Positions 1-64,000 of a stretch of 64,000 bases of DNA are shown here, piece after piece. The stretch spans positions 75,780 to 139,779 of the forward strand of contig CAWINE010000013.1 of assembly GCA_963837315.1 (NCBI GenBank), given 5' to 3'. The notes beneath the pieces were generated by a model. That model saw nothing but the letters and a program-made list of their open reading frames with translations. It was not told the DNA's origin and searched no databases. Position 1 is the first letter of the stretch; each line of letters starts with the position of its first letter. Both the position numbers and the translations under genes were made by a program. The stretch comes from an uncultured Chloroflexia bacterium (lineage in GTDB: Bacteria > Chloroflexota > Chloroflexia > QHBQ01 > JADMIH01).

Positions 1-448
1 CCGCGGAGTTTCTTTGCGGGCACCTTGCGGTCTTGAAGCGTATAATGCGCTCTTCGACACCTTGAACCTTGTCTATACTACTGGGTACTAGTACTTCAGC
101 GCATCGGTGGTCTATACCATCAGTACTGGCTCGAAAGTACTACTTCGCGGTGGTGGAATTGGCACAAACGTGCCATGTGGCCTACGTAATTTTACGTAGG
201 GAAGCGCGCCAACAGCGCTGCAGGGCGGACAAATCCCCGTCCTGGTCTTACGCAGTCCGCCCAGGCGCACTATTCAGGATATAGAGATGCATTGCAATAC
301 GTCTCTACTTTCCCAGGCACAATTTTGGGAAAAGGCAGCCCGCGTAGGCGGACTTTGTAAACCTAGCTGGCGGTTTAACCGCCGTGCGGTGTCCGCTAAC
401 AAAATCTGTCGGACACAATGGATATGTCGTGCCGCTACACGGGATCTG

Positions 449-1177
449 TCAGGCACGGCTAGTAAGTGCCTGGTGTCCGCCGGTGGTCTGCGGAGTGACT
501 ATGCCTTCCCTGAACGCGCAGATCGCCAGTTCCAACCGGTTCTCCACACTCAGTTTGTGGTAGACGGTGCCAAGGTGGTGCCGCACGGTGCTATCGGTTA
601 TACAGAGTTGCTCGCTGATCTGCTTGTTGCGCAATCCTTCGCAGACCAATGCTATCACCTCGCGCTCACGCAATGTGAGGCTGGCAATCCTGGCGGCCTC
701 GGGACTGGGGAGGTCATCTTTGCGTGGGTTGCGCAACTCTCCTACCAGCCGCACTATCATAGAAGGGTCCAGCCACACCTCTCCGGCATGCACCCTTTTG
801 ATTGCTTCATGCAGCACTTCCGGTGGCTGTTCCTTGAGCACAACGCCCATCACACCCAGTTGTACTCCCCGCCAGTGTAGCTCCGGGTCAGCTATCGACG
901 TCAAAAGGAGCACGCGCGCCCTGGGTGCGATCATGATAAGTTTGGGGAGTAAATTGAGGTTGCTGTTGCCGTGCAGGTCGACACTTATCAATATGACATC
1001 CGGCTGAAGAGACTCGGCCAGAGCGAGTGGAGTGTCGTCGCTGGAGGCCTCCCCGATTATGGCCATATTCGACCAGCTCTCGATGAGCATTCGAAGGCCG
1101 GCCCTCACAATAAGACGGTTCTCAATTAGCAATAGTCGGATGGTGCCGCTCTTATGTGTAGCCATTAGTGCTATCAT
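449..1177 (-). CDS. LuxR/NarL-family response regulator (receiver + HTH)
   Basis: ORF 449..1285(-). The first 36 codons look like read-through, and ATG at 1177 (MIALMATHKSG) is a better start. Receiver-like motifs DVILISVDLHG, LLLTS and VVLKE are followed by a LuxR HTH (REREVIALVCEGLRNKQISEQLCITDSTVRHHLGTVYHKL). The first acidic pair is EN (LLLIENR) instead of DD. Confidence 0.8.
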   Translation of the reverse strand: MIALMATHKSGTIRLLLIENRLIVRAGLRMLIESWSNMAIIGEASSDDTPLALAESLQPDVILISVDLHGNSNLNLLPKLIMIAPRARVLLLTSIADPELHWRGVQLGVMGVVLKEQPPEVLHEAIKRVHAGEVWLDPSMIVRLVGELRNPRKDDLPSPEAARIASLTLREREVIALVCEGLRNKQISEQLCITDSTVRHHLGTVYHKLSVENRLELAICAFREGIVTPQTTGGHQALTSRA

Positions 1178-1410
1178 GTCCTCGCTTTCACGGGTCGCAT
1201 CAGGCAATGGCAACGGCCATGTACCATAACTTTGCGCGTTATTCGGGGATCTATATGCTCTGCCTTTTGTCGGCCCAAAAGACACTGCTAATGGGCATCC
1301 GCCGCCCGGCGCAGAGTATAGAAATTGTGACTAACGACAATTATAGTCCTCGCCGTGTGCGTTGTCAATGCCCTTTAGCATCAAAGTGTGGCGTTATATT
1401 CTTAGACTTT

Positions 1411-3465
1411 TCATGGCTCATAACCGATGACTACCCGTAAGACTTCCGCCACGCTCCATGCCTGCGAGATACAACCTCTTGGCGTGTGTGGCTCGTCGCC
1501 GTCGAAGATTTCACTGATCGTGCCGAGACCGGCGTCGGCGAGATGGCGGCGGAGATAGGGGAGGGTGCGCTCGAGCTCGGCGCGGGCGGCTTCACGGCCC
1601 TCTACAGCGGCCACGGCGTCGAAGTAAGGGCCGAGGAGCCAGGCCCAGGCGAGGCCCATGTGGTACGCCGCGTCACGCTGGTGGCGGTCGCCTTCGTATC
1701 TTCGGATGTAGCGTGGATCGTCGGGCGAGAGGGTGCGCAGACCGTAGGGTGTGAAGAGCTTCTCGCGCACCGATTTCAGCACGCCACGCGCCTGCTCGGC
1801 TGCCAGCAGATCTTTGTCGAGCGAAAGAGCGAAAATCTGGTTGGGGCGAATGGAGGCATCGTCGCCGTCGGGGCCATCAACCACATCGTACAGGCACTCA
1901 GCATCGTTGCGCCAGAAGCGGCTTCGGAACGAGGCCCTGGCCTGCTCGGCGAGCGCGCTGAAATCAGGCTGCTCCAGCCTGCCCGGCTGCACAGTTCGGC
2001 CCAGCGCCAGCTTCAGCTTCTCCATCACCCTGAGGGCGTTGTACCAGAGGGCGTTTATCTCCACAGGCTTACCTGTGCGCGGCGTGACCACCCAATCGTC
2101 CACTTTGGCGTCCATCCAGGTGAGCTGCACGCCCGGCTCACCGGCGCGCAGGAGGCCGTCAGCCGGGTCCATGCCAATGCCGTATCGAGTGCCGCGCACG
2201 TGCCAGGCGATGATGTCCGACAGCAACGGGAAGAGGCCACGAGCCGTCACGAGGCTGCCGGTGCCCTCAGTCAGCCGCTCGACCGCCTCGAACATCCAGA
2301 GGGTGGCGTCGGCGGTATTGTACTGGGGAGCGCCCGCCTGGTCGGGGAAGTTGTTGGGTAGCAAGCCTTCTCGTGCGAAGGCGGCGAAGGTGCGCAGAAT
2401 CTTGTTGGCCTCGCGCACGCGCCCGGTGGGGAGCGACAGGCCGGGCAGGGATATCATCGTGTCGCGGCCCCAGTCCGTGAACCAGTGGTAGCCCGCCAGC
2501 ACGGTGGGCACCTGCTGGGTTGTGCCGTCGCGATGCAGGTCGCGCAACACCATGAATGTGTCGGCTGCCCTCACCAATTGGGCCGTGAAGGCATCCGGCG
2601 ATGCTGAGGCGTCTGAAGGATCGGCGTCCGCCCCTTTGCTCCTGATACCTGCTGCCCTCACCAGCCGCTGCTGCCGCAACCGCTCGCGCTCCAGAGCGCC
2701 CGGCACGAGGGGGTCGGTCTTATCGGGCGGCTCGGTGCTGGCGACCAGGGTCAGGCTCTGGCCGGGGCTGAGATTGGCGCGGATCACGCCAGGCAGGTAG
2801 AGATCGTCGCGCTCGGTAAAGCCGCGCTCCACGTCTCGCCTGTAGACGAAGTTCCAGTACCAGACGCCTGTATGTGTGAACTCGGCCGGCGCATGGGTGG
2901 TGAGCCAGAAGGGGCGCGCATCCTCTTTCGCCACGATTTTGCAGCCGCCGACCAGCGCCTCGACCCCGAAATCCCACTCGAATCGACCCTTCGTCGTGCT
3001 GTGATAGTCGCGGTAGTTGCACATCGGGTGGAGCGTCATGTTTATCTGGCCGTTTCCCTCGACATAGCTGTAGCGAATGTAGGCCGTATTATGACCGTGC
3101 TCCATCCAGACCGTTTTGAGCAGCAGGCGATCGCCAAGGCGGTATGCTCTAGTGGGGATGTTGTCCTCAAGGCGGAACTCCTCGATATGCACGAAGCCGC
3201 CTGGATATATCTTCCCGTCGGGGTACTCGTTCGCGCCCAGATCATAGGTGCGCCCATCCATCTCCACTTCTTCGTTGATGTTGTTCAGGAGCACGGTGCG
3301 CTCCACCGGTGGCTCGAACGCGGCAACCAGCAGCGCATGGTAGCGCCGTGTGTTGACACCCGATATGGTGCCCGAAGCAAATCCGCCAATGCCGTTGCCC
3401 ACCAGCCACTCCTTATTGAGCGCCTGCTCCAGGTCTATGCAGATTTCGCGGCTGATAGTTAGCAT
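1411..3465 (-). CDS. glycogen debranching enzyme, archaeal type (amylo-alpha-1,6-glucosidase family)
   Basis: Intact 684-aa ORF. The N-terminus EWLVGNGIGGFASGTISGVNTRRYHALLVAA and the C-terminal motifs WFTDWGRDTMISLPGL, QLTWMDAKV and GCISQAWSVAEVLR are typical of the GDE_N/GDE_C family. Confidence 0.8.
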   Translation of the reverse strand: MLTISREICIDLEQALNKEWLVGNGIGGFASGTISGVNTRRYHALLVAAFEPPVERTVLLNNINEEVEMDGRTYDLGANEYPDGKIYPGGFVHIEEFRLEDNIPTRAYRLGDRLLLKTVWMEHGHNTAYIRYSYVEGNGQINMTLHPMCNYRDYHSTTKGRFEWDFGVEALVGGCKIVAKEDARPFWLTTHAPAEFTHTGVWYWNFVYRRDVERGFTERDDLYLPGVIRANLSPGQSLTLVASTEPPDKTDPLVPGALERERLRQQRLVRAAGIRSKGADADPSDASASPDAFTAQLVRAADTFMVLRDLHRDGTTQQVPTVLAGYHWFTDWGRDTMISLPGLSLPTGRVREANKILRTFAAFAREGLLPNNFPDQAGAPQYNTADATLWMFEAVERLTEGTGSLVTARGLFPLLSDIIAWHVRGTRYGIGMDPADGLLRAGEPGVQLTWMDAKVDDWVVTPRTGKPVEINALWYNALRVMEKLKLALGRTVQPGRLEQPDFSALAEQARASFRSRFWRNDAECLYDVVDGPDGDDASIRPNQIFALSLDKDLLAAEQARGVLKSVREKLFTPYGLRTLSPDDPRYIRRYEGDRHQRDAAYHMGLAWAWLLGPYFDAVAAVEGREAARAELERTLPYLRRHLADAGLGTISEIFDGDEPHTPRGCISQAWSVAEVLRVVIGYEP

Positions 3466-3490
3466 TGGTCCCTTCTATTCCCGACAGTTC

Positions 3491-3740
3491 TTTTCACCGC
3501 CAAGACGCCAAGGTCCGCCAAGGTCGCCAAGATTATTATAGTTTTAACCACGAAGGTCACGAAGGTCACGAAGGTCACGAAGGTTTTTATTGTTTTGAAT
3601 TACAGAGATCACAGAGTTTATTAATGGTTCAACCCAAAAGCCTTGGCGAACCTTTGCGTTCTTGGCGTCTTGGCGGTTCCGTTTTACGTTTTACGTCTTA
3701 CGTTTTACGTTTCGTCCGTCGTCCTTCGTCCGTCGTCCCC
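3491..3740. repeat. composite nested-palindrome repeat element (copy A)
   Basis: Left arm caccgccaagacgccaaggtccgccaaggtcgccaaga (3495-3532) pairs with right arm ccttggcg...cttggcgtcttggcggt (3641-3677). The core has (CACGAAGGT)x4 at 3549-3584 and CACAGAG units. These are followed by an (ACGTTTT)n block at 3681-3712 and a GACGAAG-type block at 3713-3738. Confidence 0.85.
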
Positions 3741-4475
3741 GTAGAGCGCCCTCAGCACCCCGGGCAGCTCGCCTATTCGGGTGATTGTGGCATCCGGGGT
3801 GATGGTCAGGTCGTCGAGGTCGGGGGAACGGTTGGGGACCTTCTTCCAGATACCTTTCATGCCCACGTTTTGTGCGCCTTTGACGTCGTAGCGTAGGAAA
3901 TCGCCCACAAAGGCCACCTCTCGGGGCGGGAGAGCCAGGCAGTCTAGGGCGACCTGGAATATCTGCGGCGCGGGCTTCTCCCAGCCGACCTCGCATGAGT
4001 AGAAGCGGCAGGGAAGGAGATCGATGATGCCCAGGCGCACAAGATCGGGGTCGTGGGCGGCGGCGGGCCAGGATGTGTTCGACACCAGGCCCAGCTTCAG
4101 CCCCCAGTCGCGCAAGGTCTCGAGCGCGGGACGCACGTCGGGCTCTATATAAACGTTGCCGGTGACACGCCCGTACCAGGGCAGCAGACATTCTTCAGGC
4201 CGAAGGTCCGCGATACCAAGCCGGTCGAACATAGGCTGCAGAAGGTCGAGCAGCGGTCGGCCACGCATCGTTTCGCGGGCTTCGGTCCAGCGGGCTTGTG
4301 TGCCGGTTTCCATGGTTTCGATGAACTCATCGAGCGGCGGGAGATGAGCACCGTAACCTCGCTCGGTGATATAGGCGTAAAGGCCGCGGCTCAAATCACG
4401 ATTCAGGTAGCCCCAATCCTCGTTGCGGTACTCCTGCAGCGTGCTGCCCAGGTCGAATAAAACGCCCTTTAGCAT
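3705..4475 (-). CDS. HAD-superfamily hydrolase (subfamily IA-like)
   Basis: 256-aa ORF with an N-terminal DxG motif context (MLKGVLFDLGSTL) and a C-terminal VGDFLRYDVKGAQNVGM. The last ~11 codons (DDGRRTTDET) are encoded by the repeat block at 3705-3740. Overlaps the upstream hydrolase gene by 7 nt. Confidence 0.7.
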   Translation of the reverse strand: MLKGVLFDLGSTLQEYRNEDWGYLNRDLSRGLYAYITERGYGAHLPPLDEFIETMETGTQARWTEARETMRGRPLLDLLQPMFDRLGIADLRPEECLLPWYGRVTGNVYIEPDVRPALETLRDWGLKLGLVSNTSWPAAAHDPDLVRLGIIDLLPCRFYSCEVGWEKPAPQIFQVALDCLALPPREVAFVGDFLRYDVKGAQNVGMKGIWKKVPNRSPDLDDLTITPDATITRIGELPGVLRALYGDDGRRTTDET

Positions 4476-5305
4476 CTACCCTCTTCTCTCTGCGAGATAA
4501 AGTCGAATATCGCATCGAACACCCGCAGACGGTCATAGTCCACGGTGACCACGTGGAAGCCACGATGCAGAGCGATCATCTTTTTGTCGTCGGAGCCGAG
4601 GCGCGAGTAGATATGGTGCGACGAGACGCTCGGCACAACATGGTCGCGGCGCGAATAGATGATGAGGGCGGGCATGTGTATCCGGGGCAGCCCTGCCCGC
4701 ACGTGGGCCAGAAAGTCAACAATGGAAGCTGTAGCGTCCACCGGCGAGCGCATATAGCCGACCAGGTTCTGCCTGGCTTCCGGGTCCTCGATGTCGCGGT
4801 AAGGCTTATTAAGGAAAGGCAGCGGCCCCTGGATGCCGCGCAACAGGTAACCCACGCCCGATGGGAAGTAGATAGGCGCGGACATTATCACGATGCCCGC
4901 CAGGTCTTCGCTGCGTTGCGAGGCAGTATATAAGGCCAGCGCCCCGCCCAGCGACAGTCCCACCAGGTAGATGCGGCTGCACTTCGATTTCATCACATCG
5001 AGAGCGCGGCTGACCGACTCGTACCATTCCTGCCAGGTCTTGCCTTGCAGGTCTTCGGGCGCGGTGCCGTGCCCGGCCAGCAGAGGCGCGCCTGCCGTTA
5101 TGCCCCTCTCCGCCAGGAAGCGGGCCAGCTCGCGCATCTCGTATGCAGTCGAAGTGAAACCATGTATGAGCAGGCAGCCCACCGGCCCCGCCTCATATAG
5201 AAACGGCTCGGCCCCAGGCATGAGCGGGTGTGCCGCCTCCGGCAGCTCAAACGGCAGGCTCTCCTGCCAGGAGTCCCGGTCGTTCAGTTCCGCGGTATCT
5301 CGCAA
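4469..5305 (-). CDS. alpha/beta hydrolase (carboxylesterase / monoacylglycerol-lipase-like)
   Basis: 278-aa ORF with LIHGFTSTAYEMRELARFL, the nucleophile elbow GLSLGG, and C-terminal DHVV...H residues consistent with a Ser-Asp-His triad. Confidence 0.7.
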   Translation of the reverse strand: MRDTAELNDRDSWQESLPFELPEAAHPLMPGAEPFLYEAGPVGCLLIHGFTSTAYEMRELARFLAERGITAGAPLLAGHGTAPEDLQGKTWQEWYESVSRALDVMKSKCSRIYLVGLSLGGALALYTASQRSEDLAGIVIMSAPIYFPSGVGYLLRGIQGPLPFLNKPYRDIEDPEARQNLVGYMRSPVDATASIVDFLAHVRAGLPRIHMPALIIYSRRDHVVPSVSSHHIYSRLGSDDKKMIALHRGFHVVTVDYDRLRVFDAIFDFISQREEGRC

Positions 5306-5324
5306 ACTAGGTCCTTTCTAGGCC

Positions 5325-5438
5325 GGTTGTCTGACGTAGTTGTCAGTTGTCAGTTGACCGGGGCGGGCAGTAATAATCAGTCGCCATCACATTTCACGTT
5401 TCGCGCCGTCGGTCGTCTGATGACAACTGCTAACTACC
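5325..5438. repeat. degenerate TGTCAGT-type hairpin element
   Basis: Left arm ggttgtctgacgtagttgtcagttgtcagttgacc (5325-5358) faces right arm cggtcgtctgatgacaactgctaactacc (5410-5438), with a cacgttt-like unit in the loop. Confidence 0.6.
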
Positions 5439-7728
5439 GCACAGGAGGACTGCAGCCTGGGAAGAAGGTGTTGGCATCTATCTTCGATGTCTGTCCCCTC
5501 GTGGCGTTGTTGTTGGGTAGGAAGTATGGCCGGTTATCGGGCGGCACGCATTGCCCTGCAGGTGCTATACCGCATGGATATCCAGACATTACCTCCCGGC
5601 TCACCAGTCTGTAAGTGTAGGTGTAATAGGCGCTTCCTACCGGCACGTCCTCGAACTTCAGCCCGATGGGTACGTCATTGTAACCGGCAGCATTGCTCAC
5701 TATCTTGCTGATCTGGCCCCTGGTGGCGTTGTTATTCGGCCTGAAGTAAGGCAGGTTATCGGGAGGCACACAGGGCTCGCCGTTCCCACCGCATGGATAG
5801 CCGTTGATGAACCCTCTAGATGCAAGGCGACCAATGTATTGGAAGAAGGTAGAACCGACAGGCACGTCCTGGAAGGTTCGGGCAGTCTGGTTATCCGAGA
5901 AGCCGGCAGAGTTAGAGACGATCTTTGATAGCTGGCCTCTTGTGACGTCGTTGCCGGGTTTGAAAGTACCGTTAGGGTAGCCGTTGATGATGCCCAAACA
6001 GGCAAGACAGCGAACAAATGGGAAGAAGGTGCTGCCGGGCGGCACGTCAGAGAAGGTGAGCGTGCATGCGGTTGGCGTAACGGTAGGGGCTTCTGGTGTG
6101 GAAGTCGCGGTAAAGGTGTTTGGCGGCACTGAGGTGTTTGTCGGTACTGAGGTAGCTGATGGGCCGCCCGGGGTCTGGGTCGGCAAGGGGGTATCTGTGG
6201 GCGCCGGTGGCGTGTTAGTAGGAGAAGGCAGGGGAGTAGACGTTCGGGTGCTGGATGGGCCGGTGGTTGGAGTGCGGGTAATGGTGGGTGTAGGAGTGTG
6301 GGTCCCTACCAGGGCGGTATCGGTCGCTGAAGGCGTGCCGCTCGGGGGCAAGCTCCATGCGTTCACATACGAGCCTGAGAGCCAGTAGATGAACCCGTGC
6401 GACACAGCCACCCCAGAGTTGGCAGACCCGGCACTGGCAGGTGTTATAGTGCGAAGCAGACTGCCGTCGGTTTCGCTCCTGATCTGGAGGCCGCTGGACC
6501 CACCATTTATGAAGATGAGGCCGTTGGCGACAGCGATATTGCCATGCGTAGTCGGTATACTCACAGGTCCCCAGCGGAGGTTGCCGTTGGCCGGGTCTAC
6601 CGCGTAGATACTGCCGTTGACGATGAATAGCGTGCCTCCGCTGCCGAAGGTGGGGTCGTAGGCGGGCATCAGACCCACGTTTGTGCCGCCTGCGCTGTGC
6701 GTCCAGATAGCGCCGCTATTCACGTTGGTGATGTCGTACGTGTAGAATATGCCGTTCTTGTGGCCTGCTGCAACCAGCGTACGGTTCTGGCTGTCGTGGA
6801 ATATGATGGCCGTTGTGCCGAAGTCAAGGTCACTACTAGGTGAAGGCTCCTGGTGATGCTGGAGAACAGCCAGGGTGTTCGAGTCCATCGTTACCATGCT
6901 GCGGGTGAGCGAGCAGTCGGTGCAGCTAAAGTCCTCGCCCGTGCCGACGGCCACTGTGCTGCCATCCGGCGATAGAGCCGGCGAGTTCCAGATGCCGCCT
7001 CCCGCCTCCCCAGACCCCACGAAGAATGCGCTTGCAACGGTATTGCCGCTGGTCATATCAACTGCGCGTAGCTCGCCACGCACCGAGGGGTTATCGCAGC
7101 GCGATGCGATACCCACATAGGCGCGGTTATTATAGAGGAACGGCAACTCCCACGGGAAGCCGCTCGCTCCTACACTCATCGTGTTGGTCCAGACCTTGGT
7201 GCCGCTCATTGTATCAATGCCATTGTAAGCGGGATTATTGCTTGCGTTGTCCTCGCCCACGACCACCTGCGTGCCTGATATGGCGGGTGTCGAGCCGATG
7301 CCAACATTGAAGCAACTGCTCCTGTAGCCTATATTCTCGTGCCAAATCGAGTTTCCGCTTGCGGCGTCAAAGGCAAAGAAGTTGTCGCTCGGAGATGCCG
7401 CGCTGCTGCCCACATAGACCACCCCATTCGAGACGCTGGGTGCTGCCGAGCCTGGAGTGCCGTTGTTGCCGACATTCGCCTGCCAGCGCTGCACCAGTTG
7501 GCCCACATTACCCGCGCCAATAATGGTCTCGGATCGGATTGAAGTTAGTGCGCTGGTAATCATGGCCGTACATGGGCCAATCGGCGGGATCGGCCAAGAC
7601 GGCGGCAGGCTGCGATCCCGTGCGGGCCGGCACGCCGGCGGAACCTGGGAAGTCTGCCCCGGCAGCACCAGCAAGACCAGCAGCGCAAGCAAGAAGATGA
7701 TACCGTTGGGCAACATACGCTTCTTCAT
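5434..7728 (-). CDS. secreted PQQ-like beta-propeller protein with Thr/Pro linker and three C-terminal SLH domains (paralog 1)
   Basis: ORF 5434..7818(-). The likely start is ATG 7728 (MKKRMLPNGIIFLLALLVLLVLPGQTSQ, a signal peptide), and the upstream 30 codons are a TGTCAGT-repeat translation. Three SLH-like units are present (FSDVPPGSTFFPFVRCLACLGIINGYPNGTFKPGNDVTRGQLSKIV and others). An internal pair of compensating frameshifts lies at ~7640 and ~7535 (see findings). Confidence 0.75.
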   Translation of the reverse strand: MKKRMLPNGIIFLLALLVLLVLPGQTSQVPPACRPARDRSLPPSWPIPPIGPCTAMITSALTSIRSETIIGAGNVGQLVQRWQANVGNNGTPGSAAPSVSNGVVYVGSSAASPSDNFFAFDAASGNSIWHENIGYRSSCFNVGIGSTPAISGTQVVVGEDNASNNPAYNGIDTMSGTKVWTNTMSVGASGFPWELPFLYNNRAYVGIASRCDNPSVRGELRAVDMTSGNTVASAFFVGSGEAGGGIWNSPALSPDGSTVAVGTGEDFSCTDCSLTRSMVTMDSNTLAVLQHHQEPSPSSDLDFGTTAIIFHDSQNRTLVAAGHKNGIFYTYDITNVNSGAIWTHSAGGTNVGLMPAYDPTFGSGGTLFIVNGSIYAVDPANGNLRWGPVSIPTTHGNIAVANGLIFINGGSSGLQIRSETDGSLLRTITPASAGSANSGVAVSHGFIYWLSGSYVNAWSLPPSGTPSATDTALVGTHTPTPTITRTPTTGPSSTRTSTPLPSPTNTPPAPTDTPLPTQTPGGPSATSVPTNTSVPPNTFTATSTPEAPTVTPTACTLTFSDVPPGSTFFPFVRCLACLGIINGYPNGTFKPGNDVTRGQLSKIVSNSAGFSDNQTARTFQDVPVGSTFFQYIGRLASRGFINGYPCGGNGEPCVPPDNLPYFRPNNNATRGQISKIVSNAAGYNDVPIGLKFEDVPVGSAYYTYTYRLVSREVMSGYPCGIAPAGQCVPPDNRPYFLPNNNATRGQTSKIDANTFFPGCSPPVR

Positions 7729-7748
7729 CAGTACCCTCCATGTATGGT

Positions 7749-7820
7749 CATCGTTCGTCCTTCGTCGTCCATCGTTCGTTCGTCCGTCTACTGACAACTG
7801 ACAACTGACAACTGACAACT
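7749..7820. repeat. half element: GACGAAG-type block + CGTCTA(CTGACAA)4 arm
   Basis: The sequence is catcgttcgtccttcgtcgtccatcgttcgttcgtccgtctactgacaactgacaactgacaactgacaact. It matches the right outer arm of the element at 11672-12039, and no partner arm is nearby. Confidence 0.8.
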
Positions 7821-7827
7821 ACGTCCC

Positions 7828-10800
7828 CTACTTCTCCGGCAGATTGCAGCCAGGGAAGAAGGTGTTCGCATCTATCTTCGAAGTCTGGCCCCTGGTAGCA
7901 TTGTTGTTGGGCAGGAAGTATGGCCGGTTACCGGGCGGTACGCATTGCCCTGCAGGTGCTGTGCCACATGGATAGCCCGACATGACGCCGCGAGTCACCA
8001 GGCGATAGGTATAGGTGTAATAAGTGCTGCCTACTCCGATGTCCTCGAACTGCTGAGCGTGGGGCGGATCGTTGAACCCGGCAGCATTGCTCACGATCTT
8101 GCTGATCTGCCCTCTAGTTGCATTGTTATTCGGCCTGAAGTAAGGGAGGCCAGCGGGAGGCACACACGGCTCTCCATTTCCACCGCAGGCATACCCGCTT
8201 ATATACCCACGGGATGCCAGTCGTCCTATGTACTGGAAGAAGGTAGAGCCCACAGGCACGTCCTGGAAGGTTCGGGTAGTCTGATTATCCGAGAAGCCGG
8301 CAGAGTTCGAGACGATCTTTGATAGCTGCCCTCTGGTGACATCGTTGCCGGGCTTGAATGTGCCATCGGGATATCCATTGATGATGCCCAGGCAGGCGAG
8401 ACAGCGAACGAATGAGTAGAAGGTGCTGCCCGGCGGCACATCAGAGAAAGTGAGCGTGCAGGCTGTTGGCGTGACGGTAGGGGTTCCGGGCGTGGAGGTC
8501 GCGGTAAAGGTGTTTGTCGGCACGGAGGTATTGCCTGGTCTGAGTGCGTTTGTCGAGGCGGACGTCAGCCGTCGGACCGCCTGGGGTCTGAGTAGGTGCA
8601 GTAGTAGGGGTGCCTGTGACAGTGGGAGTGCAATTATATAGATAAGTGTAGGAAACACTTACATTATCGACATACCATCCGGTGGAACCTACCGAACAGT
8701 CGGAGCCTAGCCTGAATCTGAACCGTAGGCTCTGGCCAATGAAAGGTTGGAGATTTACATCTACATCGCCTTCGCCGGTCCCAACCCACGCGCTTTGGCC
8801 ATCGCTAAAGGGGGGTATTATGCTGCCACAAGTAGCACCTGTGCGGGTGATTGTGCCGTTATACCCACCACTTGTGATATATGGGCCGGCATCAAACCAC
8901 GTAGTACCGTTGTCCGTAGAAAGCTCAAGCACACCACCATCGTTATTTGTGCCTCCGGATTGGTCGAAGCTATAGTTATGGCTGAATACCAGGAAGGAAC
9001 CTGTGGAGAATGATGGAATATTCAGCGGGTTAATTAGAGTGAGGCGCTGGTCGGACACGCTATCCGGGTCCGGCGCGAAGGCGGCATAATCGGTATAACA
9101 GGTTACTGCCACGGGCACAGGGGTCCACCCGCCCGTGTCGGTAAGCACTACAGATGACACGAATTCGTCTAGAGTGCCGTTATCAAATCCTTCGTACAAC
9201 AATCGAGAGTTTTGTGACCAGCATGGAGGAATAGTGCCGGGTGGTGTGGTGGTTGGTGGCGGAGGTGAAGCGGTGCAGGTAGGCGTACTTGTAGCGGTAG
9301 ACGTGCCGGTGCCGGACGAGCCTGGGGTCGGCGTGCGGCTAAATGTTCCTGTGGGGACAGGGGTGACTGTGTGCGTAGGCGAAGCAGGCGTGGTGGCTGT
9401 GGCTATGGCTGTGCTTGTACGAGTGGAGGAAGCCGGCGTTGTGACGGTGGCTGTGCTTGTGCGCGTAGGGGTAGAAGTAGAAGTATTGGTGGGAGGCACA
9501 GTTGGAGTGTGGGTAAAGGTGGGTGTAGAGGTACTGGTCGCGACCAGGGCGGTATCGGTCGCCGAAGGCGTGCCGCTCGGGGGCAAGCTCCATGCGTTCA
9601 CATACGAGCCTGATAGCCAGTAGATGAACCCGTGCGACACGGCCACCCCAGAGTTAGCGGACCCAGGGTTGTTAGGGGGGAGAGTTCGGAGCGTACTGCC
9701 ATTCGTTTCATCCAGGATACGGAGGCCACTGGACCCGAGATTCACAAAGATCAGCCCGTTGGCGATGGCGATATTACCATGCGAGGACCCTATGGTTATA
9801 GGTCCCCATCGGAGGTTGCCGTTGGCCGGATCTACCGCGTAGATACTGCTGTTGACGATGAATAGAGTGCCACCGCTGCCGAAGGTGGGGTCGTAGGCGG
9901 GCATCAGACCTACGTTTGTGCCGCCTGCGCTGTGCGTCCAGATAGCGCCGCTATTCACGTTGGTGATGTCGTAGGTGTAGAATATGTTGTTCTTGTGCCC
10001 CGCCGCGACCAGCGTACGGTTCTGGCTGTCATGGAATATGATGGCCGTTGTGCCGAAGTCGAGATCATTATTCGGCGAAGGCTCCTGGTGATGCTGGAGA
10101 ATAGCCAGGGTGTTGGAGTCCATCGTGACCATGCTGCGGGTGAGAGAGCAGTCGGTGCAGCTATAGTCCTCGCCTGAACCGACGGCCACGATGCTACCGT
10201 CAGGCGTCAGGGCGGGCGAGTTCCAGATGCCCCCACCGCGTTCACCGGACCCAACGAAGAATGCGCTTGCCACGGTATTGCCGCTGGTCATATCAACTGC
10301 GCGTAGCTCGCCACGTACCGATGGGTTATCGCAATTAGAAGATATACCTACATAAGCACGGTTATTGTACAGGAATGGCGACTCCCATGGGAAACCGCTT
10401 GATCCCACATTCATCAAGTTGGTCCAGACGTTGGTGCCGCTCACTGTATCGATGCCAACATAAGCGGCGTTGCCGTTTACATTGTCGGCACCCACGACCA
10501 CCTGTGTGCCCGATATGGCGGGCGTGGAGCCGATGCCCACGTTGAAGCATTCATTTCTGTAGCCTATATTCTCTTGCCACACCGGGGTTCCGCTCGTAGC
10601 ATTGAAAGCAAAGAAGTTGTTGCCCGAAGATGCACTGCTCCCTACGTACACCACCCCGTTCGAGATGCTGGGCGCTGCCGACGTAGCGGTGCTGCCTGTG
10701 CCCACATTCGCCTGCCAGCGCTGCACCAGTTGGCCCACATTACCCGCACCGATGGTGGTCTCGGATGGATTGAAGTTAGTGCGCTGGTAATCATGGCCGT

Positions 10801-10960
10801 ACATGGGCCAGTCGGCGGGATCTGCCAACACGGCTGCAGGCTGCGATCCGGCGTGAGCCGGCAGGCTGGCGGAGACCTGGGAGGTCTGCCCTGGCAGAGC
10901 CAGCAGCGTAGCCATTGCAAGCAGGACGATCATACCGTTGGGCAACAAACGCTTCTTCAT
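7828..10960 (-). CDS. secreted PQQ-like beta-propeller + jelly-roll (MAM/choice-of-anchor-like) domain + three SLH domains (paralog 2), one frameshift
   Basis: ORFs 8441..10960(-) and 7828..8658(-) overlap in different frames. Comparison with paralog 1 (TQTPGGPSATSVPTNTSVPPNTFTATSTP) shows the reading frame should pass from ...TQTPGGPTA to TSASTNALRPGNTSVPTNTFTATSTP near 8565-8580. The signal peptide is MKKRLLPNGMIVLLAMATLLALPGQTSQ, and the propeller motif DWPMYGHDYQRTNFNP is present. Confidence 0.7.
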
Positions 10961-11120
10961 CAGGGAGCCTCCATTTAGGTCGTTGTCAGAAGACGATTTA
11001 TGTACGGTGGCTGACGGGGAATGTCATGAATTCGACGGAGAGGATGTGCGGGCTAGCCCAGAGCAGGGCGGGTAAGTCCGTATAATTATAATGTGTGAGC
11101 GAGAAATTGTATATCAGGAA

Positions 11121-11654
11121 TTAATCGCCGCCGGACCAGCGGCTGTCCGAGCCGTCCGTGCATTCGGGGCACTGAACTTGCACATAATCAAGCCAGTCGA
11201 GGGCGATCTGCGCGGGCGGGAGGGCCCTGGTGTCGTGCGCAGTCTGGAGGTTGTAGACAATACCGTAACGGTCGGCCACGCAGAGGGCAGCGTTCGCTTC
11301 GTCACCCAGGAGACGGTGGGTGGTGCCGGAGCCTTCGTCGGCCAGCAGCGTGAAAGGGAGGTTGAGCCTCTGTGCGAGCGCACGCGCTTCGTTGAGCGGC
11401 AAAGATGTCACGGCGATCACACGCGCAGCCCGGCTGAGTATGTCTCGGTAGATGGTGCCGAGAGCTTGCAGATACGCCGCTCCCTCAGGCGTGCCTTCCA
11501 CGAAAGCAAGCACTAGATTATACTTGCTGCGTGTGGCGGCAGGCCCGGCCTGACCACCTTGGCGCGAAGCTGAAGGCAGATAGAATACCGGCACTCTGCC
11601 CGGATAGCTCAATCTAGTGGCCGCAATCGCCATCGTCTGCGCGGAAATCGGCAT
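11121..11654 (-). CDS. thioredoxin-fold protein, AhpC/TSA(BCP)-like but lacking the peroxidatic Cys
   Basis: 177-aa ORF. LVLAFVEGTPEGAAYLQALGTIYRDILSRAARVIAVTSLPLNEARALAQRLNLPFTLLADE follows the peroxiredoxin pattern (VLxFYPxxxTPxCTxE ... S.D ... FPLLSD), but the Cys position is replaced. A C-terminal CPEC motif is present. Confidence 0.5.
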   Translation of the reverse strand: MPISAQTMAIAATRLSYPGRVPVFYLPSASRQGGQAGPAATRSKYNLVLAFVEGTPEGAAYLQALGTIYRDILSRAARVIAVTSLPLNEARALAQRLNLPFTLLADEGSGTTHRLLGDEANAALCVADRYGIVYNLQTAHDTRALPPAQIALDWLDYVQVQCPECTDGSDSRWSGGD

Positions 11655-11671
11655 GATTATGGTACCTCGGG

Positions 11672-12039
11672 GTTGTCAGTTGTCAGTTGTCAGTTGTCAG
11701 TAGACGAACGACCGTTTCTTTCCACCGCCAAGACGCCAAGGGACGCCAAGGGACGCCAAGATTTCTACGGTTTGAACCACCAAGACACCAAGATCACGAA
11801 GGTTTTATTCGTTTAATCACGAAGGTCACGAAGAGCACGAAGATCACGAAGGTTTTTATTGTGTTGAATCACAGGGAGCACAGGGCACTCAGAGATCATA
11901 GAGGATTTTGATGGTCATATACAATAATAACCTTGGCGGATCTTGGCGCCTTGGCGGTTACATTTTACGTTCACTGCCCACTGCCCACTGCCCACTGCCC
12001 ACCCGTCTACTGACAACTGACAACTGACAACTGACAACT
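11672..12039. repeat. composite nested-palindrome repeat element (copy B, most complete)
   Basis: Outer arms are (TTGTCAG)4+TAGACG (11672-11707) and CGTCTA+(CTGACAA)4 (12004-12038). Inner arms are caccgccaagacgccaagggacgccaagggacgccaaga (11723-11761) and ccttggcggatcttggcgccttggcggt (11931-11958). The core has CACCAAGA, CACGAAG and CACAGGG/CAGAG blocks separated by ggttttat..tt(g/t)aatca spacers, plus (CACTGCC)4 at 11972-12004. Confidence 0.9.
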
Positions 12040-12064
12040 GGCACCAGTATACAAGGACACACCA

Positions 12065-12754
12065 ATGGACACCAAACCAAAGAGAGAGCTTGTCTTCCTG
12101 CTGGACGTCGATAACACACTGCTTGACAACGATAGGGCGAAGGCCGATATGGCGGCACGGTTGTTAGAGATATTGGGAGATGAGGGGTCAAAGCGCTTCT
12201 GGGAGCTTTACGAACAGGCTCGCAAAGAGCTCGACGTGGTTAGCTACCCTGAAACGCTGAGGCGCTTTGCCGAGAGTTGGAAAGACAAGGCTGCCGCACA
12301 GCGTGCCGCCGACGTGGTCAACAACTTGCCCTACGAGCAGTACGTCTATCCGGGCAGCCTGCCCGCTATCCGCCACCTTAGCACTCTGGGCGAGGTCGCA
12401 ATCCTGTCGGACGGAGATGAAGTCTACCAGCCTCATAAGATCGCAGTAGCGGGCCTCGCGGAAGCGGTCGGACCTGAAGACGTGCTGATTTACAGCCATA
12501 AAGAGACCTGCTTTCCCGACGTGATGCACCGTCTCCCGGGCGATCACTATGTGCTCGTGGACGATAAAGAAACCATCCTGGCCCACGCCAAAGGGATATT
12601 AGGAAGCAAGCTGACCACTGTCTGGGTCAAGCAGGGCCACTACGCCCAGGACCCTACCCAGTACATCAAACCCGATCCCGATATCGCCCTGGAAAGCATA
12701 GGCGATATCTGCGGGCTGACCAAAGCAGATTTTCTTGGGAAATCTCAAACGTGA
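12065..12754 (+). CDS. HAD-like hydrolase
   Basis: 229-aa ORF with the DxDxT motif in LVFLLDVDNTLLDND and a later SDGDEVYQ / LVDDK pattern. Confidence 0.6.
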   Translation: MDTKPKRELVFLLDVDNTLLDNDRAKADMAARLLEILGDEGSKRFWELYEQARKELDVVSYPETLRRFAESWKDKAAAQRAADVVNNLPYEQYVYPGSLPAIRHLSTLGEVAILSDGDEVYQPHKIAVAGLAEAVGPEDVLIYSHKETCFPDVMHRLPGDHYVLVDDKETILAHAKGILGSKLTTVWVKQGHYAQDPTQYIKPDPDIALESIGDICGLTKADFLGKSQT

Positions 12755-12773
12755 TCTGTCTGTACCCCAAGTT

Positions 12774-13829
12774 TCACCGGCTTATCGCTCCATACACCAC
12801 GTTCAGAGAGCGCTCGCGTGCAGCAAACGGGTCTACCATGTCCCAGCGATTCGAGAGGAAAACGAAAACGAAGTCGTATTCGGGATCGATCCAGAGCAGA
12901 GTGCCTGACGTGCCGCCATGGCCGAATGCGCGCTCCGAAGCGAGGAGGTCGCCATCAGGAGGCGACGAGGGCTTGCCCCAGCCCAGACCGTAATCGAAAC
13001 GAGCTTTCGTGACGAATTGGCTGGCACCCTTCGTGTAGTGCCGAGTCATCATGCTGAGGGCAGCGGGCGAAAGGAGCTTATAACCGCCCGCTGACGTTCC
13101 GCCACGCAAGTATGCCTGTCCGAAAGTGACCAGGTCTGCAGCGGTGCTCCAGAGTCCGCCGCCGGGCATGGCCAGTGCGTTGAAGGCGTCCAGCAAACGC
13201 GCAGGGTGGAAATCATGCAAGGGTGCTGCCCGGCCACGCTCCACCGGCGCAAAATCGGTGCCGGCCATACCAAGCGGCTCGAAAATATGGTGGCGCAAAT
13301 AGTCGGGGTAGGGCTCCCCGCCCAGGCGCGTAATCAGCTCACCGAGCACGCTGAAGGCAAGGGAATTGTACTGGTAGGAGGTGCCCGGCTCGAAGTTGAG
13401 ATTGCTCCTGCAGCATGCATCGTAGAGGAAACCGGGGGCCAATGGCTCGCCGGAGAGGGCAAGCCCCTGAAGCTCGGCCATGAACCGCTCTTCTTCCAAC
13501 CCACTCGAATGGGTGAGAAGGTGCCAGACAGTCACGCGGCCCTTATCATTCGCCCCGAACTCGGGCAAGTAGGTGGCCACCGGCAGATCGAGAGCGAGCT
13601 TCCCCTCCTCCACCAGTCGCATGATAGCAGTCGCCACAAAAGGCTTGGTGATCGAAGCGATCTGGAATATGCTATCCAGCCCCACGCTATCCTCCCCAGG
13701 CGAAACGTGCGTCCAGAGCGTCTCATCGCGGTTCGCTACCGCGATCAAGGCGGTAGGTTGCGGGCCGTTTTTCACCGCTTCATCCGCTATCTGCGCCGCG
13801 TATTCGAGATGGGTAAGGTCAATCTTCAT
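12774..13829 (-). CDS. serine hydrolase, beta-lactamase/transpeptidase-like (class C/esterase family)
   Basis: ORF 12774..13910(-). The likely start is ATG 13829 (MKIDLTHLEY), because the upstream 27 codons cross the purF terminator hairpin. The SxxK motif is IASITKPF, and YxN-like and HGGTSG motifs follow. Confidence 0.7.
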   Translation of the reverse strand: MKIDLTHLEYAAQIADEAVKNGPQPTALIAVANRDETLWTHVSPGEDSVGLDSIFQIASITKPFVATAIMRLVEEGKLALDLPVATYLPEFGANDKGRVTVWHLLTHSSGLEEERFMAELQGLALSGEPLAPGFLYDACCRSNLNFEPGTSYQYNSLAFSVLGELITRLGGEPYPDYLRHHIFEPLGMAGTDFAPVERGRAAPLHDFHPARLLDAFNALAMPGGGLWSTAADLVTFGQAYLRGGTSAGGYKLLSPAALSMMTRHYTKGASQFVTKARFDYGLGWGKPSSPPDGDLLASERAFGHGGTSGTLLWIDPEYDFVFVFLSNRWDMVDPFAARERSLNVVYGAISR

Positions 13830-13851
13830 AGTGCTCGAAACCTTGACCAAA

Positions 13852-13890
13852 GACGAAGGACGAAGGAATTGGCTTCTTTCGTCCTTCGTC
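13852..13890 (-). terminator. hairpin downstream of purF built from GACGAAG repeats
   Basis: On the minus strand, GACGAAGGACGAA (13-nt loop) TTCGTCCTTCGTC followed by TTTGG, lying 37 nt after the purF stop. The wider repeat block spans 13850-13902. Confidence 0.5.
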
Positions 13891-13926
13891 TTTCGTCTTT
13901 CGATGAGCAAAGCGAGCTATCGTCGT

Positions 13927-15474
13927 TTAGTGGTCCGCCCCGATCGGCACTCGGTCGCGATCCATCTCTTCTTGCTCGACGTCAAGCTCCATTCGGCTCT
14001 GCTGGAGGGCGATGCGTGAGCCGGCAGCTACAGCCTCTTCCATCGAGAGCTTGCCGTCGACCACGAACTCCAATTGCACCGGCACAGGGTAGTTACCTGT
14101 GAAGCAGCCTGAGCAAAGCTTGTCGCCACCCAGCTTGACCGCCCGGAATAGCCCCGCGAGGCTGAGGTAGCCGAGCGAGTCTGCCCCCATATGGCGGGCG
14201 ATCTCAGGCACGGTCATCCTGTGGGCAATAAGCTCTTCGCGGCGGGCGGTATCCACGCCCAGGTAGCAAGGGTGAGCCATTGCGGGCGAGTGGATGCGCA
14301 CATGTACTTCGGTCGCGCCTGCCTTGCGCAGAAGCTCCACAATAGGCTTCGTGGTCGTGCCGCGCACAATCGAGTCGTCCACGACTACCACACGCTTGCC
14401 GCTCAGCACTTCGGGCAGAGGGTTGAACTTGAGGCCGATGCCGCGCTCACGCAGGTGCTGGTGCGGCTGGATAAAGGTGCGCCCGATATAGCGGTTCTTG
14501 ATAAGCCCCTCGGTGAAGGGTATGCCCGATTCAAGCGCGTAGCCGATAGCGGCAGGGGTGGCCGAGTCGGGCACGCCTATCACGATGTCGGCATCAGTGG
14601 GGTGCTCTCGGGCCAGCTCGCGGCCCATGTTCTGGCGCGCCTGGTAAAGGGGGATGTTCTCGATCACGCTGTCGGGGCGGGCGAAATATATATACTCGAA
14701 GACGCACAAAGCCTGCTTGTGATCGTCGCGCGGCGGCTCGGCGTAGGATGTAATGCCCTCTTCACCTATGGTCACGATTTCGCCGGGGGCCACTTCGCGG
14801 ATGAACTGCGCGCCAACCGTCATGAGAGCGCACGTCTCGGACGACACCACCCAGCCTCCGCCCGGCAATTTGCCCAGGCAGAGTGGGCGTATGCCCATGG
14901 AGTCGCGCACCGCGATCAGGTGAGTAGGGGTCATGAGGGCCAGCGAATATGCGCCTGTGAGCCTGGACATCGCCCTGCGGAACTTTGTGGCCCAGTCGTT
15001 GCCATGGGAGGCTATGGCAAGCTCGCCTATCACCTCGCTGTCGGAGGTCGTTTGGAACGTGACGCCCTGCGACACCAGCTCGGAATAGAGTGGGACGGCG
15101 TTGGTGATATTGCCGTTATGGGCCAGCGCCATCCAGCCGAGCTTGGGATCGATAAGGTGCAAGGGCTGGGCGTTGCATTCCTTGGAAGAGCCCGTGGTCG
15201 AGTAGCGAGTATGGCCGATTGCCATGTGGCCACTCAGCTTGCCGAGCGATTCTTCGTCGAAGGCAGTAGCGACAAGGCCCATCCTGGTACGGAGCATAAG
15301 CGAGTGCCCTTCGGTAGTGGCGATACCCGCCAACTCCTGCCCGCGATGCTGCAATGCATAGAGGCCGAAGTAGGTCAAACGCGCCACGTCCTCGCCCGGA
15401 GCCCACACGCCGAATATGCCGCATTCTTCGTGTAGCTTGTCGTCCTCGTTATAGGAAGTCATTATTTCACCCAC
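13927..15474 (-). CDS. purF: amidophosphoribosyltransferase
   Basis: 515-aa ORF with the N-terminal nucleophile context CGIFGVWAPGEDVARLTYFGLYALQHRGQE, the PRPP-binding VVVVDDSIVRGTT, and Fe-S Cys residues near the C-terminus. Confidence 0.95.
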   Translation of the reverse strand: MGEIMTSYNEDDKLHEECGIFGVWAPGEDVARLTYFGLYALQHRGQELAGIATTEGHSLMLRTRMGLVATAFDEESLGKLSGHMAIGHTRYSTTGSSKECNAQPLHLIDPKLGWMALAHNGNITNAVPLYSELVSQGVTFQTTSDSEVIGELAIASHGNDWATKFRRAMSRLTGAYSLALMTPTHLIAVRDSMGIRPLCLGKLPGGGWVVSSETCALMTVGAQFIREVAPGEIVTIGEEGITSYAEPPRDDHKQALCVFEYIYFARPDSVIENIPLYQARQNMGRELAREHPTDADIVIGVPDSATPAAIGYALESGIPFTEGLIKNRYIGRTFIQPHQHLRERGIGLKFNPLPEVLSGKRVVVVDDSIVRGTTTKPIVELLRKAGATEVHVRIHSPAMAHPCYLGVDTARREELIAHRMTVPEIARHMGADSLGYLSLAGLFRAVKLGGDKLCSGCFTGNYPVPVQLEFVVDGKLSMEEAVAAGSRIALQQSRMELDVEQEEMDRDRVPIGADH

Positions 15475-15500
15475 TTTATCGCCCCCAATGCAAGATTAGC

Positions 15501-16244
15501 CTATGCCGCCGTCACGATAATCGGGCGGCCTTTTGTGACCACGATTGTATGCTCGAAATTGGCTACCGGGCTGCCGTCTCGCGTCTTGAGCGTCCAGCCA
15601 TCGGGAGCCGTCAGAATGCCACCTCTACCCGCTGTGACGTGCGGCTCCACGGCCAGCACCAGGCCGTCGGTCAAAGGCTTGCGAAACGAAGGCAGATAGA
15701 CGTTCGGCACGGTGGGTTCTTCGTGCATGGACCGCCCAACCCCATGCCCTGTTAACTCGGCCACGATACGAAGGCCGCGTCTTTGCGCCTGGGCCTCCGC
15801 GGCTGCCCCGATGCGGTTGATGGGGCTGCCTGCTCTCGCCGCGCCGATGGCTTCGGAAAGGGCAACTCTGGCGCAATCGTACAATCTTTGCTTCTTGGGC
15901 ATAACGGGCGGCACAGCCACGGTAATTGCAGCGTCGGCGTAATAGCCGTCCAACTCGCCGGTAACGTCCAACTTCACCAGATCACCTTCGCGTATCACGC
16001 GGCTGCCGGGGATGCCGTGCGCAGCCTCGTCGTTGACGCTGATGCAGGTGGCACGCGGGAAATTGACGAGGAGCATGGGAGCCGAGCGCACCCCGTGCGC
16101 GCTCATGAACTCCTCCCCGATAGCGTCAAGCTCGCCCGTGGTTATGCCGGGCCGGACGTGGTCCTTCATTTTACGTAGCGTCAGCCCTACGATCTTGCCG
16201 ATAAGCATTAGAGAAGATAGATCTTTGTCTGTTTCTATTGACAT
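15501..16244 (-). CDS. map: type I methionine aminopeptidase
   Basis: 247-aa ORF with the metal-ligand motifs LVKLDVTGELDGYYADAAITV, HGVGRSMHEEP, LAVEPHV and FEHTIVVT. Confidence 0.9.
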   Translation of the reverse strand: MSIETDKDLSSLMLIGKIVGLTLRKMKDHVRPGITTGELDAIGEEFMSAHGVRSAPMLLVNFPRATCISVNDEAAHGIPGSRVIREGDLVKLDVTGELDGYYADAAITVAVPPVMPKKQRLYDCARVALSEAIGAARAGSPINRIGAAAEAQAQRRGLRIVAELTGHGVGRSMHEEPTVPNVYLPSFRKPLTDGLVLAVEPHVTAGRGGILTAPDGWTLKTRDGSPVANFEHTIVVTKGRPIIVTAA

Positions 16245-16258
16245 CTACGCCACTACTC

Positions 16259-18577
16259 CTAGGTAAGGCCACCCCGCCATGAGGCTTCGAGGTCTAAAAC
16301 AGGCAAGTCCACAAGCGTGCGCTCGCCGCGCCGGATGATGAGAGTGTCTCCGCCTGTGGCACCAAGGCGGAAGAGGCCCACGTCCATAGCTTCCGAAAGC
16401 TCCTTCAGCTCCGGCCACATCTCCGTGGGAAGAGCTATAATTATACGCGATGGCTCCTCGGAAAACAACATGACATCCGACCGTAAGCCGGGGTAAATCG
16501 TCTCCAATCCGTCCAGATTGATCTGCGCGCCCACCCCGCCGGCAATGCAAGCCTCCGCAATCGCCACCGAGAGGCCGCCATCGCTGCAATCATGGGCCAC
16601 GTCCAGGATTCCCTCGCGTATAGCCATGCGGGCCACATATTGCACCGCCCGTTCTACCACGAAATCCACCGCAGTCGGCATCCCCGCTTTCAGCCCGAAG
16701 CGCGTTTCCAGGTACTGGCTCGCGCCCAGGAGAGGTCCGCCACCTCCGAACGGCTCGTCCCCCGTATGCCTGGCCCAGAGCAAGGCGACCGTCAGCCCGG
16801 CCCGGAAGGCCATACCAGCGCGTCGCTCGACGTCGTCCAGCAAGCCGAGCATACCCACCACGGGCGTCGGAAGCACCGCCGCACCCTCGGTCTCGTTGTA
16901 GAGCGATACGTTGCCGCTCACTACAGGCACACCCAGGGCGTTGCACGCGTCGGCCAGGCCGTTGACCGCGCTCTCCATCTGGTAGAAGACGTAGGGATTC
17001 TCAGGGTTACCGAAGTTGAGACAGTCTGTGACCGCCAGCGGCTCGGCCCCCACGCAAGAGAGGTTGCGTGCGGCCTCGGCCACAGCGTGCGCGCCGCCCG
17101 CATAGGGATCGAGATAGCAGTAGCGAGCATTGCAGTCGGTAGTGAGGGCGATACCTTTGTTCGTGCCCTTGATACGGAGCACCGCGGCGTCGGCCTGGCC
17201 CGGCTGTAACACCGTATTCGTGCCTATCGTGTGGTCGTAGGTGCGATATACCTGCTCTTTGCTGGCGATATTTGGCGCTGCCAGCACGTCGAGCAAAGCG
17301 CCGCTGTAGTTCGTCTCGGCGGTTTCGTGGGGCAGAATGGCGTCCCAATCGGGGTGTTGGCGCTCGTCCAAAAGTGGGTCAGGTTCGCCGGTGACGTACC
17401 GGATGGGCACTTCGTCCGCGAGCAGGGTGGCCGGTATCTCGGCAGTGAGGATTTTGCCGTCGTAAATGCGCACAAGTCCATCGTCCGTCACATGGCCGAT
17501 CACGTTTGAGTGAAGGCCCCATTTCTTGAAGACCGCTCGTGCCTCCGGCTCTTTGCCTTTCTCAACAACAACCAGCATACGCTCCTGCAACTCGGAGAGC
17601 ATTAATTCATAGGCGTTCATGCCACGCTCGCGCCTCGGCACGTGGGCAAGGTCGATTTTGATACCTGTGCCTGCCCGCGCCGCGCACTCCACCGCGGACG
17701 AAGTGAGGCCCGCCGCACCCAGGTCTTGCATTCCGACTACCACGCCCGTAGTTAGCACTTCCAGGCAGGCCTCCATGAGGCATTTTTCGAGGAAAGGATT
17801 GCCCACCTGCACGGCAGGGCGGTCTTCGAGGGCGTCCTGGCCCAGGGTGTCGGAGGCGAAAGTTGCGCCGTGGATGCCGTCGCGGCCCGTGTCGGCCCCC
17901 ACCAGGAGCACCGAATTGCCCACGCCCGTGGCCACGGCTCGCATCACGCTGTCGGCCCGCAATAGCCCCACGCACATGGCGTTCACGAGCGGGTTGCCTG
18001 AATAGGACTCGTCGAAGGCGATCTCGCCGCCCACTGTGGGCACGCCAATGCAGTTCCCATAGCCGCCGATGCCGGCAACAACACCCCCAAAGAGGTAGCG
18101 GTTGTGTGGGTTAGAGAGCGGCCCGAAGCGCAGCGAGTTGAGCAAGGCAACGGGCCGGGCGCCCATCGTGAAGATATCGCGCACGATACCCCCAACACCT
18201 GTAGCTGCACCTTCGACAGGCTCGACCGCCGAGGGATGGTTGTGCAACTCGATCTTGAGTGCAGCAGCCCAGCCGTCGCCCAGGTCAACAATGCCCGCGT
18301 TCTCGCCCGGCCCCTGCAGGACGCGAGCGCCATTGGTGGGGAAGCTGCGCAGGAGAGGCTTGGAGTGCTTGTAGCCACAATGCTCGCTCCACATCGCGCC
18401 CGCCATGCCCAATTCGACTTTGTTGGGCGGGCGGCCGAGCATTTCGCGGAACTGGCGATATTCGTCGCGGTTGAGGCCCACTTCGGAGAGCAAGCCGGAT
18501 AGCTCCTCTTCGGGCAGGTCATCCGGAATAGGAGCTACAACAGAGGCTATTGAGTTTGTCATGTGAGGGGCCATCAA
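16259..18577 (-). CDS. purL: phosphoribosylformylglycinamidine synthase subunit PurL (FGAM synthase II)
   Basis: 772-aa ORF containing [42 protein letters not shown] and duplicated AIR-synthase-like domains. Confidence 0.95.
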
Positions 18578-18682
18578 CTCCTGCTGAGGTGAGAGCGGCT
18601 GAGTGGCCGGTGATTAAGTATACCAGGAGGATGAGAGTTTTCCACTTTTCCACATCCCTTGTGCCAGGAGATCAGGCTAGAA

Positions 18683-19264
18683 CTAGCCCAATATATCCGC
18701 GACGGCCATGGATGCGCCAAGGTTAGCGGGCAAGATCAGCAACTCGCCTCGCACTGCTTTTGTAACGTTAGTGTAGCGTATGCCCACTGGCTGCCGGTAT
18801 ATCTCGATTATCTGCTCCGGCAAGTTGACTATCCACACCTCATCAATGCCAGCTTCGGCGTAGATTGGGACTTTGCCGATCCGGTCCGAGACGAGCGAGG
18901 TATCGGCCACCTCAATGGCGAGGAGTACATCCTGGGGTGTCGGGCGGCTCTGCGTATAGAAATCGTCGCGCCAGGTCAGGAGAGCCACATCCGGCTCAGG
19001 TAGAGAGTTGTTTGGGAGGAGGATAGGGTTTTGCCCCCATATTATTGCTTTCCTGCCTAGCTGCTCGCGCAGTAGAAACTCAATGCGGGCCACGCAACCT
19101 GAATGTTGAAGTCCGATTGGAGCCATCTCGACTATCTCCCCCCGCAACAATTCGAGCCTATCATCCTCTTTGAGGATGCCGGCCTCGATCATCTGCTCGT
19201 ACTCTTCAACGGTGAACATCTTATGGGGCATCGGAAACGGGAGCGCCATCTTTATATCACCCAC
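18683..19264 (-). CDS. Uma2-family (DUF820) putative endonuclease
   Basis: 193-aa ORF containing FTVEEYEQMIEAGILKEDDRLELLRGEIVEMAP, PDVALL and LLAIEVADTSLVSDRIGKVPIYAEAGIDEVWIVNL. Confidence 0.8.
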   Translation of the reverse strand: MGDIKMALPFPMPHKMFTVEEYEQMIEAGILKEDDRLELLRGEIVEMAPIGLQHSGCVARIEFLLREQLGRKAIIWGQNPILLPNNSLPEPDVALLTWRDDFYTQSRPTPQDVLLAIEVADTSLVSDRIGKVPIYAEAGIDEVWIVNLPEQIIEIYRQPVGIRYTNVTKAVRGELLILPANLGASMAVADILG

Positions 19265-19398
19265 CTTTCAATGGAGCATGACCAATCATAAAGAGCGATC
19301 TCATCAATTAATGATAGCACTCTCACATGCAGGTGCACAACTGACCGTGCGAACCAAACAAGGGCAGATGCAAAGTTGGTGGCTCGAGCGTCCTCTTT

Positions 19399-19435
19399 CC
19401 CTTGTCATTCCTCACTTCGTTCGGAATGACAAAGG
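19399..19435. repeat. GTCATTCC..GGAATGAC hairpin (short copy of the 41685-41900 family)
   Basis: The sequence is cccttgtcattcc tcacttcgtt cggaatgacaaagg, a perfect 12-13 bp stem. Confidence 0.7.
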
Positions 19436-19627
19436 CTGCTTGGGTGCACTTTCCCAAACCGACTCTCAACTTTGCATCCACGCTGCATAAGGGGCACGTG
19501 TATGTTTCGGCTTGTTTCGGTTCAGTCTTGCGGGTCAAGGATTATCGAAGGTCCAGGTCTGAGATACCATGTCGAAATGCCCTGTTTGGCCGTCTTTGGT
19601 CTTGAAATTCAGGACCTAAGCCGCGCC

Positions 19628-19661
19628 CACGCTTTACGTTTCACGTTTTACGCTTTACGCC
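19628..19661. repeat. ACGTTT-type tandem block
   Basis: The sequence is cacgctttacgtttcacgttttacgctttacgcc. It overlaps the last codons and the stop of the P450 gene. Confidence 0.7.
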
Positions 19662-21087
19662 TCACCGCCCCCACAACATTCCCTGTCACAGGCGCGGGCG
19701 AACGCTCTACGAGGCCGTCCTGGGGGTAGGGGCGCATGTTGATGTGGTCTTTGGGCTGGGTAGTGGTGCGGACGGTGGACTCGATGTACTGGCCGGGGAT
19801 GAGGTCGAGGCGGAAGCGTTGCAGGACCATCGCGATCACGGTCTTGATCTCCATTGTAGCGAAAGGGGCGCCTATGCATGAGCGCGGCCCTGCGGCGAAC
19901 GGTATGTAGGCGTAGTTTGGGATAGGGTCGCCATGCACGGGGTCGAAGCGCTCGGGCCGGAATATTCCCGGCTCGCGGAACTGCTGCGGCATGCGATGGC
20001 TCACGTAGGGCGAATAGATCACCACCTCGCCTTTTTCGATGGTGTAGCCATGCCACTCGAAGGTCTCTTTGGCCACGCGGTTGGCGCTCGGCGCGGGCGG
20101 GTACAGGCGCAGCACCTCCTTCGTGACCTGCTCCAGATAAGGCAGCCGCTCCAGGTCGGCGGGCATCGGCGGCTCGCCTTTAAGCTCGCGGTCCAGTTCT
20201 TCCAGCAGCTTAGCGGTAACCGCAGGGTGCTGCGCGAGGAGATAGAAGGCCCAGGCCAGGCCGTTCGCGCTCGTCTCGTGTCCCGCCACGAAGAGAGTAA
20301 GGAGATGGTCGCGGATCTGTTCGACGGTGAGACGCCCGCCTTCTTCGTCGTGGGCTGCCACCAGCATTGATACGACATCTCCCGTATCGTCGTGCTCTCG
20401 CTCATGCCGCTCGATGATCTTGCTGAGGATGGTGTCGATGCGAGCGAGACTCCGGCGCAAAGTGCGGCCCTTTCCGACGCCTAAAACGTCGAAGGGGAGC
20501 TGCGCCAGACCGATATGGAATGGGTCGCTGATCGCCGATACTACAGTGGCGACCGCCGGGCCGAGGTCGCTGGCCGAATTCGCCAGGTCCATGCTGAACA
20601 GGGTGCGCCCGGCGATTATGAGGGCCAGCCGGTGCATCTCGCGCACAATATCCAGCTCGACACCGGGTTTCCAGCGGTCCAGCACCTGCGTGGTAGCCTC
20701 ACGCATCACGAGCTGGTAATCCTCGATGCGCTTCCGGTGAAAGGCCGGCATTATCAGGCGGCGCTCTCGCTTGTGCTTGGGGTCGTCTATGAAAAGTAGG
20801 CCATTCCCCACGATCCAGCGAGCGTGCACGCGGTCGATCAGCGGAGCGATAAGGAAGTTGTCTACCCCATCCACCAGGATGTAGCGGTTGGCCTCCGCTC
20901 CGTGCAATACCGCGCCCGTCAATCCGAACAGGTCAATACGCACCACATCGCCGTAACGGTGGAAATTATTGAGCGAGAAATCGAGCGAATTGACCCAGAG
21001 CGACTGCACCACGCCCAAAACCGGCAATGCCGGCGGACCAGGCGGCACACGCTTCCGCGCCCGTGCCTTACTTTGTGCGACTGTCAT
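19648..21087 (-). CDS. cytochrome P450
   Basis: ORF 19648..21303(-). The likely start is ATG 21087 (MTVAQSKARARKRVPPGPPALP), and the upstream 72 codons translate repeat copy C. The heme-binding loop is FAAGPRSCIGAPFA, and the ExxR motif (EVLRLYPP) and AGHETS I-helix motif are present. Confidence 0.9.
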   Translation of the reverse strand: MTVAQSKARARKRVPPGPPALPVLGVVQSLWVNSLDFSLNNFHRYGDVVRIDLFGLTGAVLHGAEANRYILVDGVDNFLIAPLIDRVHARWIVGNGLLFIDDPKHKRERRLIMPAFHRKRIEDYQLVMREATTQVLDRWKPGVELDIVREMHRLALIIAGRTLFSMDLANSASDLGPAVATVVSAISDPFHIGLAQLPFDVLGVGKGRTLRRSLARIDTILSKIIERHEREHDDTGDVVSMLVAAHDEEGGRLTVEQIRDHLLTLFVAGHETSANGLAWAFYLLAQHPAVTAKLLEELDRELKGEPPMPADLERLPYLEQVTKEVLRLYPPAPSANRVAKETFEWHGYTIEKGEVVIYSPYVSHRMPQQFREPGIFRPERFDPVHGDPIPNYAYIPFAAGPRSCIGAPFATMEIKTVIAMVLQRFRLDLIPGQYIESTVRTTTQPKDHINMRPYPQDGLVERSPAPVTGNVVGAVRRKA

Positions 21088-21182
21088 CTTTGATACCTTT
21101 CGATGTTGCTTCCAGATTAATAATAACCCATTCTGCGGTCCATACCCAGCGTGATGACACAACTGATAGCAGGCCACTCCTT

Positions 21183-21452
21183 TCTTCAACGCCAAGACGC
21201 CAAGACGCCAAGGTTCTACGGTTTGAACCACAAAGACACCAAGAGCACCAAGGTTTTTATGGGTTTGAATCACGAAGAGCACGAAGGACACGAAGATCAC
21301 CAAGGTTTTTATGGGCGTGAATCGCAGAAACGGCGGAGTACACAGAGATCGCAGAGGATTGTTATACGCGTAAACAATAAAAACCTTGGCGACCTTGGCG
21401 GATCTTGGCGTCTTGGCGGTTCCGTCTTACGTTTTACGTTTTACGTTTTACC
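21183..21452. repeat. composite palindromic repeat element (copy C)
   Basis: Left arm caacgccaagacgccaagacgccaagg (21187-21213) faces right arm ccttggcgaccttggcggatcttggcgtcttggcggt (21384-21420). The core modules align almost base for base with copy D (40197-40370). An (ACGTTTT)n block lies at 21421-21452. Confidence 0.9.
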
Positions 21453-21488
21453 GGCCCCCGACCTCCGGCCCTCCTTCGCCCTTTAAGG

Positions 21489-21494
21489 TATAAT
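21489..21494 (+). promoter_or_regulatory. -10 box TATAAT placing the TSS 2-4 nt before the mtaB ATG (near-leaderless)
   Basis: The context is aaggTATAATttccctgactATG, with no Shine-Dalgarno sequence between the box and the ATG at 21505. Confidence 0.4.
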
Positions 21495-21504
21495 TTCCCT
21501 GACT

Positions 21505-22953
21505 ATGGCGGAACTACTCTTCCTGGATAAGAAGCCGGTTGTCCGGCAGCAAGACGACGGCAATCCGCGGGTGGCTTTCGTGACGCTGGGGTGCAAGGTG
21601 AACCAGAGCGATACGCAGAAGGCTATCGCGGATTTCCGCGCGGCGGGCTTCCGCATCGTGCCGCCTGGCGCACCTGCCGACGTATATATCGTCAATACAT
21701 GCTCGGTCACGCACGTGGCAGATCGCAAGAGCCGGCAGTGGCTCCGCCGAGGGGCGCGTGCTAATCCTGATGCGCTGGTGGTCGCCACCGGCTGCTACGC
21801 CGAATCGGGCCGCGACACCCTCCAGGAGATGGACGAGGTAGGGCTGGTAATCGGCTATCAAGAGAAGGACGACCTGCTCAAGCTGGTACTTGAACGAATG
21901 CGGAATGCGGAATGCGGATTGCGGAATGTTGACGACCGACCACCGGCAGTCGATGACCTAGGTGAACCATTCCGCAATCCGCAATCCGCATTCCGCATTC
22001 CGAGCGACGAGGATACGGACTTCCGGCAGCGCACGCGGGCGATGGTGAAGATCGAGGATGGGTGCAACGACTTCTGCACTTTCTGCATCATCCCGTTCAC
22101 ACGAGGGATGCCGCGCTCGACGCCTACCAATCGGGCTGTCGAAATGGTGAACGAAAGGCTTTCGGAGGGCTTCAAAGAGATCGTGCTCACGGGTGTGCAT
22201 ATGGGCAAGTATGGGCAGGACCACGCGCAGCGCAAGCGCGCCGCCGGTGACCCCACCGAAGCGCCCGATCTTCCCGGCGTGGTGCGCGCTATCCTCGACC
22301 GGACAGATGTGCCGCGCCTGCGTATCACGTCGGTCGAGCCGACCGATGCGGTCATGATGCTGCCTCTCCTCACCGATCCAGCCTACATGGGCAGGCTAGC
22401 TCCGCACCTTCATTTGCCATTGCAAAGCGGCTGCGATGCCACTCTGGCGCGTATGAAGCGCGATTACGACGCAGCGGAGTTCGCGGATGTCGTGAGGCAG
22501 TGTCGCGCAGCAGTGCCGGGCATCGCCATCACCACTGACCTCATAACGGGCTTCCCAGGCGAAACGGACGAGGAGTGGGCGCAAACCGTCAGCTTCGCCA
22601 GGAGCATGGAGTTCGCCAGGATCCACGTCTTCCCATACTCACAGCGACCCAACACTCCCGCCGCCACTATGCAAGGCCAGGTCCACCCCGACGTGCGCCA
22701 CGCCCGCACTCTGCAAATGATGGAGATCAGCCAGGGAGCCGAAGCGGCCTACGCCGTGCAGCAGTTGGGTCGCACACTGCCTATCCTCTGGGAAAACCAG
22801 GCGGGCGGAATATGGAGCGGCCTCACGGATAACTACCTGCGCGTCCATACAAAGTCGCAGCGCGACCTGATGAACGAAATCACCCCTGCTGCTGTTACGT
22901 CATACGATGCGCTTGGGCTGTGGGCCGAGCCATTGGACAAGGCTAGTTGCTAG
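21505..22953 (+). CDS. mtaB: tRNA methylthiotransferase MtaB (radical SAM MTTase) carrying an in-frame repeat insertion
   Basis: 482-aa ORF. The N-terminal MTTase domain is VAFVTLGCKVNQSDTQ...NTCSVT, the radical SAM motif is IEDGCNDFCTFCIIP, and a C-terminal TRAM-like region is present. The linker contains the repeat-encoded RMRNAECGLRN...FRNPQSAFRIP. Confidence 0.85.
   Translation: MAELLFLDKKPVVRQQDDGNPRVAFVTLGCKVNQSDTQKAIADFRAAGFRIVPPGAPADVYIVNTCSVTHVADRKSRQWLRRGARANPDALVVATGCYAESGRDTLQEMDEVGLVIGYQEKDDLLKLVLERMRNAECGLRNVDDRPPAVDDLGEPFRNPQSAFRIPSDEDTDFRQRTRAMVKIEDGCNDFCTFCIIPFTRGMPRSTPTNRAVEMVNERLSEGFKEIVLTGVHMGKYGQDHAQRKRAAGDPTEAPDLPGVVRAILDRTDVPRLRITSVEPTDAVMMLPLLTDPAYMGRLAPHLHLPLQSGCDATLARMKRDYDAAEFADVVRQCRAAVPGIAITTDLITGFPGETDEEWAQTVSFARSMEFARIHVFPYSQRPNTPAATMQGQVHPDVRHARTLQMMEISQGAEAAYAVQQLGRTLPILWENQAGGIWSGLTDNYLRVHTKSQRDLMNEITPAAVTSYDALGLWAEPLDKASC
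21896..22002. repeat. GCGGAWT-type hairpin element inside mtaB
   Basis: Left arm gaatgcggaatgcggaatgcggattgcggaatg (21896-21928) and right arm cattccgcaatccgcaatccgcattccgcattccg (21968-22002) are separated by a 39-nt loop. The arms are near-perfect reverse complements. Confidence 0.9.
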
Positions 22954-25827
22954 AAGGCTCCGGTTCCTTCAGCGCATACTCGATAGCCCGGTTCATATCC
23001 ATAGCTTCCCCCTCAGCCCATGCCTGCTGCCAGCTTTGCTCGTCTAGCTCGGCCCGAGCAATGGAGAGATTGCGCTCGTAATCAGCCATCTCTGCGGCCC
23101 ACATTGTCGCACCCATAGCTTTGCGGAGTGCGGAGGACGCGGCGAACAGCTGTGCAGCGCGGACCGGGCGGCGCAATTTCCCTGCTACGGCGGCTAGCCC
23201 CGCGAGGCATTCCGCTACGCCGTGCTTGTTGCCAAGCTCTCTGTGCAAGAGCAGACTCTCCGTGAAGAACGCCATGGCCCGGCTGACATCACCCGTGGCC
23301 AGCGCCACGTGACCAAGGTTGTGCAGCGACGCCGGGATGTCTCTCTTGACACCCATCTGCCGGAAAAGCTGCAGGCTCTCCTCATAGAATCGTTCCGCCT
23401 GCCCGTAGTCGTCCTGCATACGGACCATGTCACCCATGATGTTCAGAGCCTGCGCTATGCCCCACCGGTCCCCGATCCTCCTGAATATCTCCAGCGCTTC
23501 CTGCAGGGTTGCACGTGCAAGCTCGTATTGCCTCTCGCTGTTGAGCACCATGCCAAATCGCAACATTGCGCTAGCTCGGCCCCACTCGTCGTTCCCGAGT
23601 TTGCTGAAGAGTGCGATACTTTCCTCTACCGTCGCGTGGGCGGCCGCTGCTTCACCCCGCATTAGCTGCAATACCGCCAGCAACACACGTGCCCATGCCA
23701 GGTTCTGCTCGTCGCCTATTTGCAGCGATATTCTCTCGCTTTCCCCAGCGTAGGTAGCCATGCAAGACAGGTCGCCCTGGCTGCGGCATATTCTGGCCAC
23801 CCCATGCAGCGCCCTGGCGTACTCTCCGGTTTGGTTTCCCTTTACTGCGGACAGGTGGCACGCCTCCTCCAGCCATTTGCGCCCCTCCGTGAGGTAACCG
23901 TGTACCCACCAGAAGTACGATAGAGACCCCGCAAGTCTGAGGGCTGTTTGCACAGCTTCGTTCTGAAGCAACCAATCGAGCGCCGCCCGCAAGTTGTCGT
24001 GCTCCAATTCCAGCCTGTCAAGCCACTCAAGCTGCCCCGACCGGTACAGCTGGGGTGCGGCCTCTTCCGCGAGCGCCAGAAAGAATGCAGCGTGGCTTTG
24101 CGAGACGGCCGCGACCTCTCCGCTCTCAGACAGTCGCTCCGACGCGTACTCGCGGATGGTCTCCAGCATATAGAAGCGCGGCTCTCCATCTTCCTGCTCC
24201 TCCTGTCGAAGCAGGCTTTTGTCGAGCAGTGACTCCAGCCTGCCGAGCACATCTACGGAATCTTGAATTCTTAATTTTGAATTCTGAATTGAACTCTTTG
24301 TTTGGCGTTAATTCCGGATTCCGAATTCAACATTTCGACATTGCACACGGCCTCCGCGGCCTGGAGTGTGCACCCTCCCACAGCCACGGAAAGTCGGCGA
24401 AAGAGCGTCTGCTCCTCCTGGTCGAGCAGGTTGTAGCTCCAGTCTATCGCTCCGCGCAGCGTCTGCTGGCGAGAGGGGAGGTCGCGCTCGCCCCCTACGA
24501 GCAGGCTCAGGCGGTGCTGCAAGCGCGCCAGCATCGCCCTTGGAGGCAGCAGCTTTATGCGCGCAGCGGCCAGCTCGATGGCCAGCGGAAGCCCATCAAG
24601 GCGGGCGCAAATCTCGGCCACGGCGGGCGCATTATCGTTGTTGACTTCAAAGTCAGGCTTGACGGCGACCGCGCGCTCAATAAAGAGCCGTACCGCCTCG
24701 TATTGGGCCATCCCCTCGGGCGTGGGCAGCTCTCCCGGGCCCGGCAGGGAAAGAGGCGGGATCGGAAACTCGCGCTCGCCTCGAACGTGCAGCCTGGCCC
24801 GGCTGGTGACCAGCACCTTCAGACCGGGGGCTGCTTTCACAAGTCCGCTCACCACCGGCCCTGCGCCCAGAACCTGCTCAAAGTTGTCCAGCACGAGCAA
24901 CATCTGCTTGTCGCGTAGGTAGTCTTCGAGAGTTTCGAGAAGGGGCCGCCCACCCCCTTCGCGCACCTCGAAGGTGCGAGCAATCGTGGACGCCACCAGG
25001 CCGGCGTCGTTCACCGGCTCAAGAGGTACAAAGAATGCTCCATCCGCGAAATGTTCGAGAAGGTCTGCGGCTACCTGCAGTGACAGCCGGGTCTTGCCCA
25101 TTCCACCGGGGCCGGTGAGGGTCAGTATGCCCACGTCGTCCCGCATGAGCGCGTTGCTGATATCATCGAGCAGTTTCCCGCGGCCCACGAGAGCGCTCCT
25201 CTGCAAGGGCAGATTATTAGGACGTACATCGAGCGTTTTGAGAGGCGGGAAATCGGTGGGGAGGCCCGGCGGCTCAAGCTGGAAGATCCGCTCGGGCTTG
25301 ACGAGGTCTTTGAGCCGGTGCTCGCCCAGGTCCTTTACCGAAACGCCCGGCGGCAGACTGTCGCTTACCAGCGCATACGTGACCTGCGAGAGGAGGGTCT
25401 GGCCGCCGTGGGCGGCGCTGCGCAAACGGGCGCAACGGTTGACCGCGCTGCCGTAGTAGTCGCCCTCACGAAGGTCGGCCTCTCCTGTGTGCAGCGCCAT
25501 GCGCACCTTCAGGGTCGCCGGCGGGGGCCATGGCTCGTTATACATGGCAGCTTGCAGCTCGGCTGCCGCAGCCGCGGCTTCCGTAGCCCGCGCAAACACC
25601 GCGAAGCGACTGTCCCCCTCACCTCGCGGACGTACTAAGCTGCCGCCATGCCGCTCCACAATCTCTTCGATCAGGAAGTCGTGCCGGGCAAGCGCTTCCC
25701 GGGCTACGTCGGGGTGCTTCTCCCAGAGCCTGGTGCTACCCTCTATATCTGTGAACAGAAACGTGACAGTGCCGGTCGGTAGGTTTTGCATAGAAAGCCA
25801 CTCTTCGCTCTGATAGCAGCGCCTCAT
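22943..25827 (-). pseudogene. adenylate/guanylate cyclase - AAA/NB-ARC-like ATPase - TPR signalling protein, interrupted at a repeat element
   Basis: ORF 24271..25827(-) has the cyclase domain (TVTFLFTDIEGSTRLWE, FARATEAAAAA) and a P-loop (LTGPGGMGKTRL). ORF 22943..24250(-) has the winged-helix junction (LESLLDKSLLRQEE) and TPR repeats. The two halves are in different frames and are separated by the element at 24253-24337. The likely start is ATG 25791. Confidence 0.75.
24253..24337. repeat. AT-rich degenerate GGAATTC-type hairpin element
   Basis: ggaatcttgaattcttaattttgaattctgaattgaac ... gttaattccggattccgaattcaac forms imperfect inverted arms. The element carries the TAA that ends the upstream half of the gene. 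Confidence 0.7.
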
Positions 25828-26280
25828 TAGGACTGCGCAGGAGTGGATATATTATATCAGGTTGTTTTGCAGGAAAGCAGGAAGGCTGGAGATAGGGAAA
25901 GCGCTGTTGTGCGCTCCACTAATGCCGGTAGCGAGGATAGTGGGCTTTTCGATAGGTACCGGTTGTCTAAAATAGAGGCAATTGGTTGATTCGAAGCTCT
26001 CTCTTTGGACAAGCTCCCGAATCGGCCATGCTCACTTAAAGAGCTTGAACCGGGGCTCCGCTGGCGTGCGCTCGGCTCCGCTTGCTGACAATCCTGGACG
26101 GTTGATGCCACTCTAACCTATCCATTCTGTCATTGCAACGGAGCCATCCCGTGGACTGTACTCTTAAGCTAATGCGTGTTCATGAAAGATATTGAGGAAT
26201 AGGAAGTTTCGGGGACACCCCCGGCCCCGGCAGGGGAACTCCCCTGCATCCCCTTTGCACAAGACCTCTCCTAACCTGCA

Positions 26281-28693
26281 CTAGGGTGTGGCGACTACAG
26301 CCCAGGACGTACCGTTCCAGTGCAAGCCCAGGGTCTGGTCCAGGCCATTGGTAAAGTCGCTGTTCCCGGCAAAGTAGGTGCCGACCGCCCACACATTGCT
26401 CGTTGAAACCGCCGCCACTGCGTTGAGATAGTTTTCGCTGAAGCCCGCGTTGGGGCTGGTAACAACGCTCCACTGCGATCCGTCCCAGTGCTCGGCCAGC
26501 GTCTGGCTCCCGCCTGTGCCGGTGACCGCCTCGGATCCGACGGCCCACACGTCGCTGCTCGAAACCATCGCCACGCCCATGAAGTCGCTGTCTGCCGACG
26601 TGCTGGGACTCGCAACAACGCGCCACTGCGAGCCGTCCCAGTGCTCGGCCAGCGTTTGATTCACGAGGCCGTCGGCAGAGTAGTAGCCTACCGCCCACAC
26701 ATCGTTCGTTGCCTTGGCCGCCACCGAGACGAAAGCGCTGCTCATGCCTACCCCCACACCAAGTATGGTGGTCCATGCAGTGCCGTTCCAGTGCGCCGTC
26801 AGCGGTGATGTCGTGCTTGACGTGCCTGTTGTGCCCACGGCCCACACGTCGGTTGAGGAGATTTCGGTTACTGACAACAATTCTGTATAATGCTGCAGCC
26901 CGATGCTGGCTGCCATGCTCCAGCCGGAGCCGTTCCAGTGAATAATATCCGCGTTTTCGCCGCTCACTGTGTCTGAGTACCCCACAGTCCAGGCGTCGTT
27001 GGCCGCAATTGCGGTCACACTTCTATAGATCGTGTTGGGCCCCGGACTGGGGCTCGCGATGACGCTCCATACGGATCCGTTCCAGTGCATTACAAGCCCG
27101 GTGCCGGCAATATTGTTCCCAACCGCCCACACATCGTTGCTTGCCCTGGCCGCCACCGACTGAAGACTCGCGTTGGGCGCGGGATTCGGTATGACGTTCC
27201 ATACGCTCCCGTTCCAGTGCTCGGTCAGCGCGCTCGTCAGGGCACCATCGGATGTATAGCCGACAGCCCATATGTCGCTGGCCGATAGTGCGCTCACACC
27301 GTAGAGTACGGCGTTGGCCGGACCGGGGCTGGTCACAGGTGTCCAGGCTGTCCCATTCCAGTGCATTGTGAACGTTATGTTTGTGCTGCCATTTAGTGCG
27401 CTACCTACAGCCCATACGTCGGTGGAGGAGATTGAGCGCACGTCATAAAGGATGCTGGAGGTATTCACGAGCGGGTGCGCTCCACACGTTATTGAGCCAG
27501 TGCACTATCATGCTGCGCGTCACCCCCGCGGAGCTGTAGTACCCAACGCCCCATGCTTCCGTGTCTGAGACGGCTGTAATCCCCTCGATCACCGTGTTTG
27601 GGCCTGGGCTGGGTGGCGGGGTGAGAACGAAACCGGTGCCGTTCCATATCAGAGCCAGCGCCTGGGTGCCATTGGCCCCGTTAGTATAGCAGCCGACGAA
27701 GAAGACATGGGTGCTCGATGAAGCGTCAACCTTTGTAAGGGCGTTATTGCTCGTGCCTAGGTTGGGGCTTGCCACGATGCTCCAGACCGTGCCGTCCCAG
27801 TGCAGCACCAATGTCTGGACGATGTGCAGAGAAGTGCTGAAATATGAGCCGGCCGCCCACACGTCGCTACTTGACACGGCCTTGACCGCAGAAAGCTGGC
27901 TTGTCGATGTGCTCGAGTTGGCGCTGGCGACGATGCTCCAGACCGTGCCGTTCCAGTGCATAGTGAGTGTGCGTAGCATGCTGTTGATAGAGACGTATCC
28001 AACCGCCCAGGCGTCGCTACCTGAGATTGCCGAGACGCCGGTAAGAACATTGTCGGCATTGCCGTCGTTTGGACTGAAGACGATGGCCCAGGAGGAGCCG
28101 TTCCAGCGCTCGATGAGCGTTCGGGATACTCCGCCAATAGTGAAGTTACCCACGGCCCAAATGTTATTCGCGGCTATAGCCGACACGGCGCTGAGCCTGT
28201 TCGCAGAACCTGCATTGGGGCTTGGGATTATGCTCCAGGTGGAACCGTTCCAGTGCTCTACCAGGGTGTCTTCCTGGGAAGTACTGCCGCTCAGGTCGAA
28301 ATAGCCTACAGCCCATACGTTATTTGTGGCGATGGTGGCCGCCGCAAGTAAAAAGCTGTTGTTGGCGGTAGCGTTGAGGCTGGCCGGAGGCTCGCCAGGA
28401 AGGCCGGGCGGCTTGATCCCCTTGATCTCCAAGGCGGTTACGTCCGACACGTCCGTGACATTCATCGGTGCACTCTGACCACCTTGTGCTACAGCCCCGA
28501 AGTTTGTGCCGGCTATATTTACCTGTGCTGTGTTATCTGCCGAGGGAAACGTGGCAAAATTAAATAGGACGATTAGCCCGAGCGCCGCACCCAATATCGC
28601 AGCAGACGACATGACGATCCGATTCCTACCAAATAACCGGTTCTTAGTATCCATTGCCTTGCACCTCGTTTGGTACGTCCCCTGAAGGGACAA
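26281..28693 (-). CDS. membrane-anchored protein with 14 tandem HWNG..W / VWAVG repeats (predicted beta-propeller), one frameshift
   Basis: ORFs 27443..28693(-) and 26281..27468(-) are in different frames. The repeat pattern (HWNGxxWSxV.SP......L..V.A.S..DVWAVG) runs straight across the junction near 27462-27475. The N-terminus is MDTKNRLFGRNRIVMSSAAILGAALGLIVLF (TM or signal anchor), with a likely start at 28654. Confidence 0.65.
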
Positions 28694-28699
28694 GATATG

Positions 28700-29380
28700 G
28701 GGCTCCAGGAGCTGAGCGGGCAGGACACATCAAACTGTCCCACCATGTTCCGTTTGAGCCCGTACACGACACCCATCTTCTCAGCGGGCAAGATCAGCGT
28801 CTTCCTCGCCAGCGTGGTCGGAGGCAGCCCACAAGTGGGGCAGTCTTCGATTGGGTTGGTGACGCACTTCAAGAATATGTGAGAGAGTGGTCGCGCGCAT
28901 CACATGATTCAGTGATTTGTGGTCACTGCGTCGCTCCGGATTCGGGCGGGCGCGGCCTATAATGGGCGTCCGACCTCAGTTGGACAGAAAACAACGGTTC
29001 GGGAAACGCCAGGGGGCGGACCCTATGAGAATTCCTACAGCTTGGTTGGGTTAGGTGGGCAGTCGTATAATGGGTACCGACGGGCGGCAGGAGCTACGCG
29101 TACTCCTCAAGCCCTCATCAGGGCCGGGTTCCTACGGGCAGTTCCACGCACAGACAGTCGCACACCCTGGCCCACCGAGTTCAGACGGTTGGTGAGAAAG
29201 GTAAGGCGGCGCGTAGAAACAGCCTTCTCGGTGCTGAACACCGTATTCAACCTTGCACAACCGGTGTCCAGGTCGCTGACAGGCTTGGTGTCACGAGTGT
29301 CCACTCGTATGTTGGCGTACACTTTAGCCTTCATCACTGCCCCTTTGTTGGCTATTTTCGGCTTTATTACCCGCAATTAG
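28700..29380 (+). pseudogene. degenerate DDE transposase remnant (IS982/IS4-superfamily-like)
   Basis: ORF 28919..29380 ends with RRRVETAFSVLNTVFNLAQPVSRSLTGLVSRVSTRMLAYTL, which resembles the conserved C-terminal RxRIExxFSxL...LAxxL block of IS982/IS4-type transposases. Upstream frames contain only broken fragments, and no terminal inverted repeats were found. Confidence 0.4.
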
Positions 29381-29432
29381 AGTACGTGAAACGTAAGGTA
29401 CGAACTTAAAGGTACGAATTAGTAGTACAATT

Positions 29433-29464
29433 AATCCGCAATCCGCAATCCGCAATCCGCAATT
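29433..29464. repeat. single (AATCCGC)4 arm
   Basis: The sequence is aatccgcaatccgcaatccgcaatccgcaatt, 7 nt upstream of the ATG at 29471. No partner arm is nearby. Confidence 0.85.
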
Positions 29465-29470
29465 GATACG

Positions 29471-29752
29471 ATGCCCAACACAAGAACACAACGACTGATC
29501 GGCTGGCTCGTCTTCGTGGGCGTGCTGGCGACATTCTTCGGCTGCGGCCTCATCTGGCAGAACCAGATGACCGCCGCCGTGATCGCCCTCGTCTTCGCCG
29601 AGCTAATCATCCTCCCTACCTTCTTCTACCTCCTCACCACGCGCCGCCGCCTGAAGAAGATCGTGCGTCGCAAAGAGGATGAGCAGTTGGACGCTCTGGC
29701 CGGGGTGGGCGACCTTACATCGACGCCTTCACAGGACAAAAAACTTAGCTAG
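29471..29752 (+). CDS. small membrane protein (two predicted TM helices), unknown function
   Basis: 93-aa ORF with hydrophobic stretches LIGWLVFVGVLATFFGCGLIW and AAVIALVFAELIILPTFFYLL followed by a basic RRRLKKIVRRK segment. Confidence 0.45.
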   Translation: MPNTRTQRLIGWLVFVGVLATFFGCGLIWQNQMTAAVIALVFAELIILPTFFYLLTTRRRLKKIVRRKEDEQLDALAGVGDLTSTPSQDKKLS

Positions 29753-29859
29753 CACAATTACCGGCCGATTGCCCACTAAAGTAGGCCAGGACATGCCTGA
29801 CCAAAACGAGACTTCCGATATCGCCAGTGGAAGATTATGACGAACTTGTTTAGGTTCGC

Positions 29860-30336
29860 ATGATAGAAGATATCGCCATCCGTATCGCCGCTCTCTCCGA
29901 CGCCCCAACCATAGCCGCCATCCTCCACCAGGCCTTCGTGGAGTTCGAGCCTATCTACACGCCCGGAGGCTTCGCCGCGACCACTCCCACCGCCGAGCAG
30001 ATTGAAGCCCGGTGGGACGAAGGGCCTGTGTGGATTGCTTTGCTGGATGGCGCAATCATTGGTACAGTAGCGGCAGTGCCGAAAGGCGATTCGCTTTACG
30101 TAAGGAGCATGGCAGTCCTGCCGGAGGCGAGGGGCCATCACACCGGCGAGCGATTGCTTGATCAAATAGAGAATTACGCACGCGAGCACGGCCTTGTGCG
30201 CCTTTACCTCAGTACCACTCCTTTTCTCGCCCGCGCCATCCGGCTTTACGAAAACTACGGCTTCCAGCGAAAGAACAGCGGCCCGCAGGACCTGTTCGGC
30301 ACGCCATTGTTCTCGATGGAGAAGTACTTGAAATGA
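29860..30336 (+). CDS. GNAT-family N-acetyltransferase
   Basis: 158-aa ORF with an acetyl-CoA-binding-like segment (MAVLPEARGHHTGERLLDQIENYAREHG) and YENYGF. Its stop overlaps the purB start (ATGA). Confidence 0.75.
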   Translation: MIEDIAIRIAALSDAPTIAAILHQAFVEFEPIYTPGGFAATTPTAEQIEARWDEGPVWIALLDGAIIGTVAAVPKGDSLYVRSMAVLPEARGHHTGERLLDQIENYAREHGLVRLYLSTTPFLARAIRLYENYGFQRKNSGPQDLFGTPLFSMEKYLK

Positions 30337-31656
30337 ATATTGACCGCTACACAAACCCCAAAATGGGCGAAATCTGGTCGGCCCAGCACAAAGTGGACCT
30401 CTGGTGGAGGGTCGAGCTGGCCGTGTGCGAGGCGTGGTCCAGGCAGGGCAAAGTGCCCGCCGAGGTGCTGCCTATCCTGCGGCAAGGCAAGATCGACCTG
30501 GCCAAAATGGACGAATACGAGAAGCAGACCGACCACGACGTGATCGCATTCCTCAAGGCCGCCACCGACAGCCTCTCCGACCCCGACGCCGCTCGCTACG
30601 TCCACCTCGGCCTCACCTCCTCCGACGTGGTGGACACCGCCCTCGCCCTACAGATCAAAGAGGCCATGGACGTTATTGTCGAGGACGTGGAGACCGTGCG
30701 CGTGACCCTGGCGGCGGTGGCCCTGGAGCACAAGCACACCCTGATGATTGGACGCACCCACGGCATACACGCCGAGCCGACCACCTTCGGGCTCAAGATC
30801 CTCGTCTGGTACGACGAGATAGGCCGCCACCTGCACCGGCTGCAAGCCGCCCGCGACGATATCGCCACGGGCAAGATTTCGGGCGCTGTGGGCACCCACG
30901 CTAACGTGCCGCCCGATATCGAGGACGACGCCCTCCAGCGCCTGGGCCTCGCCACCGACCCTGTATCGACCCAGATCGTGCAGCGCGACCGCCACGCCGC
31001 CGTGCTCAACGCGCTGGCCCTGCTCGCATCGTCGCTCGACAAGTTCGCTACCGAGATTCGCCACCTGGCCCGCACGGAGGTACGCGAGGTGGAAGAGCCG
31101 TTCGGCGCGGCCCAGCAAGGCTCGTCGGCCATGCCCCACAAGCGTAACCCTCACAAAAGTGAGCGTATCAGCGGCCTCGCTCGCGTGCTGCGCGGCTTCG
31201 CCCTTACAGGCATGGAAGACGTCGCCCTCTGGCACGAGCGCGACATTTCCCACTCCTCAGCCGAGCGTGTAGCTTTCCCCGGCGCGTTCATCCTGCTCGA
31301 CTATATGCTAACCCAGTTCGACGGCATTATGAGCGCACTCAATGTCTACCCTGGGCGCATGAAGCGCAACCTCGAAATCGACAGGCGGTCTGATCTTCTC
31401 CCAGCCCATCATGCTGGCCCTCACCGAAAGCGGCATCGACCGCCAGGTGGCCTACAAGATAGTGCAGCGCAACGCGATGGCCGTCTGGGAAGCTGACGCT
31501 AAAGGCGAAACCGGGCCGTCTTTCATCGAGCGCATTTCCGCTGAGACCGAAGTGCAGGCGCGTATCCCGCCCGAAAAGCTGAAAGAGCTGGTCAGCCTGG
31601 ACCGCCATCTTGAACACATAGATGAGGCATACAGGCGCGTGGGCCTGGAAGGGTAG
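30333..31656 (+). CDS. purB: adenylosuccinate lyase, apparent frameshift near 31374-31379
   Basis: ORF 30333..31496 (MNIDRYTNPKMGEIWS..., signature GSSAMPHKRNP) loses homology after ...MKRNLE. ORF 31411..31656 in another frame carries the normal C-terminus (MLALTESGIDRQVAYKIVQRNAM...). Deleting one A from gaaatc restores NLESTGGLIFSQPIMLALTES. Confidence 0.9.
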
Positions 31657-31788
31657 CGATATAGCGGGCAATTCGACCGGTTGAATTGACTTCAGGAGAG
31701 CGCTGACGCGCAAAAGCAGGAGAACCCGGATTAGAATAAACCGGAAATAGTGCGCCGGTGCCACCATCCGGTAGCCATGGGTCTACAT

Positions 31789-32619
31789 CTACCACCCCAG
31801 GTCGGAATCTGTTGTGTCACCTTCCTCAATGGCGCTCTTCACTTTCGCTTCAGGAATTTTCAAGATGGCAGCAATATTCCTGATAGATTCACCTTTCGCC
31901 CAGAGGTCGCGGGCTTTCTGCTCCTTTGCAGCACGTAGCTCCGGCTCAACCTCCCACCAGTAGACCATTTGAGCCAGGGTGACGATCTCCCTGAGATCAT
32001 ATTCGTCGCTGTCTGAGAATAGCTGCTCGGCCATATACCGGCGTTTATCGTCATTCGTGGCATCCGGAAAGCGCTCGTGCCGGGCCAGTTGCGATGCCAG
32101 GTGCAGGCGCGTCTCCGCTTCCTCTTTGCTTCGCACGCGCCTCATTTCTGCTTCAACGTTCTCCGCCTCGTCCAGCGCGGCGCGTGCAGCCTCAGCATAC
32201 TCAACATACCAATCCGCCTTCAACGACAGGTAATGCCCTACCCCCTCCTTGAACCAGGCGCACCTCAGATAGCCCAGCCGCCTGTTATACCCTCCCCACT
32301 CGTTCGTGACTTCCATCAGACGCCCGGACAACCAGGTCTGTTCATTATCCCCGGCCGGCAACCTGGCTCCTTTTAGACCGTTTATAAGGCTCAGTGTCTC
32401 TCGCTCCAGGTCGAAGGGGTCCGCTTCTATATACAAGAGTGAGGCTGACACGGAAGCAGCTACCTCCAGGTACTCCATCCACTCTCCTTCCCAGTCAACC
32501 GCCGGAGAGTTGTTGCCTTTCGCCGAGAAGCGCGGCCCCTGCACTATACGGAGGCCATGCTCGTGTGCCCTCTGCCTTATGGCCTGGAGTGCCTCTTGAA
32601 GATCATCGAAACTGTCCAT
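31789..32619 (-). CDS. hypothetical protein with a possible C-terminal HTH
   Basis: 276-aa ORF with no family I recognise. The C-terminal segment GESIRNIAAILKIPEAKVKSAI looks like a helix-turn-helix. Confidence 0.5.
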   Translation of the reverse strand: MDSFDDLQEALQAIRQRAHEHGLRIVQGPRFSAKGNNSPAVDWEGEWMEYLEVAASVSASLLYIEADPFDLERETLSLINGLKGARLPAGDNEQTWLSGRLMEVTNEWGGYNRRLGYLRCAWFKEGVGHYLSLKADWYVEYAEAARAALDEAENVEAEMRRVRSKEEAETRLHLASQLARHERFPDATNDDKRRYMAEQLFSDSDEYDLREIVTLAQMVYWWEVEPELRAAKEQKARDLWAKGESIRNIAAILKIPEAKVKSAIEEGDTTDSDLGW

Positions 32620-32663
32620 AGTTTGCCTTCATTTTGCCAGTAGCTCGCAGTTCCCAATATTAT

Positions 32664-33221
32664 CTACTGAAATAAGTCGTCCACCGGCATCGTCCACCCC
32701 GGCAGCGCAGGTTCCGCTTCTGCCACCTCACCTCTAACGTATACCTTCGGATTTTCCGGATCGCCAGCTCTGTAGACCCGCACGACCATCTCCTTCAGCA
32801 CATCCACGTCCCATACAACCTTCGTACCTGCCTTAAAGTAATCGGCGCGTTTCTCCGCCATGTCGCGCTCGGCTGCCCGGCCGTAATCACCTTCGCTTCG
32901 CACCTCGGCAGCGAAGATAGGGGCACCATCAATGAATTTTCCAGGATCGCTTGTAGGCTCACCCCAAAAGAAGGCTGCGTCAGGGCTGAAGGTGCGCAGT
33001 TCAGGTGTCCTTACAACAAAACCGACGTTATCAGGATAAGCTTCACCACTCTTAGTTTTTCGCTCATAGTCACGTAAGCTGGCGTAGATTTCTCCTCCTG
33101 AGCGACCAGGCATTCTCCCTGTGGGTGACATCAGTATTAACTCCCCATTCACAATCTCGGCCTTGCCGTTCTCGGGCACGTGATAGAGGTCTTCGATTGT
33201 GGCTCTTGCTTTGGTGCTCAT
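32664..33221 (-). CDS. Uma2-family (DUF820) putative endonuclease
   Basis: 185-aa ORF containing ATIEDLYHVPENGKAEIVNGELILMSP, FSPDAAFF and PIFAAEVRSEGDYGRAAERDMAEKRADYFKAGTKVVWDVD. Confidence 0.8.
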   Translation of the reverse strand: MSTKARATIEDLYHVPENGKAEIVNGELILMSPTGRMPGRSGGEIYASLRDYERKTKSGEAYPDNVGFVVRTPELRTFSPDAAFFWGEPTSDPGKFIDGAPIFAAEVRSEGDYGRAAERDMAEKRADYFKAGTKVVWDVDVLKEMVVRVYRAGDPENPKVYVRGEVAEAEPALPGWTMPVDDLFQ

Positions 33222-33378
33222 ACTTCCCTCGCTTTCCCAATTTACGCACGCCTTATTACGGCCAGTATATATTAGGCAACTTTACCTGTCTACGATGCGT
33301 ATACGATAGTGAGAACAACCAACAAGACCCCACTTTGTACTGAGGCTATTGGTTCGTTGATGGTCTTTTTGCCGGTTT

Positions 33379-33750
33379 CTAGGAATTTAGAGAAGGCATT
33401 ACTATCATGGAGTTTAGCCAGCTCATGCCTAGACCTGCAATTACGCTGGAGAAGGTAAGACGCCCCAGGCCAACTTCTCCGTTGAAGGTCTTGAAAGCTA
33501 ACAGGCTAATCAGTATGAAAACCAGGAGGTTTAGCACTGTCAGCGCGTCCAGGAGAGAGCCCTCTGCGAGATAAACATCAACTTTACTGGTCAGTGCAAA
33601 CAGTAGCCGGAAGCCCCAATAAAGGGAGACGTACACGTACAGGCAGTAAATGATGACTGGTGAGAAATCAGTACGCTGGCGGTTCTTGGGGTCCGGAGTA
33701 TTCAATGGTGCACCATTGTTGACGCGGAAGAAATGGTCTTGCTGCCTCAA
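33379..33750 (-). CDS. small integral membrane protein, unknown function
   Basis: 123-aa ORF with three hydrophobic helices (FSPVIIYCLYVYVSLYWGFRLLFAL, LTVLNLLVFILISLLAF, FSSVIAGLGMSWLNSMIV). The start is uncertain. Confidence 0.4.
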   Translation of the reverse strand: MRQQDHFFRVNNGAPLNTPDPKNRQRTDFSPVIIYCLYVYVSLYWGFRLLFALTSKVDVYLAEGSLLDALTVLNLLVFILISLLAFKTFNGEVGLGRLTFSSVIAGLGMSWLNSMIVMPSLNS

Positions 33751-33812
33751 TTCTACAACAAAGTACAGGCTATTTTAGGTGTGCTCAGACATATTCTGTA
33801 AGGAGAAATCAC

Positions 33813-35228
33813 ATGATCAGCGACCAGGCTACCCAGAATCAAGACACGCCTCCATCTACAACCCACAGTGCGCAATTGTTCGATGAGCTTTGCGAGCAAA
33901 TTAAGGAGGCCATGCAGCGCTTCTCGGTGCCGGGGGTGGCTGTGGGCGTGATCGACGGCGACCGGGAATACACAGCGGGCTTCGGCGTCACCAGCATTGA
34001 CAACCCCTTGCCTGTGACCGATGAAACGCTCTTTCAAATAGGCTCCACTACCAAAACTGTCACGGGCACCCTCGCGATGCGCCTGGTCGAGGAGGGTAAG
34101 ATCGACCTGGACGCACCGGTGCGCACCTACCTGCCCGACTTGCGCCTGATGGAAGAGGATGTGGCCGCTCGCGTGACTATGCGCCATCTCCTGACCCATA
34201 CAGGAGGCTGGATAGGTGATTACTTCGACGATTTCGGCACCGGCGAGGACGCCCTCGAAAAGATCGTGCGCAATATGGAGGGCCTGGATCAGCTAACCCC
34301 ACTGGGCGAGGTGTGGCACTATAATAACGCGGGCTTCTACCTGGCGGGCCTGGTGATCCAGACTATCCTGGGCCGGCCATACGAAATGGCGGCGAAGGAG
34401 ATGGTGCTCGCCCCTCTCGGCATGAACATGTCGTACTTCTTCGCGCACGAGGTAATCACTTACCGGGTGGCGATAGGCCACAATAATCCCGAGGAAGGTG
34501 GCAAATGGGCCACCAAAATAGCCCGGCCCTGGGCTTTGCCGCGCACATCATCGCCGGTGGGTGGCATCATCTCCACGGTGAAAGACCAGTTGCGCTACGC
34601 CCGTTTCCATATGGGCGACGGTACTGCCGAGGACGGCACACGCATCCTTTCGCCTCAATCGATGGCCCTCATGCAAACACCGGCAGTGGAGGCCGCTAAC
34701 GAAGAGAGAGTGGGTATCACGTGGTTCATGCGTGACCTGGGCAACGGCATGAAGCTGCTGAGGCATGGAGGCGCAACCAACGGCCAGATGTCGGCCTTCC
34801 ATATGGTACCGTCCCGTCGTTTCGCCATCACCATCCTTGCAAACGCCGACCTGGGCCGCTCACTCAACCGCGACATCGTGGCCTGGGCACTCGAACATTA
34901 CCTGGGTGCCAGGGATCAGGAACACCCGCCGCTCGAAAGCACCGAAGAAGAGCTTGCGGTCTACGCAGGTCGCTATACCTATTTCACAGACGATGTTCAG
35001 CTCTACTTGCAGGACGGCAAGCTCTGGGTGATCGATATACCGAAGATGGGCCTCCCAGGTCAGGAGCTGCCGCCTGCCGACCCGCCGATGCGCGCTGCAC
35101 TCTACGCAAAAGACCGCATCGTCGTGCTGGACGAGCCTATGAAAGACCTCCGCATCGAGATATTGCGCGGGCGAGACGGCACGATAAAATGGCTGAGAGG
35201 GGCCGGAAGGGTTTATGCCAGGGAATGA
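33813..35228 (+). CDS. serine hydrolase, beta-lactamase-related, with a C-terminal extra domain
   Basis: 471-aa ORF preceded by the SD aaggag. The SxxK motif is GSTTKTVT, followed by YNNAGF (YxN) and HGGATNG. Confidence 0.75.
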   Translation: MISDQATQNQDTPPSTTHSAQLFDELCEQIKEAMQRFSVPGVAVGVIDGDREYTAGFGVTSIDNPLPVTDETLFQIGSTTKTVTGTLAMRLVEEGKIDLDAPVRTYLPDLRLMEEDVAARVTMRHLLTHTGGWIGDYFDDFGTGEDALEKIVRNMEGLDQLTPLGEVWHYNNAGFYLAGLVIQTILGRPYEMAAKEMVLAPLGMNMSYFFAHEVITYRVAIGHNNPEEGGKWATKIARPWALPRTSSPVGGIISTVKDQLRYARFHMGDGTAEDGTRILSPQSMALMQTPAVEAANEERVGITWFMRDLGNGMKLLRHGGATNGQMSAFHMVPSRRFAITILANADLGRSLNRDIVAWALEHYLGARDQEHPPLESTEEELAVYAGRYTYFTDDVQLYLQDGKLWVIDIPKMGLPGQELPPADPPMRAALYAKDRIVVLDEPMKDLRIEILRGRDGTIKWLRGAGRVYARE

Positions 35229-35315
35229 GGGTGTTATAATGAACTGTTGCTCACAGGTTAGACATTTATACAATAGAGCTTCCGGAACTCAAATCCAGAT
35301 GTAGAGGAGAAAACC

Positions 35316-37901
35316 GTGACCACCGCAATCGAAAACCCCAGGGCTTACAGGCTACCCGACCATGCGCTACCGGGCCGGTACGACATCGAGCTTGACGCCC
35401 GCGTGGGGCGACCCACCTTTACGGGCAAAGTCACAATCCAATTAGATATTCGCGAAGGGCGTAGCAGCATAGAGCTACATGCTCACGAGCTGCTCACCTT
35501 GAACGAAGCCACCCTCACGGCGGGCGACGCCACCCTCAAGGGCACTATTACCCAGGACGCCGAGCGTGAAATGGCCCGCATCGAGTTTGGGCAGCCGCTG
35601 CCCGTGGGCGACGCGACCCTCGTCATAGTCTACGATGGCCGCATCAGCCCGACCCTGGAGGGGCTCTACCTGGCCAAGGATGGCCCGGAGCAGTGCCTTT
35701 GCACTCAATGCGAAGACACCTATGCGCGCAAGATCCTCCCTTGCTGGGATGAGCCTGCTTTCAAGGCTCACTTCGCCTGGAAGATCACCACCGATCCCGA
35801 AAACACCGTGCTCACTAACGGTCCGCTCGTATCGGCTGAGGCCTCCGCAGACGGCAAATCGAAGGTATGGACTTTCGCGCCCACGAAGCTGATGTCGAGC
35901 TACCTCTGCGCTATCGTGATAGGGGACATCGCCGGCACTCAGGAAGAGACGGTTAACGGTATCCCTGTGCGGGTGTGGGCCATGCGTGGCAAGGAAGATA
36001 TGGGCCGCTTCGCCCACGATTTCACGAAAAGATTACTCCCCTTCTACGAGGACTACTTTCAGGCTCCCTACCACTACGATAAATACGACCAGATAGCCGT
36101 GCCCGGCTTCGCGGCGGGTGCAATGGAAAACGCGGGGCTGGTCACTTACGTTCAGTCGGCGCTCATCATGAACCCGCAGACCGCCTCCTGGGCTGCGGAG
36201 AAGGGCATCGCCCACGTGATCGCCCACGAGACCGCGCACATGTGGTTCGGCGACCTTGTCACGATGGCCTGGTGGGACGACCTCTGGCTCAACGAGTCGT
36301 TCGCCGAGTGGATGTCGTATAAAGCGGTAAACGCCCTCAACCCCGAATATAAGATATGGAACGACGCGCAGGGAGGCAAGCTCACCGCCCTCGCTGCAGA
36401 CGCCCTCGAAAGCACTCACCCCATTTACACCAGGGTGCAGACCCCCGACGAAGCCACCGAGATGTTCGATGCAATCACCTACCAGAAGGGTTGCTCGGTG
36501 ATGCGTATGCTCGAAAACTTCCTGGGTGAAGATGCCTTCCGGACAGGTTTGCGCGCCTATATCAAGGAATTCGCCGAGAGCAACGCCACCGGGGGCGACC
36601 TCTGGCGACACCTTGCCAGCGCGTCAGGCTTACCTGTCGATGAGATAATGCAAAGCTGGATTTCCCAGAGCGGCTACCCTATGATAACGTTCACCCTCGA
36701 AGGCGCCGGCGCTGACGCCAATTTGCATCTCTCGCAGCGCCGCTTCTATTCCTCCCCCACCGCCACGGGCGATCCCCAGGTCTGGCACGCGCCGGTAATC
36801 ATCCGTTACGAAGACGCGGCAGGCACACACGAAAAGCGCGTGCTGATAGTGGGACCGGAAACGGTCGTGCCGCTGCCTCTGCAAGGCCGGCTAAAGTGGC
36901 TCTACGGCAACGACCAGGAGATCGGCTTCTATCGGCAGCACCTGGACGGACCTATTCTGAAGGAGCTTCTCGATGACCTTGACAAGCTCTTGCCGGTCGA
37001 GCAAGCCGGCCTGCTGGCCGACCAGTGGGCGCTCGTTCGCAACGGCACGCAGAAGATAACTGCCTTCCTCGACGTGCTCTCCGCCATGATGAGCCTCAAA
37101 GATTACACGATCCTCGACAACGTAGTGAGCAGACTGCACGCCGTCGACACTCTCCTCAAAGAGGCGGGCGACCGGCAGGCCATCGCAAACTTCAAGGTAT
37201 GGGTAGGAAAACGCCTCAAAGAGCAGATGGACGAGGTTGGCTACGAGCCGCGTAAGGGCGAGCCGCAGGATGTGATCCAGCGCCGCATCGCCCTTATAGA
37301 CGCCATGGCAACCATCGCCGATACGCCCGAAGCCATCAGACAGGCCACTACCTGGGCCGACCGCGAGGCAGAGAACCCTGCATCCGTCAGCGCCGACCTG
37401 GCAGGGTTATTTGTGGCTGCCGCCGCGCAATATGGCGACCGTACCCGCTTCGACCGCTACGTAGAGATATATAAAACCAGGCGCGACGCCGCGGCCTCTC
37501 CTCAGGAGACTAACCGCTACCTCTATAGTCTGCCCGAATTTGAGGCCCCCGAGCTTGTCGATGCCACCCTGCGTCTGTTGGACGACGGCACGATTCCCCA
37601 GGAAGCCATAGGCCGCGTACTGAGAGTAATGCTGAGCCTGCCGCACGCCAAAGTGGCTGCCTGGAACTATGTGAAAACAAACTGGTCCACTATACGCAAC
37701 CTGGGCGACATGTGGACCGGCTTCCTGGTCGAGGCCTCAGGCCAGCTTCCGGCCTCCTTGCGCCCGGACATCGTAGCCTTCTACGACGAGCACCTGCAAG
37801 GCGTCGCCGAGATGAGCTATGCCCGCGCCCTGGAAACTCTTGACCAACTGGCCGAGTTCAAGGCCCGCACAAAGGACGATATGGTCGCCTGGTTCAAATA
37901 G
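35316..37901 (+). CDS. pepN: M1-family aminopeptidase (aminopeptidase N-like)
   Basis: 861-aa ORF with a GTG start preceded by the SD gaggag. It has the exopeptidase motif GAMENAG, the zinc site HETAHMWFGDLVTMAWWDDLWLNESFA, and an ERAP1-like C-terminal domain. Confidence 0.9.
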   Translation: MTTAIENPRAYRLPDHALPGRYDIELDARVGRPTFTGKVTIQLDIREGRSSIELHAHELLTLNEATLTAGDATLKGTITQDAEREMARIEFGQPLPVGDATLVIVYDGRISPTLEGLYLAKDGPEQCLCTQCEDTYARKILPCWDEPAFKAHFAWKITTDPENTVLTNGPLVSAEASADGKSKVWTFAPTKLMSSYLCAIVIGDIAGTQEETVNGIPVRVWAMRGKEDMGRFAHDFTKRLLPFYEDYFQAPYHYDKYDQIAVPGFAAGAMENAGLVTYVQSALIMNPQTASWAAEKGIAHVIAHETAHMWFGDLVTMAWWDDLWLNESFAEWMSYKAVNALNPEYKIWNDAQGGKLTALAADALESTHPIYTRVQTPDEATEMFDAITYQKGCSVMRMLENFLGEDAFRTGLRAYIKEFAESNATGGDLWRHLASASGLPVDEIMQSWISQSGYPMITFTLEGAGADANLHLSQRRFYSSPTATGDPQVWHAPVIIRYEDAAGTHEKRVLIVGPETVVPLPLQGRLKWLYGNDQEIGFYRQHLDGPILKELLDDLDKLLPVEQAGLLADQWALVRNGTQKITAFLDVLSAMMSLKDYTILDNVVSRLHAVDTLLKEAGDRQAIANFKVWVGKRLKEQMDEVGYEPRKGEPQDVIQRRIALIDAMATIADTPEAIRQATTWADREAENPASVSADLAGLFVAAAAQYGDRTRFDRYVEIYKTRRDAAASPQETNRYLYSLPEFEAPELVDATLRLLDDGTIPQEAIGRVLRVMLSLPHAKVAAWNYVKTNWSTIRNLGDMWTGFLVEASGQLPASLRPDIVAFYDEHLQGVAEMSYARALETLDQLAEFKARTKDDMVAWFK

Positions 37902-37906
37902 TCAGC

Positions 37907-39016
37907 TTGGACCCGCAAAACCTCACAGCCAACGCCTCGCTCAACCGCGTGCGAATCGTGGATCTGCCGGGCGTGCGGCTGGGAGAGGAAGATATCAAAG
38001 GCAAGCTCGCCTTCGACCTCCTCTCGGCCGGCGCGCTCGCAAAGTGCATCGGGCAGCAAGCCGGCCAACTGCTGCTGCCCGATGCCGACCTCTCGCAATT
38101 GCCTTTGCTGCTCGACCACTGCTTCGAATCGGAGAGCAAAGCAGCACGCCAAGCAGCGGAATCGATCGCCCGGCGCTACGGCCGCCGCTTAGGATATCTC
38201 ATCGCCACTCTGAAACGAGGTGACGAGATAAACAGGCAAGCGCGCCCACAATGGGACGATTCCTACTGGCAACAGTGGGCCGTCATACGTGAGATCCGGC
38301 TGGGCGGTGGGCTGGTAAGCGGTCACCTGGGCCAACAAGTCGTGCAATATGCCCAGGAGGCTCTCGAAAGCGCGTATGTATACGATTGCACCGTTTCGCT
38401 GTCGGAGTTCCCTTACCTGCTGCCCCTGATCGGAGCGGCCAGGAGCACACCCACCGATAACAGGGCCATGCTTGTGTTCGACTTCGGCGGCACCTACGCC
38501 AAGCGTGCACACGCCTTCTACAACGACGGGACACTCACCTCATTGAAAGTGCTACCCAGGCAAGCAGTCCGGAGAGCAGAACCTGTTGCCGGCGAAGAGG
38601 GGGAAGAATATATGTACAACAAAGCCCTCAGTCTGGCAGAGCAGATGGTAATCACGATGGCGGACACCTGGCAGCAGGCCGTCCGATCCGGCCTTGATCT
38701 CTCGCCCCGGATAGTGGCGGCTATAGCGAGCTACATGGTCAACGGTCGCCCCGAGTTCAAGCCAGAGCGGGCTTTACAGCGAGCTACACCGCCTTCCCTC
38801 AGATATCGAAACCTGGTTTACCGAGGCCCTGGGCAACCGCCTCGGCCAGCCTATTGCTATCACCTTCCTGCACGACGGTACAGCAGCCGCCCGAGCCATC
38901 GCAGGCCCAGCTACAAGCCTCACAGCCGTGATTTTCTCGGCACGGCCCTGGGCGTAGGCTTCCCGCCGTCAACAAAAGGGCTGCGGCCAATAGCGCAACC
39001 GCTAGCCGTGTCATGA
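37907..39016 (+). CDS. ASKHA/ROK-like (sugar-kinase-fold) protein with two compensating frameshifts
   Basis: TTG-start ORF containing MLVFDFGGTYAKRA. Between ~38760 and ~38935 the annotated frame is low-complexity (RYRNLVYRGPGQPPRPAYCYHLPARRYSS), whereas an alternative frame reads SGLYSELHRLPSDIETWFTEALGNRLGQPIAITFLHDGTAAARAIAGPATSLTAVIF and then rejoins LGTALGVGFPP. Confidence 0.45.
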   Translation: MDPQNLTANASLNRVRIVDLPGVRLGEEDIKGKLAFDLLSAGALAKCIGQQAGQLLLPDADLSQLPLLLDHCFESESKAARQAAESIARRYGRRLGYLIATLKRGDEINRQARPQWDDSYWQQWAVIREIRLGGGLVSGHLGQQVVQYAQEALESAYVYDCTVSLSEFPYLLPLIGAARSTPTDNRAMLVFDFGGTYAKRAHAFYNDGTLTSLKVLPRQAVRRAEPVAGEEGEEYMYNKALSLAEQMVITMADTWQQAVRSGLDLSPRIVAAIASYMVNGRPEFKPERALQRATPPSLRYRNLVYRGPGQPPRPAYCYHLPARRYSSRPSHRRPSYKPHSRDFLGTALGVGFPPSTKGLRPIAQPLAVS

Positions 39017-39118
39017 TATAATCGTCCCGGCTGCAGATTCTGGCGATCACCTGTAACTGAACACAGCGCAACCATAAGCCTGCGCACATCACCCCTGCAC
39101 CCCCAATAACCATAAAGA

Positions 39119-39193
39119 ATCTCTGCGAACCTCTGCGCGCTCTGCGCCTCTGCGGTGAGTTAATGGTAAATCCGCATTCCGCATTCCGCAATT
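39119..39193. repeat. CTCTGCG block + (AATCCGC/ATTCCGC) arm
   Basis: atctctgcgaacctctgcgcgctctgcgcctctgcggtgagtt (39119-39161) matches the right arm of the 56789-56929 element and is followed by aatccgcattccgcattccgcaatt (39169-39193). Confidence 0.85.
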
Positions 39194-39195
39194 AA

Positions 39196-39204
39196 TGATA
39201 TAAT
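39196..39204 (+). promoter_or_regulatory. extended -10 (TGATATAAT) positioned for a leaderless purC transcript
   Basis: TATAAT lies at 39199-39204, followed by 6 nt (cgtccc) and then the purC ATG at 39211. There is no Shine-Dalgarno sequence. Confidence 0.5.
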
Positions 39205-39210
39205 CGTCCC

Positions 39211-40128
39211 ATGCTGAACAGACCTGTTACACAGACGGAATTGCCTCTGCCTCTTTTCCACAGGGGCAAGGTGCGCGACACCTACGATATGGGCGACAGC
39301 CTTCTCATGGTGGCTACCGATCGCATCTCGGCTTACGACTCGATCCTGCCCACAGGCATCCCCTGGAAGGGACAGGTGCTGACGGCCTTTTCGGCCTTCT
39401 GGTTTAACGTGACCGAGCCGCTGGTGCCCAATCACCTTATCAGCGCCAGGCCCCGCGATTTCCCCTTCGAATGGCGCGGATGGCCGAAGGCCCAGCAGGA
39501 CCAGATCTGGGGTCGCTCGATGCTGGTCCGGAAGGCCAAGCGAATTGATATCGAGTGCGTGGTGAGAGGCTATCTGGCCGGGTCTGCGTGGAGCGAGTAC
39601 AACAAAGACGGCACAGCGGCGGGCATTAAGCTGCCCGACTGGTTGCATGAAAGCCAGCAGCTTGTCGAGCCGATCTTTACCCCCGCGATCAAAGCCGAAA
39701 ACGGCCATGACGAAAATATCACCTTTGATCAGATGGTAAGCATGGTCGGGCAGGAGCTCGCCGTGCAACTGCGCGACGCGAGCATGCGCATCTACAAGGC
39801 AATGGCCGAGCAGGCCCGCCAGCAGGGCATCATCATTGCCGATACCAAGCTGGAGTTCGGTCTCCTCAACGGCGAGCTGATCCTGATAGACGAGCTTGGC
39901 ACACCCGATTCCTCCAGATTCTGGGAAGTAGCCAAATACAGGTTGCAAGGCCCTCAGCTGAGCCTCGACAAGCAGTATGTGCGCGACTGGCTCACCATCT
40001 CAGGCTGGAACCGTGAGCCCCCGGCCCCCGCCCTCCCCTCCGACGTGGTCCAGAAGACCTCCGAAAAGTATCTCGAAGCCTACAAGCGTATAACACGCCG
40101 CGACTTGCAGGGAGAGTTATATCCTTGA
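39211..40128 (+). CDS. purC: phosphoribosylaminoimidazole-succinocarboxamide synthase (SAICAR synthetase)
   Basis: 305-aa ORF containing LFHRGKVRDTYDMGDSLLMVATDRISAYD and IIIADTKLEFG. Confidence 0.95.
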   Translation: MLNRPVTQTELPLPLFHRGKVRDTYDMGDSLLMVATDRISAYDSILPTGIPWKGQVLTAFSAFWFNVTEPLVPNHLISARPRDFPFEWRGWPKAQQDQIWGRSMLVRKAKRIDIECVVRGYLAGSAWSEYNKDGTAAGIKLPDWLHESQQLVEPIFTPAIKAENGHDENITFDQMVSMVGQELAVQLRDASMRIYKAMAEQARQQGIIIADTKLEFGLLNGELILIDELGTPDSSRFWEVAKYRLQGPQLSLDKQYVRDWLTISGWNREPPAPALPSDVVQKTSEKYLEAYKRITRRDLQGELYP

Positions 40129-40129
40129 C

Positions 40130-40432
40130 GAGTTGTCAGTTGTCAGTTGTCGGTTGTCAGTAGACGGATAACCGACGACAGACGACCATTTTATTTCAAC
40201 GCCAAGACGCCAAGACGCCAAGGATTTTACGGTTTGAACCACAAAGACACAAAGATCACGAAGGTTTCTATGGGTTTGAATCACGAAGAGCACGAAGGAC
40301 ACGAAGATCACTAAGGTTTTTATGGGTTTGAATCAGAGAGTGCACAGAGTATACAGAGATCACTTAATTTATCATGGTTTACGGTTTACGTTTTTGCGCT
40401 TCACTGCCCATCGTCTACCGACAACTGACAAC
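40130..40432. repeat. composite nested-palindrome repeat element (copy D)
   Basis: It starts 2 nt after the purC stop. Outer arms are gagttgtcagttgtcagttgtcggttgtcagtagacgg (40130-40167) and cgtctaccgacaactgacaac (40411-40431). The inner left arm caacgccaagacgccaagacgccaagg lies at 40197-40223, and the inner right arm is missing. Confidence 0.9.
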
Positions 40433-40440
40433 GAGGAACA

Positions 40441-40719
40441 ATGCAAAAATGGCTCGCTAATATAAGAATCACCCTCAAGCCGGTCGTGAACGACCCGCCT
40501 GGCCTGGCGATACGCGATGGGCTGCACAACCTCGGCTACAGCAGCGTCAATACAGTGCGGGCAGGCAAGTATATCCAGCTTTATCTCACTGCCGACGACC
40601 ACGACGCCGCCGAATTGGTGGTCAACTCCATGTGCCAGCGCCTCCTCGCTAACCCGGTCATCGAAGATTATGCGTTCGACGTGCAGGAAGTAGAGCTGTT
40701 CCCATCTGTAGAAGAATGA
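40441..40719 (+). CDS. purS: phosphoribosylformylglycinamidine synthase subunit PurS
   Basis: 92-aa ORF containing ITLKPVVNDPPGLAIRDGLHNLGYSSVNTVRAGKYIQL. Confidence 0.9.
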   Translation: MQKWLANIRITLKPVVNDPPGLAIRDGLHNLGYSSVNTVRAGKYIQLYLTADDHDAAELVVNSMCQRLLANPVIEDYAFDVQEVELFPSVEE

Positions 40720-40723
40720 AACC

Positions 40724-40873
40724 GATTGCGGATTGCGGATTGCGGATTAGTCTTTACCGCCAAGACGCCAAGATCCGCCAAGGGCCGCCAAGATTTTTAT
40801 TGGTGTAAGCAGTAAGCAGTAAGCAATATCCGCAATTCGTAATCCGCATTCCGCATTCCGCATTCCGCATTCC
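40724..40873. repeat. composite repeat element (copy E)
   Basis: Outer arms are (GATTGCG)3 (40724-40748) and atatccgcaattcgtaatccgcattccgcattccgcattccgcattcc (40826-40873). Inside are a GCCAAGA block (40756-40793) and (GTAAGCA)3 (40805-40825). The element ends 3 nt before the mrp ATG. Confidence 0.9.
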
Positions 40874-40876
40874 CCC

Positions 40877-41671
40877 ATGCCTACCTCAATCCCTAATGTC
40901 CGCCGTATCATAGCCATCGCCAGCGGGAAGGGCGGCGTCGGTAAGACTACTGTGACAGTGAACCTGGCGCTCGCTCTGGCGCTTGACGGGGCGCGTGTTG
41001 GGCTGTTCGACGCCGACGTTTACGGGCCGAACGTGCCGATCATGCTGGGCGTTCGACGCAGCAAACCCGCCAGCGGCACCGCGCCCATTGGCCGCGCCGA
41101 CAACACGCCTTATATCAAGCCGCTGGAGCGATATGGATTGCGCGTGATGTCGATCGGGTTACTGGTGGGCGAGACCGAAGCCGTCATGCCCGACCCGAAC
41201 TATATCGGCCTGCTGGTTTTGCGCACCCTCAAAGACGTGCTGTGGGGCGAGCTTGATTATCTGCTGATAGACCTTCCGCCCGGCACAGGCGAGCCACAGA
41301 GTATGCTGGCAAGGACGGTGCGGATAGACGGCGCGATCGTCGTGACCACCCCGCAGGACCTATCACTGCTGGACGCCGGGCGCTCGCTGGGCCTCTTCCG
41401 CAAAGCAGATGTCCCAATCCTGGGAGTTGTCGAGAACATGAGCTACCTGATCTGCCCCCATTGCGGCGAGAAAATAGAGGTCTTCCACCGCAGCGGCGGC
41501 AAATGGGCCGTCCAGGACGAGGAGCTTGAGCTCCTTGGCCGCATTCCCCTCGACATCGGCATCAGCAAAGGCATAGACGCCGGCCACCCCCTGATCGAAG
41601 CCTCCCCGGACGCGAGAGAAGCGGCGGTATTCAGGGAGATAGCAGGCAAGATTGAGAGGAAGCTGGGTTAA
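40877..41671 (+). CDS. Mrp/NBP35-family ATP-binding Fe-S cluster carrier (ApbC-like)
   Basis: 264-aa ORF with the deviant Walker A IAIASGKGGVGKTTVT and a CPHCGEKIEVF motif. Confidence 0.85.
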   Translation: MPTSIPNVRRIIAIASGKGGVGKTTVTVNLALALALDGARVGLFDADVYGPNVPIMLGVRRSKPASGTAPIGRADNTPYIKPLERYGLRVMSIGLLVGETEAVMPDPNYIGLLVLRTLKDVLWGELDYLLIDLPPGTGEPQSMLARTVRIDGAIVVTTPQDLSLLDAGRSLGLFRKADVPILGVVENMSYLICPHCGEKIEVFHRSGGKWAVQDEELELLGRIPLDIGISKGIDAGHPLIEASPDAREAAVFREIAGKIERKLG

Positions 41672-41684
41672 ATGCGCGGCCGCG

Positions 41685-41900
41685 GTCTGTCATTCTGAGT
41701 GTTATGCCAACTATATTGTTGGAGGAAAGAGGGCCCTCTCTTTTGTCATTCCGAGCTTAGCGAGGAATCACCACGGGGAGTACTGTGCTCGGATCCAAGC
41801 GCCATCTCTCCTGCAGTGATTCCTCGCTGTGCTCGGAATGACAAAGGCAAGGGGCTCTCTTATTCCCAATAAAATAGCCGGCGATGCACTCAGAATGGCA
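41685..41900. repeat. nested palindrome of the GTCATTCCGAG...GAGGAATC family
   Basis: Outer arms are gtctgtcattctgagtg (41685-41701) and cactcagaatggca (41887-41900). Inner arms are tttgtcattccgagcttagcgaggaatcac (41742-41771) and gtgattcctcgctgtgctcggaatgacaaa (41816-41845). Confidence 0.85.
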
Positions 41901-42072
41901 AGGTCATCGTGGCTCACCAGGCACCGGCTTTGCTTCACCCCGCAAGACCCCGGCGCGCTTCGCTCACGAACCTCTGCCCAATATGATAAAATCAGACCAG
42001 GCACACTCAGCACGAGCACGATACAACCATGGTTAAGCAGTAAGCAGTAAGCACCTCCAGGAGAACCCACCA

Positions 42073-42813
42073 ATGAAAGTAGGAGTAGTCGTTTTCCCAG
42101 GCTCGAACGGCGACCATGACGCCATATACGCTATGAGCGAAGTACTTGGGCAGGACGCGGAGATCGTCTGGCACACCGAGACGAGCGTCAGGCGCTACGA
42201 CCTGGTTATCCTGCCGGGCGGCTTTGCTTACGGCGACTACCTGCGAGCGGGAGCAATAGCCCGCTTCACTCCTGCTATGGAGGCGGTCAAACGATACGCC
42301 GAGGCGGGTGGGTGGGTGCTGGGTATCTGTAACGGCTTCCAGGTGCTCGCTGAGGCCCACCTCCTACCGGGGGCGCTGCTAAGGAACTTTGATAGATCAA
42401 CCGGCAATCTCTCCTTCGCATGCCGGTGGGTGCATGTAGCCAAAGAGCAATCACCGTGCGCGCTGCTCGATGGCGTGCCCGAAGGGACCGTCTGGCGGCT
42501 GCCCATCGCGCATGGCGAAGGGCGCTACTACGCCGACCCCGAAACCCTCACCGAGATCGAAGCGAACGGACAGGTCGTCCTGCGCTATTGCACTCCGGAG
42601 GGCTTCACCGATCCATCGGCCAATCCTAACGGCTCGTCGCGGGCCATCGCGGGCGTATGCAACCTGGCAGGCAATGTGCTCGGCCTGATGCCCCACCCCG
42701 AGCGAGCAGCCGAAGCGTTGCTTGGCGGGGACGATGGACGCCTGTTCTTGCAATCGGTGCTGGCCGCATGGACCGCCCACCAGGAAAAAAGGGAGCCGCA
42801 ACTTGCGCGCTAG
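42073..42813 (+). CDS. purQ: phosphoribosylformylglycinamidine synthase glutaminase subunit PurQ
   Basis: 246-aa ORF preceded by the SD aggag. It contains MKVGVVVFPGSNGDHDA, the catalytic GICNGFQVL, and MPHPER. Confidence 0.95.
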   Translation: MKVGVVVFPGSNGDHDAIYAMSEVLGQDAEIVWHTETSVRRYDLVILPGGFAYGDYLRAGAIARFTPAMEAVKRYAEAGGWVLGICNGFQVLAEAHLLPGALLRNFDRSTGNLSFACRWVHVAKEQSPCALLDGVPEGTVWRLPIAHGEGRYYADPETLTEIEANGQVVLRYCTPEGFTDPSANPNGSSRAIAGVCNLAGNVLGLMPHPERAAEALLGGDDGRLFLQSVLAAWTAHQEKREPQLAR

Positions 42814-42940
42814 GCACTCAAGTGGGCCGGTCATCGACCCCGTAGAGCTTGAGCGTAAGCTACAGGCCGAGCAGGAGCAGAGCGGTTCCAGGGACGACGA
42901 GCGCCCGGGACCTGTTGGCGGCTGGACGTTCCTGCAAAAG

Positions 42941-44245
42941 ATGGTGGTGGCCCTGGCCCTGGCCCTTATCGTGGGCTACTTGCTGCTCTGGGCGCAAAAC
43001 GTGCAGGACACGGGCGGCCCGCAGGGCTACATCCGCGGCAACGCCCAGCGCGGCCCCATCGACTTCATCTCCACTCTCACCGGAGCGCAGGTGATACGTA
43101 ATGGCGACGCCGCCCAACTGTACAACCTCGACGTGCAGCGTGACGCCCAAAACAGCATTTTCGACGGCTATCGCCCGCCCCTCGCCACCAGCGAGATCCT
43201 CCCTTACAACCACATGCCGTTCGAGGCGCTCCTTATAGCACCTTTCATGAACCTCCCTTATCCCATTGTGTTCGCCCTCTGGACCCTCCTTTGCGGTGTC
43301 GCTATCGGCATGTCCCTTGGCCTGATGGACGGCGCTTTGCCGGTGGCACGCCCAGTCGGCTGGGTGCTGAGCATGGCGGCCTGCTCTTACTTGCCCCTTA
43401 TACGCGGCCTGATGCTGGGGCAGAACTCGGCCCTCGTGCTACTGGGGCTGTGCGGGCTTTACGTCTCGCTCAAGCGCGGGCAAGATGGCTGGGCCGGTGG
43501 CGCGCTCGTGCTCGTGGCCCTCAAGCCGCAGATATTGCCTGCCGTGCTGCTTTTGCTGGTTTTGGAGCGGCATTGGAGAGCCATTGGCGTCTTCGTGAGC
43601 GTGCTGGCCGGGATGAGCCTGGCAGCCATGCCTCTCCTGGGCATCGGCTGGCCTTTTGACTATATAAAGCTGCTGCTGGGAGTGGCAGGCTGGGGCAGTA
43701 CAGGCGCTATCGACCCAGCCATCATGCACAACTGGCGCGGCTTCTTCACAAACCTGCTGGGTGGCGTGGCGCCTGGGCTCGTGACACCCCTCTTTATTTT
43801 GCTATCGCTCGCGTCGCTTCTGTTACTGGCGTGGGCCTGGTATCGCTCGCGACCGCAGGCTTCGTCCGACTACGAGTACGAAGAAGAGAGCGACCCCGAA
43901 GTCCAGCGCGGCTACCTGCCCCGTCGCGACCTATTGTGGGCGCTCACGGGTATCGCGGCGGTGCTCACTTCTCTCCACCTCAACCCGCACGATCTCACTC
44001 TGCTGGTCTTTCCGGCCTGGATAATCGGGGCCTACGCCACCTCCGGCCTCTGGAGCAAAACTGTCTCGCGTATCTGGCTTGCCGTTCTCGCAGTAGGCTA
44101 TATCCTCGCTCCCCTCACGCTGGCCTACCCTGCCAACGTGGTCATCCCCAGCGTGCTGTTGATGGCTGTTGCCTCGGGCTTACTCGTCTGGCAGCTCGCA
44201 GGCTCTCGCGCTGCGCAAGGGCAGATGGCGGCTGCACCGGCCTGA
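42941..44245 (+). CDS. polytopic membrane protein, GT87/DUF2029-like glycosyltransferase
   Basis: The ORF opens at 42722 but overlaps purQ by 92 nt, so ATG 42941 (MVVALALALIVGYLLLW) is the more plausible start. It has LYNLD...PYNHMPFEALLIAPFMNLPYPIVFALWTLLCGVAIG followed by many TM helices. Confidence 0.55.
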   Translation: MVVALALALIVGYLLLWAQNVQDTGGPQGYIRGNAQRGPIDFISTLTGAQVIRNGDAAQLYNLDVQRDAQNSIFDGYRPPLATSEILPYNHMPFEALLIAPFMNLPYPIVFALWTLLCGVAIGMSLGLMDGALPVARPVGWVLSMAACSYLPLIRGLMLGQNSALVLLGLCGLYVSLKRGQDGWAGGALVLVALKPQILPAVLLLLVLERHWRAIGVFVSVLAGMSLAAMPLLGIGWPFDYIKLLLGVAGWGSTGAIDPAIMHNWRGFFTNLLGGVAPGLVTPLFILLSLASLLLLAWAWYRSRPQASSDYEYEEESDPEVQRGYLPRRDLLWALTGIAAVLTSLHLNPHDLTLLVFPAWIIGAYATSGLWSKTVSRIWLAVLAVGYILAPLTLAYPANVVIPSVLLMAVASGLLVWQLAGSRAAQGQMAAAPA

Positions 44246-44379
44246 CAAATCTGGTCAATCACAGCTTCACCAATGTTATCGAAATAACGGTCGCGAGGTG
44301 GCGTCCGACTTCGTTTCCATTGTTTGCTTGATTGGTATTCTACACCTTGCGAGCATAAATCAAATTGGGGCGATCTCTT

Positions 44380-45864
44380 TCAACCGGCGAGAACCCTGCC
44401 CATTGGCGGTCTCTCCACGGGCCCGAGGGCGCGCACTTCGAACATGCTTGGGGCGGAGTCGCTCCGCGCTGAGACGTGCTTGCCCTCGATCTCTTTTTGC
44501 AGGCGCTCGGCGATCTCGGCAGCACAGCGGCGCATGTCGGGGTCTTGCAGGCGGCGGGCCATGATTTGGAGGATGTCTATGGCGCTTCTGACAGCGGGCG
44601 GCGGCGGGAGGCTCGGCTGGTGATGCTGTAGCTCGACCTGGGCGATGGCGTTGGTGCCGTACTGGGCGGCCACGGAGAGAAGCAGGCCCAGCTCAAGATT
44701 CTCCCCGGCGAACACCGGCATGCCCAGCATTGTGTCGCGCCTGGCGGACAGATCGCGGCTGAAGGGGGCCACCACCGCGGCCAGCGAAGGGCTGAGCACC
44801 TGCAAGAGGGTGCGCGGAGGCAGCATTGCGATCTGCCCCGCCGAAAGGGAGGCAAGGTCGGACGGCTTCAGAGCCTGCACCCGCACCTTCTCAGAGAGAG
44901 CACCTGAATCGCGGTGCGGCACGATAAAGTCTCCCCAGCTCATGTCCGCGACTGCGAAATCTTCGTCCTTACCCTGGTTAGCCGAGCGCGCAATGCCTGA
45001 TGTCTCGGCCTGGCCAAAAGCTTTCACCAATTGGAGCCCCGAATTGCGCAGCAGTGGCCCCGCCAGCGAAAGCGCAGTGCTGGGGTGGAACCGCTTTGCG
45101 CGAGGGTCCAGCCATACAAGGATGTCTCCGCGCATCACCGCAAGGCTCTTCCACCAGCACTCGCCCCGACCATGCAGGTCGCCCTGCGAGGGCACTATCT
45201 CGCTCGCCTGGTATACCTCCACTCCCAGGTCTCGCGCTCTTTCAAGAGTAGTGTCGGTTGAGCCTGCATCCACCACCACTATCTGGTCGGCAATGGGGTG
45301 CATCTCCATCAGCACACGCTTCAGGCCGGTTAGCACCGAATAAATGTGTTTGTCGTCGTTGGAGGTCAGCACCCCAATGCTCAGGGTGAGGCCGCTTGCC
45401 TGCTTGGCTCTCAAGAACTCTTCCGGGTCTTTGAACTCGTCGCCGTGATAAGTATGTTCCACGAACCAGTGCTCGAACGGCATATCGGTCCAATGCTTCC
45501 CGGAGCGCCCGGCCCTCACCTTGCGACTATACCCCGCCAGGTCGATCGAGGCAGGAGTGCTCACAAGGAGCATCGGCGGCCCTTTTACCTGCGACACGCG
45601 CATGGCTACGGAGCTTTCCGCCGGACGGCGGCCGTCATTCAAGCCAATATCGGTCGCCGCTCGCTGCTCGCCACGCGCTACCGGGGAAGGGAGGCCCATG
45701 ATGAGGAGGTCATCAGGGCGGGTCTCGCCCAGCAAAGCCTCTACAGGGTCGGCTTGTCGAGTCAGGATGCTCTCCACCGGCACCGTTACATGCTCGCGCA
45801 TCTGCTGCATCTGCTCGTTGAACACGATATAAGGCTCTTCTCCCAGAGCCTCTACCTGCGTCAA
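44380..45864 (-). CDS. glucosyl-3-phosphoglycerate-synthase-like GT81 glycosyltransferase domain preceded by a C-terminal half of a USP domain
   Basis: TTG-start ORF containing VVVDAGSTDTTLERARDLGVEV, GRGECWWKSL, LQLVKAF, AIAQVEL and GPVERPPM, which parallel known GpgS motifs. The DxD position reads WLDPRA. The N-terminus (VPVESILTRQADPVEALLGETRPDDLLIMGLPS) is the second half of a universal-stress-protein fold. Confidence 0.6.
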   Translation of the reverse strand: MTQVEALGEEPYIVFNEQMQQMREHVTVPVESILTRQADPVEALLGETRPDDLLIMGLPSPVARGEQRAATDIGLNDGRRPAESSVAMRVSQVKGPPMLLVSTPASIDLAGYSRKVRAGRSGKHWTDMPFEHWFVEHTYHGDEFKDPEEFLRAKQASGLTLSIGVLTSNDDKHIYSVLTGLKRVLMEMHPIADQIVVVDAGSTDTTLERARDLGVEVYQASEIVPSQGDLHGRGECWWKSLAVMRGDILVWLDPRAKRFHPSTALSLAGPLLRNSGLQLVKAFGQAETSGIARSANQGKDEDFAVADMSWGDFIVPHRDSGALSEKVRVQALKPSDLASLSAGQIAMLPPRTLLQVLSPSLAAVVAPFSRDLSARRDTMLGMPVFAGENLELGLLLSVAAQYGTNAIAQVELQHHQPSLPPPPAVRSAIDILQIMARRLQDPDMRRCAAEIAERLQKEIEGKHVSARSDSAPSMFEVRALGPVERPPMGRVLAG

Positions 45865-45890
45865 TTGCGGATTGCGCGGATTGCGGATTA
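45862..45890. repeat. single AATCCGC-type arm at the junction of the two ORFs
   Basis: The plus-strand sequence is caattgcggattgcgcggattgcggattatt. It supplies the TAA that ends ORF 45888..46661 and the TTG that starts ORF 44380..45864. Confidence 0.85.
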
Positions 45891-46661
45891 TTCCGGGTCA
45901 TCGCCGGCCGGGAACTGGTCGTCTGTCGCCCGTCCTTCGTCCGTGCTCGCCGGCACATTATGCATCACCGCTACAGGAAGCCTCATGCGCTCGGCGAGCG
46001 ACATGCCTACTTGCAGCGCGTGCTCTGCCGCTGGACCGCCACGCACCGGTAGGAAGACGCGCCTGCTTTTCCGCCAGCCTTCCAGGCGAGCGAGAATAAC
46101 GTTGCAAGGGGGGTTCTTGAGAGCAGCGTCGGTGATGCGCCCGTATAGGTGGCGCTTCGGCTCGCGTGCGTAGCCTTTCCAGTAGAGAAGCATCGTGTCT
46201 GCACGCTCGTCACGAGCCGCCTGGTGTATGGCCCCCGCTACGTCGCGCGCCACTTTCACCACCCGGTCCACTCGCGCCCTCCGGCCTTCCAACTCCACCT
46301 CGGAAGGCAAGAAGTCGAGCAATGCGCGATACGAGCGCGCCATATCGAGGCCCATCGTCAGAGGCTCGTCCGGCGGCACCTCCACCACGCTCAGGACGAC
46401 GATGCGCGGAAGGCGTTCCAATTGCGGATTGCGGATTGCGGATTGTGGATTGACGGGGTATCGCCGGTCGTCGGTCATCAGTTCATGAATGGACAGGGGA
46501 CTGTCGCCGCTTGTTGGTCCCACCAGCATCCCTGCAAGCTGAAGTATCTCCGCCGCGTGGCCCGTGTTTAGCATGGGCACCAGTACAACGGTAGGTGCCA
46601 GATCCGACAATATTGAATTACCGGCTGCGGAGAGCAGCCCGTCTTTGAGCATACTATTCAT
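45888..46661 (-). CDS. tandem universal-stress-protein-like domains (probably the N-terminal part of one gene with 44380..45864)
   Basis: 257-aa ORF with USP-like beta-alpha units (VVLVPMLNTGHAAEILQLAGML; RIVVLSVVEVPPDE...ADTMLLYWKGY; VFLPVRGGPAAEHALQVGMSLAERMRLPVAVMHNV). The third unit is truncated at the repeat. It contains the in-frame repeat peptide VNPQSAIRNPQLE. Confidence 0.6.
   Translation of the reverse strand: MNSMLKDGLLSAAGNSILSDLAPTVVLVPMLNTGHAAEILQLAGMLVGPTSGDSPLSIHELMTDDRRYPVNPQSAIRNPQLERLPRIVVLSVVEVPPDEPLTMGLDMARSYRALLDFLPSEVELEGRRARVDRVVKVARDVAGAIHQAARDERADTMLLYWKGYAREPKRHLYGRITDAALKNPPCNVILARLEGWRKSRRVFLPVRGGPAAEHALQVGMSLAERMRLPVAVMHNVPASTDEGRATDDQFPAGDDPE
46420..46452. repeat. 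single (GATTGCG)n arm inside the USP-like CDS
   Basis: aattgcggattgcggattgcggattgtggattg is translated in frame on the minus strand as NPQSAIRNPQ. Confidence 0.85.
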
Positions 46662-46695
46662 AAGTTCGCAAGTCCTCGCCGTTGAGCACCTGCCC

Positions 46696-46803
46696 GAATG
46701 CGGAATGTGGAATTCGGAATGCGGAATATCGATTATTGTTTACTGCTTGTCACGTTTTACATGCGTCGTTATTCCGCATTCCAAATTCCGAATTCATCAT
46801 TCC
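46696..46803. repeat. GCGGAAT-type hairpin element
   Basis: The left arm gaatgcggaatgtggaattcggaatgcggaat (46696-46727) is identical over 32 nt to 59550-59581. The right arm is tattccgcattccaaattccgaattcatcattcc (46770-46803), and it overlaps the vWA stop codon. Confidence 0.9.
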
Positions 46804-48135
46804 TTAAGTCTCGCCGTCTCTGCAGCCGACAGTTTGCGAGTCTCAAAGGTTAGCTTCTTGGTAGCCGCGGCACTTACATGCCCTTCGGATTCGATCTTCT
46901 GGGCCTCTTTTTCCGCCGCCTCGGCAAGATCGGTCTCACCGAGGTTCAAAAGGCGAGTGGCCGCTGCGCGCAGATTGCGCGTCGCCCCCTCCACATCGCC
47001 TACCATACTGGCTTGTAACGCTCTTGTTTGCAACTTGAACGTGGTCGCTTTCTCCACACTGTTCATCACCCTTGGATTGCCCGGGCCTGTGCCTGCTCCG
47101 GTGGCAAAGCCTACAACCAGGTCGATGGCGGTGTCACCTTTGGTCTGGCCGGGGTCTGATGTTTCATATTCAAGCATAAGGTGGGCCAGGCGATAGCTGC
47201 CCGGCTTCCGAGCCGGTATCACTATCTCGTAAAGAAGCGTCTGCCCGTCAGCCGACTGGATGTCGCCCAGAGGCAGGGTGAGGGAAGTGGCCGCGCCGCT
47301 CGTCTGGGGCTGCGCGACGGCTTCCGTCTGGCCGGGCCCCGCGGGCTCGACGCTGGGCCAAAGCCTGGATATAACCGGCGCAACCCTGTACACTGTGCGA
47401 GCCGCTACCCCGCCGGTAGGCGTGAAGGTAAGGCGCAGAGTTGCGCGCGGTGGTTGCCTGCATAGCTCGTAAAGTCTTCTCGAAGGTGCCGGCTATCTCG
47501 TCAGGATTGGCGATATAATCAACGTTGCCGCCGCTCTCGCTCGCGATTGCGTCCAGCAACTCGATGCTCCAGTCCTCTTCAGCGCCCACACCTAGAGCGG
47601 TCACAGGTATGCCCGCTGCACCGGCCTGGGCCGCAAGCTCGATGCACTGCTGTCCGTCGCCCCATGTCTGCCCATCGGTAAGCACTACGATGCGCGATAC
47701 GACCCCCTGCCCCTGCGCCTTCATCGCTTCGCTCAAGCCGACGGCCAGCCCCTTACTCATCGCGGTGCCGCCTGCCTCTTTTATGGCCTCGACCTGGCCG
47801 AGCAGAGCCCGGGGATCGTCCGCTTTCGTGCTCGGCACCAGAGGGTGCACGTCGTCGTCGAAAAGGGTGATAGCAATCGTATCTTGCGGGCTGAGATGGT
47901 CGACAACCCAGGCCACGGCCTTCTTCAAGTTTTGTAGCTTCGCCCCGCCCATCGAGCCGGACCTGTCCAGCACCAGACTGAGGTTAAGTGGCTGCGCCCC
48001 ACCGGAGGACGCCGGCGGCGGCACGGGCGCATCTTGCTGCGTTATGTCAAGCAATAGATAGGCGAGACTTGTCTGCTCGCCCGCAGGAAGAGGGTCGTGA
48101 TTCCAGGTAGCCTTAAGAGTGATGTTCGCGGTCAT
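46797..48135 (-). CDS. von Willebrand factor A (vWA) domain protein, one apparent frameshift
   Basis: ORF 47248..48135(-) has the MIDAS motif LVLDRSGSMGG, then GGTAMSKGL and VVLTDGQTWGD. After ...MQATTARN the frame degenerates. ORF 46797..47393(-) continues in another frame as TLRLTFTPTGGVAARTVYRVAPVIS..., with the junction near 47425-47440. Confidence 0.75.
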
Positions 48136-48240
48136 GAGCTTCCTCTAATAAAACGTAAGGCTGAGCACTAACGTTACACGACAATATATACGTAACTTTC
48201 CCCATTAAAGTATCACTCATTACGTTTTACGCGTCACGCC

Positions 48241-50454
48241 CTAAGTCGCCCCGGCCATCACTCGCGTGAGCACCACGCTTATGTTATCTTCGCCGCCGTT
48301 GGCGTTGGCCTGGTCTATAAGGGCCTGGCTGATGGTCTGGGGGTCGGTGGGAGAGGCCAGTATAGATGCGATGCTGGGATCGCGCACGAAATCCCACAAT
48401 CCGTCCGAACAGAGGAGCAGGCCATCCCCCGGTCTAAGCCGCTGGCTGTAGACGTCTATCTCGTCTTCGGTGAGGCGCGAATTGCCCAGGGCGCGGTAGA
48501 TTTCGTTGCGACGCGGGTGCGTGTAAATGTCATCGGGCTTGATTTGCCCCGCCATCACAAGCTGCATTACCAGCGAGTGATCGCGCGTGAGGACCTGCAA
48601 AGTATTGTCGTGCCAGATATAGGCCCGGCTATCGCCCACGTTTGCAACCGTCAACTGGTTGCCTATGAGGAGCGCAACCACCGTGGTGGTGCCCAGATCC
48701 GAGTGCCGCTCACGAGCCAGATCGGTGATACGCCGGTTGGCTTCGAGCACCGCTTGCTGCAACAGATGGCCGCAGGTATTGGCGTCGCGGGCCACAGGGT
48801 CGCCCGATACGAGCGGACCCAGCAGCGAGGAGTTCACCACAGCCCCTATCGTGCGGATCGCGATAGACGAAGCCACCTCGCCGCTCTGGTGCCCTCCCAT
48901 GCCATCCGCGATCACGTACAGGGCCACCGGAAGATTGCCTTCGTGCTCCAGTACTGTGGCTTCGAAGGTGAGCACGCTGTCTTCGTTTATCTTGCGCACC
49001 CTGCCCACATCGGAGGCTCGCCCGCTCCAGAGCTTAAGGTTGGTGAGGGGCTTGCTCGCCTCGTAGAGATCGCGCAATACCTCGGCGAAGGCATGTGCGG
49101 TAGGGTAAGAGCCTTCTCGCGCTCGCGCCAGTGCCACAGCCGGGTTCATGTCGCGGCCCAACGGTCCCGTCACTTCGTAGGCCGCCACCATCGGCATTGG
49201 CGAGATTGCGACCCCCGAACGCTCCTTAGATACAGGGCCAGGCTCACCTTCCTCGGGAGCGACCTCTTTGCGTACGGCCATGTACCAGCGCTCCAGCTCC
49301 GATGCCAGGGCCCGCACATCCGAAAGCTCGGCTGAGTCTCGCTCTTGCATGCTCAGGTTATCTGTCACGCTGCAACCCGAAGGATCGAGCAGCAGCACGC
49401 GGTCACCCGGCTGCACAAGCAAATTGGCAAGCTCCAGCGCGCAACCGGCTATACTCTCGTCGTGAAGCCGCGCCAGCAAATCAGCAGCCTGCACCATCCA
49501 GGCAAGGGTCTGCTCTTCTTCAGGTTCTAGCGGTACTGCGAGGTGGCCCGACTGGCTCGCCAGCAATTCGTCCGTTACCGTGGACCCCGGCAGCCAGGAG
49601 GCCAGAGTTCGCCCTGATGCTTCCTCCCAGGCCACGTAAATCCGTCCCGTTTGCTCGTCCACCCAAACATCATAGACATGCGCCACGCCCATCACCCGGT
49701 TCTCGAGGATCGCAGGAGCGATCTTGATTGCGGATTGCGGATTGCGGATTGCGGATTGCGAGGACGAAGGTGCATTGCCGATTGCGGATTGCTCAGGAGT
49801 GAGAGCCGGGTACTGAGGATTGAGTGCGGTTTCTTCTACTCCGGCGGCCACTCCCTCGGCTACCATCTCCGGCCCACCCCCACCGTTCGCTATGAGTCCG
49901 TTGCCTGCCGCCGGTACGCCGTCGTCGGTGGTCGATCGTCCGTCGTCCGCCGGCAGATTATACTCTTGCAGCCTGTAGAAGCGTCCCGCCAGTTGCGCGC
50001 CGCATTCCACGCAGTAAATATCGCCGGGCATGGAGCTATCTGAGCCGCAGGCCCAGCAGCGGCGATAGCCTTGCAGGTCGGTCACGCGGTACATATTGGT
50101 ATCGCGCACAACGCCGAGAAAAGCCGCCACCTGGTAGCGCTCGTTCAGCACGGTGTGTTCAGCAAGAGGAGGTGAGGGCGGCCCGCCATTCTCAGGCAAG
50201 GGGGTAGTATTCTTGCCGCGTGTCGTGCCAATGGTGCCAAGCGGCTCGGTGATGATGTTATCCGGCGAGACTGCTACTGCCTCGACTTCGGATTTGGCTG
50301 CAGGCTGTTCGGCCTGTGCGGCATCTTGCGCCTGTGCTGGTGTGTCGCCGGGTGGCGGCTCAGGAGATAGTTCAGACGGTTGAGGGGGTTGAGGAGGTGG
50401 CTGAGGCTGTGTCTCTTCCTCGCTGGTGGGGCCGGCTGCCGGATCTATATTCAT
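48241..50454 (-). CDS. PP2C Ser/Thr phosphatase fused to an N-terminal Zn-ribbon-containing kinase-like (pseudokinase) domain
   Basis: ORF 48241..50577(-). The likely start is ATG 50454 (MNIDPAAGPTSEE), and the upstream codons translate hairpin 50483-50579. The C-terminal PP2C domain has GRVRKINEDS, YVIADGMGGHQSGEVAS, VANVGDSRAY, LLLCSDGLWD and GGEDNISVVL. The N-terminal part has LNERYQVAAFLG, the Zn ribbon CWACGS...CVECG, and a kinase-like C-lobe whose catalytic loop reads GCALELANLL and whose DFG position reads DPS. Confidence 0.8.
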   Translation of the reverse strand: MNIDPAAGPTSEEETQPQPPPQPPQPSELSPEPPPGDTPAQAQDAAQAEQPAAKSEVEAVAVSPDNIITEPLGTIGTTRGKNTTPLPENGGPPSPPLAEHTVLNERYQVAAFLGVVRDTNMYRVTDLQGYRRCWACGSDSSMPGDIYCVECGAQLAGRFYRLQEYNLPADDGRSTTDDGVPAAGNGLIANGGGGPEMVAEGVAAGVEETALNPQYPALTPEQSAIGNAPSSSQSAIRNPQSAIKIAPAILENRVMGVAHVYDVWVDEQTGRIYVAWEEASGRTLASWLPGSTVTDELLASQSGHLAVPLEPEEEQTLAWMVQAADLLARLHDESIAGCALELANLLVQPGDRVLLLDPSGCSVTDNLSMQERDSAELSDVRALASELERWYMAVRKEVAPEEGEPGPVSKERSGVAISPMPMVAAYEVTGPLGRDMNPAVALARAREGSYPTAHAFAEVLRDLYEASKPLTNLKLWSGRASDVGRVRKINEDSVLTFEATVLEHEGNLPVALYVIADGMGGHQSGEVASSIAIRTIGAVVNSSLLGPLVSGDPVARDANTCGHLLQQAVLEANRRITDLARERHSDLGTTTVVALLIGNQLTVANVGDSRAYIWHDNTLQVLTRDHSLVMQLVMAGQIKPDDIYTHPRRNEIYRALGNSRLTEDEIDVYSQRLRPGDGLLLCSDGLWDFVRDPSIASILASPTDPQTISQALIDQANANGGEDNISVVLTRVMAGAT
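49726..49792. repeat. (GATTGCG)5 + (GATTGCG)2 direct blocks inside the PP2C gene
   Basis: gattgcggattgcggattgcggattgcggattgcg (49726-49760) and gattgcggattgc (49780-49792) are translated in frame as EQSAIGNAPSSSQSAIRNPQSAIKIAP. Confidence 0.85.
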
Positions 50455-50482
50455 ATAGCCATAAACCTCGTCAGGCCCGTCT

Positions 50483-50579
50483 GAATGCGGAATACGGAAT
50501 GTGGAATGCGGAATACATAGGTTGTCGGTTGTGGGTCGCCCAGCGGCATTCCGCATTCCACATTCCACATTCCACATTC
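50483..50579. repeat. GCGGAAT/GTGGAAT-type hairpin in the divergent promoter region
   Basis: Left arm gaatgcggaatacggaatgtggaatgcggaata (50483-50515) faces right arm cattccgcattccacattccacattccacattc (50547-50579). The loop contains ggttgtcggttgtggg. Confidence 0.9.
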
Positions 50580-50739
50580 AGTGGGGCCATAAGATAGGCT
50601 AATGATAGCACAAGGGGTAGGGAGGCGCAAACGTCTTTCGATAGGTAATACGTACTAATCAACCCACAAGATTTATATGATCTTAATACCTCTTCATCAT
50701 CAGGCTCGGTTATAATAGGGCAAGCAAAGGGAAACTCCC

Positions 50740-52722
50740 ATGGCACATTCGGACGAGCCCATATCCGTCATTGAAGACCTGGACCCGGAGCCGTCTCCCA
50801 GGCGTGGCGGGCGGCAAGTGTGGGAGGTTGTGCTTGGGGTGCTTTTGCTGGCAGGGGTGCTCGGCTATGTCGGTTGGCAGTGGGCCCGGCAGGAAGCCCA
50901 GCAGCGTACCTACGATGCGGGCAGCGACGCTGCGACCCGGCGTGACTGGGACCAGGCACACACCCTCTTTGCAGCAGCATCCGGCTACCTTGACGCCGAC
51001 ACACAAGCAAAGGCAGCCGCCACCACTATCGCAAAGCGCGATGACCTGTATAAAACCGCCCTTGATAATGAGAACGCGGGCAATTGGATGGCCGGCCTCA
51101 AATCCATCCGGCAGGTAGACGATATCCAGCCGGGCTACAAAGACTCTGCCCAGATCGAGGAACTGACCACCGGCAAGATATATGGGCAAGTGTTGAGCGG
51201 CACCGTAGCCCTCCGCGCCGGTGCCACCCCGCCCGGTCTTTACTACTACGGCCCTGACGGCTGGGGGTGGCTGCCTAACAGCGACCTTTACAGCAGAGTA
51301 GAGGGTAGCGGCTCCGGCAACTGGCTGGTGTACGATGTGCCCGGTGAAGGCTGGACACCGGCGCTCACCCCCACTCCACCAGGCCCTGACATCTGGTCGC
51401 CCCAACTGCAGGGCCGCCGCCTACTGGCAGCACGCCTGCCAGATCTCTCCCAAACAATTGCTATCTCCATACCCATCAACCCAAAGCCATATTACCTGTT
51501 TCAATGGGGTAAATACGGACTTTGGGCGACAACCTATGATCCACAGCCAACTCAGTACCCGCCATCAGGCCCAATCCGCCGGCCACTATTCGGGTCGGAG
51601 CAGACAACCGTAACGTATCAAAGCTTCAACGGCTCTATCACCTCACCCACCCAAGTTGAGAATGCGAAAGACAAGGCCATTATTATGGGACTCGACCCCA
51701 ACAGCAATCGCTTTCTGCTGGCTACCTGGTCCGGCGAGGATAGCGATGGCGGGGTCATCGCCGGCACGGTTACCAACCTATACCTGGTGCGCCCCGGCAG
51801 CGACCGCCGGTTACTCTACTCTGTGACAGGCGGCAGTTTCATCTCGGCGCAGTTCAGCCCGGATGGAGTGCACGCTCTGCTCAGCACTTACACTATTCTC
51901 GACGCCGAAAATGAGGAGCGGTCTGTGATCCTCCTTTCTCTCGACGGCACAGCATCACCACAAACAATCGCTGAGACAACAGCCCACATAAACACTCGAT
52001 CTCCTCAGTGCTGTGATAGTTCGCCCGACACCGTTGATAACTCGTTTACCGCATCATTCATAGACGGCGGATCGTACTCAGGCGACATTATAGTGGCAGA
52101 ATATGACCAGGGGCACAACTACCTGCGCCTGATTGACACCCACTGGGGAGCAGCTCAAGTGATTATGATGGAAGTCCCTACTAACAAGCGGCTCAACTGG
52201 TCGATTTTCGAAGGGCAGAACGGGGAGGCGGTGCTGGTTGCCCTGCAGGAACCTTTCATGGAAAACCTCCGCCAGTCGCAACCTTTCATCCAACCGATGC
52301 CCATCACATTCGTTGTCCTGTCGCCTGACGAAGGGCTCAAAGTAACCAGCCTGGTGGTTGACTGGGACCCCTATCGCACCGAGCTTGACTTTGCCACCGT
52401 CGCCGGCAATCAGCTTGTTTTCAATACGTCTACATGTTGTAGCAAGCAGAATAGTAGGTCCGTCTTCTCCTTTCCGACCTCTCGCTTTGGCGTCCAGGGA
52501 GAACAACCTGCGACCACGTACAACGAGACCGGCGCAGCCTCAAGCGATGATCCCCTTAGCTACGGCAGCCAGAGTTTCGGTTCGAGTTTTTTCGCTGATA
52601 TATCGGCAGGCGATCTGCACGCTCGTTACTACGACGACTCGATTGACGTTGTGCTGGAGCACAATGTTGCTTACCTGTACAACACGTCAGAGAATTTTCT
52701 CTGGCAGAGCTCGCTTCGCTAA
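50740..52722 (+). CDS. membrane-anchored protein of unknown function, tandem family member 1 (intact)
   Basis: 660-aa ORF with TATAAT at 50711-50716 upstream. It has a conserved cytoplasmic tail (SVIEDLDPEPSPRR), a TM helix (WEVVLGVLLLAGVLGYVGW), AASGYLDADTQAKAA, GLYYYGPDGWGWLP and an FSPDG-containing propeller-like region, and it ends LEHNVAYLYNTSENFLWQSSLR. Confidence 0.7.
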   Translation: MAHSDEPISVIEDLDPEPSPRRGGRQVWEVVLGVLLLAGVLGYVGWQWARQEAQQRTYDAGSDAATRRDWDQAHTLFAAASGYLDADTQAKAAATTIAKRDDLYKTALDNENAGNWMAGLKSIRQVDDIQPGYKDSAQIEELTTGKIYGQVLSGTVALRAGATPPGLYYYGPDGWGWLPNSDLYSRVEGSGSGNWLVYDVPGEGWTPALTPTPPGPDIWSPQLQGRRLLAARLPDLSQTIAISIPINPKPYYLFQWGKYGLWATTYDPQPTQYPPSGPIRRPLFGSEQTTVTYQSFNGSITSPTQVENAKDKAIIMGLDPNSNRFLLATWSGEDSDGGVIAGTVTNLYLVRPGSDRRLLYSVTGGSFISAQFSPDGVHALLSTYTILDAENEERSVILLSLDGTASPQTIAETTAHINTRSPQCCDSSPDTVDNSFTASFIDGGSYSGDIIVAEYDQGHNYLRLIDTHWGAAQVIMMEVPTNKRLNWSIFEGQNGEAVLVALQEPFMENLRQSQPFIQPMPITFVVLSPDEGLKVTSLVVDWDPYRTELDFATVAGNQLVFNTSTCCSKQNSRSVFSFPTSRFGVQGEQPATTYNETGAASSDDPLSYGSQSFGSSFFADISAGDLHARYYDDSIDVVLEHNVAYLYNTSENFLWQSSLR

Positions 52723-52735
52723 GGAGATTGTTCCG

Positions 52736-54676
52736 ATGCAAAACTCCGATGAGACAATGTCCGTTATAGAAGATCTGGACCCTGAGCCGCCGCCAAAGCG
52801 AAGCGCCCGCACCTGGGAAGTCATCGTGGGCATGGTGCTGCTTGTAGCCGTCCTCGGCTTCGCCGGGTGGGAATGGGTCCACCAGAACCAGCAGCAGAAC
52901 AACTATAGAGAGGGCACTGATGCCATGCGGCCCGTCAGGACTGGGATGTCAGCGCAAGCCCACTTCGCTGCAGCTTCAGGCTATCTCGACGCAGATAAAC
53001 AAGCACAAGCAGTCGCCACTAAGATCACCCAGCGCGATGACCAGTATAGAATTGCAACCTCAAGGTCGAACTCTGGTGATTGGATCGCCTGTTTGAAAGC
53101 TATACAACAGGTCGAGGCCATCGAGCCGGGTTACAAGGACTTGGCTCAAATAGAGAAGAAAGCAACAGGTCAGATTTATCGTGGGGCGATGAGTGGCACC
53201 GTCGCACTCCGCCTCGATGCCAACCCATCAGGCCTGTATTATTACGGAGCGAACGGTTGGGTATGGTTGCCAAAGAGCGACCGCTACAGCAAGGTTCAAG
53301 GCGCTGGCGTTTCTGACTGGCTACTATATGACGTACCTGGCCCTGAGTGGGTTCAACCAGCGCCGCCAACTCCAACAACATCAAGCTCTCAATTAACATC
53401 ACCACAGCTAGCCAAGCGACTTCTTACGGCTGCTAAGATGCCTGATCTCTCTAAAACCGTTACTTTGTCTATTGATCCTGAGCAGTACTATTATTTTGGC
53501 TGGGGCGAAAACGGGCTTTGGGGGTTTCATGACGCTGGAGTGCATGAGAACTACCAGTCACCACTTGGGGTATCATATTGGCCCAGTAGCACGGTAACCT
53601 ATCAGAGCTATAACAGCCCCGCCACATCAACGGTCCAGTTAAAATAGCATCAGCAAAAAGACGATGATCATGGACCTGGACCCGAATGGCGATGACTACC
53701 TTATGGCAACATGGTCAGGAGACAAGCAAGGCATTGTCATCACAAACACCATTACGACCCTATATCTGGTAAGGCCCAGTGACGGGGCCAGCCCACAACT
53801 ACTCTATACGATTACGGGAGGCAGCTTCGCCTCAGCGGAATTCAGCCCCGATGGCCTCCATGCGCTGCTCAGGACTTACTCCTATACCTTTGGTATAAGT
53901 GATTATGCCACAGAGAAACAGACGATGCTGCTGCTTTCCCTGGATGGGACTTCTCCACCACGAACAATTGGAGAATGCAACAGTCGCTGTGGAAAAGTTA
54001 AGAATTGCTCACAACGCCTATCAAGTCAGGGCATCATTTATTAGCGGAGGGCCATACTCAGGTAACATACTGATAGCCGAATTCGACGGAGACCACTATA
54101 ACGTGAGCATGGTAGACACGCAGCGGGGCACGCCAATAATGGGCCTGGAAGTCCCTGGAGACAAGTTCCTCTTCTGGTCGCAGTTTCAGGGGCACAATGG
54201 AGAAAATGTACTAGTCGGTCAGGATGATGACTACAGCGATTTCACTTCTGTTGGCCAAAATCGCCCCGACTTCGATAGTATTCGTCGTCTTCTCACCAAA
54301 CTTGACGCCTAAAGTAACTACCCTAGTGATTGACGAGGACCGCTACGGTGCTGCATTGGGCAATGCAACTATTATCGGCAATCAGTTGGTCTTCAGCATC
54401 TACGCGAACAATATCAGGTCTATTTATTCCTTTCCAATCGATCGCCTGGGTTCTCAGGGAGAGAAACCTAAATCAGTAAGCATAATTGGCCTATCAAGTG
54501 AGAAAGTATACGCAGACAACACCCAAGCATTTGGGCCCGATCTTTTCGCGAACTTGTCCGGGGGAGATCTTGAAGTAAGGCCCTACGATATATCGGTTGG
54601 TTTCCCGCTGGAGCACAATGTGACATACCTTTACGACACCTCACAGAAGGCATCCTGGCAAACCGCACTCCATTAA
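52736..54676 (+). pseudogene. tandem family member 2, at least five frame changes
   Basis: SD aaggag lies at 52721-52726 and the ATG at 52736 (MQNSDETMSVIEDLDPEPPPKR). Homology to member 1 moves through ORFs 52358..53647, 53664..54044, 53899..54312 and 54224..54676 (start mod 3 = 2 -> 0 -> 1 -> 2), with an additional compensating pair near 52925-52965. It ends LEHNVTYLYDTSQKASWQTALH. Confidence 0.65.
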
Positions 54677-54694
54677 ACAAAAGAGAATTAGCAT

Positions 54695-56719
54695 ATGTCA
54701 GTATTCCAACGAGCCAATATCTATTATCGAAGATCTGGACCCTGAGCCGCCGCCAAAGCGAAGCGCTCGCGAACCTGGGAGGTTATTGCGGGCCTCCTGC
54801 TTCTGGTAGCCGTGCTTGGCTTTGCCAGCTGGGAATGGGTTCACCAGACCCGCCTTCAGAACGAGTACGGCGCGGGCACCGATGCCATCGCACGCCAGGA
54901 TTGGGAGTTGGCGGAGGCCGATTTCCAGGCGGCCTCGGGCTATCTCGACGCCGACAAGCAAGCCCAGCAGGCGGTCGACAATATCGCCACGCGCAACGAA
55001 CAGTACGAAGCCGCGGTGGCTGCCGAGAAACTGAGCGATTGGCCCGCGACACTGAAGGCTATCCAGCAGGTCACCCGGATACAATCGAGCTATAAAGATG
55101 CCGTCCAGATTTAGCAGAAGGCAAGCGGCCAGGTCTACAGTGACGCCCTGAGCGGCACTATCGCCCTGCGCACGAGCGCTAACCCACCCGGCCTCTATTA
55201 TTACGCTCAACGCGGCTGGACCTGGCTCCCGAAGAGCGACCAGGGCAGCCAGGTCAGGGGCCAGAGCGCTAACGGCTGGATTGTGTACGATATACCGGGC
55301 GAGGTTGCGGCCTCTGCCGCGCAGCCAACGCAAACCCCGGCGCAAAACGGCAGGCCGGCTCCGCCTACCCTGGCAGGACGCCGCTTGATGGCGATGCCCC
55401 TTGGTGGCCCCGGCCCCGACAAAGCCGCAGAGCTGGCTCTCGATCCCGGCCAGTATAACTCGTTCCAGGCGGTAAATGGGGGCGTGTGGGCGCTGCGCGG
55501 CGGATTTCGCTACGGAGGGAATAACTTCTCCGGTGGGTTCGGCGGGCAGCGGCGTTCGGGACCGGGCTCATTCGCTTTCGGAGCTACGCCGCTCCCTGCG
55601 GCGGGAGCAATATACGAAAGCTATACAAGCGTCCTCACCACCGGTGTAAAGCTGCCCGCCGGCAGGAGCGAGCAGAATAGCGTTGCCACTATCCTCGCCT
55701 TCGACTTAAGCAGTAACAGCTACATCCTGGCAGACTCGCCCCAAACGAACGCCGCGCCCGGCTCCGCTGTCACCGGAACAACTACCCTTTACCTGGGACA
55801 GGCTGGAGGAGATTTGCAAACGCTTTACGGCCAGCCCGACCGTAACATTAGCTCCGCGCAATTCAGCCCTGACGGGACCTATATCATCGCGCACTCGTAC
55901 AGCGTTTCAACGAAGGCGGAGTTGATTTTGCTCTTCAGCCTTCAAAGTAACGCCTCACCGCGTGTACTGGAAGAATTGACAGGGCAGTTGATCGTGAACC
56001 CTCCCGGCAGCCAACCTTCGAACCCAAACGGCAGGCGCGCCTTCAACTTCGCCGGTTACGGGCTTTCTGCCGCATTCCTGCAGGATGGACCGTTCGCCGG
56101 GAAAATCGTCATATCAAGCTACGAGGGCCAACAAACCGACCTGAAGGTAATCGACCCCAGGGATCCCGCCGAGGCACTCGTAGATCTGCAAGCGCCTGGC
56201 AGCAACAGGATTCCCTGGACGATCGACCCCGGCAATAGTCAGATGTCACTGATTTCCGGCCAGGAAATGGCCCCCGGTGGGGTCCAGGCTCTGGAGACGC
56301 TGTGGGTCGTAGCCCTGGTGCCTGGCAAGCAATCGACCATAACCGCGCTCGCCCTCCCCGCAAATAACTTTGCCGATTTGGCTATGGTCGCAGGCGACCA
56401 CCTATCGTTCAGTGCGTACACTCGCGCTCAAAACCGCGGGGAGACACGCTCCGTCCTCTCCTTCCCGACGAGCGGCCTCGGAGCCGCCGGGCAACGAGAC
56501 CCAACTATGTCCGCGCAGTTGGGCTCAACGAGCGGTAACGGCTTCGGCTTTTTCAACCTGGGCGACTACAGCTACGGTCCAACGCTCTTCGCTTACCTCT
56601 CGGGTACCGACCTCCACGCAAGCCTCTACAACGGCGCAGTTGATGTGGCCCTCGAGCCCCACGTAAGCTACCTCTATAACCCTGCTCTGCATCAGATGGC
56701 AAATAATCAGCTTCGGTGA
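54695..56719 (+). pseudogene. tandem family member 3, two N-terminal frame changes and an in-frame TAG
   Basis: ATG 54695 is out of frame with SNEPISIIEDLDPEPPPKRSAR, and the frame returns at TWEVIAGLLLLVAVLGFASW. TAG at 55112-55114 replaces the Glu of the conserved AQIE(E/K) position. The frame then stays open to 56719 (ORF 55283..56719) and ends LEPHVSYLYNPALHQMANNQLR. Confidence 0.6.
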
Positions 56720-56788
56720 AACCGTAAACATGAACATCAAGCGACCCTGGACAATCGGAGATTACCCATAACTCAAAGCAGCACCCTG

Positions 56789-56929
56789 TAACTCACCGCA
56801 GAGGGAGTTCGCGGCCCAGAGGGCACCCCGCTCATGAGCGCAGAGACGCGCAAAGAATTTATTTGGTTGCGTATCCAACCATAATAATCTCTGCGTAACT
56901 CTGCGCTCTCTGCGCCTCTGCGGTGAGTT
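56789..56929. repeat. CTCTGCG-type palindromic element
   Basis: Left arm taactcaccgcagaggg (56789-56805), with gagcgcagagacgcgcaaagaat, faces right arm atctctgcgtaactctgcgctctctgcgcctctgcggtgagtt (56887-56929). Confidence 0.85.
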
Positions 56930-57041
56930 TATCGGTAATCACCGATTAGATAATAATTGACATCCCCACACCCATGAGGTATAGTTACTGAACACACAAT
57001 GCAGTGTGCTCTATCACGCTTCTCAAGACTACGAGAAAATC

Positions 57042-59551
57042 ATGAGCGCAGCCAACCTCGACGTGGGTGATAGAGAGCCTGAATTGGGCGAAAGCCTTTC
57101 GGAATCAGCACCCCGCCAACAGACCCTAAAACAACCGACGACCGGTCCTGAGCCTGCGAAGGATACCTCGCTAAAGATGCAGCGACCGGCAACCAAAGGC
57201 GCCGCAAATGGCGTCCTCGACGGTCAGAACGGCGCGCGCCCGGCGTCTAACGGACACAAGCCAAAAGCACGCAAAGGCATCGAGATAGAAACGGTCGGCC
57301 AGAGTCCCAGGCCGAAGACTGTCACCCTCGACACGCCTGATAAAGTACGTCCGCAGGCTACAACCCCGACACTGATTTCGAAGGCATCCGCAAATCCTAC
57401 GCCTTCGCTGAGCTTGCCCACGATGGCCAGATGCGCGGCACCGGCGAGCCGTACATCACCCACCCCTTGCAAGTGGCCTATATCCTGGCCGAGATGCACC
57501 TCGACTCTGAGACCATCGAGGCCGCTCTCCTGCACGACACCATCGAGGATACCGCCGCCACCAACGACGACATCACCAAGCTGTTCGGCCCCACCATCGC
57601 GCACCTTGTGGAAGGTGTTACCAAGCTCGGCACGGTCAGCAAGCTGCGCCGCCAGAGCGAAATCGCTGCCGAAAAAGAGCGTGAGCGCGAGAAGAGCCGC
57701 ACCGACACCCACCAGATCCAGGCCGAGAACCTCCGCAAGATGTTCCTCGCCATGTTCGATGACCCGCGCGTGGTGCTCATCAAGCTGGCCGACCGCCTGC
57801 ACAACATGCGCACTCTCCATGGCCTCCCTCCCGAAAAGCAGCAGCGCATAGCCACCCAGACCCTCGAAATCTACGCGCCCCTCGCCAACCGCCTCGGTAT
57901 GTGGCAGATGAAGGGCGAGCTTGAAGACCTGTCCTTCCGCTACCTCGACCCCGAGAAGTTTCGCGAGCTTTCCGACCTCCTCAAGGAGACCGAGACCGCC
58001 CGAGACCGCTATCTTGCCCGCGTCATTACCAACCTCACCGGCGAGATGGAAAGCGCAGGCATCGAAGTCACCATCAAGGGTCGCGTCAAGCACGTATTCT
58101 CCCTCTGGCAGAAGATGCAGCGCAAGAACCGCCCTATCGAGCATATTTACGACCTGCTGGCGGTGCGTATCATCGTCGATTCGGTCAAGGATTGTTACGC
58201 GGCCCTGGGCGTGATCCACTCGCTCTGGCCCCCCATCCCCGGCGAGTTCGACGATTATATAGCGCGGCCCAAAGAGTCGATGTACCAGTCGCTGCACACC
58301 GCCGTGTGGGCGCTCGATAACAAGCCGCTCGAAATCCAGATTCGCACCCATGAGATGCACGAAATCGCCGAGTACGGCATCGCGGCCCACTGGCGCTACA
58401 AGGAGCAGCGTGGCGGCAAGCGGGACTGGCGCTACGAGCAGAAAATCGCCTGGCTGCGCCGCCTGATGAGCTGGCGCGACGAGGTGGAGACCGCCCAGGA
58501 CTTTGTCGAATCGCTCAAAAGCGACCTCTTCCAGGAGCACATTTACGTCTTCACGCCACAGGGCGACATCGTGGAGCTGCCCAAGGGAGCCACGCCCATC
58601 GATTTCGCCTACCGCATCCACACCGACCTGGGCCACCAGGTGGGTGGAGCGAAGATGAACGAAAAGCTGGTGACGCTCGATACGCCTCTGGAAAACGGCG
58701 CTGTAGTGCGTATTATGAAGGACAAGAACCGGGTCGGCCCATCGCGCGACTGGCTGCAGTCTGACCGCTTCATCAAGACCGGCAACGCCCGCCAGAAGGT
58801 GCGCCAGTGGTTCAGCCGCCAGCGCCGCGACGAGAAGATCGTCCAGGGCCGCGCTATCCTCGACCAGACGCTCAAGCACCTGGGCCTAAGCAACGTGGCG
58901 CAGGTCGACATCCTCGAATACTTCCCGCGCTATAAAGAGCTGGACGATTTCCTTGAGGCTATCGGCAATACCGACATCAGCGCGGCCCAGATCACGAGCA
59001 AGGTGGGCGAGCACCGCCAGGAGGAGCTTCTACCCGAAGCCGAAAGCACCGGCGTTACCATCCCGACCAACCTTTCAAACGTGCCGATGGTGCAGCCCAC
59101 CATGCAGGTGAGCGACCTGGGAGGCTTCCTCACGCAGCTTGCGCGCTGCTGCAAGCCCATGCCCGGCGACGAAGTGATCGGCTATACCACCAAAGGGCGC
59201 GGTATCACCGTCCATCGCTCGGATTGCTCCAACCTGTCGCAGGTGCGCGACGTTGGCCGCCTCGTACGCGTCAACTGGGGCGCGAAAGGGATGGCCAGAT
59301 ATCCCGCAGGCGTGCGCATCGAAGCTCTCGACCGCGCCGGATTGCTTCGCGACGTCACCACCATGCTCGCTGACGAGAAAGTGAACATCCTCAGCGTCCA
59401 CACCCACAAGAAACCCGCCTCCGCCACCACCACCCTCATCATGGCCCTCGAAGTCTCCGGTGTAGAACAGCTCTACCAGATGATGGACCGCCTACAGTCC
59501 GTGCATGGGGTGTTCGAAGTGCAAAGGGACACAGGTGGGGCGATTGAATGA
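57042..59551 (+). CDS. relA: bifunctional (p)ppGpp synthetase/hydrolase (RelA/SpoT homolog), apparent frameshift near 57349-57356
   Basis: ORF 57431..59551 has the HD domain (HPLQVAYILAEMHLDSETIEAALLHDTIEDT), the synthetase domain (YIARPKESMYQSLHT), a TGS domain (IYVFTPQGDIVELPKGATPIDFAY) and an ACT domain. The conserved N-terminal helix (GYNPDTDFEGIRKSYAFAELAHDGQ) is open upstream in the same frame but has no start codon. ORF 57006..57851 supplies an N-terminal extension in another frame. Confidence 0.85.
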
Positions 59552-60048
59552 ATGCGGAATGTGGAATTCGGAATGCGGAATGTTAGTCGCGCTTGATTAA
59601 CCTTCAGTAAATCAGTACTGTAAACAGTCCTGGCAATATTCCGCATTCAGGAGCGCTTATTCTGGCGGACAGGGATAACGAAAGCCTTCGCCTTGCGGTG
59701 CTGAAATTGGCAGACAGTTTACCCAGAGAACGTAGCGCTGACGTCATTGGTAAGCAATGCTAAGATGCGCGGCATCAGTTGGCGCGAATTACCGGAGTGC
59801 CTGCCGAGCAAAGTCAACAGCAGATTTCATGCGCAGATGCGATTGTCGGAAGAGGAGCCGACGAAGCTTATCCTCAGATGGAGTTACCGGTTGAAAGCAA
59901 TTTGGTAGCTCAAGGAAACTCACTGGCTTGATGAGACAAGCCAATGAGATAGTTGACTATAGTTGTGGCTTCAGTCAAAACAACAAGAAGTCACAAAGTC
60001 TAACGCAGTCAATAACATTCCGCATTCCGAATTCCACATTCCGCATTC
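59550..60048. mobile_element. MITE-like element: perfect 33-bp terminal inverted repeats flanking a decayed four-helix-bundle (23S rRNA IVS protein-like) gene
   Basis: The left TIR gaatgcggaatgtggaattcggaatgcggaatg (59550-59582) is the exact reverse complement of cattccgcattccgaattccacattccgcattc (60016-60048). The interior has lower GC and, across frames, reads ...LKLADSLPRERSADVIGKQ / RSKADFIAKM.. / ..ELLVESNLV / MRQANEIV.., which fits the TIGR02436-type pattern (my recollection of that family). Confidence 0.6.
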
Positions 60049-60060
60049 AAAGGAGAACGT

Positions 60061-61098
60061 ATGCCGGACCGCGAAGCCTTTCATATTGGTCCCTTCCAGA
60101 TAGGCAACCTTACCATAGACATACCGGTCCATTGGTATGGCATAGTGATTATGCTTGGGGTCGTGGTGGCCTCATATTTCGCTTACCGTGAAGCGAAGCG
60201 GCGCGGCCAGGATCCCGACCACGTTTGGCAGATGTTCCCCTGGGTGCTTATCTTCGGCATCGTGGGTGCACGCCTGGGCTTCGTCATCTCGCAGCTTGGC
60301 GACCCGCACTACCAGGACATGGCCAACTGGATTCGCATCTGGGAGGGCGGCCTCAGTATCCAGGGCGCAATCGTGGGCGGCGTGCTCGCCCTCCTCTTCT
60401 ACTCCCGCCGCTACTTGCTTTCCTTTTTCATGTGGGCCGACATCATCGTGCCGGGGCTCGCCCTCGCACAGGCTATCGGGCGCTGGGGCAACTACTTCAA
60501 CCAGGAAGCCTTCGGCTCGCGTTGCGACCTCCCCTGGTGCATCCCGATCAGTCCGGAGCGGCAGACCCAGGTCGCGGGTATCATCAACCCCGACCCCAAC
60601 GCCCGCTTCCACCCCACCTTCGCCTATGAGATGATCTGGGACCTTATCAACTTCGGCATCCTCATCTGGCTCAGCAGGCAAAAGAAATTCCGCCTGCGAG
60701 AAGGCGACCTCCTCTGGACCTACCTGATCGTCTATTCTGTCGGGCGCTTCATAATCGAACAGATAAGGATCGACAGCGCCACCGTTGCCGACCTCAAGAC
60801 GCCTGCTATAATCGCGATCCTCACTATACTGATCGCCGGGGCAGCCCTCATCTACCGCCACCGGCCCGGCAGCACGGCCCCATACTCCGACGACGTTTTG
60901 CCCGCGATTACCACCCCGGCATCTACTGTGGTCACAGGCAGTTCGCCCACGCTGGCCACAGCCACCGCCGCAGCCTCAGCAGGCACGTCAAGCCCGCCGC
61001 CCTCCCACGAATCGCGTGTCCGGCGTGTCCAGACGTTAGCCGATACTGAAGCCTCATCAGAGGGAGCGGGCAGCTCAGATACCATAGCAGAAGAATGA
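60061..61098 (+). CDS. lgt: prolipoprotein diacylglyceryl transferase with a Ser/Thr/Ala-rich C-terminal tail
   Basis: 345-aa ORF preceded by the SD aaggag. It contains IPVHWYGIVIMLGVVVASYFAYREAKRRG and GRWGNYFNQEAFG. Confidence 0.9.
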   Translation: MPDREAFHIGPFQIGNLTIDIPVHWYGIVIMLGVVVASYFAYREAKRRGQDPDHVWQMFPWVLIFGIVGARLGFVISQLGDPHYQDMANWIRIWEGGLSIQGAIVGGVLALLFYSRRYLLSFFMWADIIVPGLALAQAIGRWGNYFNQEAFGSRCDLPWCIPISPERQTQVAGIINPDPNARFHPTFAYEMIWDLINFGILIWLSRQKKFRLREGDLLWTYLIVYSVGRFIIEQIRIDSATVADLKTPAIIAILTILIAGAALIYRHRPGSTAPYSDDVLPAITTPASTVVTGSSPTLATATAAASAGTSSPPPSHESRVRRVQTLADTEASSEGAGSSDTIAEE

Positions 61099-61131
61099 CG
61101 ATCGTCCGCCCGAAGCAGATAGGCACCACGC

Positions 61132-63141
61132 ATGGATAGCGTAAGCGACGAAGCCCTCGTACCGGAACAAGCAGAACCAGATACAAACGAACCAACTATT
61201 GTCGTTCGAAAAGTAAGCTCACAACCTGTGGAATCCGGTGATTCCGCACTACCCGCTCTGCAACCCTCGCCTGTTAGACCCTGGGTGCCGGGCGAGCAGC
61301 CCGCCCCCGAGCCGGAAATTGAGGGCCAACCGCAAGACGAGTTCAGCCTGCCGCAGGCTCAGCCGGCCGCCGACCTCGCACCCGGTAGACTCAAAACCCG
61401 CTGGGTGCTACTCGTCTTCGGTGTCACCTTTCTCTTCTACGGGCTCTTCGTCAACCGTATCATCCTTTACAGCAGCCCGCCCACCGGCGACCAGGCGTTC
61501 TACCTCATGGTGACGATGAGCATCGTGCAGGATGGCGATTTCAACCTCGCGAACAACTACGCCAACCGCGACGAAAACAAGTTCTACTCTCTAGCTCCTC
61601 ACCCTCCCAACTTCGTAGGCATGGACGCCCCATACCCTCTTCCCCCACATAACGGCTTCACTCCGGCTCGGCCGGCCGGCGAGCAATACAATTTCCACTG
61701 GCCCGGCCTTTCCCTGCTGGTGGCTCCGGCCTGGGTGATAGGAGGCATTTTCGGCCTCTGGTGGCCTGCGACCGTGGTTTTCATGTGCATTATAGGCGCT
61801 CTGCTCGCCACCAATATCTTCCTGCTCGCCCACGAGATTAGCGGCCGAGCCTGGATTGCCCTGGTGGTGTGGGCGGCGCTCGCTTTCAGCAACCCGCTGA
61901 TGTCCTACACATACCTCATCTTCTCGGAGCTGACCTGCGGCCTGCTCATGCTGTATGCTTTCAGGCGATTGGCGCTCGGCTGGGGCGCGAACAGCCCTTT
62001 CAGGCTCCTGCTGGTCGGCCTCAGCATCGCCTACATCCCCTGGGTGGCCTGGCGTTGCGCACCCATCTCCTTCGGCCTGGGCATATACGCCGCCGTGCAG
62101 TGGTGGCGGTGGTACCGAATGCGGAATGCGGAATTCGGAATTCGGAATAAAGACGAATCAAGGAGCATTCCGAATTCCACATTCCACATTCCGCATTCCC
62201 TCTGGCTGGTGATCCCTATAGTCGTGTCACTTGCGCTGCTGACCTGGTACAACTTCTTCCTTTTCGGCAAGTTCTTTCCCAATAACCAGACACCCGAGCG
62301 CGGTGACCTGCCGATTTTCTTCTGGCCCTGGGAGAGCCGCGAGAATCTAACGCATTTCTTGACTTCAGGATACGGCCTGCTCTTCGACCGGGCGTTCGGC
62401 CTGCTGGCTTTCGCCCCGGTCTACCTGCTCGCAGTTGTGGGCATCATTGCTATGTTCCAGTCGCGCAGGCGCAGCGACCGGCGGCTGCTTTTCTGGATGG
62501 GATTCATCGTTCTCCCCTACCTGGGCATCATCATGTCGTTTTATTACTGGAGCGGCATATGGAACCCGCCGGCACGCTTCCAAACTACCCTTGTGCCTCT
62601 CCTTGCAGCGCCGCTGGCCATGGCCCTGGTCGCCTGCAATAACTGGTTTTACCGTGCAATTTTCGGCATCTTATCGGCATGGGGCTTTCTCATGATGAGT
62701 ATCATGGTCGCCGACCCGCGCCGCCTGTGGCCCGCAAATGCGCCTTACGAGTGGATGTCGGGTGCAGTCACCTACCTCAGCGGCGGGAACTTCCCTGTAC
62801 GGATCAACCTGTGGAACCTCCTACCCGCAGTGGACCCAGTCGACGAGAGGACCTTACCCTCCAATACTGCCCTTGTGACCATCGTGTCATTGGCCATAGT
62901 TGTGCTGTGCTATTTCCTGATGACTCGCTGGCGAGAGGCTTCGCGCAATTGCGGAATGCGGAATGCGGATTGCGGATTGAAGACGATCGGGCAACATTCC
63001 CCATTCGCCATTCCCCGTCCCGCATTCGGGCAATCCGCAATCCGCAATCCGCAATCCGCAATCCGCATTCGTCTGGTCCGTAGCGTTTGTGCTGGTGGGA
63101 GCAAGCTGGTATTTCGCCAACTTCGACTATATCCAGCATAG
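61132..63141 (+). CDS. polytopic membrane protein, GT-C fold (ArnT/PMT, GT39-like) glycosyltransferase candidate, with two repeat insertions
   Basis: 669-aa ORF with a first-loop motif SSPPTGDQAFYLMVTMSIVQDGDFNL and at least 10 hydrophobic helices. Repeat-encoded peptides are RMRNAEFGIRNKDESRSIPNSTFHIPHS and NCGMRNADCGLK...SAIRNPQSAIRIR. The 3' end runs through the repeat at 62947-63070, so the true stop is uncertain. Confidence 0.5.
   Translation: MDSVSDEALVPEQAEPDTNEPTIVVRKVSSQPVESGDSALPALQPSPVRPWVPGEQPAPEPEIEGQPQDEFSLPQAQPAADLAPGRLKTRWVLLVFGVTFLFYGLFVNRIILYSSPPTGDQAFYLMVTMSIVQDGDFNLANNYANRDENKFYSLAPHPPNFVGMDAPYPLPPHNGFTPARPAGEQYNFHWPGLSLLVAPAWVIGGIFGLWWPATVVFMCIIGALLATNIFLLAHEISGRAWIALVVWAALAFSNPLMSYTYLIFSELTCGLLMLYAFRRLALGWGANSPFRLLLVGLSIAYIPWVAWRCAPISFGLGIYAAVQWWRWYRMRNAEFGIRNKDESRSIPNSTFHIPHSLWLVIPIVVSLALLTWYNFFLFGKFFPNNQTPERGDLPIFFWPWESRENLTHFLTSGYGLLFDRAFGLLAFAPVYLLAVVGIIAMFQSRRRSDRRLLFWMGFIVLPYLGIIMSFYYWSGIWNPPARFQTTLVPLLAAPLAMALVACNNWFYRAIFGILSAWGFLMMSIMVADPRRLWPANAPYEWMSGAVTYLSGGNFPVRINLWNLLPAVDPVDERTLPSNTALVTIVSLAIVVLCYFLMTRWREASRNCGMRNADCGLKTIGQHSPFAIPRPAFGQSAIRNPQSAIRIRLVRSVCAGGSKLVFRQLRLYPA
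62117..62199. repeat. GCGGAAT-type hairpin inside the GT-C gene
   Basis: Left arm gaatgcggaatgcggaattcggaattcggaata (62117-62149) faces right arm cattccgaattccacattccacattccgcattcc (62166-62199). Confidence 0.9.
62947..63070. repeat. GCGGAWT-type hairpin at the GT-C / NHL gene boundary
   Basis: Left arm aattgcggaatgcggaatgcggattgcggattg (62947-62979) faces right arm cattccccattcgccattccccgtcccgcattcgggc(aatccgc)5attc (62995-63070). Confidence 0.9.
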
Positions 63142-63943
63142 GACCATTTTGACCCAGGTGCAGCGTATCAACGCTTCTACCATCATACAGGCGGCACGCG
63201 GCATCACATACCTGAACGGCAAGGTTTACGTGACCGACTACGATGGCATGTCCGTGGGCGTGTTCAATCTTGCCATCGGTACCTATTCGCAATTGCAAGC
63301 GACGGTAGCCGGCACTCCGCTCAGGTACGGCAAGCCGGGCGATATAAAGGCAGGGACGGATGGCAATCTCTATCTACTCAATAACGGCGTGGGCAACGAT
63401 GCGCTGCTGGAGATGAGACCTGACGGCACAGTCGTGAAACAGCTTGCCCTCAACGGCAAAACGCCTGTAGCCGCAGGCTTGCAGGTCGGTCCGGACGGCA
63501 AAATATACGTGGCTGACGTGGTGGGCGGTAGGATCTGGGAGTATGGCCCCACCGGGGGCGACCCCGCAGCATACTACATAGGCCGGACCGGCAGCTTCAA
63601 CAACGTGCTGGGTGTGCTGGTCACACCCAGCGGCGAGATCTTCGCCGCGGACAGCTCCAACATGCAGGTGCAGGAGATGAAACCTGGAGGCGCATACGTC
63701 AGGTCCTACCAGCTAAATTGCCAACCGAACTATATGGCCGCCGAAGAGAGCTGGATCGATGTCTCCTGCCCCGGCCAGGGCATTATCACGCTAAACACCG
63801 GCACGGGCAGCACGCAGCTTACCTGGACCGAGCCCGCCAGCGCACCTGCCCTCAATTCCCCCACCGGCATGACTTATGGCCCCGATGGTAAGCTCTACGT
63901 AATTGACGGCAGCACCCTGGTCGTTTATGCTGTGCAGCATTGA
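63089..63943 (+). CDS. NHL-repeat beta-propeller protein with an N-terminal hydrophobic anchor
   Basis: 284-aa ORF with a GTG start. The frame is open further upstream into the repeat (..NPQSAFVWSVAFVLVGASWYF). NHL-like blades include KVYVTDYDG, NLYLLNNG, KIYVADVVGGRIWEY, EIFAADSSNMQVQE and KLYVIDGSTLVVY. Confidence 0.7.
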   Translation: MLVGASWYFANFDYIQHRTILTQVQRINASTIIQAARGITYLNGKVYVTDYDGMSVGVFNLAIGTYSQLQATVAGTPLRYGKPGDIKAGTDGNLYLLNNGVGNDALLEMRPDGTVVKQLALNGKTPVAAGLQVGPDGKIYVADVVGGRIWEYGPTGGDPAAYYIGRTGSFNNVLGVLVTPSGEIFAADSSNMQVQEMKPGGAYVRSYQLNCQPNYMAAEESWIDVSCPGQGIITLNTGTGSTQLTWTEPASAPALNSPTGMTYGPDGKLYVIDGSTLVVYAVQH

Positions 63944-64000
63944 TATGTGGAGGAGCCGCCTGTGCAGAATGTCAACGCGTCATTGCGCCGGGTGAGAGTG

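Follow-up and report, generated by a model that had tools for sequence, protein, structure and literature searches.

Nested inverted arrays of tandem 7-9-mers in a Chloroflexia genome and their likeness to the arms of small-gene cassettes

Five loci in a 64,000-nucleotide stretch of DNA from an uncultured Chloroflexia bacterium (the window) carry short tandem repeats that face one another in layers around a modular core. What kind of element builds such a structure, are the five loci copies of one another, and are they related to any system already described?

Architecture of the five loci

The first-pass annotation had assigned one layered architecture to five loci, and all five, read on the + strand, show layered inverted arrays as described. 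Element A (3491..3740) occupies an intergenic stretch bounded by the stop codon of a HAD hydrolase gene (-) and the start codon of a glycogen debranching enzyme gene (-). Its left part comprises, in order, a TTTTCAC clamp, (CGCCAAGA/G)4, a spacer, (CACGAAGGT)4, the spacer GGTTTTTATTGTTTTGAATTA and (CAGAGATCA)2, and its right part runs from an AT-rich centre through the right spacer TGGTTCAACCCAAAAGC, (CTTGGCG)4, GTTCCG and (TTTTACG)4-5 to (TCGTCCG)4. Element B (11672..12040) occupies the divergent gap between AhpC-like (-) and HAD (+) genes. On its left are (TTGTCAG)4 with TAGACG (11673-11706) and (CGCCAAGA..)4 (11726-11760); the core has three modules, each made of a clamp, a CACCAAGA/CACGAAGGT/CACAGGGAG array and a spacer; and on its right are (CTTGGCG)3 (11932-11956), (CACTGCC)4 (11972-12002) and CGTCTA followed by (CTGACAA)4 (12004-12037). 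Element C (21183..21452), in the divergent gap between P450 (-) and MtaB-like (+) genes, lacks the TTGTCAG outer arms and reads (CGCCAAGA)3, three modules, an AT-rich centre with the small palindrome ATTGTTATACGCGTAAACAAT, (CTTGGCG)4, GTTCCG and (TTTTACG)4.

The genes adjoining the remaining two elements are purC, purS and a gene for an Mrp/ParA-type ATPase. Element D (40130..40432), upstream of the purS ATG (40441), consists of (TTGTCAG)4, TAGACG, (CGCCAAGA)3, three C-like modules, (GTTTACG)2, a single CACTGCC, CGTCTA and (CTGACAA)2. Element E (40724..40873) follows the purS stop; its arms, (GATTGCG)3.6 facing (TCCGCAA/TCCGCAT)n, enclose a loop of unpaired (CGCCAAGA)4, TTTTTATTGGT and (GTAAGCA)3. 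The close approach to neighbouring codons that had been claimed is exact, with the purC stop at 40128 just before D and the mrp ATG at 40877 just after E.

Several parts recur among the elements. The outer arm pair of B, TTGTCAG/TAGACG facing CGTCTA/CTGACAA, also bounds 40133-40432 in D. Earlier, D had been described as lacking an arm, which is correct for its right inner (TCTTGGCG) arm, whereas its right outer arm is present. Inner arms of (CGCCAAGA)n face (TCTTGGCG)n in A, B and C. A GAA(T/C)CAC clamp resembling the left flank of the gene cassettes described below stands before every core array; in a MAFFT alignment of the cores, GAATCAC, GAACCAC and TTTCAC clamps precede the arrays and GGCGGTTCC follows the right arm. 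Within the window, the pattern CGCCAAGACGCCAAG has 11 matches at up to two mismatches against 0.21 expected, and the spacer GGTTTTTATGGGTTTGAATCA has 6 matches at up to three mismatches, all on the + strand, against 0 expected. Tandem Repeats Finder additionally detected a 52-nt higher-order period across the modules at 40240-40364. The two sides of the core are unequal, three to four left-type arrays standing against one right arm, and among the 8-9-mer layers of A-E a right partner is present for the CGCCAAGA layer only.

In the core alignment B aligns throughout and A is short of one module. The near-identity of C and D over about 150 nt, already noted in the first-pass annotation, was recovered together with the order of their CACGAAG unit variants. 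Because C and D have both spacers and unit-variant order in common, the dispersed family is real and extends beyond simple blocks; a check for sharing of the blocks alone was negative. Copies have been duplicated as whole units, as C and D illustrate.

No gene or recognisable gene remnant was found inside the five loci. A profile HMM made from four cassette genes detected no PF13366 / TIGR04256 gene in the six-frame translation of the window, and an Rfam search of the whole window at gathering thresholds returned no family and no rRNA. All loci lie between or within protein-coding genes, and none is inserted in helix 9, 25 or 45 of a 23S rRNA. They are also not CRISPR arrays, since the 7-9-nt units are directly tandem and the 'spacers' are conserved, not unique. 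In purely descriptive terms they resemble the paired sites of Geobacter discussed below, with sets of 3-5 tandem hepta- or octanucleotides whose partners lie on the other strand, at distances that vary. Inverted termini are present; no target-site duplication or mobility enzyme was identified, with no transposase linked to the elements and no RAYT partner, and the sole flanking direct repeat, CGAG around D, could be due to chance.

Related arrays in the window and in close relatives

Across the window we counted 59 tandem arrays with periods of 6-10, 39 of them heptameric, compared with 0-3 in ten first-order Markov simulations, and at least 8 further inverted heptamer pairs exist besides the five loci. 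The five loci are therefore a subset of a much wider array feature in this Chloroflexia window. The first-pass annotation had overlooked this larger class, along with the cross-phylum occurrence of the inner arm and the use of such arrays as arms of small-gene cassettes.

Some of these siblings, all on the + strand, are partial copies. At 7749..7820 a right-half copy carries TCGTCC-type repeats, CGTCTA and (CTGACAA)4. Upstream of purC, a right-arm-only remnant (39120..39190) consists of an octamer right arm (TCTCTGCG .. CCTCTGCG) followed by (ATCCGCA)3, and bears the GTGAG clamp typical of GxxExxY cassettes. Others are compact heptamer hairpins: (GAATGCG)4.7, 42 nt and (TCCGCAA)4.6 at 21896..22002, inside the MtaB-like ORF; (GAATGCG)4.6, 32 nt and (CATTCCA)4.7 at 50483..50579; (GAATGCG)4.6, 17 nt and (CATTCCA)4.9 at 62117..62199; and (ATTGCGG)4.6 facing (GCAATCC)5.4 at 62948..63067, with (CATTCCC)n in the loop.

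One sibling retains the remains of a gene. At 59550..60048 (+ strand), (GAATGCG)4.7 faces (CATTCCG)4.7 across 433 nt that contain, at about 59611-59905, a frameshifted pseudogene of the four-helix-bundle (23S rRNA IVS protein) family. One ORF piece matches PF05635 (E = 0.0024), and after repair of the frame the 72-aa peptide reaches 37.7 bits (E = 2.6e-9), which exceeds the gathering score, and shares 47% identity with an intact homologue. Heptamer arms are present in B, D, E and this sibling, while an S23p / four-helix-bundle ORF or remnant was found in none of the five loci and, in decayed form, only here.

The exact spacer did not occur beyond the window in genome or metagenome contig collections, and no other genome has so far yielded the exact modular core. 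Three degenerate-spacer matches in genome contigs came from unrelated hosts (a Woesearchaeota archaeon, Trichodesmium and an unclassified bacterium) and were taken as chance. Of 14 spacer matches in metagenome contigs, 13 lay in AT-rich DNA (28-42% GC) and one in a 61%-GC contig, and none was flanked by arrays. A looser motif, GGTTnTTATnGGTT after (CGCCAAGA)3, recurs in a relative of 81% identity.

Module-wise gain and loss had been suspected from half copies, and the orthologous purC-purS-mrp gaps of relatives bear it out directly. In a 91% relative the element is absent between purC and purS, and the purC TGA overlaps the purS ATG. In an 85% relative the right outer arm stands alone in the purC-purS gap, 6 nt before the purS ATG. 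The purS-mrp gap holds different arrays in every relative. Array content thus turns over among close relatives.

Enclosed genes across phyla

The inner arm led well outside the Chloroflexia. The (CGCCAAGA)n/(TCTTGGCG)n hairpin, searched as the pattern (GCCAAGAC)2GCCAAG, was found at more than 118 loci in many phyla, among them Myxococcota, Planctomycetota, Verrucomicrobiota, Acidobacteriota, Proteobacteria and Chloroflexota. Left-right pairs within 500 nt account for 74 of these arrays, and the 3-4 nt just outside the arms covary (gaaC..Gttc, tcaC..Gtga, ctct..agag). In four phyla the arms enclose intact GxxExxY (PF13366) genes, which lie in the 400-434-nt loops of loci L013, L080 and L092 and in the cassette at L116. 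Internal deletion turns such gene-bearing cassettes into gene-less hairpins: L116 also has three gene-less, internally deleted copies that keep ATGAACGAAA and roughly the last 50 nt of the gene.

Two sorts of cassette emerged. In one, a PD-(D/E)XK gene of about 125 aa, the GxxExxY gene, sits between inverted tandem 8-mers of the pattern C-R-C-N-R-A-G-R with a TCAC/GTGA-type clamp; in the other, a four-helix-bundle (S23p / 23S-rRNA-IVS protein) gene sits between inverted tandem 7-mer arrays. In both, the 5' arm is purine-rich, stops 0-10 nt short of the start codon and carries Shine-Dalgarno-like or ATG-containing units; the 3' arm is complementary to it. For each gene family we sampled the 80 best of about 590 relatives, which is not a random sample. 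In these best-80 samples, inverted-repeat flanks were present for 55/76 GxxExxY genes and 63/78 four-helix-bundle genes. The GxxExxY arms were clearly periodic in 20/55 cases (period 8, n = 19; period 9, n = 1; period 7, n = 0), and the four-helix-bundle arms had period 7 in 52/63 and period 8 in none, a split between the families with p = 3e-18 by Fisher's exact test on the same samples. None of 98 neighbouring control ORFs satisfied the inverted-arm definition. Arrays and genes are strongly tied, and the rule is simple: octamer arms accompany GxxExxY, heptamer arms the four-helix bundle.

The window arrays (CGCCAAGA, CACCAAGA, CACGAAGGT and CACAGAGAT; GAATGCG and GATTGCG) belong to these two arm types. 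Within A-E, the CGCCAAGA, CACCAAGA, CACAAAGA, CACGAAGG(T) and CACAGAGA(T) arrays match the C-R-C-N-R-A-G-R arm pattern of GxxExxY cassettes. The arms of four-helix-bundle genes follow a purine-rich, GAA-type pattern that the outer heptamers TTGTCAG, TTTTACG and CACTGCC do not share; CTGACAA is a single base from the (ATGACAA)n arms at one other locus, L287. Several other Chloroflexia MAGs have the same AGACGG..CCGTCT clamp with CGCCAAGA arms, their sides fully mirrored, and the central hairpin in these related MAGs shows compensatory changes. Another origin considered for each spacer (..ATGGGTTTGAATCAC), in which a GxxExxY gene was deleted and left behind its start codon and its C-terminal codons, could not be shown; as the stretch is mirrored on the right side in the related MAGs, it is more simply part of a stem.

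As for the proteins themselves, no solved structure was found among sequence relatives of GxxExxY, and the four-helix-bundle protein matches structure 2RLD, an uncharacterised protein. Our search of the literature on the arm sequence and on GxxExxY/PDDEXK_3 found nothing on flanking repeats.

Origin of the elements and competing readings

In the 23S rRNA intervening sequences (IVS) of Coxiella and Leptospira, a small ORF is enclosed by complementary termini that pair into a long stem, and these elements are regarded as selfish (PMC4990558). The Coxiella burnetii IVS has two to three GACAGAT heptamers just upstream of the S23p start, inside the stem; strains differ in the number of heptamers, the reading frame is in decay, and the stem is cleaved by RNase III (PMC4990558). 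Window element 59550-60048 has the same build and the same gene family. Unlike the IVS, the window elements lie outside rRNA, and the five loci are without an ORF and have several nested layers, the inner ones made of 8-9-mers, not 7-mers. The predicted RNA folds are very stable: -145.5 kcal/mol for B (z = -9.2), with outer and inner arms paired, -93.4 kcal/mol for C (z = -6.1) and -86.1 kcal/mol for D (z = -4.4). The arms of B, C and D pair in minimum-free-energy and centroid folds alike, as in an IVS stem-loop. Arm mismatches oriented by the enclosed gene gave G.U against A.C counts of 79 vs 73 and 31 vs 23, neither significant; since the sense strand has no excess of G.U over A.C, pairing at the RNA level is not favoured over symmetry at the DNA level.

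On balance, we think it somewhat probable that the five loci represent a palindromic cassette type, similar to the 23S rRNA IVS, in nested copies that carry no gene. Their cassette ancestry is suggested by the similarity of the arms, by the one sibling in the window and by the L116 example. Counting against it are the failure to find a gene remnant in any of the five, the outer heptamers that depart from the four-helix-bundle pattern, the asymmetry of the core, the negative result for target-site duplications and mobility enzymes, and the balance of G.U and A.C mismatches. New copies may land, or be tolerated, in the AT-rich centres of older hairpins, which would produce the nesting, and slipped-strand mispairing could lengthen, shorten and homogenise the arrays. 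Simple nested insertion of palindromes does not predict the asymmetric core, so tandem duplication of modules (clamp, array and spacer) has to be added, and this would give the 52-nt period. In transcripts, the arms may pair into long stems that sequester the 5' arm and, by analogy with the Coxiella and Leptospira IVS, for which experiments have shown it, could be RNase III substrates; a stem of this kind would cut or insulate host mRNAs, for example purC|purS|mrp. The elements would be mainly selfish passengers whose mode of movement we infer, and the outward-facing (CTGACAA)n arms may have come to lie, as leaders, immediately before host start codons.

That no named family had been recognised was a fair statement, but partial precedents exist in the Coxiella IVS heptamers, the Geobacter paired sites and the TAACTGA repeats. 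REP/BIME/REPIN sequences, MITEs and Rickettsia palindromic elements are short, non-autonomous, palindromic and dispersed in intergenic DNA, and they outnumber their coding relatives. Some are tolerated in frame in genes, like the window hairpin in the MtaB-like ORF, but the window arms are tandem oligomers and not unique inverted repeats. Cyanobacterial STRR are reportedly tandem heptamers in the intergenic DNA of filamentous bacteria, and small dispersed repeats (SDR) are said to be conserved pieces of about 21-27 nt embedded in heptamer arrays, nested and suspected to be mobile. Both come from another phylum and have other units than the window elements. The (AATGACC)n arms of four-helix-bundle genes at locus L256 equal the complement of the STRR2 unit TTGGTCA.

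Closer in layout are the 'class 1-3 putative global regulator binding sites' of Geobacter metallireducens, dozens of pairs in which 3-5 tandem hepta- or octanucleotides on one strand face a like set on the other; the distance between partners varies, and most lie outside genes, as in the proB-proA gap (PMC2700814). The class 2 unit given there, TCTCCGTS, is the complement of CACGGAGA, a sequence that fits the C-R-C-N-R-A-G-R pattern. That account differs in covering one genome and in reading the pairs as IHF/HU-type sites, and in the passages searched we found no mention of a GxxExxY or four-helix-bundle link, of nesting or of a modular core. The TAACTGA repeats of Beggiatoaceae, cyanobacteria and Bacteroidetes occur in sets of 2-6 copies, mostly intergenic, forward and just upstream of start codons; they cross phyla, their transfer mechanism is not known, and the heptamer is one base off the window's CAACTGA (PMC4679880). 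In contrast to the window arrays, they are not nested and are almost never inverted in BOGUAY, the one genome censused (169 direct sets, one indirect repeat), and no small-gene cassette association was found mentioned in the passages searched (PMC4679880).

Could the arrays instead be bound by a small set of nucleoid or global regulators, perhaps just one, so that the elements organise or regulate neighbouring promoters? Such sites might look like these short periodic units, which form variably spaced opposite-strand pairs and are often close to promoters or in divergent gaps, as in B and C; an IHF/HU-type reading is the one offered for the Geobacter pairs (PMC2700814), and one of two weak promoter-like matches in a scan around B overlaps its left outer arm. 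However, at least ten different unit sequences occur in 64 kb and successive layers of a single element differ, which agrees poorly with so few sequence-specific proteins. The two arms of a pair also covary from locus to locus and phylum to phylum, the same arrays fit closely around small genes, from the start codon to the stop, and arrays occur inside ORFs too. We consider the binding-site reading improbable. A separate idea, that the spacer's TTGAAT..TTTTAT forms a phase-variable promoter, was dropped on the spacing of 36 nt in most modules.

Equally improbable in our judgement is that the arrays are host-beneficial translation or mRNA-leader repeats of the TAACTGA kind, in which (CTGACAA)n and purine-rich arrays load ribosomes or bind regulators and the inverted partners are secondary. 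The positions of the arrays lend this some weight: 4/6 (CTGACAA)n arrays in the window are forward-oriented and 8-33 nt upstream of a start codon, the 85% relative retains that arm alone ahead of purS, and cassette 5' arms contain Shine-Dalgarno-like and ATG-containing units. TAACTGA arrays, so close in sequence to CAACTGA, mostly end 1 nt before start codons (PMC4679880). Yet two (CTGACAA)n-type partner arms adjoin stop codons or gene 3' ends (40133-40161 after purC; 7790-7820), many arrays lie in loops with no downstream gene, and the 91% relative, with its overlapping purC TGA and purS ATG, translates purS without an array.

That the elements are terminators, attenuators or insulators made of long hairpins is less probable again, in agreement with the earlier view that they are not simply terminators. 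Very stable folds and the position of D and E between co-directional genes would suit this function, as would the central GC-rich hairpin with an A-run and a T-run in related Chloroflexia copies, which looks like a bidirectional intrinsic terminator; by eye, that hairpin is absent from the window copies. A scan of one element, B, with its surroundings (11400-12300) turned up no hairpin-plus-T-run terminator. Termination has no part to play between the starts of diverging genes, where B and C are found; sibling hairpins are located in ORFs; and in relatives purC and purS form a fused operon, which a terminator would split.

Independent origin of the arrays by replication slippage, with no family or copying and an incidental inverted arrangement, is very improbable: rapid change of array number and unit sequence between relatives and unequal unit counts in the two arms of a pair speak for it, but it is already contradicted by the count of spacer matches against none expected, by the identical CGCCAAGA hairpin recurring across phyla with covarying clamps, by the C/D alignment with its non-repetitive spacers and unit-variant order, and by the 7-versus-8 split that tracks the enclosed gene family.

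Returning to the cassette reading, a broader version of it is possible, and we offer it tentatively, as a proposal that we hold to be less likely true than false. Inverted tandem-oligomer arrays might be the defining cis-elements of one widespread, unrecognised mini-cassette type with two lineages, octamers with the GxxExxY nuclease and heptamers with a four-helix-bundle Avd/S23p-like protein. The 23S rRNA IVS would then be the special case that landed in rRNA, and derivatives that are decayed, nested and without a gene would explain the STRR heptamers, the TAACTGA arrays, the Geobacter 'global regulator sites' and the Chloroflexia elements. On this view a strict 8-versus-7 rule would imply that either protein family has an arm geometry of its own that it recognises or requires, be it for mobility or for RNA-level control.

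Hepta- and octamer arrays such as the STRR, the Geobacter paired sites and the Beggiatoa TAACTGA repeats have been catalogued since 1990 without explanation. The window presents such arrays at high density, as nested palindromes copied between loci, and tracing one of their arms ties them to two very common families of unknown function, GxxExxY and the four-helix-bundle / 23S-IVS protein. For the organisms that carry them, the elements alter operon structure between close relatives, insert repeat-encoded peptides in proteins and fragment the assemblies of these lineages.

Layered architecture and shared cores

Reading the sequence of elements A (3491-3740), B (11672-12040), C (21183-21452), D (40130-40432) and E (40724-40873; window coordinates, + strand) confirmed the layered, nested inverted arrays that the first-pass annotation had described at all five loci. 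In B, the outer arms (TTGTCAG)4+TAGACG (11673-11706) and CGTCTA+(CTGACAA)4 (12004-12037) face each other and enclose an inner pair, (CGCCAAGA-type)4 at 11726-11760 and (CTTGGCG)3 at 11932-11956, and the core arrays CACCAAGA, CACGAAGGT and CACAGGGAG are each followed by a spacer close to GGTTTTTATGGGTTTGAATCA. In element E, an octamer module sits in the loop of a heptamer hairpin. Folds predicted from the arms are very stable (-86 to -146 kcal/mol, z -4.4 to -9.2).

The spacer, allowing up to three mismatches, was found six times in the window (expected 0), always on the + strand; the inner-arm pattern was found 11 times against 0.21 expected. The near base-for-base match of C and D over about 150 nt was borne out by a core alignment, which covers the spacers as well as the order of unit variants common to both (CACGAAGAG, CACGAAGGA, CACGAAGAT), so that more than simple blocks is shared, as had been claimed; B is alignable throughout and A is one module short. 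Given the C/D identity and the spacer statistics, the copies therefore descended from one another rather than arising as independent slippage products. Tandem Repeats Finder (TRF) detected a 52-nt period across modules. The spacer copies lie at 3582, 11851, 21252, 21304, 40263 and 40315, and all asymmetric cores point in the same direction (+) regardless of neighbouring gene orientation, which with four or five elements could still be chance. Neither a mobility enzyme nor a target duplication was found for the elements, and genome and metagenome contig scans did not find the exact spacer outside the window; three genome-scan matches, in unrelated hosts, were taken for chance, and none of 14 metagenome-scan matches had flanking arrays.

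Arm types and their gene families

A scan for (GCCAAGAC)2GCCAAG, with one genome per species, returned at least 118 loci. The matches listed come from Myxococcota (including Sorangium), Planctomycetota (including Phycisphaerae), Verrucomicrobiota, Acidobacteriota, Alpha-, Beta- and Gammaproteobacteria, Gemmatimonadota, Chloroflexota and others, and include 74 left-right array pairings within 500 nt. The typical paired-locus hairpin reads gaaC(CGCCAAGA)3, an AT-rich loop, then (TCTTGGCG)3-4Gttc, and the bases outside the arms vary by locus yet remain complementary (gaaC/Gttc, tcaC/Gtga, ctct/agag, ggaaa/tttcc). Other tandem repeats are rare in those 8-kb loci, which marks CGCCAAGA there as a specific element and not just one random array among many. 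Sorangium sp. So ce134 (CP150314.1; loci L006-L122) has at least 17 loci with a CGCCAAGA array; its pairing loci mostly have short AT-rich loops and, among the matches listed, only L013 was seen to contain the GxxExxY gene (PF13366), so that gene-less copies outnumber gene-bearing ones by more than 10:1 among these matches. A family of clear homology is present in several Chloroflexia MAGs, composed in order of AGACGGAA(A/C), (CGCCAAGA)n, GACCACGCCAAG and sometimes TTCAC(CGCAGAGA)n, with a central hairpin AAAAGGACCAGGGTAC..GTACCCTGGTCCTTTT showing compensatory changes, then the mirror image to TTTCCGTCT; TAGACG/CGTCTA of the window is the clamp of this family.

In a verrucomicrobial locus (L116), the arms enclose an intact gene, tcaCGCCAAGACGCCAAGACGCCAAG-ATG...stop...CTTCGCGTCTTCGCGTCTTTGCGtga, encoding a GxxExxY protein (PF13366, E = 3.6e-42; TIGR04256, E = 4e-42). 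This cassette is followed by three copies that lack about 310 nt of the gene interior and retain both arms, ATGAACGAAA and the ~50 nt at the gene's 3' end, which shows directly that gene-bearing cassettes become gene-less hairpins by internal deletion. Intact GxxExxY genes also occupy 400-434 nt loops in L013 (Sorangium), L080 (Planctomycetota) and L092 (Holophagaceae). In the window itself, (GAATGCG)4.7 and (CATTCCG)4.7 at 59550-60048 flank 433 nt that hold a frameshifted four-helix-bundle gene (23S rRNA intervening sequence, or IVS, protein family; PF05635). One ORF piece matches PF05635 with E = 0.0024. Once its frame is repaired by hand, the 72-aa peptide clears the gathering score with 37.7 bits (E = 2.6e-9), and it shares 47% identity with an intact homologue.

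We also surveyed the best 80 of ~590 relatives per gene family with their flanks, scoring an inverted repeat as present when the upstream/downstream score beat the best of 20 shuffles by 10 or more; the resulting fractions are indicative, not population estimates. Inverted repeats flanked 55/76 GxxExxY genes, 63/78 four-helix-bundle genes and 0/98 neighbouring control ORFs. Where arms had a clear period in these best-80 samples, it was 8 in 19, 9 in one and 7 in none of the GxxExxY cases, and 7 in 52 and 8 in none of the four-helix-bundle cases (Fisher's exact p = 3e-18 for the 7-versus-8 split). Octamer arms thus go with GxxExxY and heptamer arms with four-helix-bundle genes across phyla, on these indicative fractions. 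GxxExxY arm units follow C-R-C-N-R-A-G-R (for example CGCAAAGA, CGCAGAGA, CACGGAGG, CGCGGAGA, CACAAAGA, CGCCAAGA) with a closing clamp (T)CAC/GTGA(G), the left arm usually ending 0-10 nt upstream of the ATG and the right arm beginning 3-17 nt past the stop. Four-helix-bundle units are GAAGGAT, GAATTAT, GAATGAT, GAATGCA, AATGACC and similar, many with a Shine-Dalgarno-like stretch and ATG. The two cassette types cluster: in a Verrucomicrobiae MAG (L198, 1460-2420), a four-helix-bundle cassette with TTAAGAA-type heptamer arms comes immediately after a (CGCAGAGA)n GxxExxY cassette. Standout four-helix-bundle units, in the flanks of loci L256 and L287, are (AATGACC)n, complementary to the STRR2 repeat unit of cyanobacteria (TTGGTCA), and (AATGACA)n, one base off the window's CTGACAA. 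The STRR and SDR repeats of cyanobacteria are of a similar kind.

Within the 64 kb of the window, TRF found 59 arrays of period 6-10, 39 of them heptamers, against 0-3 in ten first-order Markov simulations. The core arrays of A-E all fit the octamer pattern (CGCCAAGA, CACCAAGA, CACAAAGA, CACGAAGG+T, CACAGAGA+T), each with a left clamp GAA(T/C)CAC or TTTCAC on its 5' side. Outside A-E, the window has at least eight other inverted pairs of heptamer arrays. Most set (GAATGCG)n or (GATTGCG)n opposite its complement across 17-433 nt, and both units match the heptamer arm type.

In Coxiella burnetii, the 23S rRNA IVS is a selfish element of 428 nt whose termini are complementary. It carries an S23p (four-helix-bundle) ORF undergoing decay and two to three tandem GACAGAT heptamers, in strain-dependent number, directly 5' of the start codon (PMC4990558); it shares the build of the four-helix-bundle cassettes described here, but sits in rRNA. 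GxxExxY/PDDEXK_3 proteins are listed as of unknown function, with multiple transfers between divisions (PMC3424549). Our literature search found no paper on a general association of tandem-oligomer arms with either of the two gene families.

Orthologous gaps and neighbouring genes

The flanking genes include purC, purS and an Mrp/ParA-type ATPase, as first annotated, and further genes for a glycogen debranching enzyme, HAD hydrolases, an AhpC-like protein, a P450 and an MtaB-like radical-SAM enzyme. In the window, element D (~303 nt) occupies the purC-purS gap, and in the purS-mrp gap element E has (GATTGCG)n arms around (CGCCAAGA)4 and (GTAAGCA)3. Homologues of purC assign the organism to the class Chloroflexia of Chloroflexota, and the closest relatives by this gene (91% identity) come from metagenomes. 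Two of these, L204 and the P0004 contig, have no element between purC and purS, the purC TGA overlapping the purS ATG in L204; the purS-mrp gap, compared for L204 alone of the two, contains (GCTATCA)n, GAAC(CACCAAGA)3, a spacer-like GGTCTTTATTGTTCTTTAC and (CACAGAGAA)4. L205 (purC 85%) has CGTCTA(CTGACAA)4 alone, 6 nt 5' of the ATG, in the first gap and (TTTTACG)4 in the second, and L004 (purC 81%) has a first gap free of arrays and a second with (AAAACGT)n, (CGCCAAGA-type)3, GGTTATTTATTGGTT and (TCACGTT)n. With further copies in the L004 genome, (CGTAAAA)n..(CGCCAAGA)3 GGTT(G/T)TTATAGGTT..(TTTTACG)n, this comparison indicates a grammar common to the lineage, with the content of each site turning over fast.

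Upstream of purC, the 16-nt ATGATATAATCGTCCC occurs twice, the first copy (39014-39030) overlapping the upstream gene's stop and the second (39196-39210) forming an extended -10 box, TGATATAAT, with its end 7 nt upstream of the purC ATG; as a sequence feature, this suggests a leaderless purC mRNA. The 165 nt separating the copies hold right-arm-only arrays, including the remnant TCTCTGCG..CCTCTGCG+GTGAG (39120-39159). The duplication is also present in L205, with other arrays between the copies, and L004 has a single copy.

Arrays also enter reading frames. A HAD hydrolase ORF (3705-4475, -) terminates within the (TCGTCCG)n and (TTTTACG)n arrays of A (3705-3740), and its last ~10 codons and stop codon are therefore repeat-derived. 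The MtaB-like radical-SAM ORF (21505-22953) reads straight through a heptamer hairpin (21896-22002), whose translation, RMRNAECGLRN..FRNPQSAFRIPS, links the UPF0004 domain to the Radical_SAM domain; in an 81% orthologue the linker is comparable in length, unrelated in sequence and free of arrays. Several heptamer arrays are also crossed by two long mechanical ORFs, 48241-50577 and 61132-63141, of which one is a PP2C phosphatase with its domain only in the C-terminal third and the other has no Pfam match. As called, the starts and frames of both are tentative, since arrays of this kind may lead gene callers astray. Cumulative GC skew over 1-64000 rises to ~10-12 kb and falls steadily thereafter; the turn may mark a replication origin or terminus, or just gene orientation.

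Origin of the elements

Regulator-binding arrays would account for the periodic units, but not for the number of distinct units that a single element holds, nor for the covarying arms. The Geobacter metallireducens genome paper (PMC2700814) lists 24, 21 and 8 paired sites (consensuses GTTGCTYN, TCTCCGTS[Y] and MTYCTGA). Each site is a run of 3-5 tandem octa- or heptanucleotides, with its partner on the other strand a variable distance away, and the authors read them as binding sites of unknown global regulators; TCTCCGTS is the complement of CACGGAGA. A role as leader repeats also fits in part, agreeing with four of six (CTGACAA)n arrays but not with the partner arms and loop arrays. TAACTGA arrays, one base apart from the window's CAACTGA, are cross-phylum, mostly end just 5' of start codons and have no known mechanism (PMC4679880). 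Terminators fit the related MAG copies, which have a central hairpin and T-run, but not the window copies: two lie between divergent starts and B, the one copy scanned, has no terminator-like site, in agreement with the earlier statement that the elements are not simply terminators. Independent slippage at each site is excluded by the spacer and C/D copying, the covarying paired arms across phyla and the 7-versus-8 split.

The arrays of the window belong to the two cassette-arm types. Internal deletion strips cassettes of their gene and leaves a hairpin behind, entire cores have been duplicated from one locus to another, and close relatives differ by gain and loss of arrays and layers. On the likeliest reading, the five loci would be remnants or non-autonomous derivatives of gene-bearing cassettes. 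Nesting may mean that copies insert into older hairpins at their AT-rich centres, or are tolerated there, as in element E. The one-sided stack of three to four left-type arrays could have arisen when [clamp + array + spacer] modules duplicated in tandem; this would give the 52-nt period, with subsequent slippage homogenising each array. By analogy with rRNA IVSs, the arms may pair in RNA, mask the 5' arm and be cut by RNase III. An excess of G.U over A.C arm mismatches on the gene's strand, sought as an RNA signature, was absent (79 vs 73 and 31 vs 23), and symmetry at the DNA level is therefore also a possible basis.

The observation is real, and the interpretation in the first-pass annotation stands. 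The elements are best classed with the IVS-like cassettes that have tandem-repeat arms, as a variant that is new, nested and lacks a gene. A broader outcome, beyond the five loci, is the association across phyla of arm unit length with gene family, octamers with GxxExxY and heptamers with four-helix-bundle genes.

Follow-up and report, generated by a model that had tools for sequence, protein, structure and literature searches.

The two adjacent genes described here, one encoding a PP2C phosphatase fused to a kinase-derived domain and the other a vWA protein, are probably the core of an operon for Ser/Thr phospho-signalling in the cytoplasm, of the type that combines vWA, kinase, phosphatase and docking domains (we put this at roughly 0.6). 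The module resembles a phospho-switch known from archaea and would be a bacterial version of it not described before. Both lie on the minus strand of the window, by which we mean the whole 64-kb stretch of DNA that was analysed. The first gene and its parts are located as follows.

48241..50454, minus strand: fusion gene of 737 aa, with a disordered P/Q/E-rich N-terminus, then the Zn-ribbon pseudokinase, then PP2C
49048..50151, minus strand: protein-kinase-like (pseudokinase) domain, from AlphaFold2 (AF2), Foldseek, profile search against PDB and hhalign
49990..50064, minus strand: zinc ribbon CxxC-x11-CxxC, inserted in the N-lobe between β2 and β3
49717..49956, minus strand: variable disordered linker after β3 of the pseudokinase (AF2 pLDDT <50), absent or short in homologues
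49726-49760: five copies of the heptamer GATTGCG inside the linker, encoding SAIRNPQSAI, from tandem-repeat detection
49372..49464, minus strand: degenerate catalytic loop and DFG region, LH..I-G-C-A-L-E-L-A-N ... D-P-S-G-C, from hhalign to PknB
48256..49026, minus strand: PP2C (PPM) phosphatase domain, metal-binding motifs intact

The length of 737 aa is counted from the ATG chosen in the sequence-only reading; the ORF is open up to 50577, and that upstream start lies inside a repeat-built hairpin. The fusion family is more than a chance product: it has 47 close homologues, all 47 of which contain PP2C, and a wider circle of 575 representative sequences related to it at E<=1e-3. The PP2C half matched Pfam PP2C PF00481 (64.9 bits, 1.2e-17), NCBIfam Stp1/IreP (227 bits, cut-off 230) and tPphA (2j82, 7e-35, motifs aligned), and it retains every metal-binding Asp motif (RxxNED, DGMGG, GDSR, SDGL, DN); this single polypeptide joins an N-terminal pseudokinase to a PP2C that is predicted to be active. 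Relatives of the fusion protein match PRK14559, a 642-aa cyanobacterial NCBIfam model named 'serine/threonine phosphatase' with no word of a kinase-like domain, beyond PP2C and into the upstream region (model positions ~257-370), which suggests that they have the same long architecture; the window protein matches this model in its PP2C part only, with 108.9 bits (cut-off 374). Far from being a rare oddity, the arrangement belongs to a broad family, to which the sources give no other label than 'PP2C phosphatase'.

The kinase ancestry of the N-terminal half was seen only by sensitive methods: Pkinase was not detected in the Pfam search of this half, and a single-sequence search against PDB sequences gave no match. 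The AF2 model, built on 27 sequences, reached a pLDDT >90 in its ordered parts and a pTM of 0.72, and Foldseek matched it to protein kinases only (Stk1 at 3.6e-8, PknB, Src), with target-normalised TM of 0.5-0.62 and at least 1793 matches at E<=1e-3. Kinases also ranked first (E 0.004-0.01) when the family profile was compared with PDB sequences, and hhalign against PknB set HRDVKPAN opposite GCALELAN and DFG opposite DPS. The HRD-Asp column of the 27 sequences holds N in 12, D in 4, R in 3, P in 3, A in 2 and other residues in 3, and the conserved columns of the degenerate catalytic region are C245 (26/27), N251 (26/27) and D264 (25/27). Because HRD has become G-C-x and DFG has become D-P-S, the domain is best modelled as a pseudokinase with the protein-kinase fold. 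AF2 places the zinc ribbon between strands 26-33 and 66-73, a weak Pfam Zn_ribbon_3 match coincides with it, and its cysteines C40, C43, C55 and C58 (fragment numbering) are Cys in 25, 25, 26 and 27 of the 27 sequences, the other entries being only gaps in N-terminally truncated sequences. The structure check and the alignments thus agree with what had been proposed from the letters, namely a kinase-like fold with a Zn ribbon inserted in its N-lobe, catalytic positions reading GCALELAN and DPS, and fusion of this dead kinase to a canonical PP2C in the C-terminal half, which we locate at 48241..50454.

It is quite improbable that the domain is instead an atypical yet active kinase, in which case one bifunctional protein, kinase and phosphatase at once, would write the mark on the vWA protein and also erase it. 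The kept metal ligands (catalytic-loop Asn in 26/27, DFG Asp in 25/27), the β3 residues R65 and R68, which could stand in for the VAIK Lys, the Asp found at the HRD position in a minority (4/27) and the HRD retained in the distant relative P0244 would fit such an enzyme, but the catalytic-base position varies as given above, the domain has lost the Gly-rich loop, has neither an activation loop nor an APE motif, shows no conservation at the αC Glu position and is disordered in the αG region, and Pfam Pkinase fails to recognise it. In many relatives, moreover, a separate canonical Hanks kinase is encoded in the same cluster, an arrangement that points to another protein as the writer. Given the conservation of the two metal ligands named above and of the two β3 Arg, the pseudokinase domain may still bind nucleotide or have some atypical activity.

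The second gene of the core encodes the vWA protein.

46797..48135, minus strand: ArnB/YfbK-type vWA gene, ~445 aa if read through, in two ORFs with a 1-nt insertion near 47439
47953..47967, minus strand: MIDAS DxSxS motif DRSGS, read from the sequence and invariant in alignments A4 and A5
46803..47075, minus strand: helical region of the vWA protein, AF2 helices 107-130, 134-150, 154-170 and 175-197

The two ORFs are 47248-48135 and, in another frame, 46797-47393, with the extra base at ~47439 between the codons AAC (47442-47440) and CTG (47438-47436); the counterpart in all relatives is a single ORF of 412-462 aa. ORF 47248-48135 matched Pfam VWA (1.3e-20), and its MIDAS is complete, with T in GGTAMS and D in LTDGQ conserved in addition to DRSGS, as expected from the MIDAS-bearing vWA protein that had been reported on the same strand as the fusion gene. 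The closest solved structures, by profile and by fold, are ArnB, ArnE and 4fx5 (profile against PDB: 4fx5 1.2e-15, ArnB 1.1e-10), and JGI names the family as a YfbK-type 'Ca-activated chloride channel' homologue. For the C-terminal model, Foldseek ranked 4fx5 and the ArnAB complex 8s05_B highest, with weak scores (E ~0.03 each); a second HMMER stretch between the vWA protein and ArnB is collinear and by itself not significant, and Pfam found nothing outside the vWA domain and no ArnB_C signature. The modelled architecture is that of ArnB/YfbK, with vWA, β-sandwich and a C-terminal four-helix bundle whose likeness to ArnB is weak. Conserved Thr/Ser residues of the bundle are T344, T367, S395 and T406 (A5 numbering).

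The neighbourhood survey supported the proposed link between the two genes across genomes. When the fusion gene was the starting point, the vWA gene followed it in 20 of 21 informative GTDB species-level loci, and distant fusion relatives adjoin the same vWA family (A4 profile match 1e-94 to 1e-132); when the vWA gene was the starting point, 19 of the 30 closest vWA loci had a fusion ORF immediately upstream, with carriers in Herpetosiphon giganteus DSM 589, Roseiflexus, Chloroflexus, Anaerolineae, Ktedonobacterales and one Deltaproteobacteria MAG. In related loci with the full set, the vWA gene is preceded by Pkinase-TPR or ZnR-Pkinase and immediately followed by Zn-ribbon+FHA, corresponding to the ArnC, ArnB and ArnA set. 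The pair is widespread in Chloroflexota, where its neighbours often include a Zn-ribbon-FHA (ArnA-like) gene and a gene for a predicted active Hanks kinase; within the 64-kb window, a search for a kinase or FHA gene found none. A third gene, overlooked in the sequence-only reading, follows the pair.

44380..46661, minus strand: Usp + GT81 (GpgS/MpgS)-like gene, with Usp domain(s) and a degenerate GT, frame broken at ~45865-45890 in a heptamer repeat

Fusion, vWA and Usp-GT stand in this order in ~18 of 20 loci (anchored on the fusion), which makes Usp-GT the conserved third gene; in relatives it is one ORF of 630-790 aa. It matched Pfam Usp, NCBIfam GpgS (1.9e-47, under the cut-off) and MpgS 3f1y (5e-33). 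The GT81-like domain has DPR in place of DxD and has lost the metal His, and because the glycosyltransferase site is degenerate, the protein probably senses a ligand instead of acting as an enzyme.

We infer that the vWA protein serves as an ArnB/YfbK-type scaffold whose helical bundle would be phosphorylated on Thr/Ser by a Hanks kinase, the gene of which adjoins the module in many Chloroflexota and would lie elsewhere in the genome here. By analogy with ArnA, the pseudokinase, unable to transfer phosphate, and its Zn ribbon would form a docking module that delivers PP2C, the putative eraser, to the vWA substrate and so resets the switch, and the Usp-GT81-like protein may be an output or input partner in this Chloroflexia clade. 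The docking model is the ArnA zinc finger on the β-sandwich and helical bundle of ArnB in Sulfolobus. The archaellum-regulatory ArnA/ArnB/ArnC(ArnD)/PP2A phospho-switch of Sulfolobus acidocaldarius is the closest characterised analogue (PMC12852372; PDB 8s05, 5a8j), and there zinc-finger docking, phospho-Thr in the helical bundle, the ArnC kinase and PP2A have been established by experiment (PMC12852372). Both systems have a vWA protein with MIDAS, β-sandwich and C-terminal helical bundle (ArnB and ArnE being among the best PDB relatives), a partner with a CxxC…CxxC zinc ribbon and, here presumably, control by Ser/Thr phosphorylation and dephosphorylation, and TPR-kinase, vWA and Zn-ribbon+FHA are all present in related bacterial loci. 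They differ in that Arn is archaeal and the present host bacterial; the eraser here is an operon-encoded PP2C (PPM) and not PP2A (PPP); the zinc ribbon sits within a phosphatase-fused pseudokinase and not on an FHA protein; this window has no FHA or kinase gene; Pfam finds no ArnB_C signature; there is an extra Usp-GT81-like partner; and there is no archaellum.

The sequence-only reading had instead called the vWA protein TerY-like and the module a condensed TerY-P triad. Its broader idea of phospho-signalling by vWA, PP2C and kinase-type proteins is upheld. The TerY (vWA), PP2C and kinase system is linked to tellurite or metal stress and to anti-phage defence. PADLOC, whose model set presumably includes the TerY-P system, gave no match for the vWA protein and only a weak PDC-M21C match for PP2C. 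The triad was described by Anantharaman, Iyer and Aravind (2012; summary in PMC10542128), and a defence variant is that of Gao 2020. By the definition in PMC10542128, the same three domain types and a Zn ribbon occur together in both, and TerY-P is likewise a predicted phosphorylation switch (PMC10542128). In canonical TerY-P, however, the kinase is active and has its Zn ribbon or OB fold at the C-terminus (PMC10542128), whereas the kinase here is predicted to be dead, with its ribbon inserted in the N-lobe, and is fused to PP2C where TerY-P has vWA, PP2C and kinase as separate genes. The TerY-P vWA is of the short TerY type, unlike the YfbK/ArnB type with β-sandwich and helical bundle found here. 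Its context is ter genes or defence systems, while the present module is surrounded by housekeeping genes (pur genes, RelA, LGT) in synteny within the clade, with no defence island, ter genes or nucleases, and we consider membership of this system very doubtful.

vWA, kinase, PP2C and FHA also cooperate in the type VI secretion threonine-phosphorylation pathway PpkA (kinase-vWA)/PppA/Fha1, in which the vWA domain of PpkA is fused to the kinase. Compared by description, the Deinococcus radiodurans operon DRA0331-DRA0334 (vWA, STPK, FHA, FHA-PP2C; bioRxiv 10.64898/2026.01.23.701218) likewise pairs vWA with a PP2C having an N-terminal docking domain, which confers substrate specificity there, but this domain is KI-FHA and the operon includes an active kinase and FHA. 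Composite proteins with a kinase fold and PP2C in one polypeptide are known from Pseudomonas and Deinococcus (Krupa and Srinivasan 2005, PMC1262709); in these, PP2C precedes an active kinase, whereas here a dead kinase precedes PP2C. The curated bacterial pseudokinase families ActPs1-3, GLW, CP1, DYD and DLHK (PMC12599244) resemble our domain, by description only, in their Hanks-type fold and degraded catalytic motifs, and a text search of that review for PP2C, zinc, vWA and Chloroflexi came back empty.

Divergent from the core pair lies an array of genes for membrane-anchored proteins, delimited by tblastn of paralog 1 against the window.

50740..56716, plus strand: three-paralog array
50740-52722, plus strand: paralog 1, intact
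52736-54673, plus strand: paralog 2, at least 3 frameshifts
54702-56716, plus strand: paralog 3, 1 frameshift

The paralog proteins had no match in Pfam, NCBIfam or PADLOC. They had been put forward as candidate substrates or partners of the module, and this link proved weak: a homologue lies divergently upstream of the fusion in only 9 of 22 species, all 9 in one clade whose members have the flanking RelA/LGT synteny in common as well.

With the vWA and Usp-GT genes frameshifted in this assembly, the organism may have no working module. That they are true pseudogenes, leaving the phosphatase fusion as the sole survivor of a decaying remnant, seems unlikely, though less so than the two alternatives above. 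The vWA frameshift at ~47439 is not in a homopolymer, that of Usp-GT (~45865-45890) lies inside a heptamer repeat able to expand or contract, and paralogs 2 and 3 are broken as well; yet both halves of each broken gene are 60-90% identical to intact homologues and have no further stops. RelA and probably a PQQ/SLH gene are likewise frameshifted in the same window, which suggests assembly indel errors rather than selective decay.

Three successive minus-strand genes make up the module, which the sequence-only reading had picked out as a vWA gene beside a pseudokinase-phosphatase gene and which proves to be a real feature of this locus.

Genes of the module
48241-50454, minus strand: fusion gene, an ORF of 737 aa from the ATG chosen in the sequence-only reading, with a Zn-ribbon pseudokinase half followed by PP2C
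47248-48135 and 46797-47393, minus strand: vWA gene, present as two overlapping ORFs
45888-46661 and 44380-45864, minus strand: third gene (Usp-GT, for its Usp and glycosyltransferase-like domains), split in two ORFs

The best-supported reading of this arrangement, made by analogy with the Arn system of Sulfolobus, is a phospho-switch in which the PP2C of the fusion would reset an ArnB-like vWA scaffold, the Zn-ribbon pseudokinase would supply docking or regulation, and a Usp-GT-like protein would be the third partner in this clade. The C-terminal half of the fusion is a canonical PP2C, as had been proposed: it scores 64.9 bits against Pfam PF00481 (gathering score 20.3) and matches tPphA (2j82) at 7e-35, with D18, D34, D119, D193, D231 and R13 conserved and all metal-binding motifs kept. 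Its score falls a little below the NCBIfam Stp1/IreP equivalog cut-off (227.2 bits vs 230), and it is Stp1/IreP-related, without equivalog status. The fusion ORF stays open up to 50577, and that upstream start lies within a hairpin built from repeats.

For the N-terminal half, no kinase match was obtained from the single sequence with Pfam, NCBIfam, PADLOC or phmmer against the PDB. Because single-sequence methods were blank here, homologues were gathered for alignment and modelling, and the kinase identity of this half is seen only through the profile and the structure model. We collected and then aligned 47 homologues of the fusion; each comes from a Chloroflexia or Chloroflexota MAG, and PP2C is present in every one (47/47). 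The AF2 model covers residues 94-484 of the 737-aa protein, with 193 residues at pLDDT >=90 and a pTM of 0.72, and its ordered parts are confident. AF2 and Foldseek together reveal a bilobal kinase fold with an N-lobe β-sheet, αE, catalytic-loop strands, αF and αH/αI, while the segment equivalent to αG is disordered. Foldseek against the PDB returned protein kinases only, led by S. aureus Stk1 (3.6e-8) and followed by PknB, Src and FGFR, with target-normalised TM values of 0.5-0.62, and a profile of the N-terminal domain alone ranked kinases first among PDB sequences (E 0.004-0.01).

Of the Hanks catalytic motif set, just two residues survive, the Asn of the catalytic loop and the Asp of DFG. 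In an hhalign comparison with PknB, whose kinase-domain sequence served solely as the alignment target, HQNGIIHRDVKPANIM...VMDFG is aligned to HDESIAGCALELANLL...LLDPS of the fusion, and therefore the earlier placement of the HRD/K and DFG positions at GCALELANLL and DPS is correct. Among 27 aligned sequences, the HRD-His column holds G in 23 and the HRD-Arg column holds C in 26, and the HRD-Asp column is mixed (N12, D4, R3, P3, A2, others 3); the catalytic-loop Asn is kept in 26/27 and the DFG-Asp in 25/27, the motif reading D-P-S in the fusion. The β3 strand of the family has no Lys and carries instead R65 (27/27) and R68 (26/27), and neither the Gly-rich loop nor the αC Glu is conserved. 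The Pfam Pkinase model PF00069 gives no match for the window's fusion protein and reaches sub-threshold scores in distant relatives (26.8 bits in the homologue P0253 and 24.2 bits in the fusion of the related locus L053, vs 31.7). On these residues the N-terminal domain is a pseudokinase by the usual definition, and it may bind a nucleotide or a metal. The ribbon cysteines C40, C43, C55 and C58 (in the numbering of the modelled fragment) are present in every sequence covering those columns, and their place is between β2 and β3. Strand β3 is followed by a disordered insertion, specific to the clade, in which a heptamer array is found. Thus the kinase fold, on which the AF2 model, Foldseek, the profile and hhalign agree, the degeneration of the catalytic motifs and the CxxC...CxxC ribbon within the N-lobe all stand as the sequence-only reading had described them.

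In an exhaustive profile search the fusion family ran to 575 representative proteins at E<=1e-3, of which 87 reached E<=1e-10, and a C-terminal PP2C was present in 9 of the 10 relatives scanned, several of which carry added N-terminal modules, either a further Zn ribbon or TIR+TPR. Distant members give sub-threshold matches to Pkinase, PknB or LanL/LanKC kinase models, and a few relatives keep HRD (P0244) or DF (P0253), which fits descent from an active kinase with a ribbon insertion. The family escapes the Pfam kinase model. Some relatives match NCBIfam PRK14559 in the region upstream of PP2C, and therefore a cyanobacterial branch already has a model, named only 'serine/threonine phosphatase'. 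One homologue, P0186 (709 aa, on an 844-kb contig), has TIR + TPR ahead of a kinase-like Zn-ribbon N-lobe motif, plus PP2C, the N-lobe ribbon motif being the sole kinase-like part matched by profile; its TIR+TPR hints that one branch has taken on a function in conflict or defence.

No description of a bacterial pseudokinase-PP2C fusion was found in the literature searchable here. A recent pseudokinase review covers seven curated bacterial families (ActPs1-3, GLW, CP1, DYD and DLHK); a search of its text found no phosphatase-fused member among the seven and no mention of PP2C, zinc, vWA or Chloroflexi (PMC12599244). Composite PP2C+kinase proteins were noted in 2005; in those, PP2C comes first and the kinase is active, whereas here a dead kinase precedes PP2C.

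The vWA gene appears as two ORFs with an extra base at about 47439 (junction ...ATTARN / LRLTFTPTGGV... vs four intact homologues), and it is a single ORF of 412-462 aa in every relative. Its MIDAS is complete, with DRSGS, T and D all present, so that the claim of a MIDAS-bearing protein holds. In JGI the family goes under 'Ca-activated chloride channel family protein', the label of YfbK-type orthologues. The protein, of about 445 aa, has a β-sandwich and a helical bundle. In the AF2 model of its C-terminal 198 aa (pLDDT 72.5, moderate), β-strands are followed by four helices at 107-197; the β-sandwich is incomplete in this fragment because the fragment starts at the frameshift. In the fold search this region came closest to the ArnAB complex (8s05_B) and to 4fx5, a vWA protein of Catenulispora, but with weak matches in both cases (E about 0.03). 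The full-length family profile matches 4fx5 at 1.2e-15 and ArnB (8s05_A) at 1.1e-10, and the C-terminal profile matches 4fx5 at 1.1e-8, ArnB at 1.3e-8 and ArnE at 3e-5, with a second collinear stretch against ArnB across the sandwich and the helices. A β-sandwich with a C-terminal four-helix bundle is found by AF2, by the weak Foldseek matches and by the collinear ArnB match. Pfam searches of intact vWA homologues at E<=5 gave nothing beyond vWA models and no ArnB_C-type signature. Thr/Ser residues are conserved in the bundle in the alignments, and from this conservation we speculate that their phosphorylation may govern partner binding.

The Usp-GT gene is one ORF of 630-790 aa in relatives, with a Usp domain at the N-terminus (Pfam) and a GT-A domain homologous to GT81 (MpgS 3f1y 5.4e-33, GpgS 4y6n 8e-26); its match to NCBIfam PRK13915 (1.9e-47, 161.8 bits) is under the cut-off of 262. 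Throughout the operon-linked family, DxD has become DPR or DPK with loss of the second Asp, PxLNEE has become TSNDxx and the metal-binding His is lost, whereas true GpgS/MpgS enzymes and a separate Usp-GT group have all three. The degenerate GT81-like site is also present in homologues P0049-P0094 and in loci L007-L009, and JGI annotates these degenerate proteins as 'glucosyl-3-phosphoglycerate synthase'. The protein is probably a ligand-binding pseudo-glycosyltransferase. In the window its frame is broken within a degenerate AATCCGC heptamer array at about 45865-45895; a 7-nt change in copy number would shift the frame, and therefore the break could reflect repeat-mediated inactivation, phase variation or an assembly error at the repeat.

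Gene order is conserved around the fusion. Among 22 GTDB species representatives, vWA follows the fusion in 20/21 informative species loci, and Usp-GT follows vWA in about 18/20. In more divergent members the sequence of fusion, vWA and Usp-GT is retained and a sigma-70 gene is added, with vWA dropped in one; still more distant fusions adjoin one to three vWA copies, matched by the vWA-family profile at 1e-94 to 1e-132. In L007, L008 and L009 a sigma-70 family gene lies directly 3' of Usp-GT and is 66-73% identical across the three loci; it is absent from the window, and it suggests a transcriptional output in those divergent lineages. A survey anchored on vWA, covering the best 80 of 482 relatives, found a fusion ORF directly upstream in 19 of the 30 closest loci and in 0 of the 50 more distant YfbK-like loci. 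The 19 linked loci include Herpetosiphon giganteus DSM 589, Roseiflexus, Chloroflexus, Anaerolineae, Ktedonobacterales and one Deltaproteobacteria MAG. The fusion is tied to a single vWA family and is widespread in Chloroflexota, among them Herpetosiphon, Roseiflexus and Chloroflexus, which can be cultivated. Altogether, roughly 40 loci with this linkage were found. In several lineages Pfam also identified Zn-ribbon+FHA genes directly 3' of vWA and Pkinase-TPR or ZnR-Pkinase genes upstream of it, and one distant locus has the order PP2C, Pkinase-TPR, fusion, vWA, double-Zn-ribbon+FHA. Five-part clusters of PP2C, Pkinase-TPR, ZnR-pseudokinase-PP2C, ArnB-like vWA and double-Zn-ribbon+FHA were observed in L034 (3984-11198), L058 (1936-7892), L040, L053 and L054. 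Neither a Hanks kinase gene nor an FHA gene was found within the 64-kb window.

The sequence-only reading had interpreted the locus as a condensed TerY-P triad, an interpretation supported only in part: the genes and domains are as described, and the defining features of TerY-P fail in vWA type, kinase and context. PADLOC, whose library presumably includes TerY-P models, gave no match for the vWA protein, which is set apart from TerY-type proteins by its YfbK-type label, its length of about 445 aa and its β-sandwich and bundle. No ter genes, restriction or defence systems lie near the module, the neighbours in the window being pur genes, GT87, RelA, LGT and similar, and no defence genes adjoin the module in related loci. 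As summarised in PMC10542128, TerY-P has an active Ser/Thr kinase with a C-terminal Zn ribbon or OB fold, encoded by a gene separate from PP2C, whereas here the kinase is degenerate, its ribbon lies between β2 and β3, and it is fused to PP2C. On the missing PADLOC match, the YfbK-type naming and this summarised definition, TerY-P membership was rejected. The parts list of the module is similar to that of TerY-P, but the defining features are not. The Deinococcus DRA0331-0334 operon has a similar parts list, as does the PpkA/PppA/Fha1 pathway of T6SS threonine phosphorylation.

The Arn system offers the closer comparison. ArnB combines a vWA domain with a split β-sandwich and a helical bundle that has a regulatory role, an architecture for which 4fx5 and E. 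coli YfbK are named as bacterial examples; the CxxC...CxxC zinc finger of ArnA docks on the ArnB sandwich and bundle, its FHA domain binds phospho-Thr in the bundle, and ArnC (TPR + kinase) writes the mark that PP2A erases (Watad et al. 2026, PMC12852372). The five-part bacterial clusters resemble the entire Sulfolobus Arn set, and they hold an equivalent cast, in which, however, the eraser forms one protein with a dead kinase that bears a ribbon. The ArnA-type Zn-finger+FHA protein and the kinase are not encoded in the 64-kb window, whereas such partners adjoin the vWA orthologues of other Chloroflexota and of one Deltaproteobacteria MAG. By analogy, we take the module to work like the Arn system.

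A fuller account, to which we would give only about three chances in ten, joins the recruitment of a PP2C-targeting pseudokinase with writer/eraser competition, a stress switch of pseudoenzymes and continuity with Arn. In this account the Zn-ribbon pseudokinase would be a kinase-derived substrate-recognition module recruited as a targeting subunit of PP2C, and its docking position on the ArnB-like vWA scaffold would be the one used by the cognate Hanks kinase, so that writer and eraser would compete for one surface. With the Usp and pseudo-glycosyltransferase protein as partner, it would make up a stress switch that senses a ligand and consists mostly of pseudoenzymes; this switch would be shared across Chloroflexota and would stand in evolutionary continuity with archaeal Arn and the Sec23/24-type ZnF-vWA-sandwich-helical core.

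Bacterial pseudokinases have had hardly any experimental exploration, and the fusion would be a tractable case of a dead kinase targeting a phosphatase. The module would be a bacterial counterpart of the Sulfolobus ArnA/ArnB switch and would connect vWA/kinase/PP2C/FHA systems that were described separately, namely TerY-P, the T6SS threonine-phosphorylation pathway, the Deinococcus DRA0331-0334 operon and Arn. Database labels would be corrected as well, the proteins being at present called no more than 'PP2C phosphatase', 'Ca-activated chloride channel homologue' and 'glucosyl-3-phosphoglycerate synthase'.

The divergent paralog array had been put forward as a source of substrates or partners of the module. 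In 9 of 22 species the fusion has a divergently oriented homologue upstream of it, and all nine fall in the clade with a common RelA/LGT flank; the linkage looks like inherited synteny, not an independent functional link, and a generally conserved partnership was rejected. Pfam, NCBIfam and PADLOC gave no match for the family. On inspection, a short tail at the N-terminus, a single hydrophobic helix and a large C-terminal region can be recognised in the protein. Of the three paralogs, the first (50740-52722) is intact, the second carries at least 3 frameshifts (~53659, ~53975-54031 and ~54219-54260) and the third carries one (~54773).

Many frameshifts thus fall in one 64-kb window, affecting vWA, Usp-GT, paralogs 2 and 3, RelA (no in-frame N-terminus, 57006-57431) and probably a PQQ-repeat/SLH gene apparently split into two ORFs (7828-10960). 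Their density points to an indel-prone assembly or unusual gene decay. The halves of broken genes are still highly similar to intact homologues, which favours indel errors, and we lean towards assembly errors as the cause.

The window also holds heptanucleotide tandem arrays of 4-5 copies at more than 25 sites, with units GAATGCG/CATTCCG, GATTGCG/TCCGCAA, ACTGACA, GTTGTCA, CGTTTTA and others; they resemble cyanobacterial STRR repeats. Complementary arrays side by side form very stable intergenic hairpins, such as 50470-50590 (36-bp stem, -74 kcal/mol, z -10) and 46685-46800 (-41 kcal/mol, z -5.1), and some arrays lie inside coding linkers and encode SAIRNPQ-type repeats. Arrays of a second class, with 8-10-nt units (ACGCCAAG, CACGAAGGT/CACGAAGAA and their complements), co-occur between genes at several places, which gives them the look of a composite repeated element. 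Rfam gave no match in the whole window, and a promoter/terminator scan of 44200-50900 gave counts no higher than in shuffled sequence.

Repeat arrays in the window
50483-50579, 46696-46770, 49726-49760, 46421-46452, 21896-22002, 62117-62199, 62948-63067: heptamer arrays (examples)
3498-3584, 11732-11851, 21189-21418, 40199-40364, 40757-40794: second repeat class

Elsewhere, an adenylate/guanylate cyclase + NB-ARC ORF (24271-25827, minus strand) is directly followed by a TPR ORF (22943-24250, minus strand), and the two look like one STAND-type signalling protein, possibly split. Purine-biosynthesis genes (purF-like, purL, a purB-like lyase, purC, purS and purQ) are scattered around the module at 13927-18577, 30333-31496 and 39211-42813. 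Past the paralog array lie RelA/SpoT (57347-59551) and LGT (60061-61098), in the same order as in related MAGs.

Follow-up and report, generated by a model that had tools for sequence, protein, structure and literature searches.

Tandem copies of an uncharacterised, putatively propeller-bearing membrane protein at a conserved locus in Chloroflexia, two of them with disrupted reading frames

The window analysed here is a stretch of 64,000 nucleotides from an uncultured Chloroflexia bacterium (GCA_963837315.1 CAWINE010000013.1:75780-139779), in which positions 50740–56719 are occupied by three tandem paralogs on the same strand (Table 1). The locus raises two questions, namely what kind of protein the family represents, and whether the copies with disrupted frames are genuine pseudogenes or products of an imperfect consensus sequence.

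Table 1. Features of the array and its neighbourhood (positions in the window, except for the layout of member 1, which is given in residues)
Feature	Position	Strand	Remarks
Usp-domain gene (793 aa)	44380..46661	-	broken at ~45874 (+2 nt) inside GCGGATT heptamer repeats
VWA-domain gene	46797..48135	-	+1 nt insertion at 47439
PP2C protein: zinc-ribbon / degenerate kinase-like / PP2C phosphatase	48241..50577	-	intact, divergently transcribed; start probably 50454 (by ortholog)
Member 1	50740..52722	+	intact 660-aa ORF
Member 1, predicted layout	acidic tail 1-23; TM helix ~27-47; helical stalk to ~151; beta-propeller body 155-648		residues
Member 2	52736..54676	+	full-length copy, 5 frame changes
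Member 2, compensated insertion pair	+2 nt at 52925-52926, +1 nt at 52948	+	invariant Trp of RQDWD lies between, out of frame
Member 2, frame 2 to frame 3	53642..53645	+	+1 nt at TTAAAATAG run
Member 2, frame 3 to frame 1 (+1)	within 53976..54027	+	interval only
Member 2, frame 1 to frame 2 (+1)	within 54226..54253	+	interval only
Member 3	54695..56719	+	ortholog of L001 memB, 84% aa / 86.6% nt identity
Member 3, frame changes	+1 nt at 54698, +2 nt at 54771-54772	+	DNA alignment to L001, translation
Member 3, in-frame TAG	55112..55114	+	closest ortholog CAG (Gln)
RelA/SpoT gene	57006..59551	+	two +1 nt insertions, at 57335 and 57356

The protein family and its genomic address

All three copies share one layout, in which an acidic tail (S[VI]IEDLDPEP) is followed by a single TM helix, then by a helical stalk and finally by a beta-propeller body, and all three carry the motifs S(V/I)IEDLDPEP(S/P)P(K/R)R, AASGYLDADxQA, GLYYY(G/A)xxGWxWLP(K/N)SD, FSPDG and LE(H/P)(N/H)V(A/T/S)YLY(N/D). 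The invariant residues of the family include Y58, W70, R100, GLY166-168, SD181-182, YDxP198-201, GxW260-262 and AxxS370-373. The copies are separated by spacers of 13 nt and 18 nt. Identity between them is 52–63% over the N-terminal 200 aa and 27–46% in the beta body, which argues for old paralogs rather than an assembly duplication.

In the AF2 model of member 1 (pLDDT 81, pTM 0.76, with pTM rising to 0.83 when the beta body is taken by itself), a disordered tail is followed by the TM/helical stalk, with five helices across residues 25–151, and by an all-beta body; the model ends after the last propeller strands, at residue 648 of 660. Foldseek returned propellers only (prolyl oligopeptidase (POP), oligopeptidase B, acylaminoacyl peptidase (AAP) and TolB), with a probability of 1.0 but TM scores of 0.26–0.40, so that these structural similarities are of a generic kind. 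On these points the original description is supported: the three paralogs are old and diverged, and they belong to an uncharacterised protein that spans the membrane once and has a propeller-like body. Sequence searches against Pfam and the PDB gave no match for the family, and none to any well-characterised family was obtained with member 1. Weak Pfam matches to TPR_2, PD40 or WD40 were seen in a few members: TPR_2 in 5 of 24 (best E 1.3e-4) and PD40 (PF07676) in one of 24 at E=0.019, no PD40 match exceeding the Pfam gathering score and neither domain being matched by member 1.

The best structural matches to the beta body were S9 propellers, namely those of POP, oligopeptidase B, AAP and DPP8 (E 3e-7, TM up to 0.40). 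The S9 prolyl oligopeptidases differ from the family, however, in having an alpha/beta-hydrolase catalytic domain, and they share no sequence similarity with it. An S9 identity was ruled out, since the protein ends after the propeller and has no C-terminal alpha/beta-hydrolase domain with its Ser-Asp-His triad; nor was a peptidase Pfam match found among the family members searched. TolB and PD40 (PF07676) proteins resemble the family in their extracytoplasmic propeller and FSPDG-type blade motif, TolB of several species being matched by Foldseek with a probability of 1.0, but TolB superposes on the family model with TM scores of only 0.23–0.32 and an rmsd of about 15 A. Moreover, TolB is soluble and periplasmic and has an N-terminal alpha/beta domain, whereas the family would be anchored in the membrane and would carry a cytoplasmic peptide as well as a helical stalk. 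We know of no Tol-Pal context in Chloroflexia.

In a distant subfamily (P0024, P0132-P0164) a zinc ribbon replaces the acidic tail, which implies that the N-terminus is cytoplasmic. The most likely reading is that the family consists of single-pass (N-in) membrane proteins, each with a short disordered tail in the cytoplasm that bears the near-invariant peptide (I/V)S(V/I)(I/V)EDLDPEP, a TM helix running on into a putatively TPR-like helical stalk, and a large predicted extracytoplasmic propeller of the PD40/TolB/prolyl-oligopeptidase type, but no catalytic domain.

The family comprises 24 close proteins and 235 clusters at E<=1e-30, and every named match is to a Chloroflexia or Chloroflexota MAG. 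In all three window copies and in every homolog in the loci compared (L001-L024), an (I/V)EDLDPEP peptide precedes a single TM helix; among the other proteins of these loci the motif was not found, one chance match apart. The order PurQ-GT87-Usp-VWA-PP2C, then two to four copies of the family, then RelA-LGT is shared by the window, L001, L006, L012 and L016, and the array adjoins RelA in L003 and L008 as well. We are dealing with a Chloroflexia tandem array of an uncharacterised family at a conserved genomic address. Copy number varies from two to four per genome; in L001, the closest relative, exactly one unit is missing, namely member 2. The copies seen in other genomes are all single intact ORFs. 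Adjacent paralogs are 80–83% identical over tail and TM helix where their propellers are 27–42% identical. Elsewhere in the family, the relatives P0008, P0023 and P0025 are truncated or fused.

Frame breaks and constraint in members 2 and 3

Member 1 is intact and the other two copies are broken in the way that had been claimed, member 2 by five frame changes and member 3 by two and a TAG. The frames of member 2 were obtained by three-frame translation combined with frameshift-aware alignment to four homologs, and the latter revealed no in-frame stop. Its shift within 53976–54027 could be placed only as an interval because the loop is variable, different homologs giving 53976, 54012 or 54027. 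In member 3 both shifts lie in the first 80 nt, the first of them directly after the ATG (54695-54697), and the 25 codons between them encode the tail motif, out of frame with both the ATG and the body. The TAG was originally described as replacing a conserved Glu codon. Glu is indeed the majority residue at this column (26 of 43 family sequences), but the closest ortholog has Gln there, so that CAG>TAG is the parsimonious change.

Pieces found by hmmsearch cover family profile positions 1–640 in both disrupted copies. An ortholog of member 2 was looked for and none was found; dN/dS values therefore cover members 1 and 3. Compared with its ortholog, member 3 has a dN/dS of 0.224, as against 0.225 for intact member 1 (77% aa identity to its ortholog in L001), and the value for member 3 is similar in all four regions tested. 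Of the 79 conserved columns of the family, 6 are deviant in member 2 and 4 in member 3, within the range of 0–15 seen in intact members, although the six deviations of member 2 are at the top of the 0–6 range of its own clade. When repaired, member 2 retains 22 of 22 invariant residues. Its body belongs to clade A of the tree; the gene is a mosaic at the 5' end, which is clade-B-like. The repaired copies thus look fully constrained, without decay, member 3 by dN/dS and both by conserved columns, and 'broken' does not mean long-dead.

These data bear on whether members 2 and 3 could be old pseudogenes that have been decaying for a long time. The several lesions per gene would fit such a history, as would the GC content of member 2 (0.512, GC3 0.548), the lowest of any family gene. 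However, GC is displaced mainly at third codon positions, by about 2.7 times as much as at positions 1 and 2, which is what protein-level constraint would lead one to expect, and stop codons are absent from this copy. Since the frames are disrupted and yet neither dN/dS (member 3) nor the conserved columns show relaxed selection, we rejected this explanation as very improbable.

Origin of the breaks

The array holds 8 lesions in 3.98 kb, compared with 0.12–0.34 per kb elsewhere in the window. This 6- to 18-fold excess (Poisson P 4e-8 to 9e-5) agrees with the original observation that breaks are denser here than in the rest of the window. The breaks are nevertheless not peculiar to the array, since at least six other window genes are frame-broken, namely PurB, RelA, VWA, the Usp-domain gene, PQQ-SLH and cyclase-STAND-TPR. 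PurB is split at 31375, and its ADSL_C domain is read, complete, in the other frame; the RelA core outside its two insertions is 98% identical in amino acid sequence to its ortholog; and RelA, VWA and Usp stand broken against intact orthologs in four or five genomes. Wherever an ortholog or a family block of fixed length allowed an indel to be resolved, it proved to be an insertion of 1–2 nt, mostly outside homopolymers. Frame breaks in so many genes point to an error-prone consensus. Several relatives come from Nanopore soil MAGs assembled with Flye and one round of Medaka, a catalogue whose authors themselves mention Nanopore errors where coverage is low.

Within the array, the seven indels fall in one contiguous stretch of ~1.85 kb (52925–54771), about one repeat unit long, which is offset from the gene borders and has at least 2.5 kb of clean sequence on both sides. 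It matches the repeat unit missing from L001. We favour the explanation, to which we give about an even chance, that indel errors in the assembly consensus account for most or all of the breaks. Such errors would be concentrated in one strain-variable or low-coverage repeat unit of the array, on a contig in which single frameshifts occur in essential genes as well. Several findings count against a technical origin: a uniform error process cannot give a 6- to 18-fold excess, so that a low-coverage or strain-variable unit has to be assumed; the TAG is a substitution and lies 340 nt outside the indel block; and member 2 is compositionally odd, its six deviations being compatible with slight real decay.

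Alternatively, members 2 and 3 may be genuine and very recent pseudogenes, products of birth-and-death turnover in a redundant tandem family. This is a serious possibility, though we judge it to fall short of an even chance and prefer consensus errors. It would account directly for the lesion density and for the TAG, which is a simple transition, and it would accommodate the low GC of member 2 as well as its position at the upper end of its clade in deviations. The truncated or fused relatives mentioned above are in line with it. Given a copy number of two to four and the lack of member 2 in the sister lineage, gene loss at this locus is real biology. Nor does the apparent constraint on the repaired copies speak against so recent an event, as three lesions per 2 kb imply a few percent of neutral divergence, which would be invisible against a dS of 0.38. 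On the other hand, short insertions occur in PurB and RelA on the same contig, where real inactivation is implausible. The decay of bacterial pseudogenes is typically deletion-biased, whereas all resolved indels here are insertions. The two indels of member 3 are confined to its beginning and contiguous with the cluster in member 2 instead of being spread over 2 kb, and five indels in member 2 are accompanied by no stop and by the retention of all 22 invariant residues.

It is also conceivable that the breaks are functional, either as sites of programmed ribosomal frameshifting or as phase-variable switches that turn surface paralogs on and off. A tandem surface-exposed family with diversifying ectodomains would be a plausible setting, and one of the shifts sits at an A4 run. 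We nonetheless consider this extremely improbable: the seven sites have no slippery motif or simple-sequence repeat in common, one insertion pair scrambles an invariant Trp, shifted copies were seen in no other genome examined, and identical lesions are present in unrelated housekeeping genes. Because purB and relA bear lesions of the same kind, and because the repaired copies show no decay, the clustered 'pseudogenes' on this contig should not be taken at face value. More generally, genes in metagenome-assembled genomes should be called pseudogenes only when the reads bear this out.

A possible receptor or scaffold

What might such a protein do? The genomic context is envelope-related (LGT, GT87 and GT-C-like genes). 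The family may act as a receptor or scaffold in the envelope, with a peptide for docking on the cytoplasmic side. The propeller would bind a ligand in the envelope or outside the cell, and EDLDPEP, the invariant acidic peptide, would dock a conserved cytoplasmic partner. Tandem copies that keep tail, TM helix and stalk alike while diversifying the propeller could then provide a small repertoire of specificities. Mycobacterial PknD, a single-pass receptor with an NHL-propeller sensor domain, has a comparable topology: in PknD-like receptors, too, one TM helix links a signalling end in the cytoplasm to an extracellular propeller, which presumably binds ligand. They differ in that their cytoplasmic end is a kinase domain, while that of the family is a peptide of ~23 residues, which means that any signalling must proceed via a recruited partner.

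The neighbouring block could in principle supply that partner. The PP2C protein matches PP2C (1.2e-17) and Zn_ribbon_3 in Pfam, and its residues 523–773 match PPM phosphatases in the PDB at 7.5e-35. Sequence searches against Pfam and the PDB did not bear out the pseudokinase part attributed to it, its degenerate kinase motifs being recognisable by eye only. On one reading, the family would serve as membrane sensor arm of the adjacent VWA / PP2C-pseudokinase / Usp module, with the Ser-containing acidic tail as docking or phospho-site of the phosphatase and possibly with output to RelA. In five genomes the Usp-VWA-PP2C genes do diverge from the array, and in seven RelA lies downstream of it; the three block neighbours are all predicted to be cytosolic, the PP2C protein having no TM helix. 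According to a preprint (bioRxiv 10.64898/2026.01.23.701218), operons such as D. radiodurans DRA0331-0334, which combine VWA, Ser/Thr kinase, FHA and PP2C genes, constitute a known signalling module, and the block resembles them in having a VWA protein and a PP2C domain fused to a kinase-like region. It differs from them in that neither an FHA domain nor an active kinase was found in it (no FHA domain or Pkinase match in Pfam and PDB sequence searches), and in that its link to the array is positional and absent in many members.

Further observations make the sensor-arm reading unlikely and leave the original suggestion of a docking or phospho-site for the PP2C protein unsupported. The tail is equally conserved in solitary copies, and many members far from PP2C or RelA have it perfectly preserved (L002, L004, L009-L011, L013-L015, L017). 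Its Ser is not invariant, being replaced by Ala or Pro in some members (P0021-23 carry Y-A-P-IEDLDPEP), and the tail as a whole gives way to a zinc ribbon in the distant subfamily. RelA has a promoter-like site of its own upstream (56957–56985). Our estimate here concerns the function of the family and is not to be added to those for the causes of the breaks. It is tempting to imagine a birth-and-death repertoire of envelope receptors, peculiar to Chloroflexia, in which EDLDPEP recruits the VWA / PP2C-pseudokinase / Usp module or another conserved partner, thereby coupling sensing by the diversified propellers to Ser/Thr signalling and, by way of the conserved adjacency, to the RelA/stringent response, the broken copies being snapshots of turnover; so complete a scheme, however, appears distinctly unlikely to hold.

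If the family functions as an envelope receptor or scaffold, it would define an unnamed, lineage-specific class whose members number in the hundreds in soil Chloroflexia, among which, to our knowledge, almost no envelope or signalling proteins have been studied experimentally. Handles for such study are provided by the 7-residue invariant cytoplasmic peptide and by the conserved address between the PP2C gene and relA. Proteins of the type zinc ribbon-TM-ectodomain (Pfam zinc_ribbon/DZR) have the same N-terminus as the distant branch P0024, P0132-P0164, while the window members and their close relatives carry the EDLDPEP peptide instead.

Array layout and the conserved locus

ORF listing, a tblastn search with member 1 as query and a profile HMM built from 24 homologs located three copies, separated by spacers of 13 and 18 nt. 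Scanning the array for promoters and terminators yielded nothing above shuffled expectation, and the same was true of terminator-like sites in the spacers. The original prediction was accurate and carefully made: every motif that it quoted is found in three of the three copies, the tail peptide being MAHSDEPISVIEDLDPEPSPRR. Its view that the copies are old paralogs rather than an assembly duplication is borne out by the identity between copies, which amounts to 52-63% over the first 200 residues and 27-46% over the beta body. A Tat signal at the 'RRGGRQ' segment was rejected, since RR varies across the family. So was a fourth member, the 669-aa ORF at 61132-63141, which gives no profile match and by eye resembles a multi-pass GT-C-like membrane protein.

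Comparison with L001, the locus of the closest relative, and with loci from GTDB genomes (the related-locus scan used 12 sequences) revealed a conserved order in which PurQ, GT87, Usp (793 aa), VWA and PP2C genes lie on one strand, followed by the divergent array and then by RelA and LGT. The order from PurQ to LGT is kept in the window, in L001, L006 and L012 (two copies each) and in L016 (contig end). The array adjoins RelA also in L003 (two copies, and a third ahead of LGT) and L008 (four copies); solitary family members occur in unrelated contexts in L002, L004, L009-11, L013-15 and L017. At the compared loci outside the window, each family copy is a single intact ORF, in short-read and long-read assemblies alike.

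In an NJ tree, member 1 groups with the homologs P0002 and P0003, and member 2 with P0005 and P0008 (bootstrap 90) within the same clade A (bootstrap 100); member 3 falls in clade B with P0015 and memB, one of the L001 copies. The member 2 unit is missing from L001. Member 2 is itself a mosaic: its propeller belongs to clade A and its first ~230 nt are clade-B-like, with 77-79% identity to member 3 and memB versus 63-64% to member 1 and memA. The compared 5' ends of members 2 and 3 (52736-52965 versus 54695-54920) share an identical run of 38 nt, and the dS of member 3 relative to its ortholog is raised over the first 50 codons (0.79 versus about 0.3-0.4). The similar 5' ends and the raised dS both point tentatively to gene conversion, or to unequal crossing-over, within the conserved 5' region. 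Between adjacent paralogs in several genomes (the L006, L008 and L012 arrays), the tail and TM helix share 80-83% amino acid identity and the propeller just 27-42%, a contrast suggesting that the 5' end undergoes gene conversion or is strongly constrained and that the ectodomain diversifies.

Frame breaks in the array and in the rest of the window

The five frame changes proposed for member 2 were confirmed by frameshift-aware alignment of the DNA to four different homologs, all of which agree; the invariant RQDWD falls out of frame between the two halves of the compensated pair. Member 3 is 86.6% identical in nucleotide sequence to its L001 ortholog. Its TAG had been thought to replace a conserved Glu codon. 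The stop is present and Glu is the majority residue of the family at this column, but the ortholog has CAG, making CAG to TAG the simplest change.

Features of the array, frame breaks and short repeat arrays in window coordinates
Feature	Position	Strand	Observation
Member 1	50740-52722	+	660-aa ORF, intact
Member 2	52736-54676	+	frame-broken copy
Member 2 break	52925-6	+	+2 nt, first half of compensated pair
Member 2 break	52948	+	+1 nt, second half of compensated pair
Member 2 break	~53642	+	+1 nt in TTAAAATAG run
Member 2 break	within 53976-54027	+	+1 nt
Member 2 break	within 54226-54253	+	+1 nt
Member 3	54695-56719	+	frame-broken copy
Member 3 break	54698	+	+1 nt immediately 3' of ATG, relative to L001 ortholog
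Member 3 break	54771-2	+	+2 nt, relative to L001 ortholog
Member 3 stop	55112-4	+	TAG
PP2C gene	48241-50577	-	L001 counterpart at 7430-9697
VWA gene break	47439	-	+1 nt; intact in four or five other genomes
Usp gene break	~45874	-	+2 nt inside GCGGATT heptamer repeats; intact in four or five other genomes
RelA breaks	57335, 57356	+	two +1 nt insertions; intact in four or five other genomes
PurB (adenylosuccinate lyase)	30333-31653	+	split, +1 nt near 31375
PQQ-propeller gene	7828-10960	-	parted from SLH domains in Pro/Thr linker, ~8.5 kb (8560-8600); probable frame split
Cyclase-NB-ARC gene	22943-25827	-	parted from TPR part near 24250-24290; probable frame split
Repeat arrays (examples)	50483-50514 / 50547-50579; 59550-59582 / 60016-60048; 62117-62148 / 62166-62199; 40843-40873; 49726-49760		
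Coding heptamer arrays	49726-49760; 46421-46452; 24258-24290		PP2C gene; Usp gene; cyclase/STAND gene
Heptamer arrays in GT-C-like ORF	62117-62199; 62948-63067		

Members 2 and 3 do not behave as long-standing pseudogenes. In a dN/dS test covering members 1 and 3, member 3, once repaired by removal of the extra bases, was indistinguishable from intact member 1 (0.224 and 0.225 relative to the orthologs; neighbouring genes 0.03 to 0.13), with similar values across tail, stalk and propeller. Of 79 strongly conserved columns examined leave-one-out, 6 deviated in repaired member 2 and 4 in repaired member 3, versus 0-15 in intact members. Despite its five indels, member 2 is free of stop codons and retains 22 of 22 invariant residues. 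Its GC content is the lowest among the family genes (0.512 versus 0.55-0.65; GC3 0.548 versus 0.62-0.80), and the deficit is ~2.7 times greater at third codon positions than at positions 1 and 2, the pattern of a gene constrained at the protein level and not of one left to drift. Metagenomes were also scanned for close relatives of repaired member 2, and none was found. These data lead us to reject long-standing pseudogenes: the pattern of one intact and two broken copies arose either very recently or as an artefact of assembly, and does not testify to an ancient, decaying array.

As the original prediction held, breaks are denser in the array than in the rest of the window: 8 lesions in 3.98 kb, against 0.12-0.34 per kb (P between 4e-8 and 9e-5). 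The background figure is a minimum, drawn from split Pfam domains and from comparison with orthologs. The array is special in density only, however, since the rest of the window is not clean. Outside the array, roughly fifty genes include at least six broken ones, among them two housekeeping genes. The RelA protein is otherwise 98% identical to its ortholog; PurB has Lyase_1 in frame 3 and a complete ADSL_C in frame 1 (junction NLEI/TGGLIFSQ; Pfam E 2e-21); and the neighbouring paralog of the split PQQ-propeller gene, at 5434-7818, carries propeller and SLH in one ORF. So many broken genes, housekeeping ones included, are hard to credit biologically and are typical of an indel-prone consensus. 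A window-wide codon-usage frame plot was too noisy for frameshifts, and a GC3-filtered ORF list is to be read as suggestive. Separately, three overlapping ORFs (221, 395 and 416 aa) at 26180-28899 on the minus strand, with repetitive low-complexity matches to Rax2, DUF6087 and DUF2510, may belong to a single large repetitive protein interrupted by additional frame breaks.

The seven array indels form one contiguous block (52925-54771), which starts about 190 nt into member 2, ends 77 nt into member 3 and is flanked by indel-free stretches of 5.5 kb on the left and 2.5 kb on the right. Its length is about that of one repeat unit (1,846 versus 1,959 nt) and it matches the unit absent from L001; a unit of this kind is what would be gained or lost if unequal crossing-over took place in the conserved 5' regions. 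Members 2 and 3 may be redundant copies that were genuinely inactivated very recently, a reading with a substantial if less than even chance: it fits the lesion density, the copy-number turnover at the locus, the TAG in member 3 and the fact that member 2 deviates slightly often for its clade. Had member 3 decayed independently, indels would be expected across its 2 kb, whereas they are confined to the 4% of its length abutting member 2. Wherever an ortholog or a family block of fixed length allowed an indel to be resolved, in or out of the array, it proved to be a 1-2 nt insertion; gene decay in bacteria is normally deletion-biased. The reading we prefer, and to which we give roughly an even chance, is that the unit spanned by the indel block would be strain-variable or thinly covered in the population sampled, yielding a poor consensus and hence the breaks. 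Several family relatives derive from the Nanopore MAGs of Microflora Danica, a set assembled by Flye and given a single round of Medaka polishing, for which the authors note Nanopore-associated errors where coverage is low (PMC12313526).

A membrane-anchored propeller family and its PP2C neighbour

Member 1 matches no well-characterised family, as judged from Pfam, PDB and profile searches and from structure prediction. Member 1 had no significant match in Pfam or among PDB sequences, and member 1 and family profile searches together returned noise only (DUF6187, E 0.09; nitrite reductase, E 0.5; an ATG16L1 WD repeat, E 1e-3). Weak TPR_2 matches occur in a few family members, and PD40 and WD40 in one member each. 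A word-indexed search found 24 relatives, each annotated 'hypothetical', and an exhaustive search with the profile gave 235 clusters at E<=1e-30 (884 at E<=1e-10), most of them full-length proteins of 600-700 aa. The family is thus real, unnamed and moderately large, and its named genome matches are all uncultured Chloroflexia or Chloroflexota MAGs.

The AlphaFold2 model of member 1, built with the family alignment (pLDDT 81, pTM 0.76), has a disordered tail (residues 1-23), a helix that starts at residue 25, crosses the membrane and runs into a five-helix stalk ending at residue 151, and an all-beta body (residues 155-648; pTM 0.83 when modelled alone). Foldseek matched beta-propellers only, with probability 1.0 but a TM of just 0.26-0.40: prolyl oligopeptidase, oligopeptidase B, acylaminoacyl peptidase, TolB and CylK with the body alone (top TM 0.40), and generic propellers including eIF3b and DPP8 with the whole model (TM<=0.36). 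The predicted fold class is accordingly clear, and no specific structural family can be named. The propeller is the end of the protein, with no catalytic domain after it. In a distant branch (P0024, P0132-P0164), a CxxC...CxxC zinc ribbon takes the place of the acidic tail, which argues for a cytoplasmic N-terminus and an external propeller. Its proteins cross the membrane once and carry a conserved cytoplasmic peptide, a helical stalk and a propeller ectodomain; the family has diversified in tandem and is restricted to Chloroflexia. Membrane-anchored propeller architecture being already familiar, what is new is an uncharacterised variant of it. P0025 (1175 aa) consists of two family copies fused head-to-tail, the second minus its first ~110 residues, and P0008 and P0023 are frameshift-truncated members in other assemblies, so turnover or assembly trouble in the family is not confined to the window.

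The propeller would bind an envelope or external ligand, and the tail peptide would dock a conserved cytoplasmic partner. The earlier suggestion that this partner is the adjacent PP2C protein, with the tail as its docking or phospho-site, is not supported and has a low probability. In its favour, the three neighbours of the array (Usp, VWA and PP2C) are cytosolic and the adjacency is kept in five genomes; against it, the tail is equally conserved in solitary copies far from PP2C and RelA, its Ser is not invariant, and the block has neither an FHA domain nor a kinase recognisable as active. The PP2C protein carries a kinase-like N-lobe into which a CxxC...CxxC zinc ribbon is inserted; its catalytic motifs are degenerate (CALELANLLV for HRDLKPxN, LDPSGC for DFG), and searches against Pfam and PDB kinases gave no match. 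It resembles a split pseudokinase joined to a PPM phosphatase that appears intact.

Short tandem repeats

Short tandem heptanucleotide arrays occur window-wide (GAATGCG/CATTCCG, GATTGCG/TCCGCAA, ACTGACA, CGTTTTA), as do arrays of 8-10-mers (CACGAAGGT, ACGCCAAG). Each has about 4-5 copies. The majority occupy intergenic spacers, where they often form inverted pairs either side of genes, reminiscent of the STRR repeats of cyanobacteria. The heptamer arrays within coding regions read as 7-residue repeats in linkers (SAIRNPQ and FRIPHS/CGMRNAE types), and the window and L001 differ in their length. Outside the paralog array, two frame breaks lie in or beside heptamer repeats, one in the Usp gene (~45874) and one at the cyclase/TPR junction (~24260-24290).
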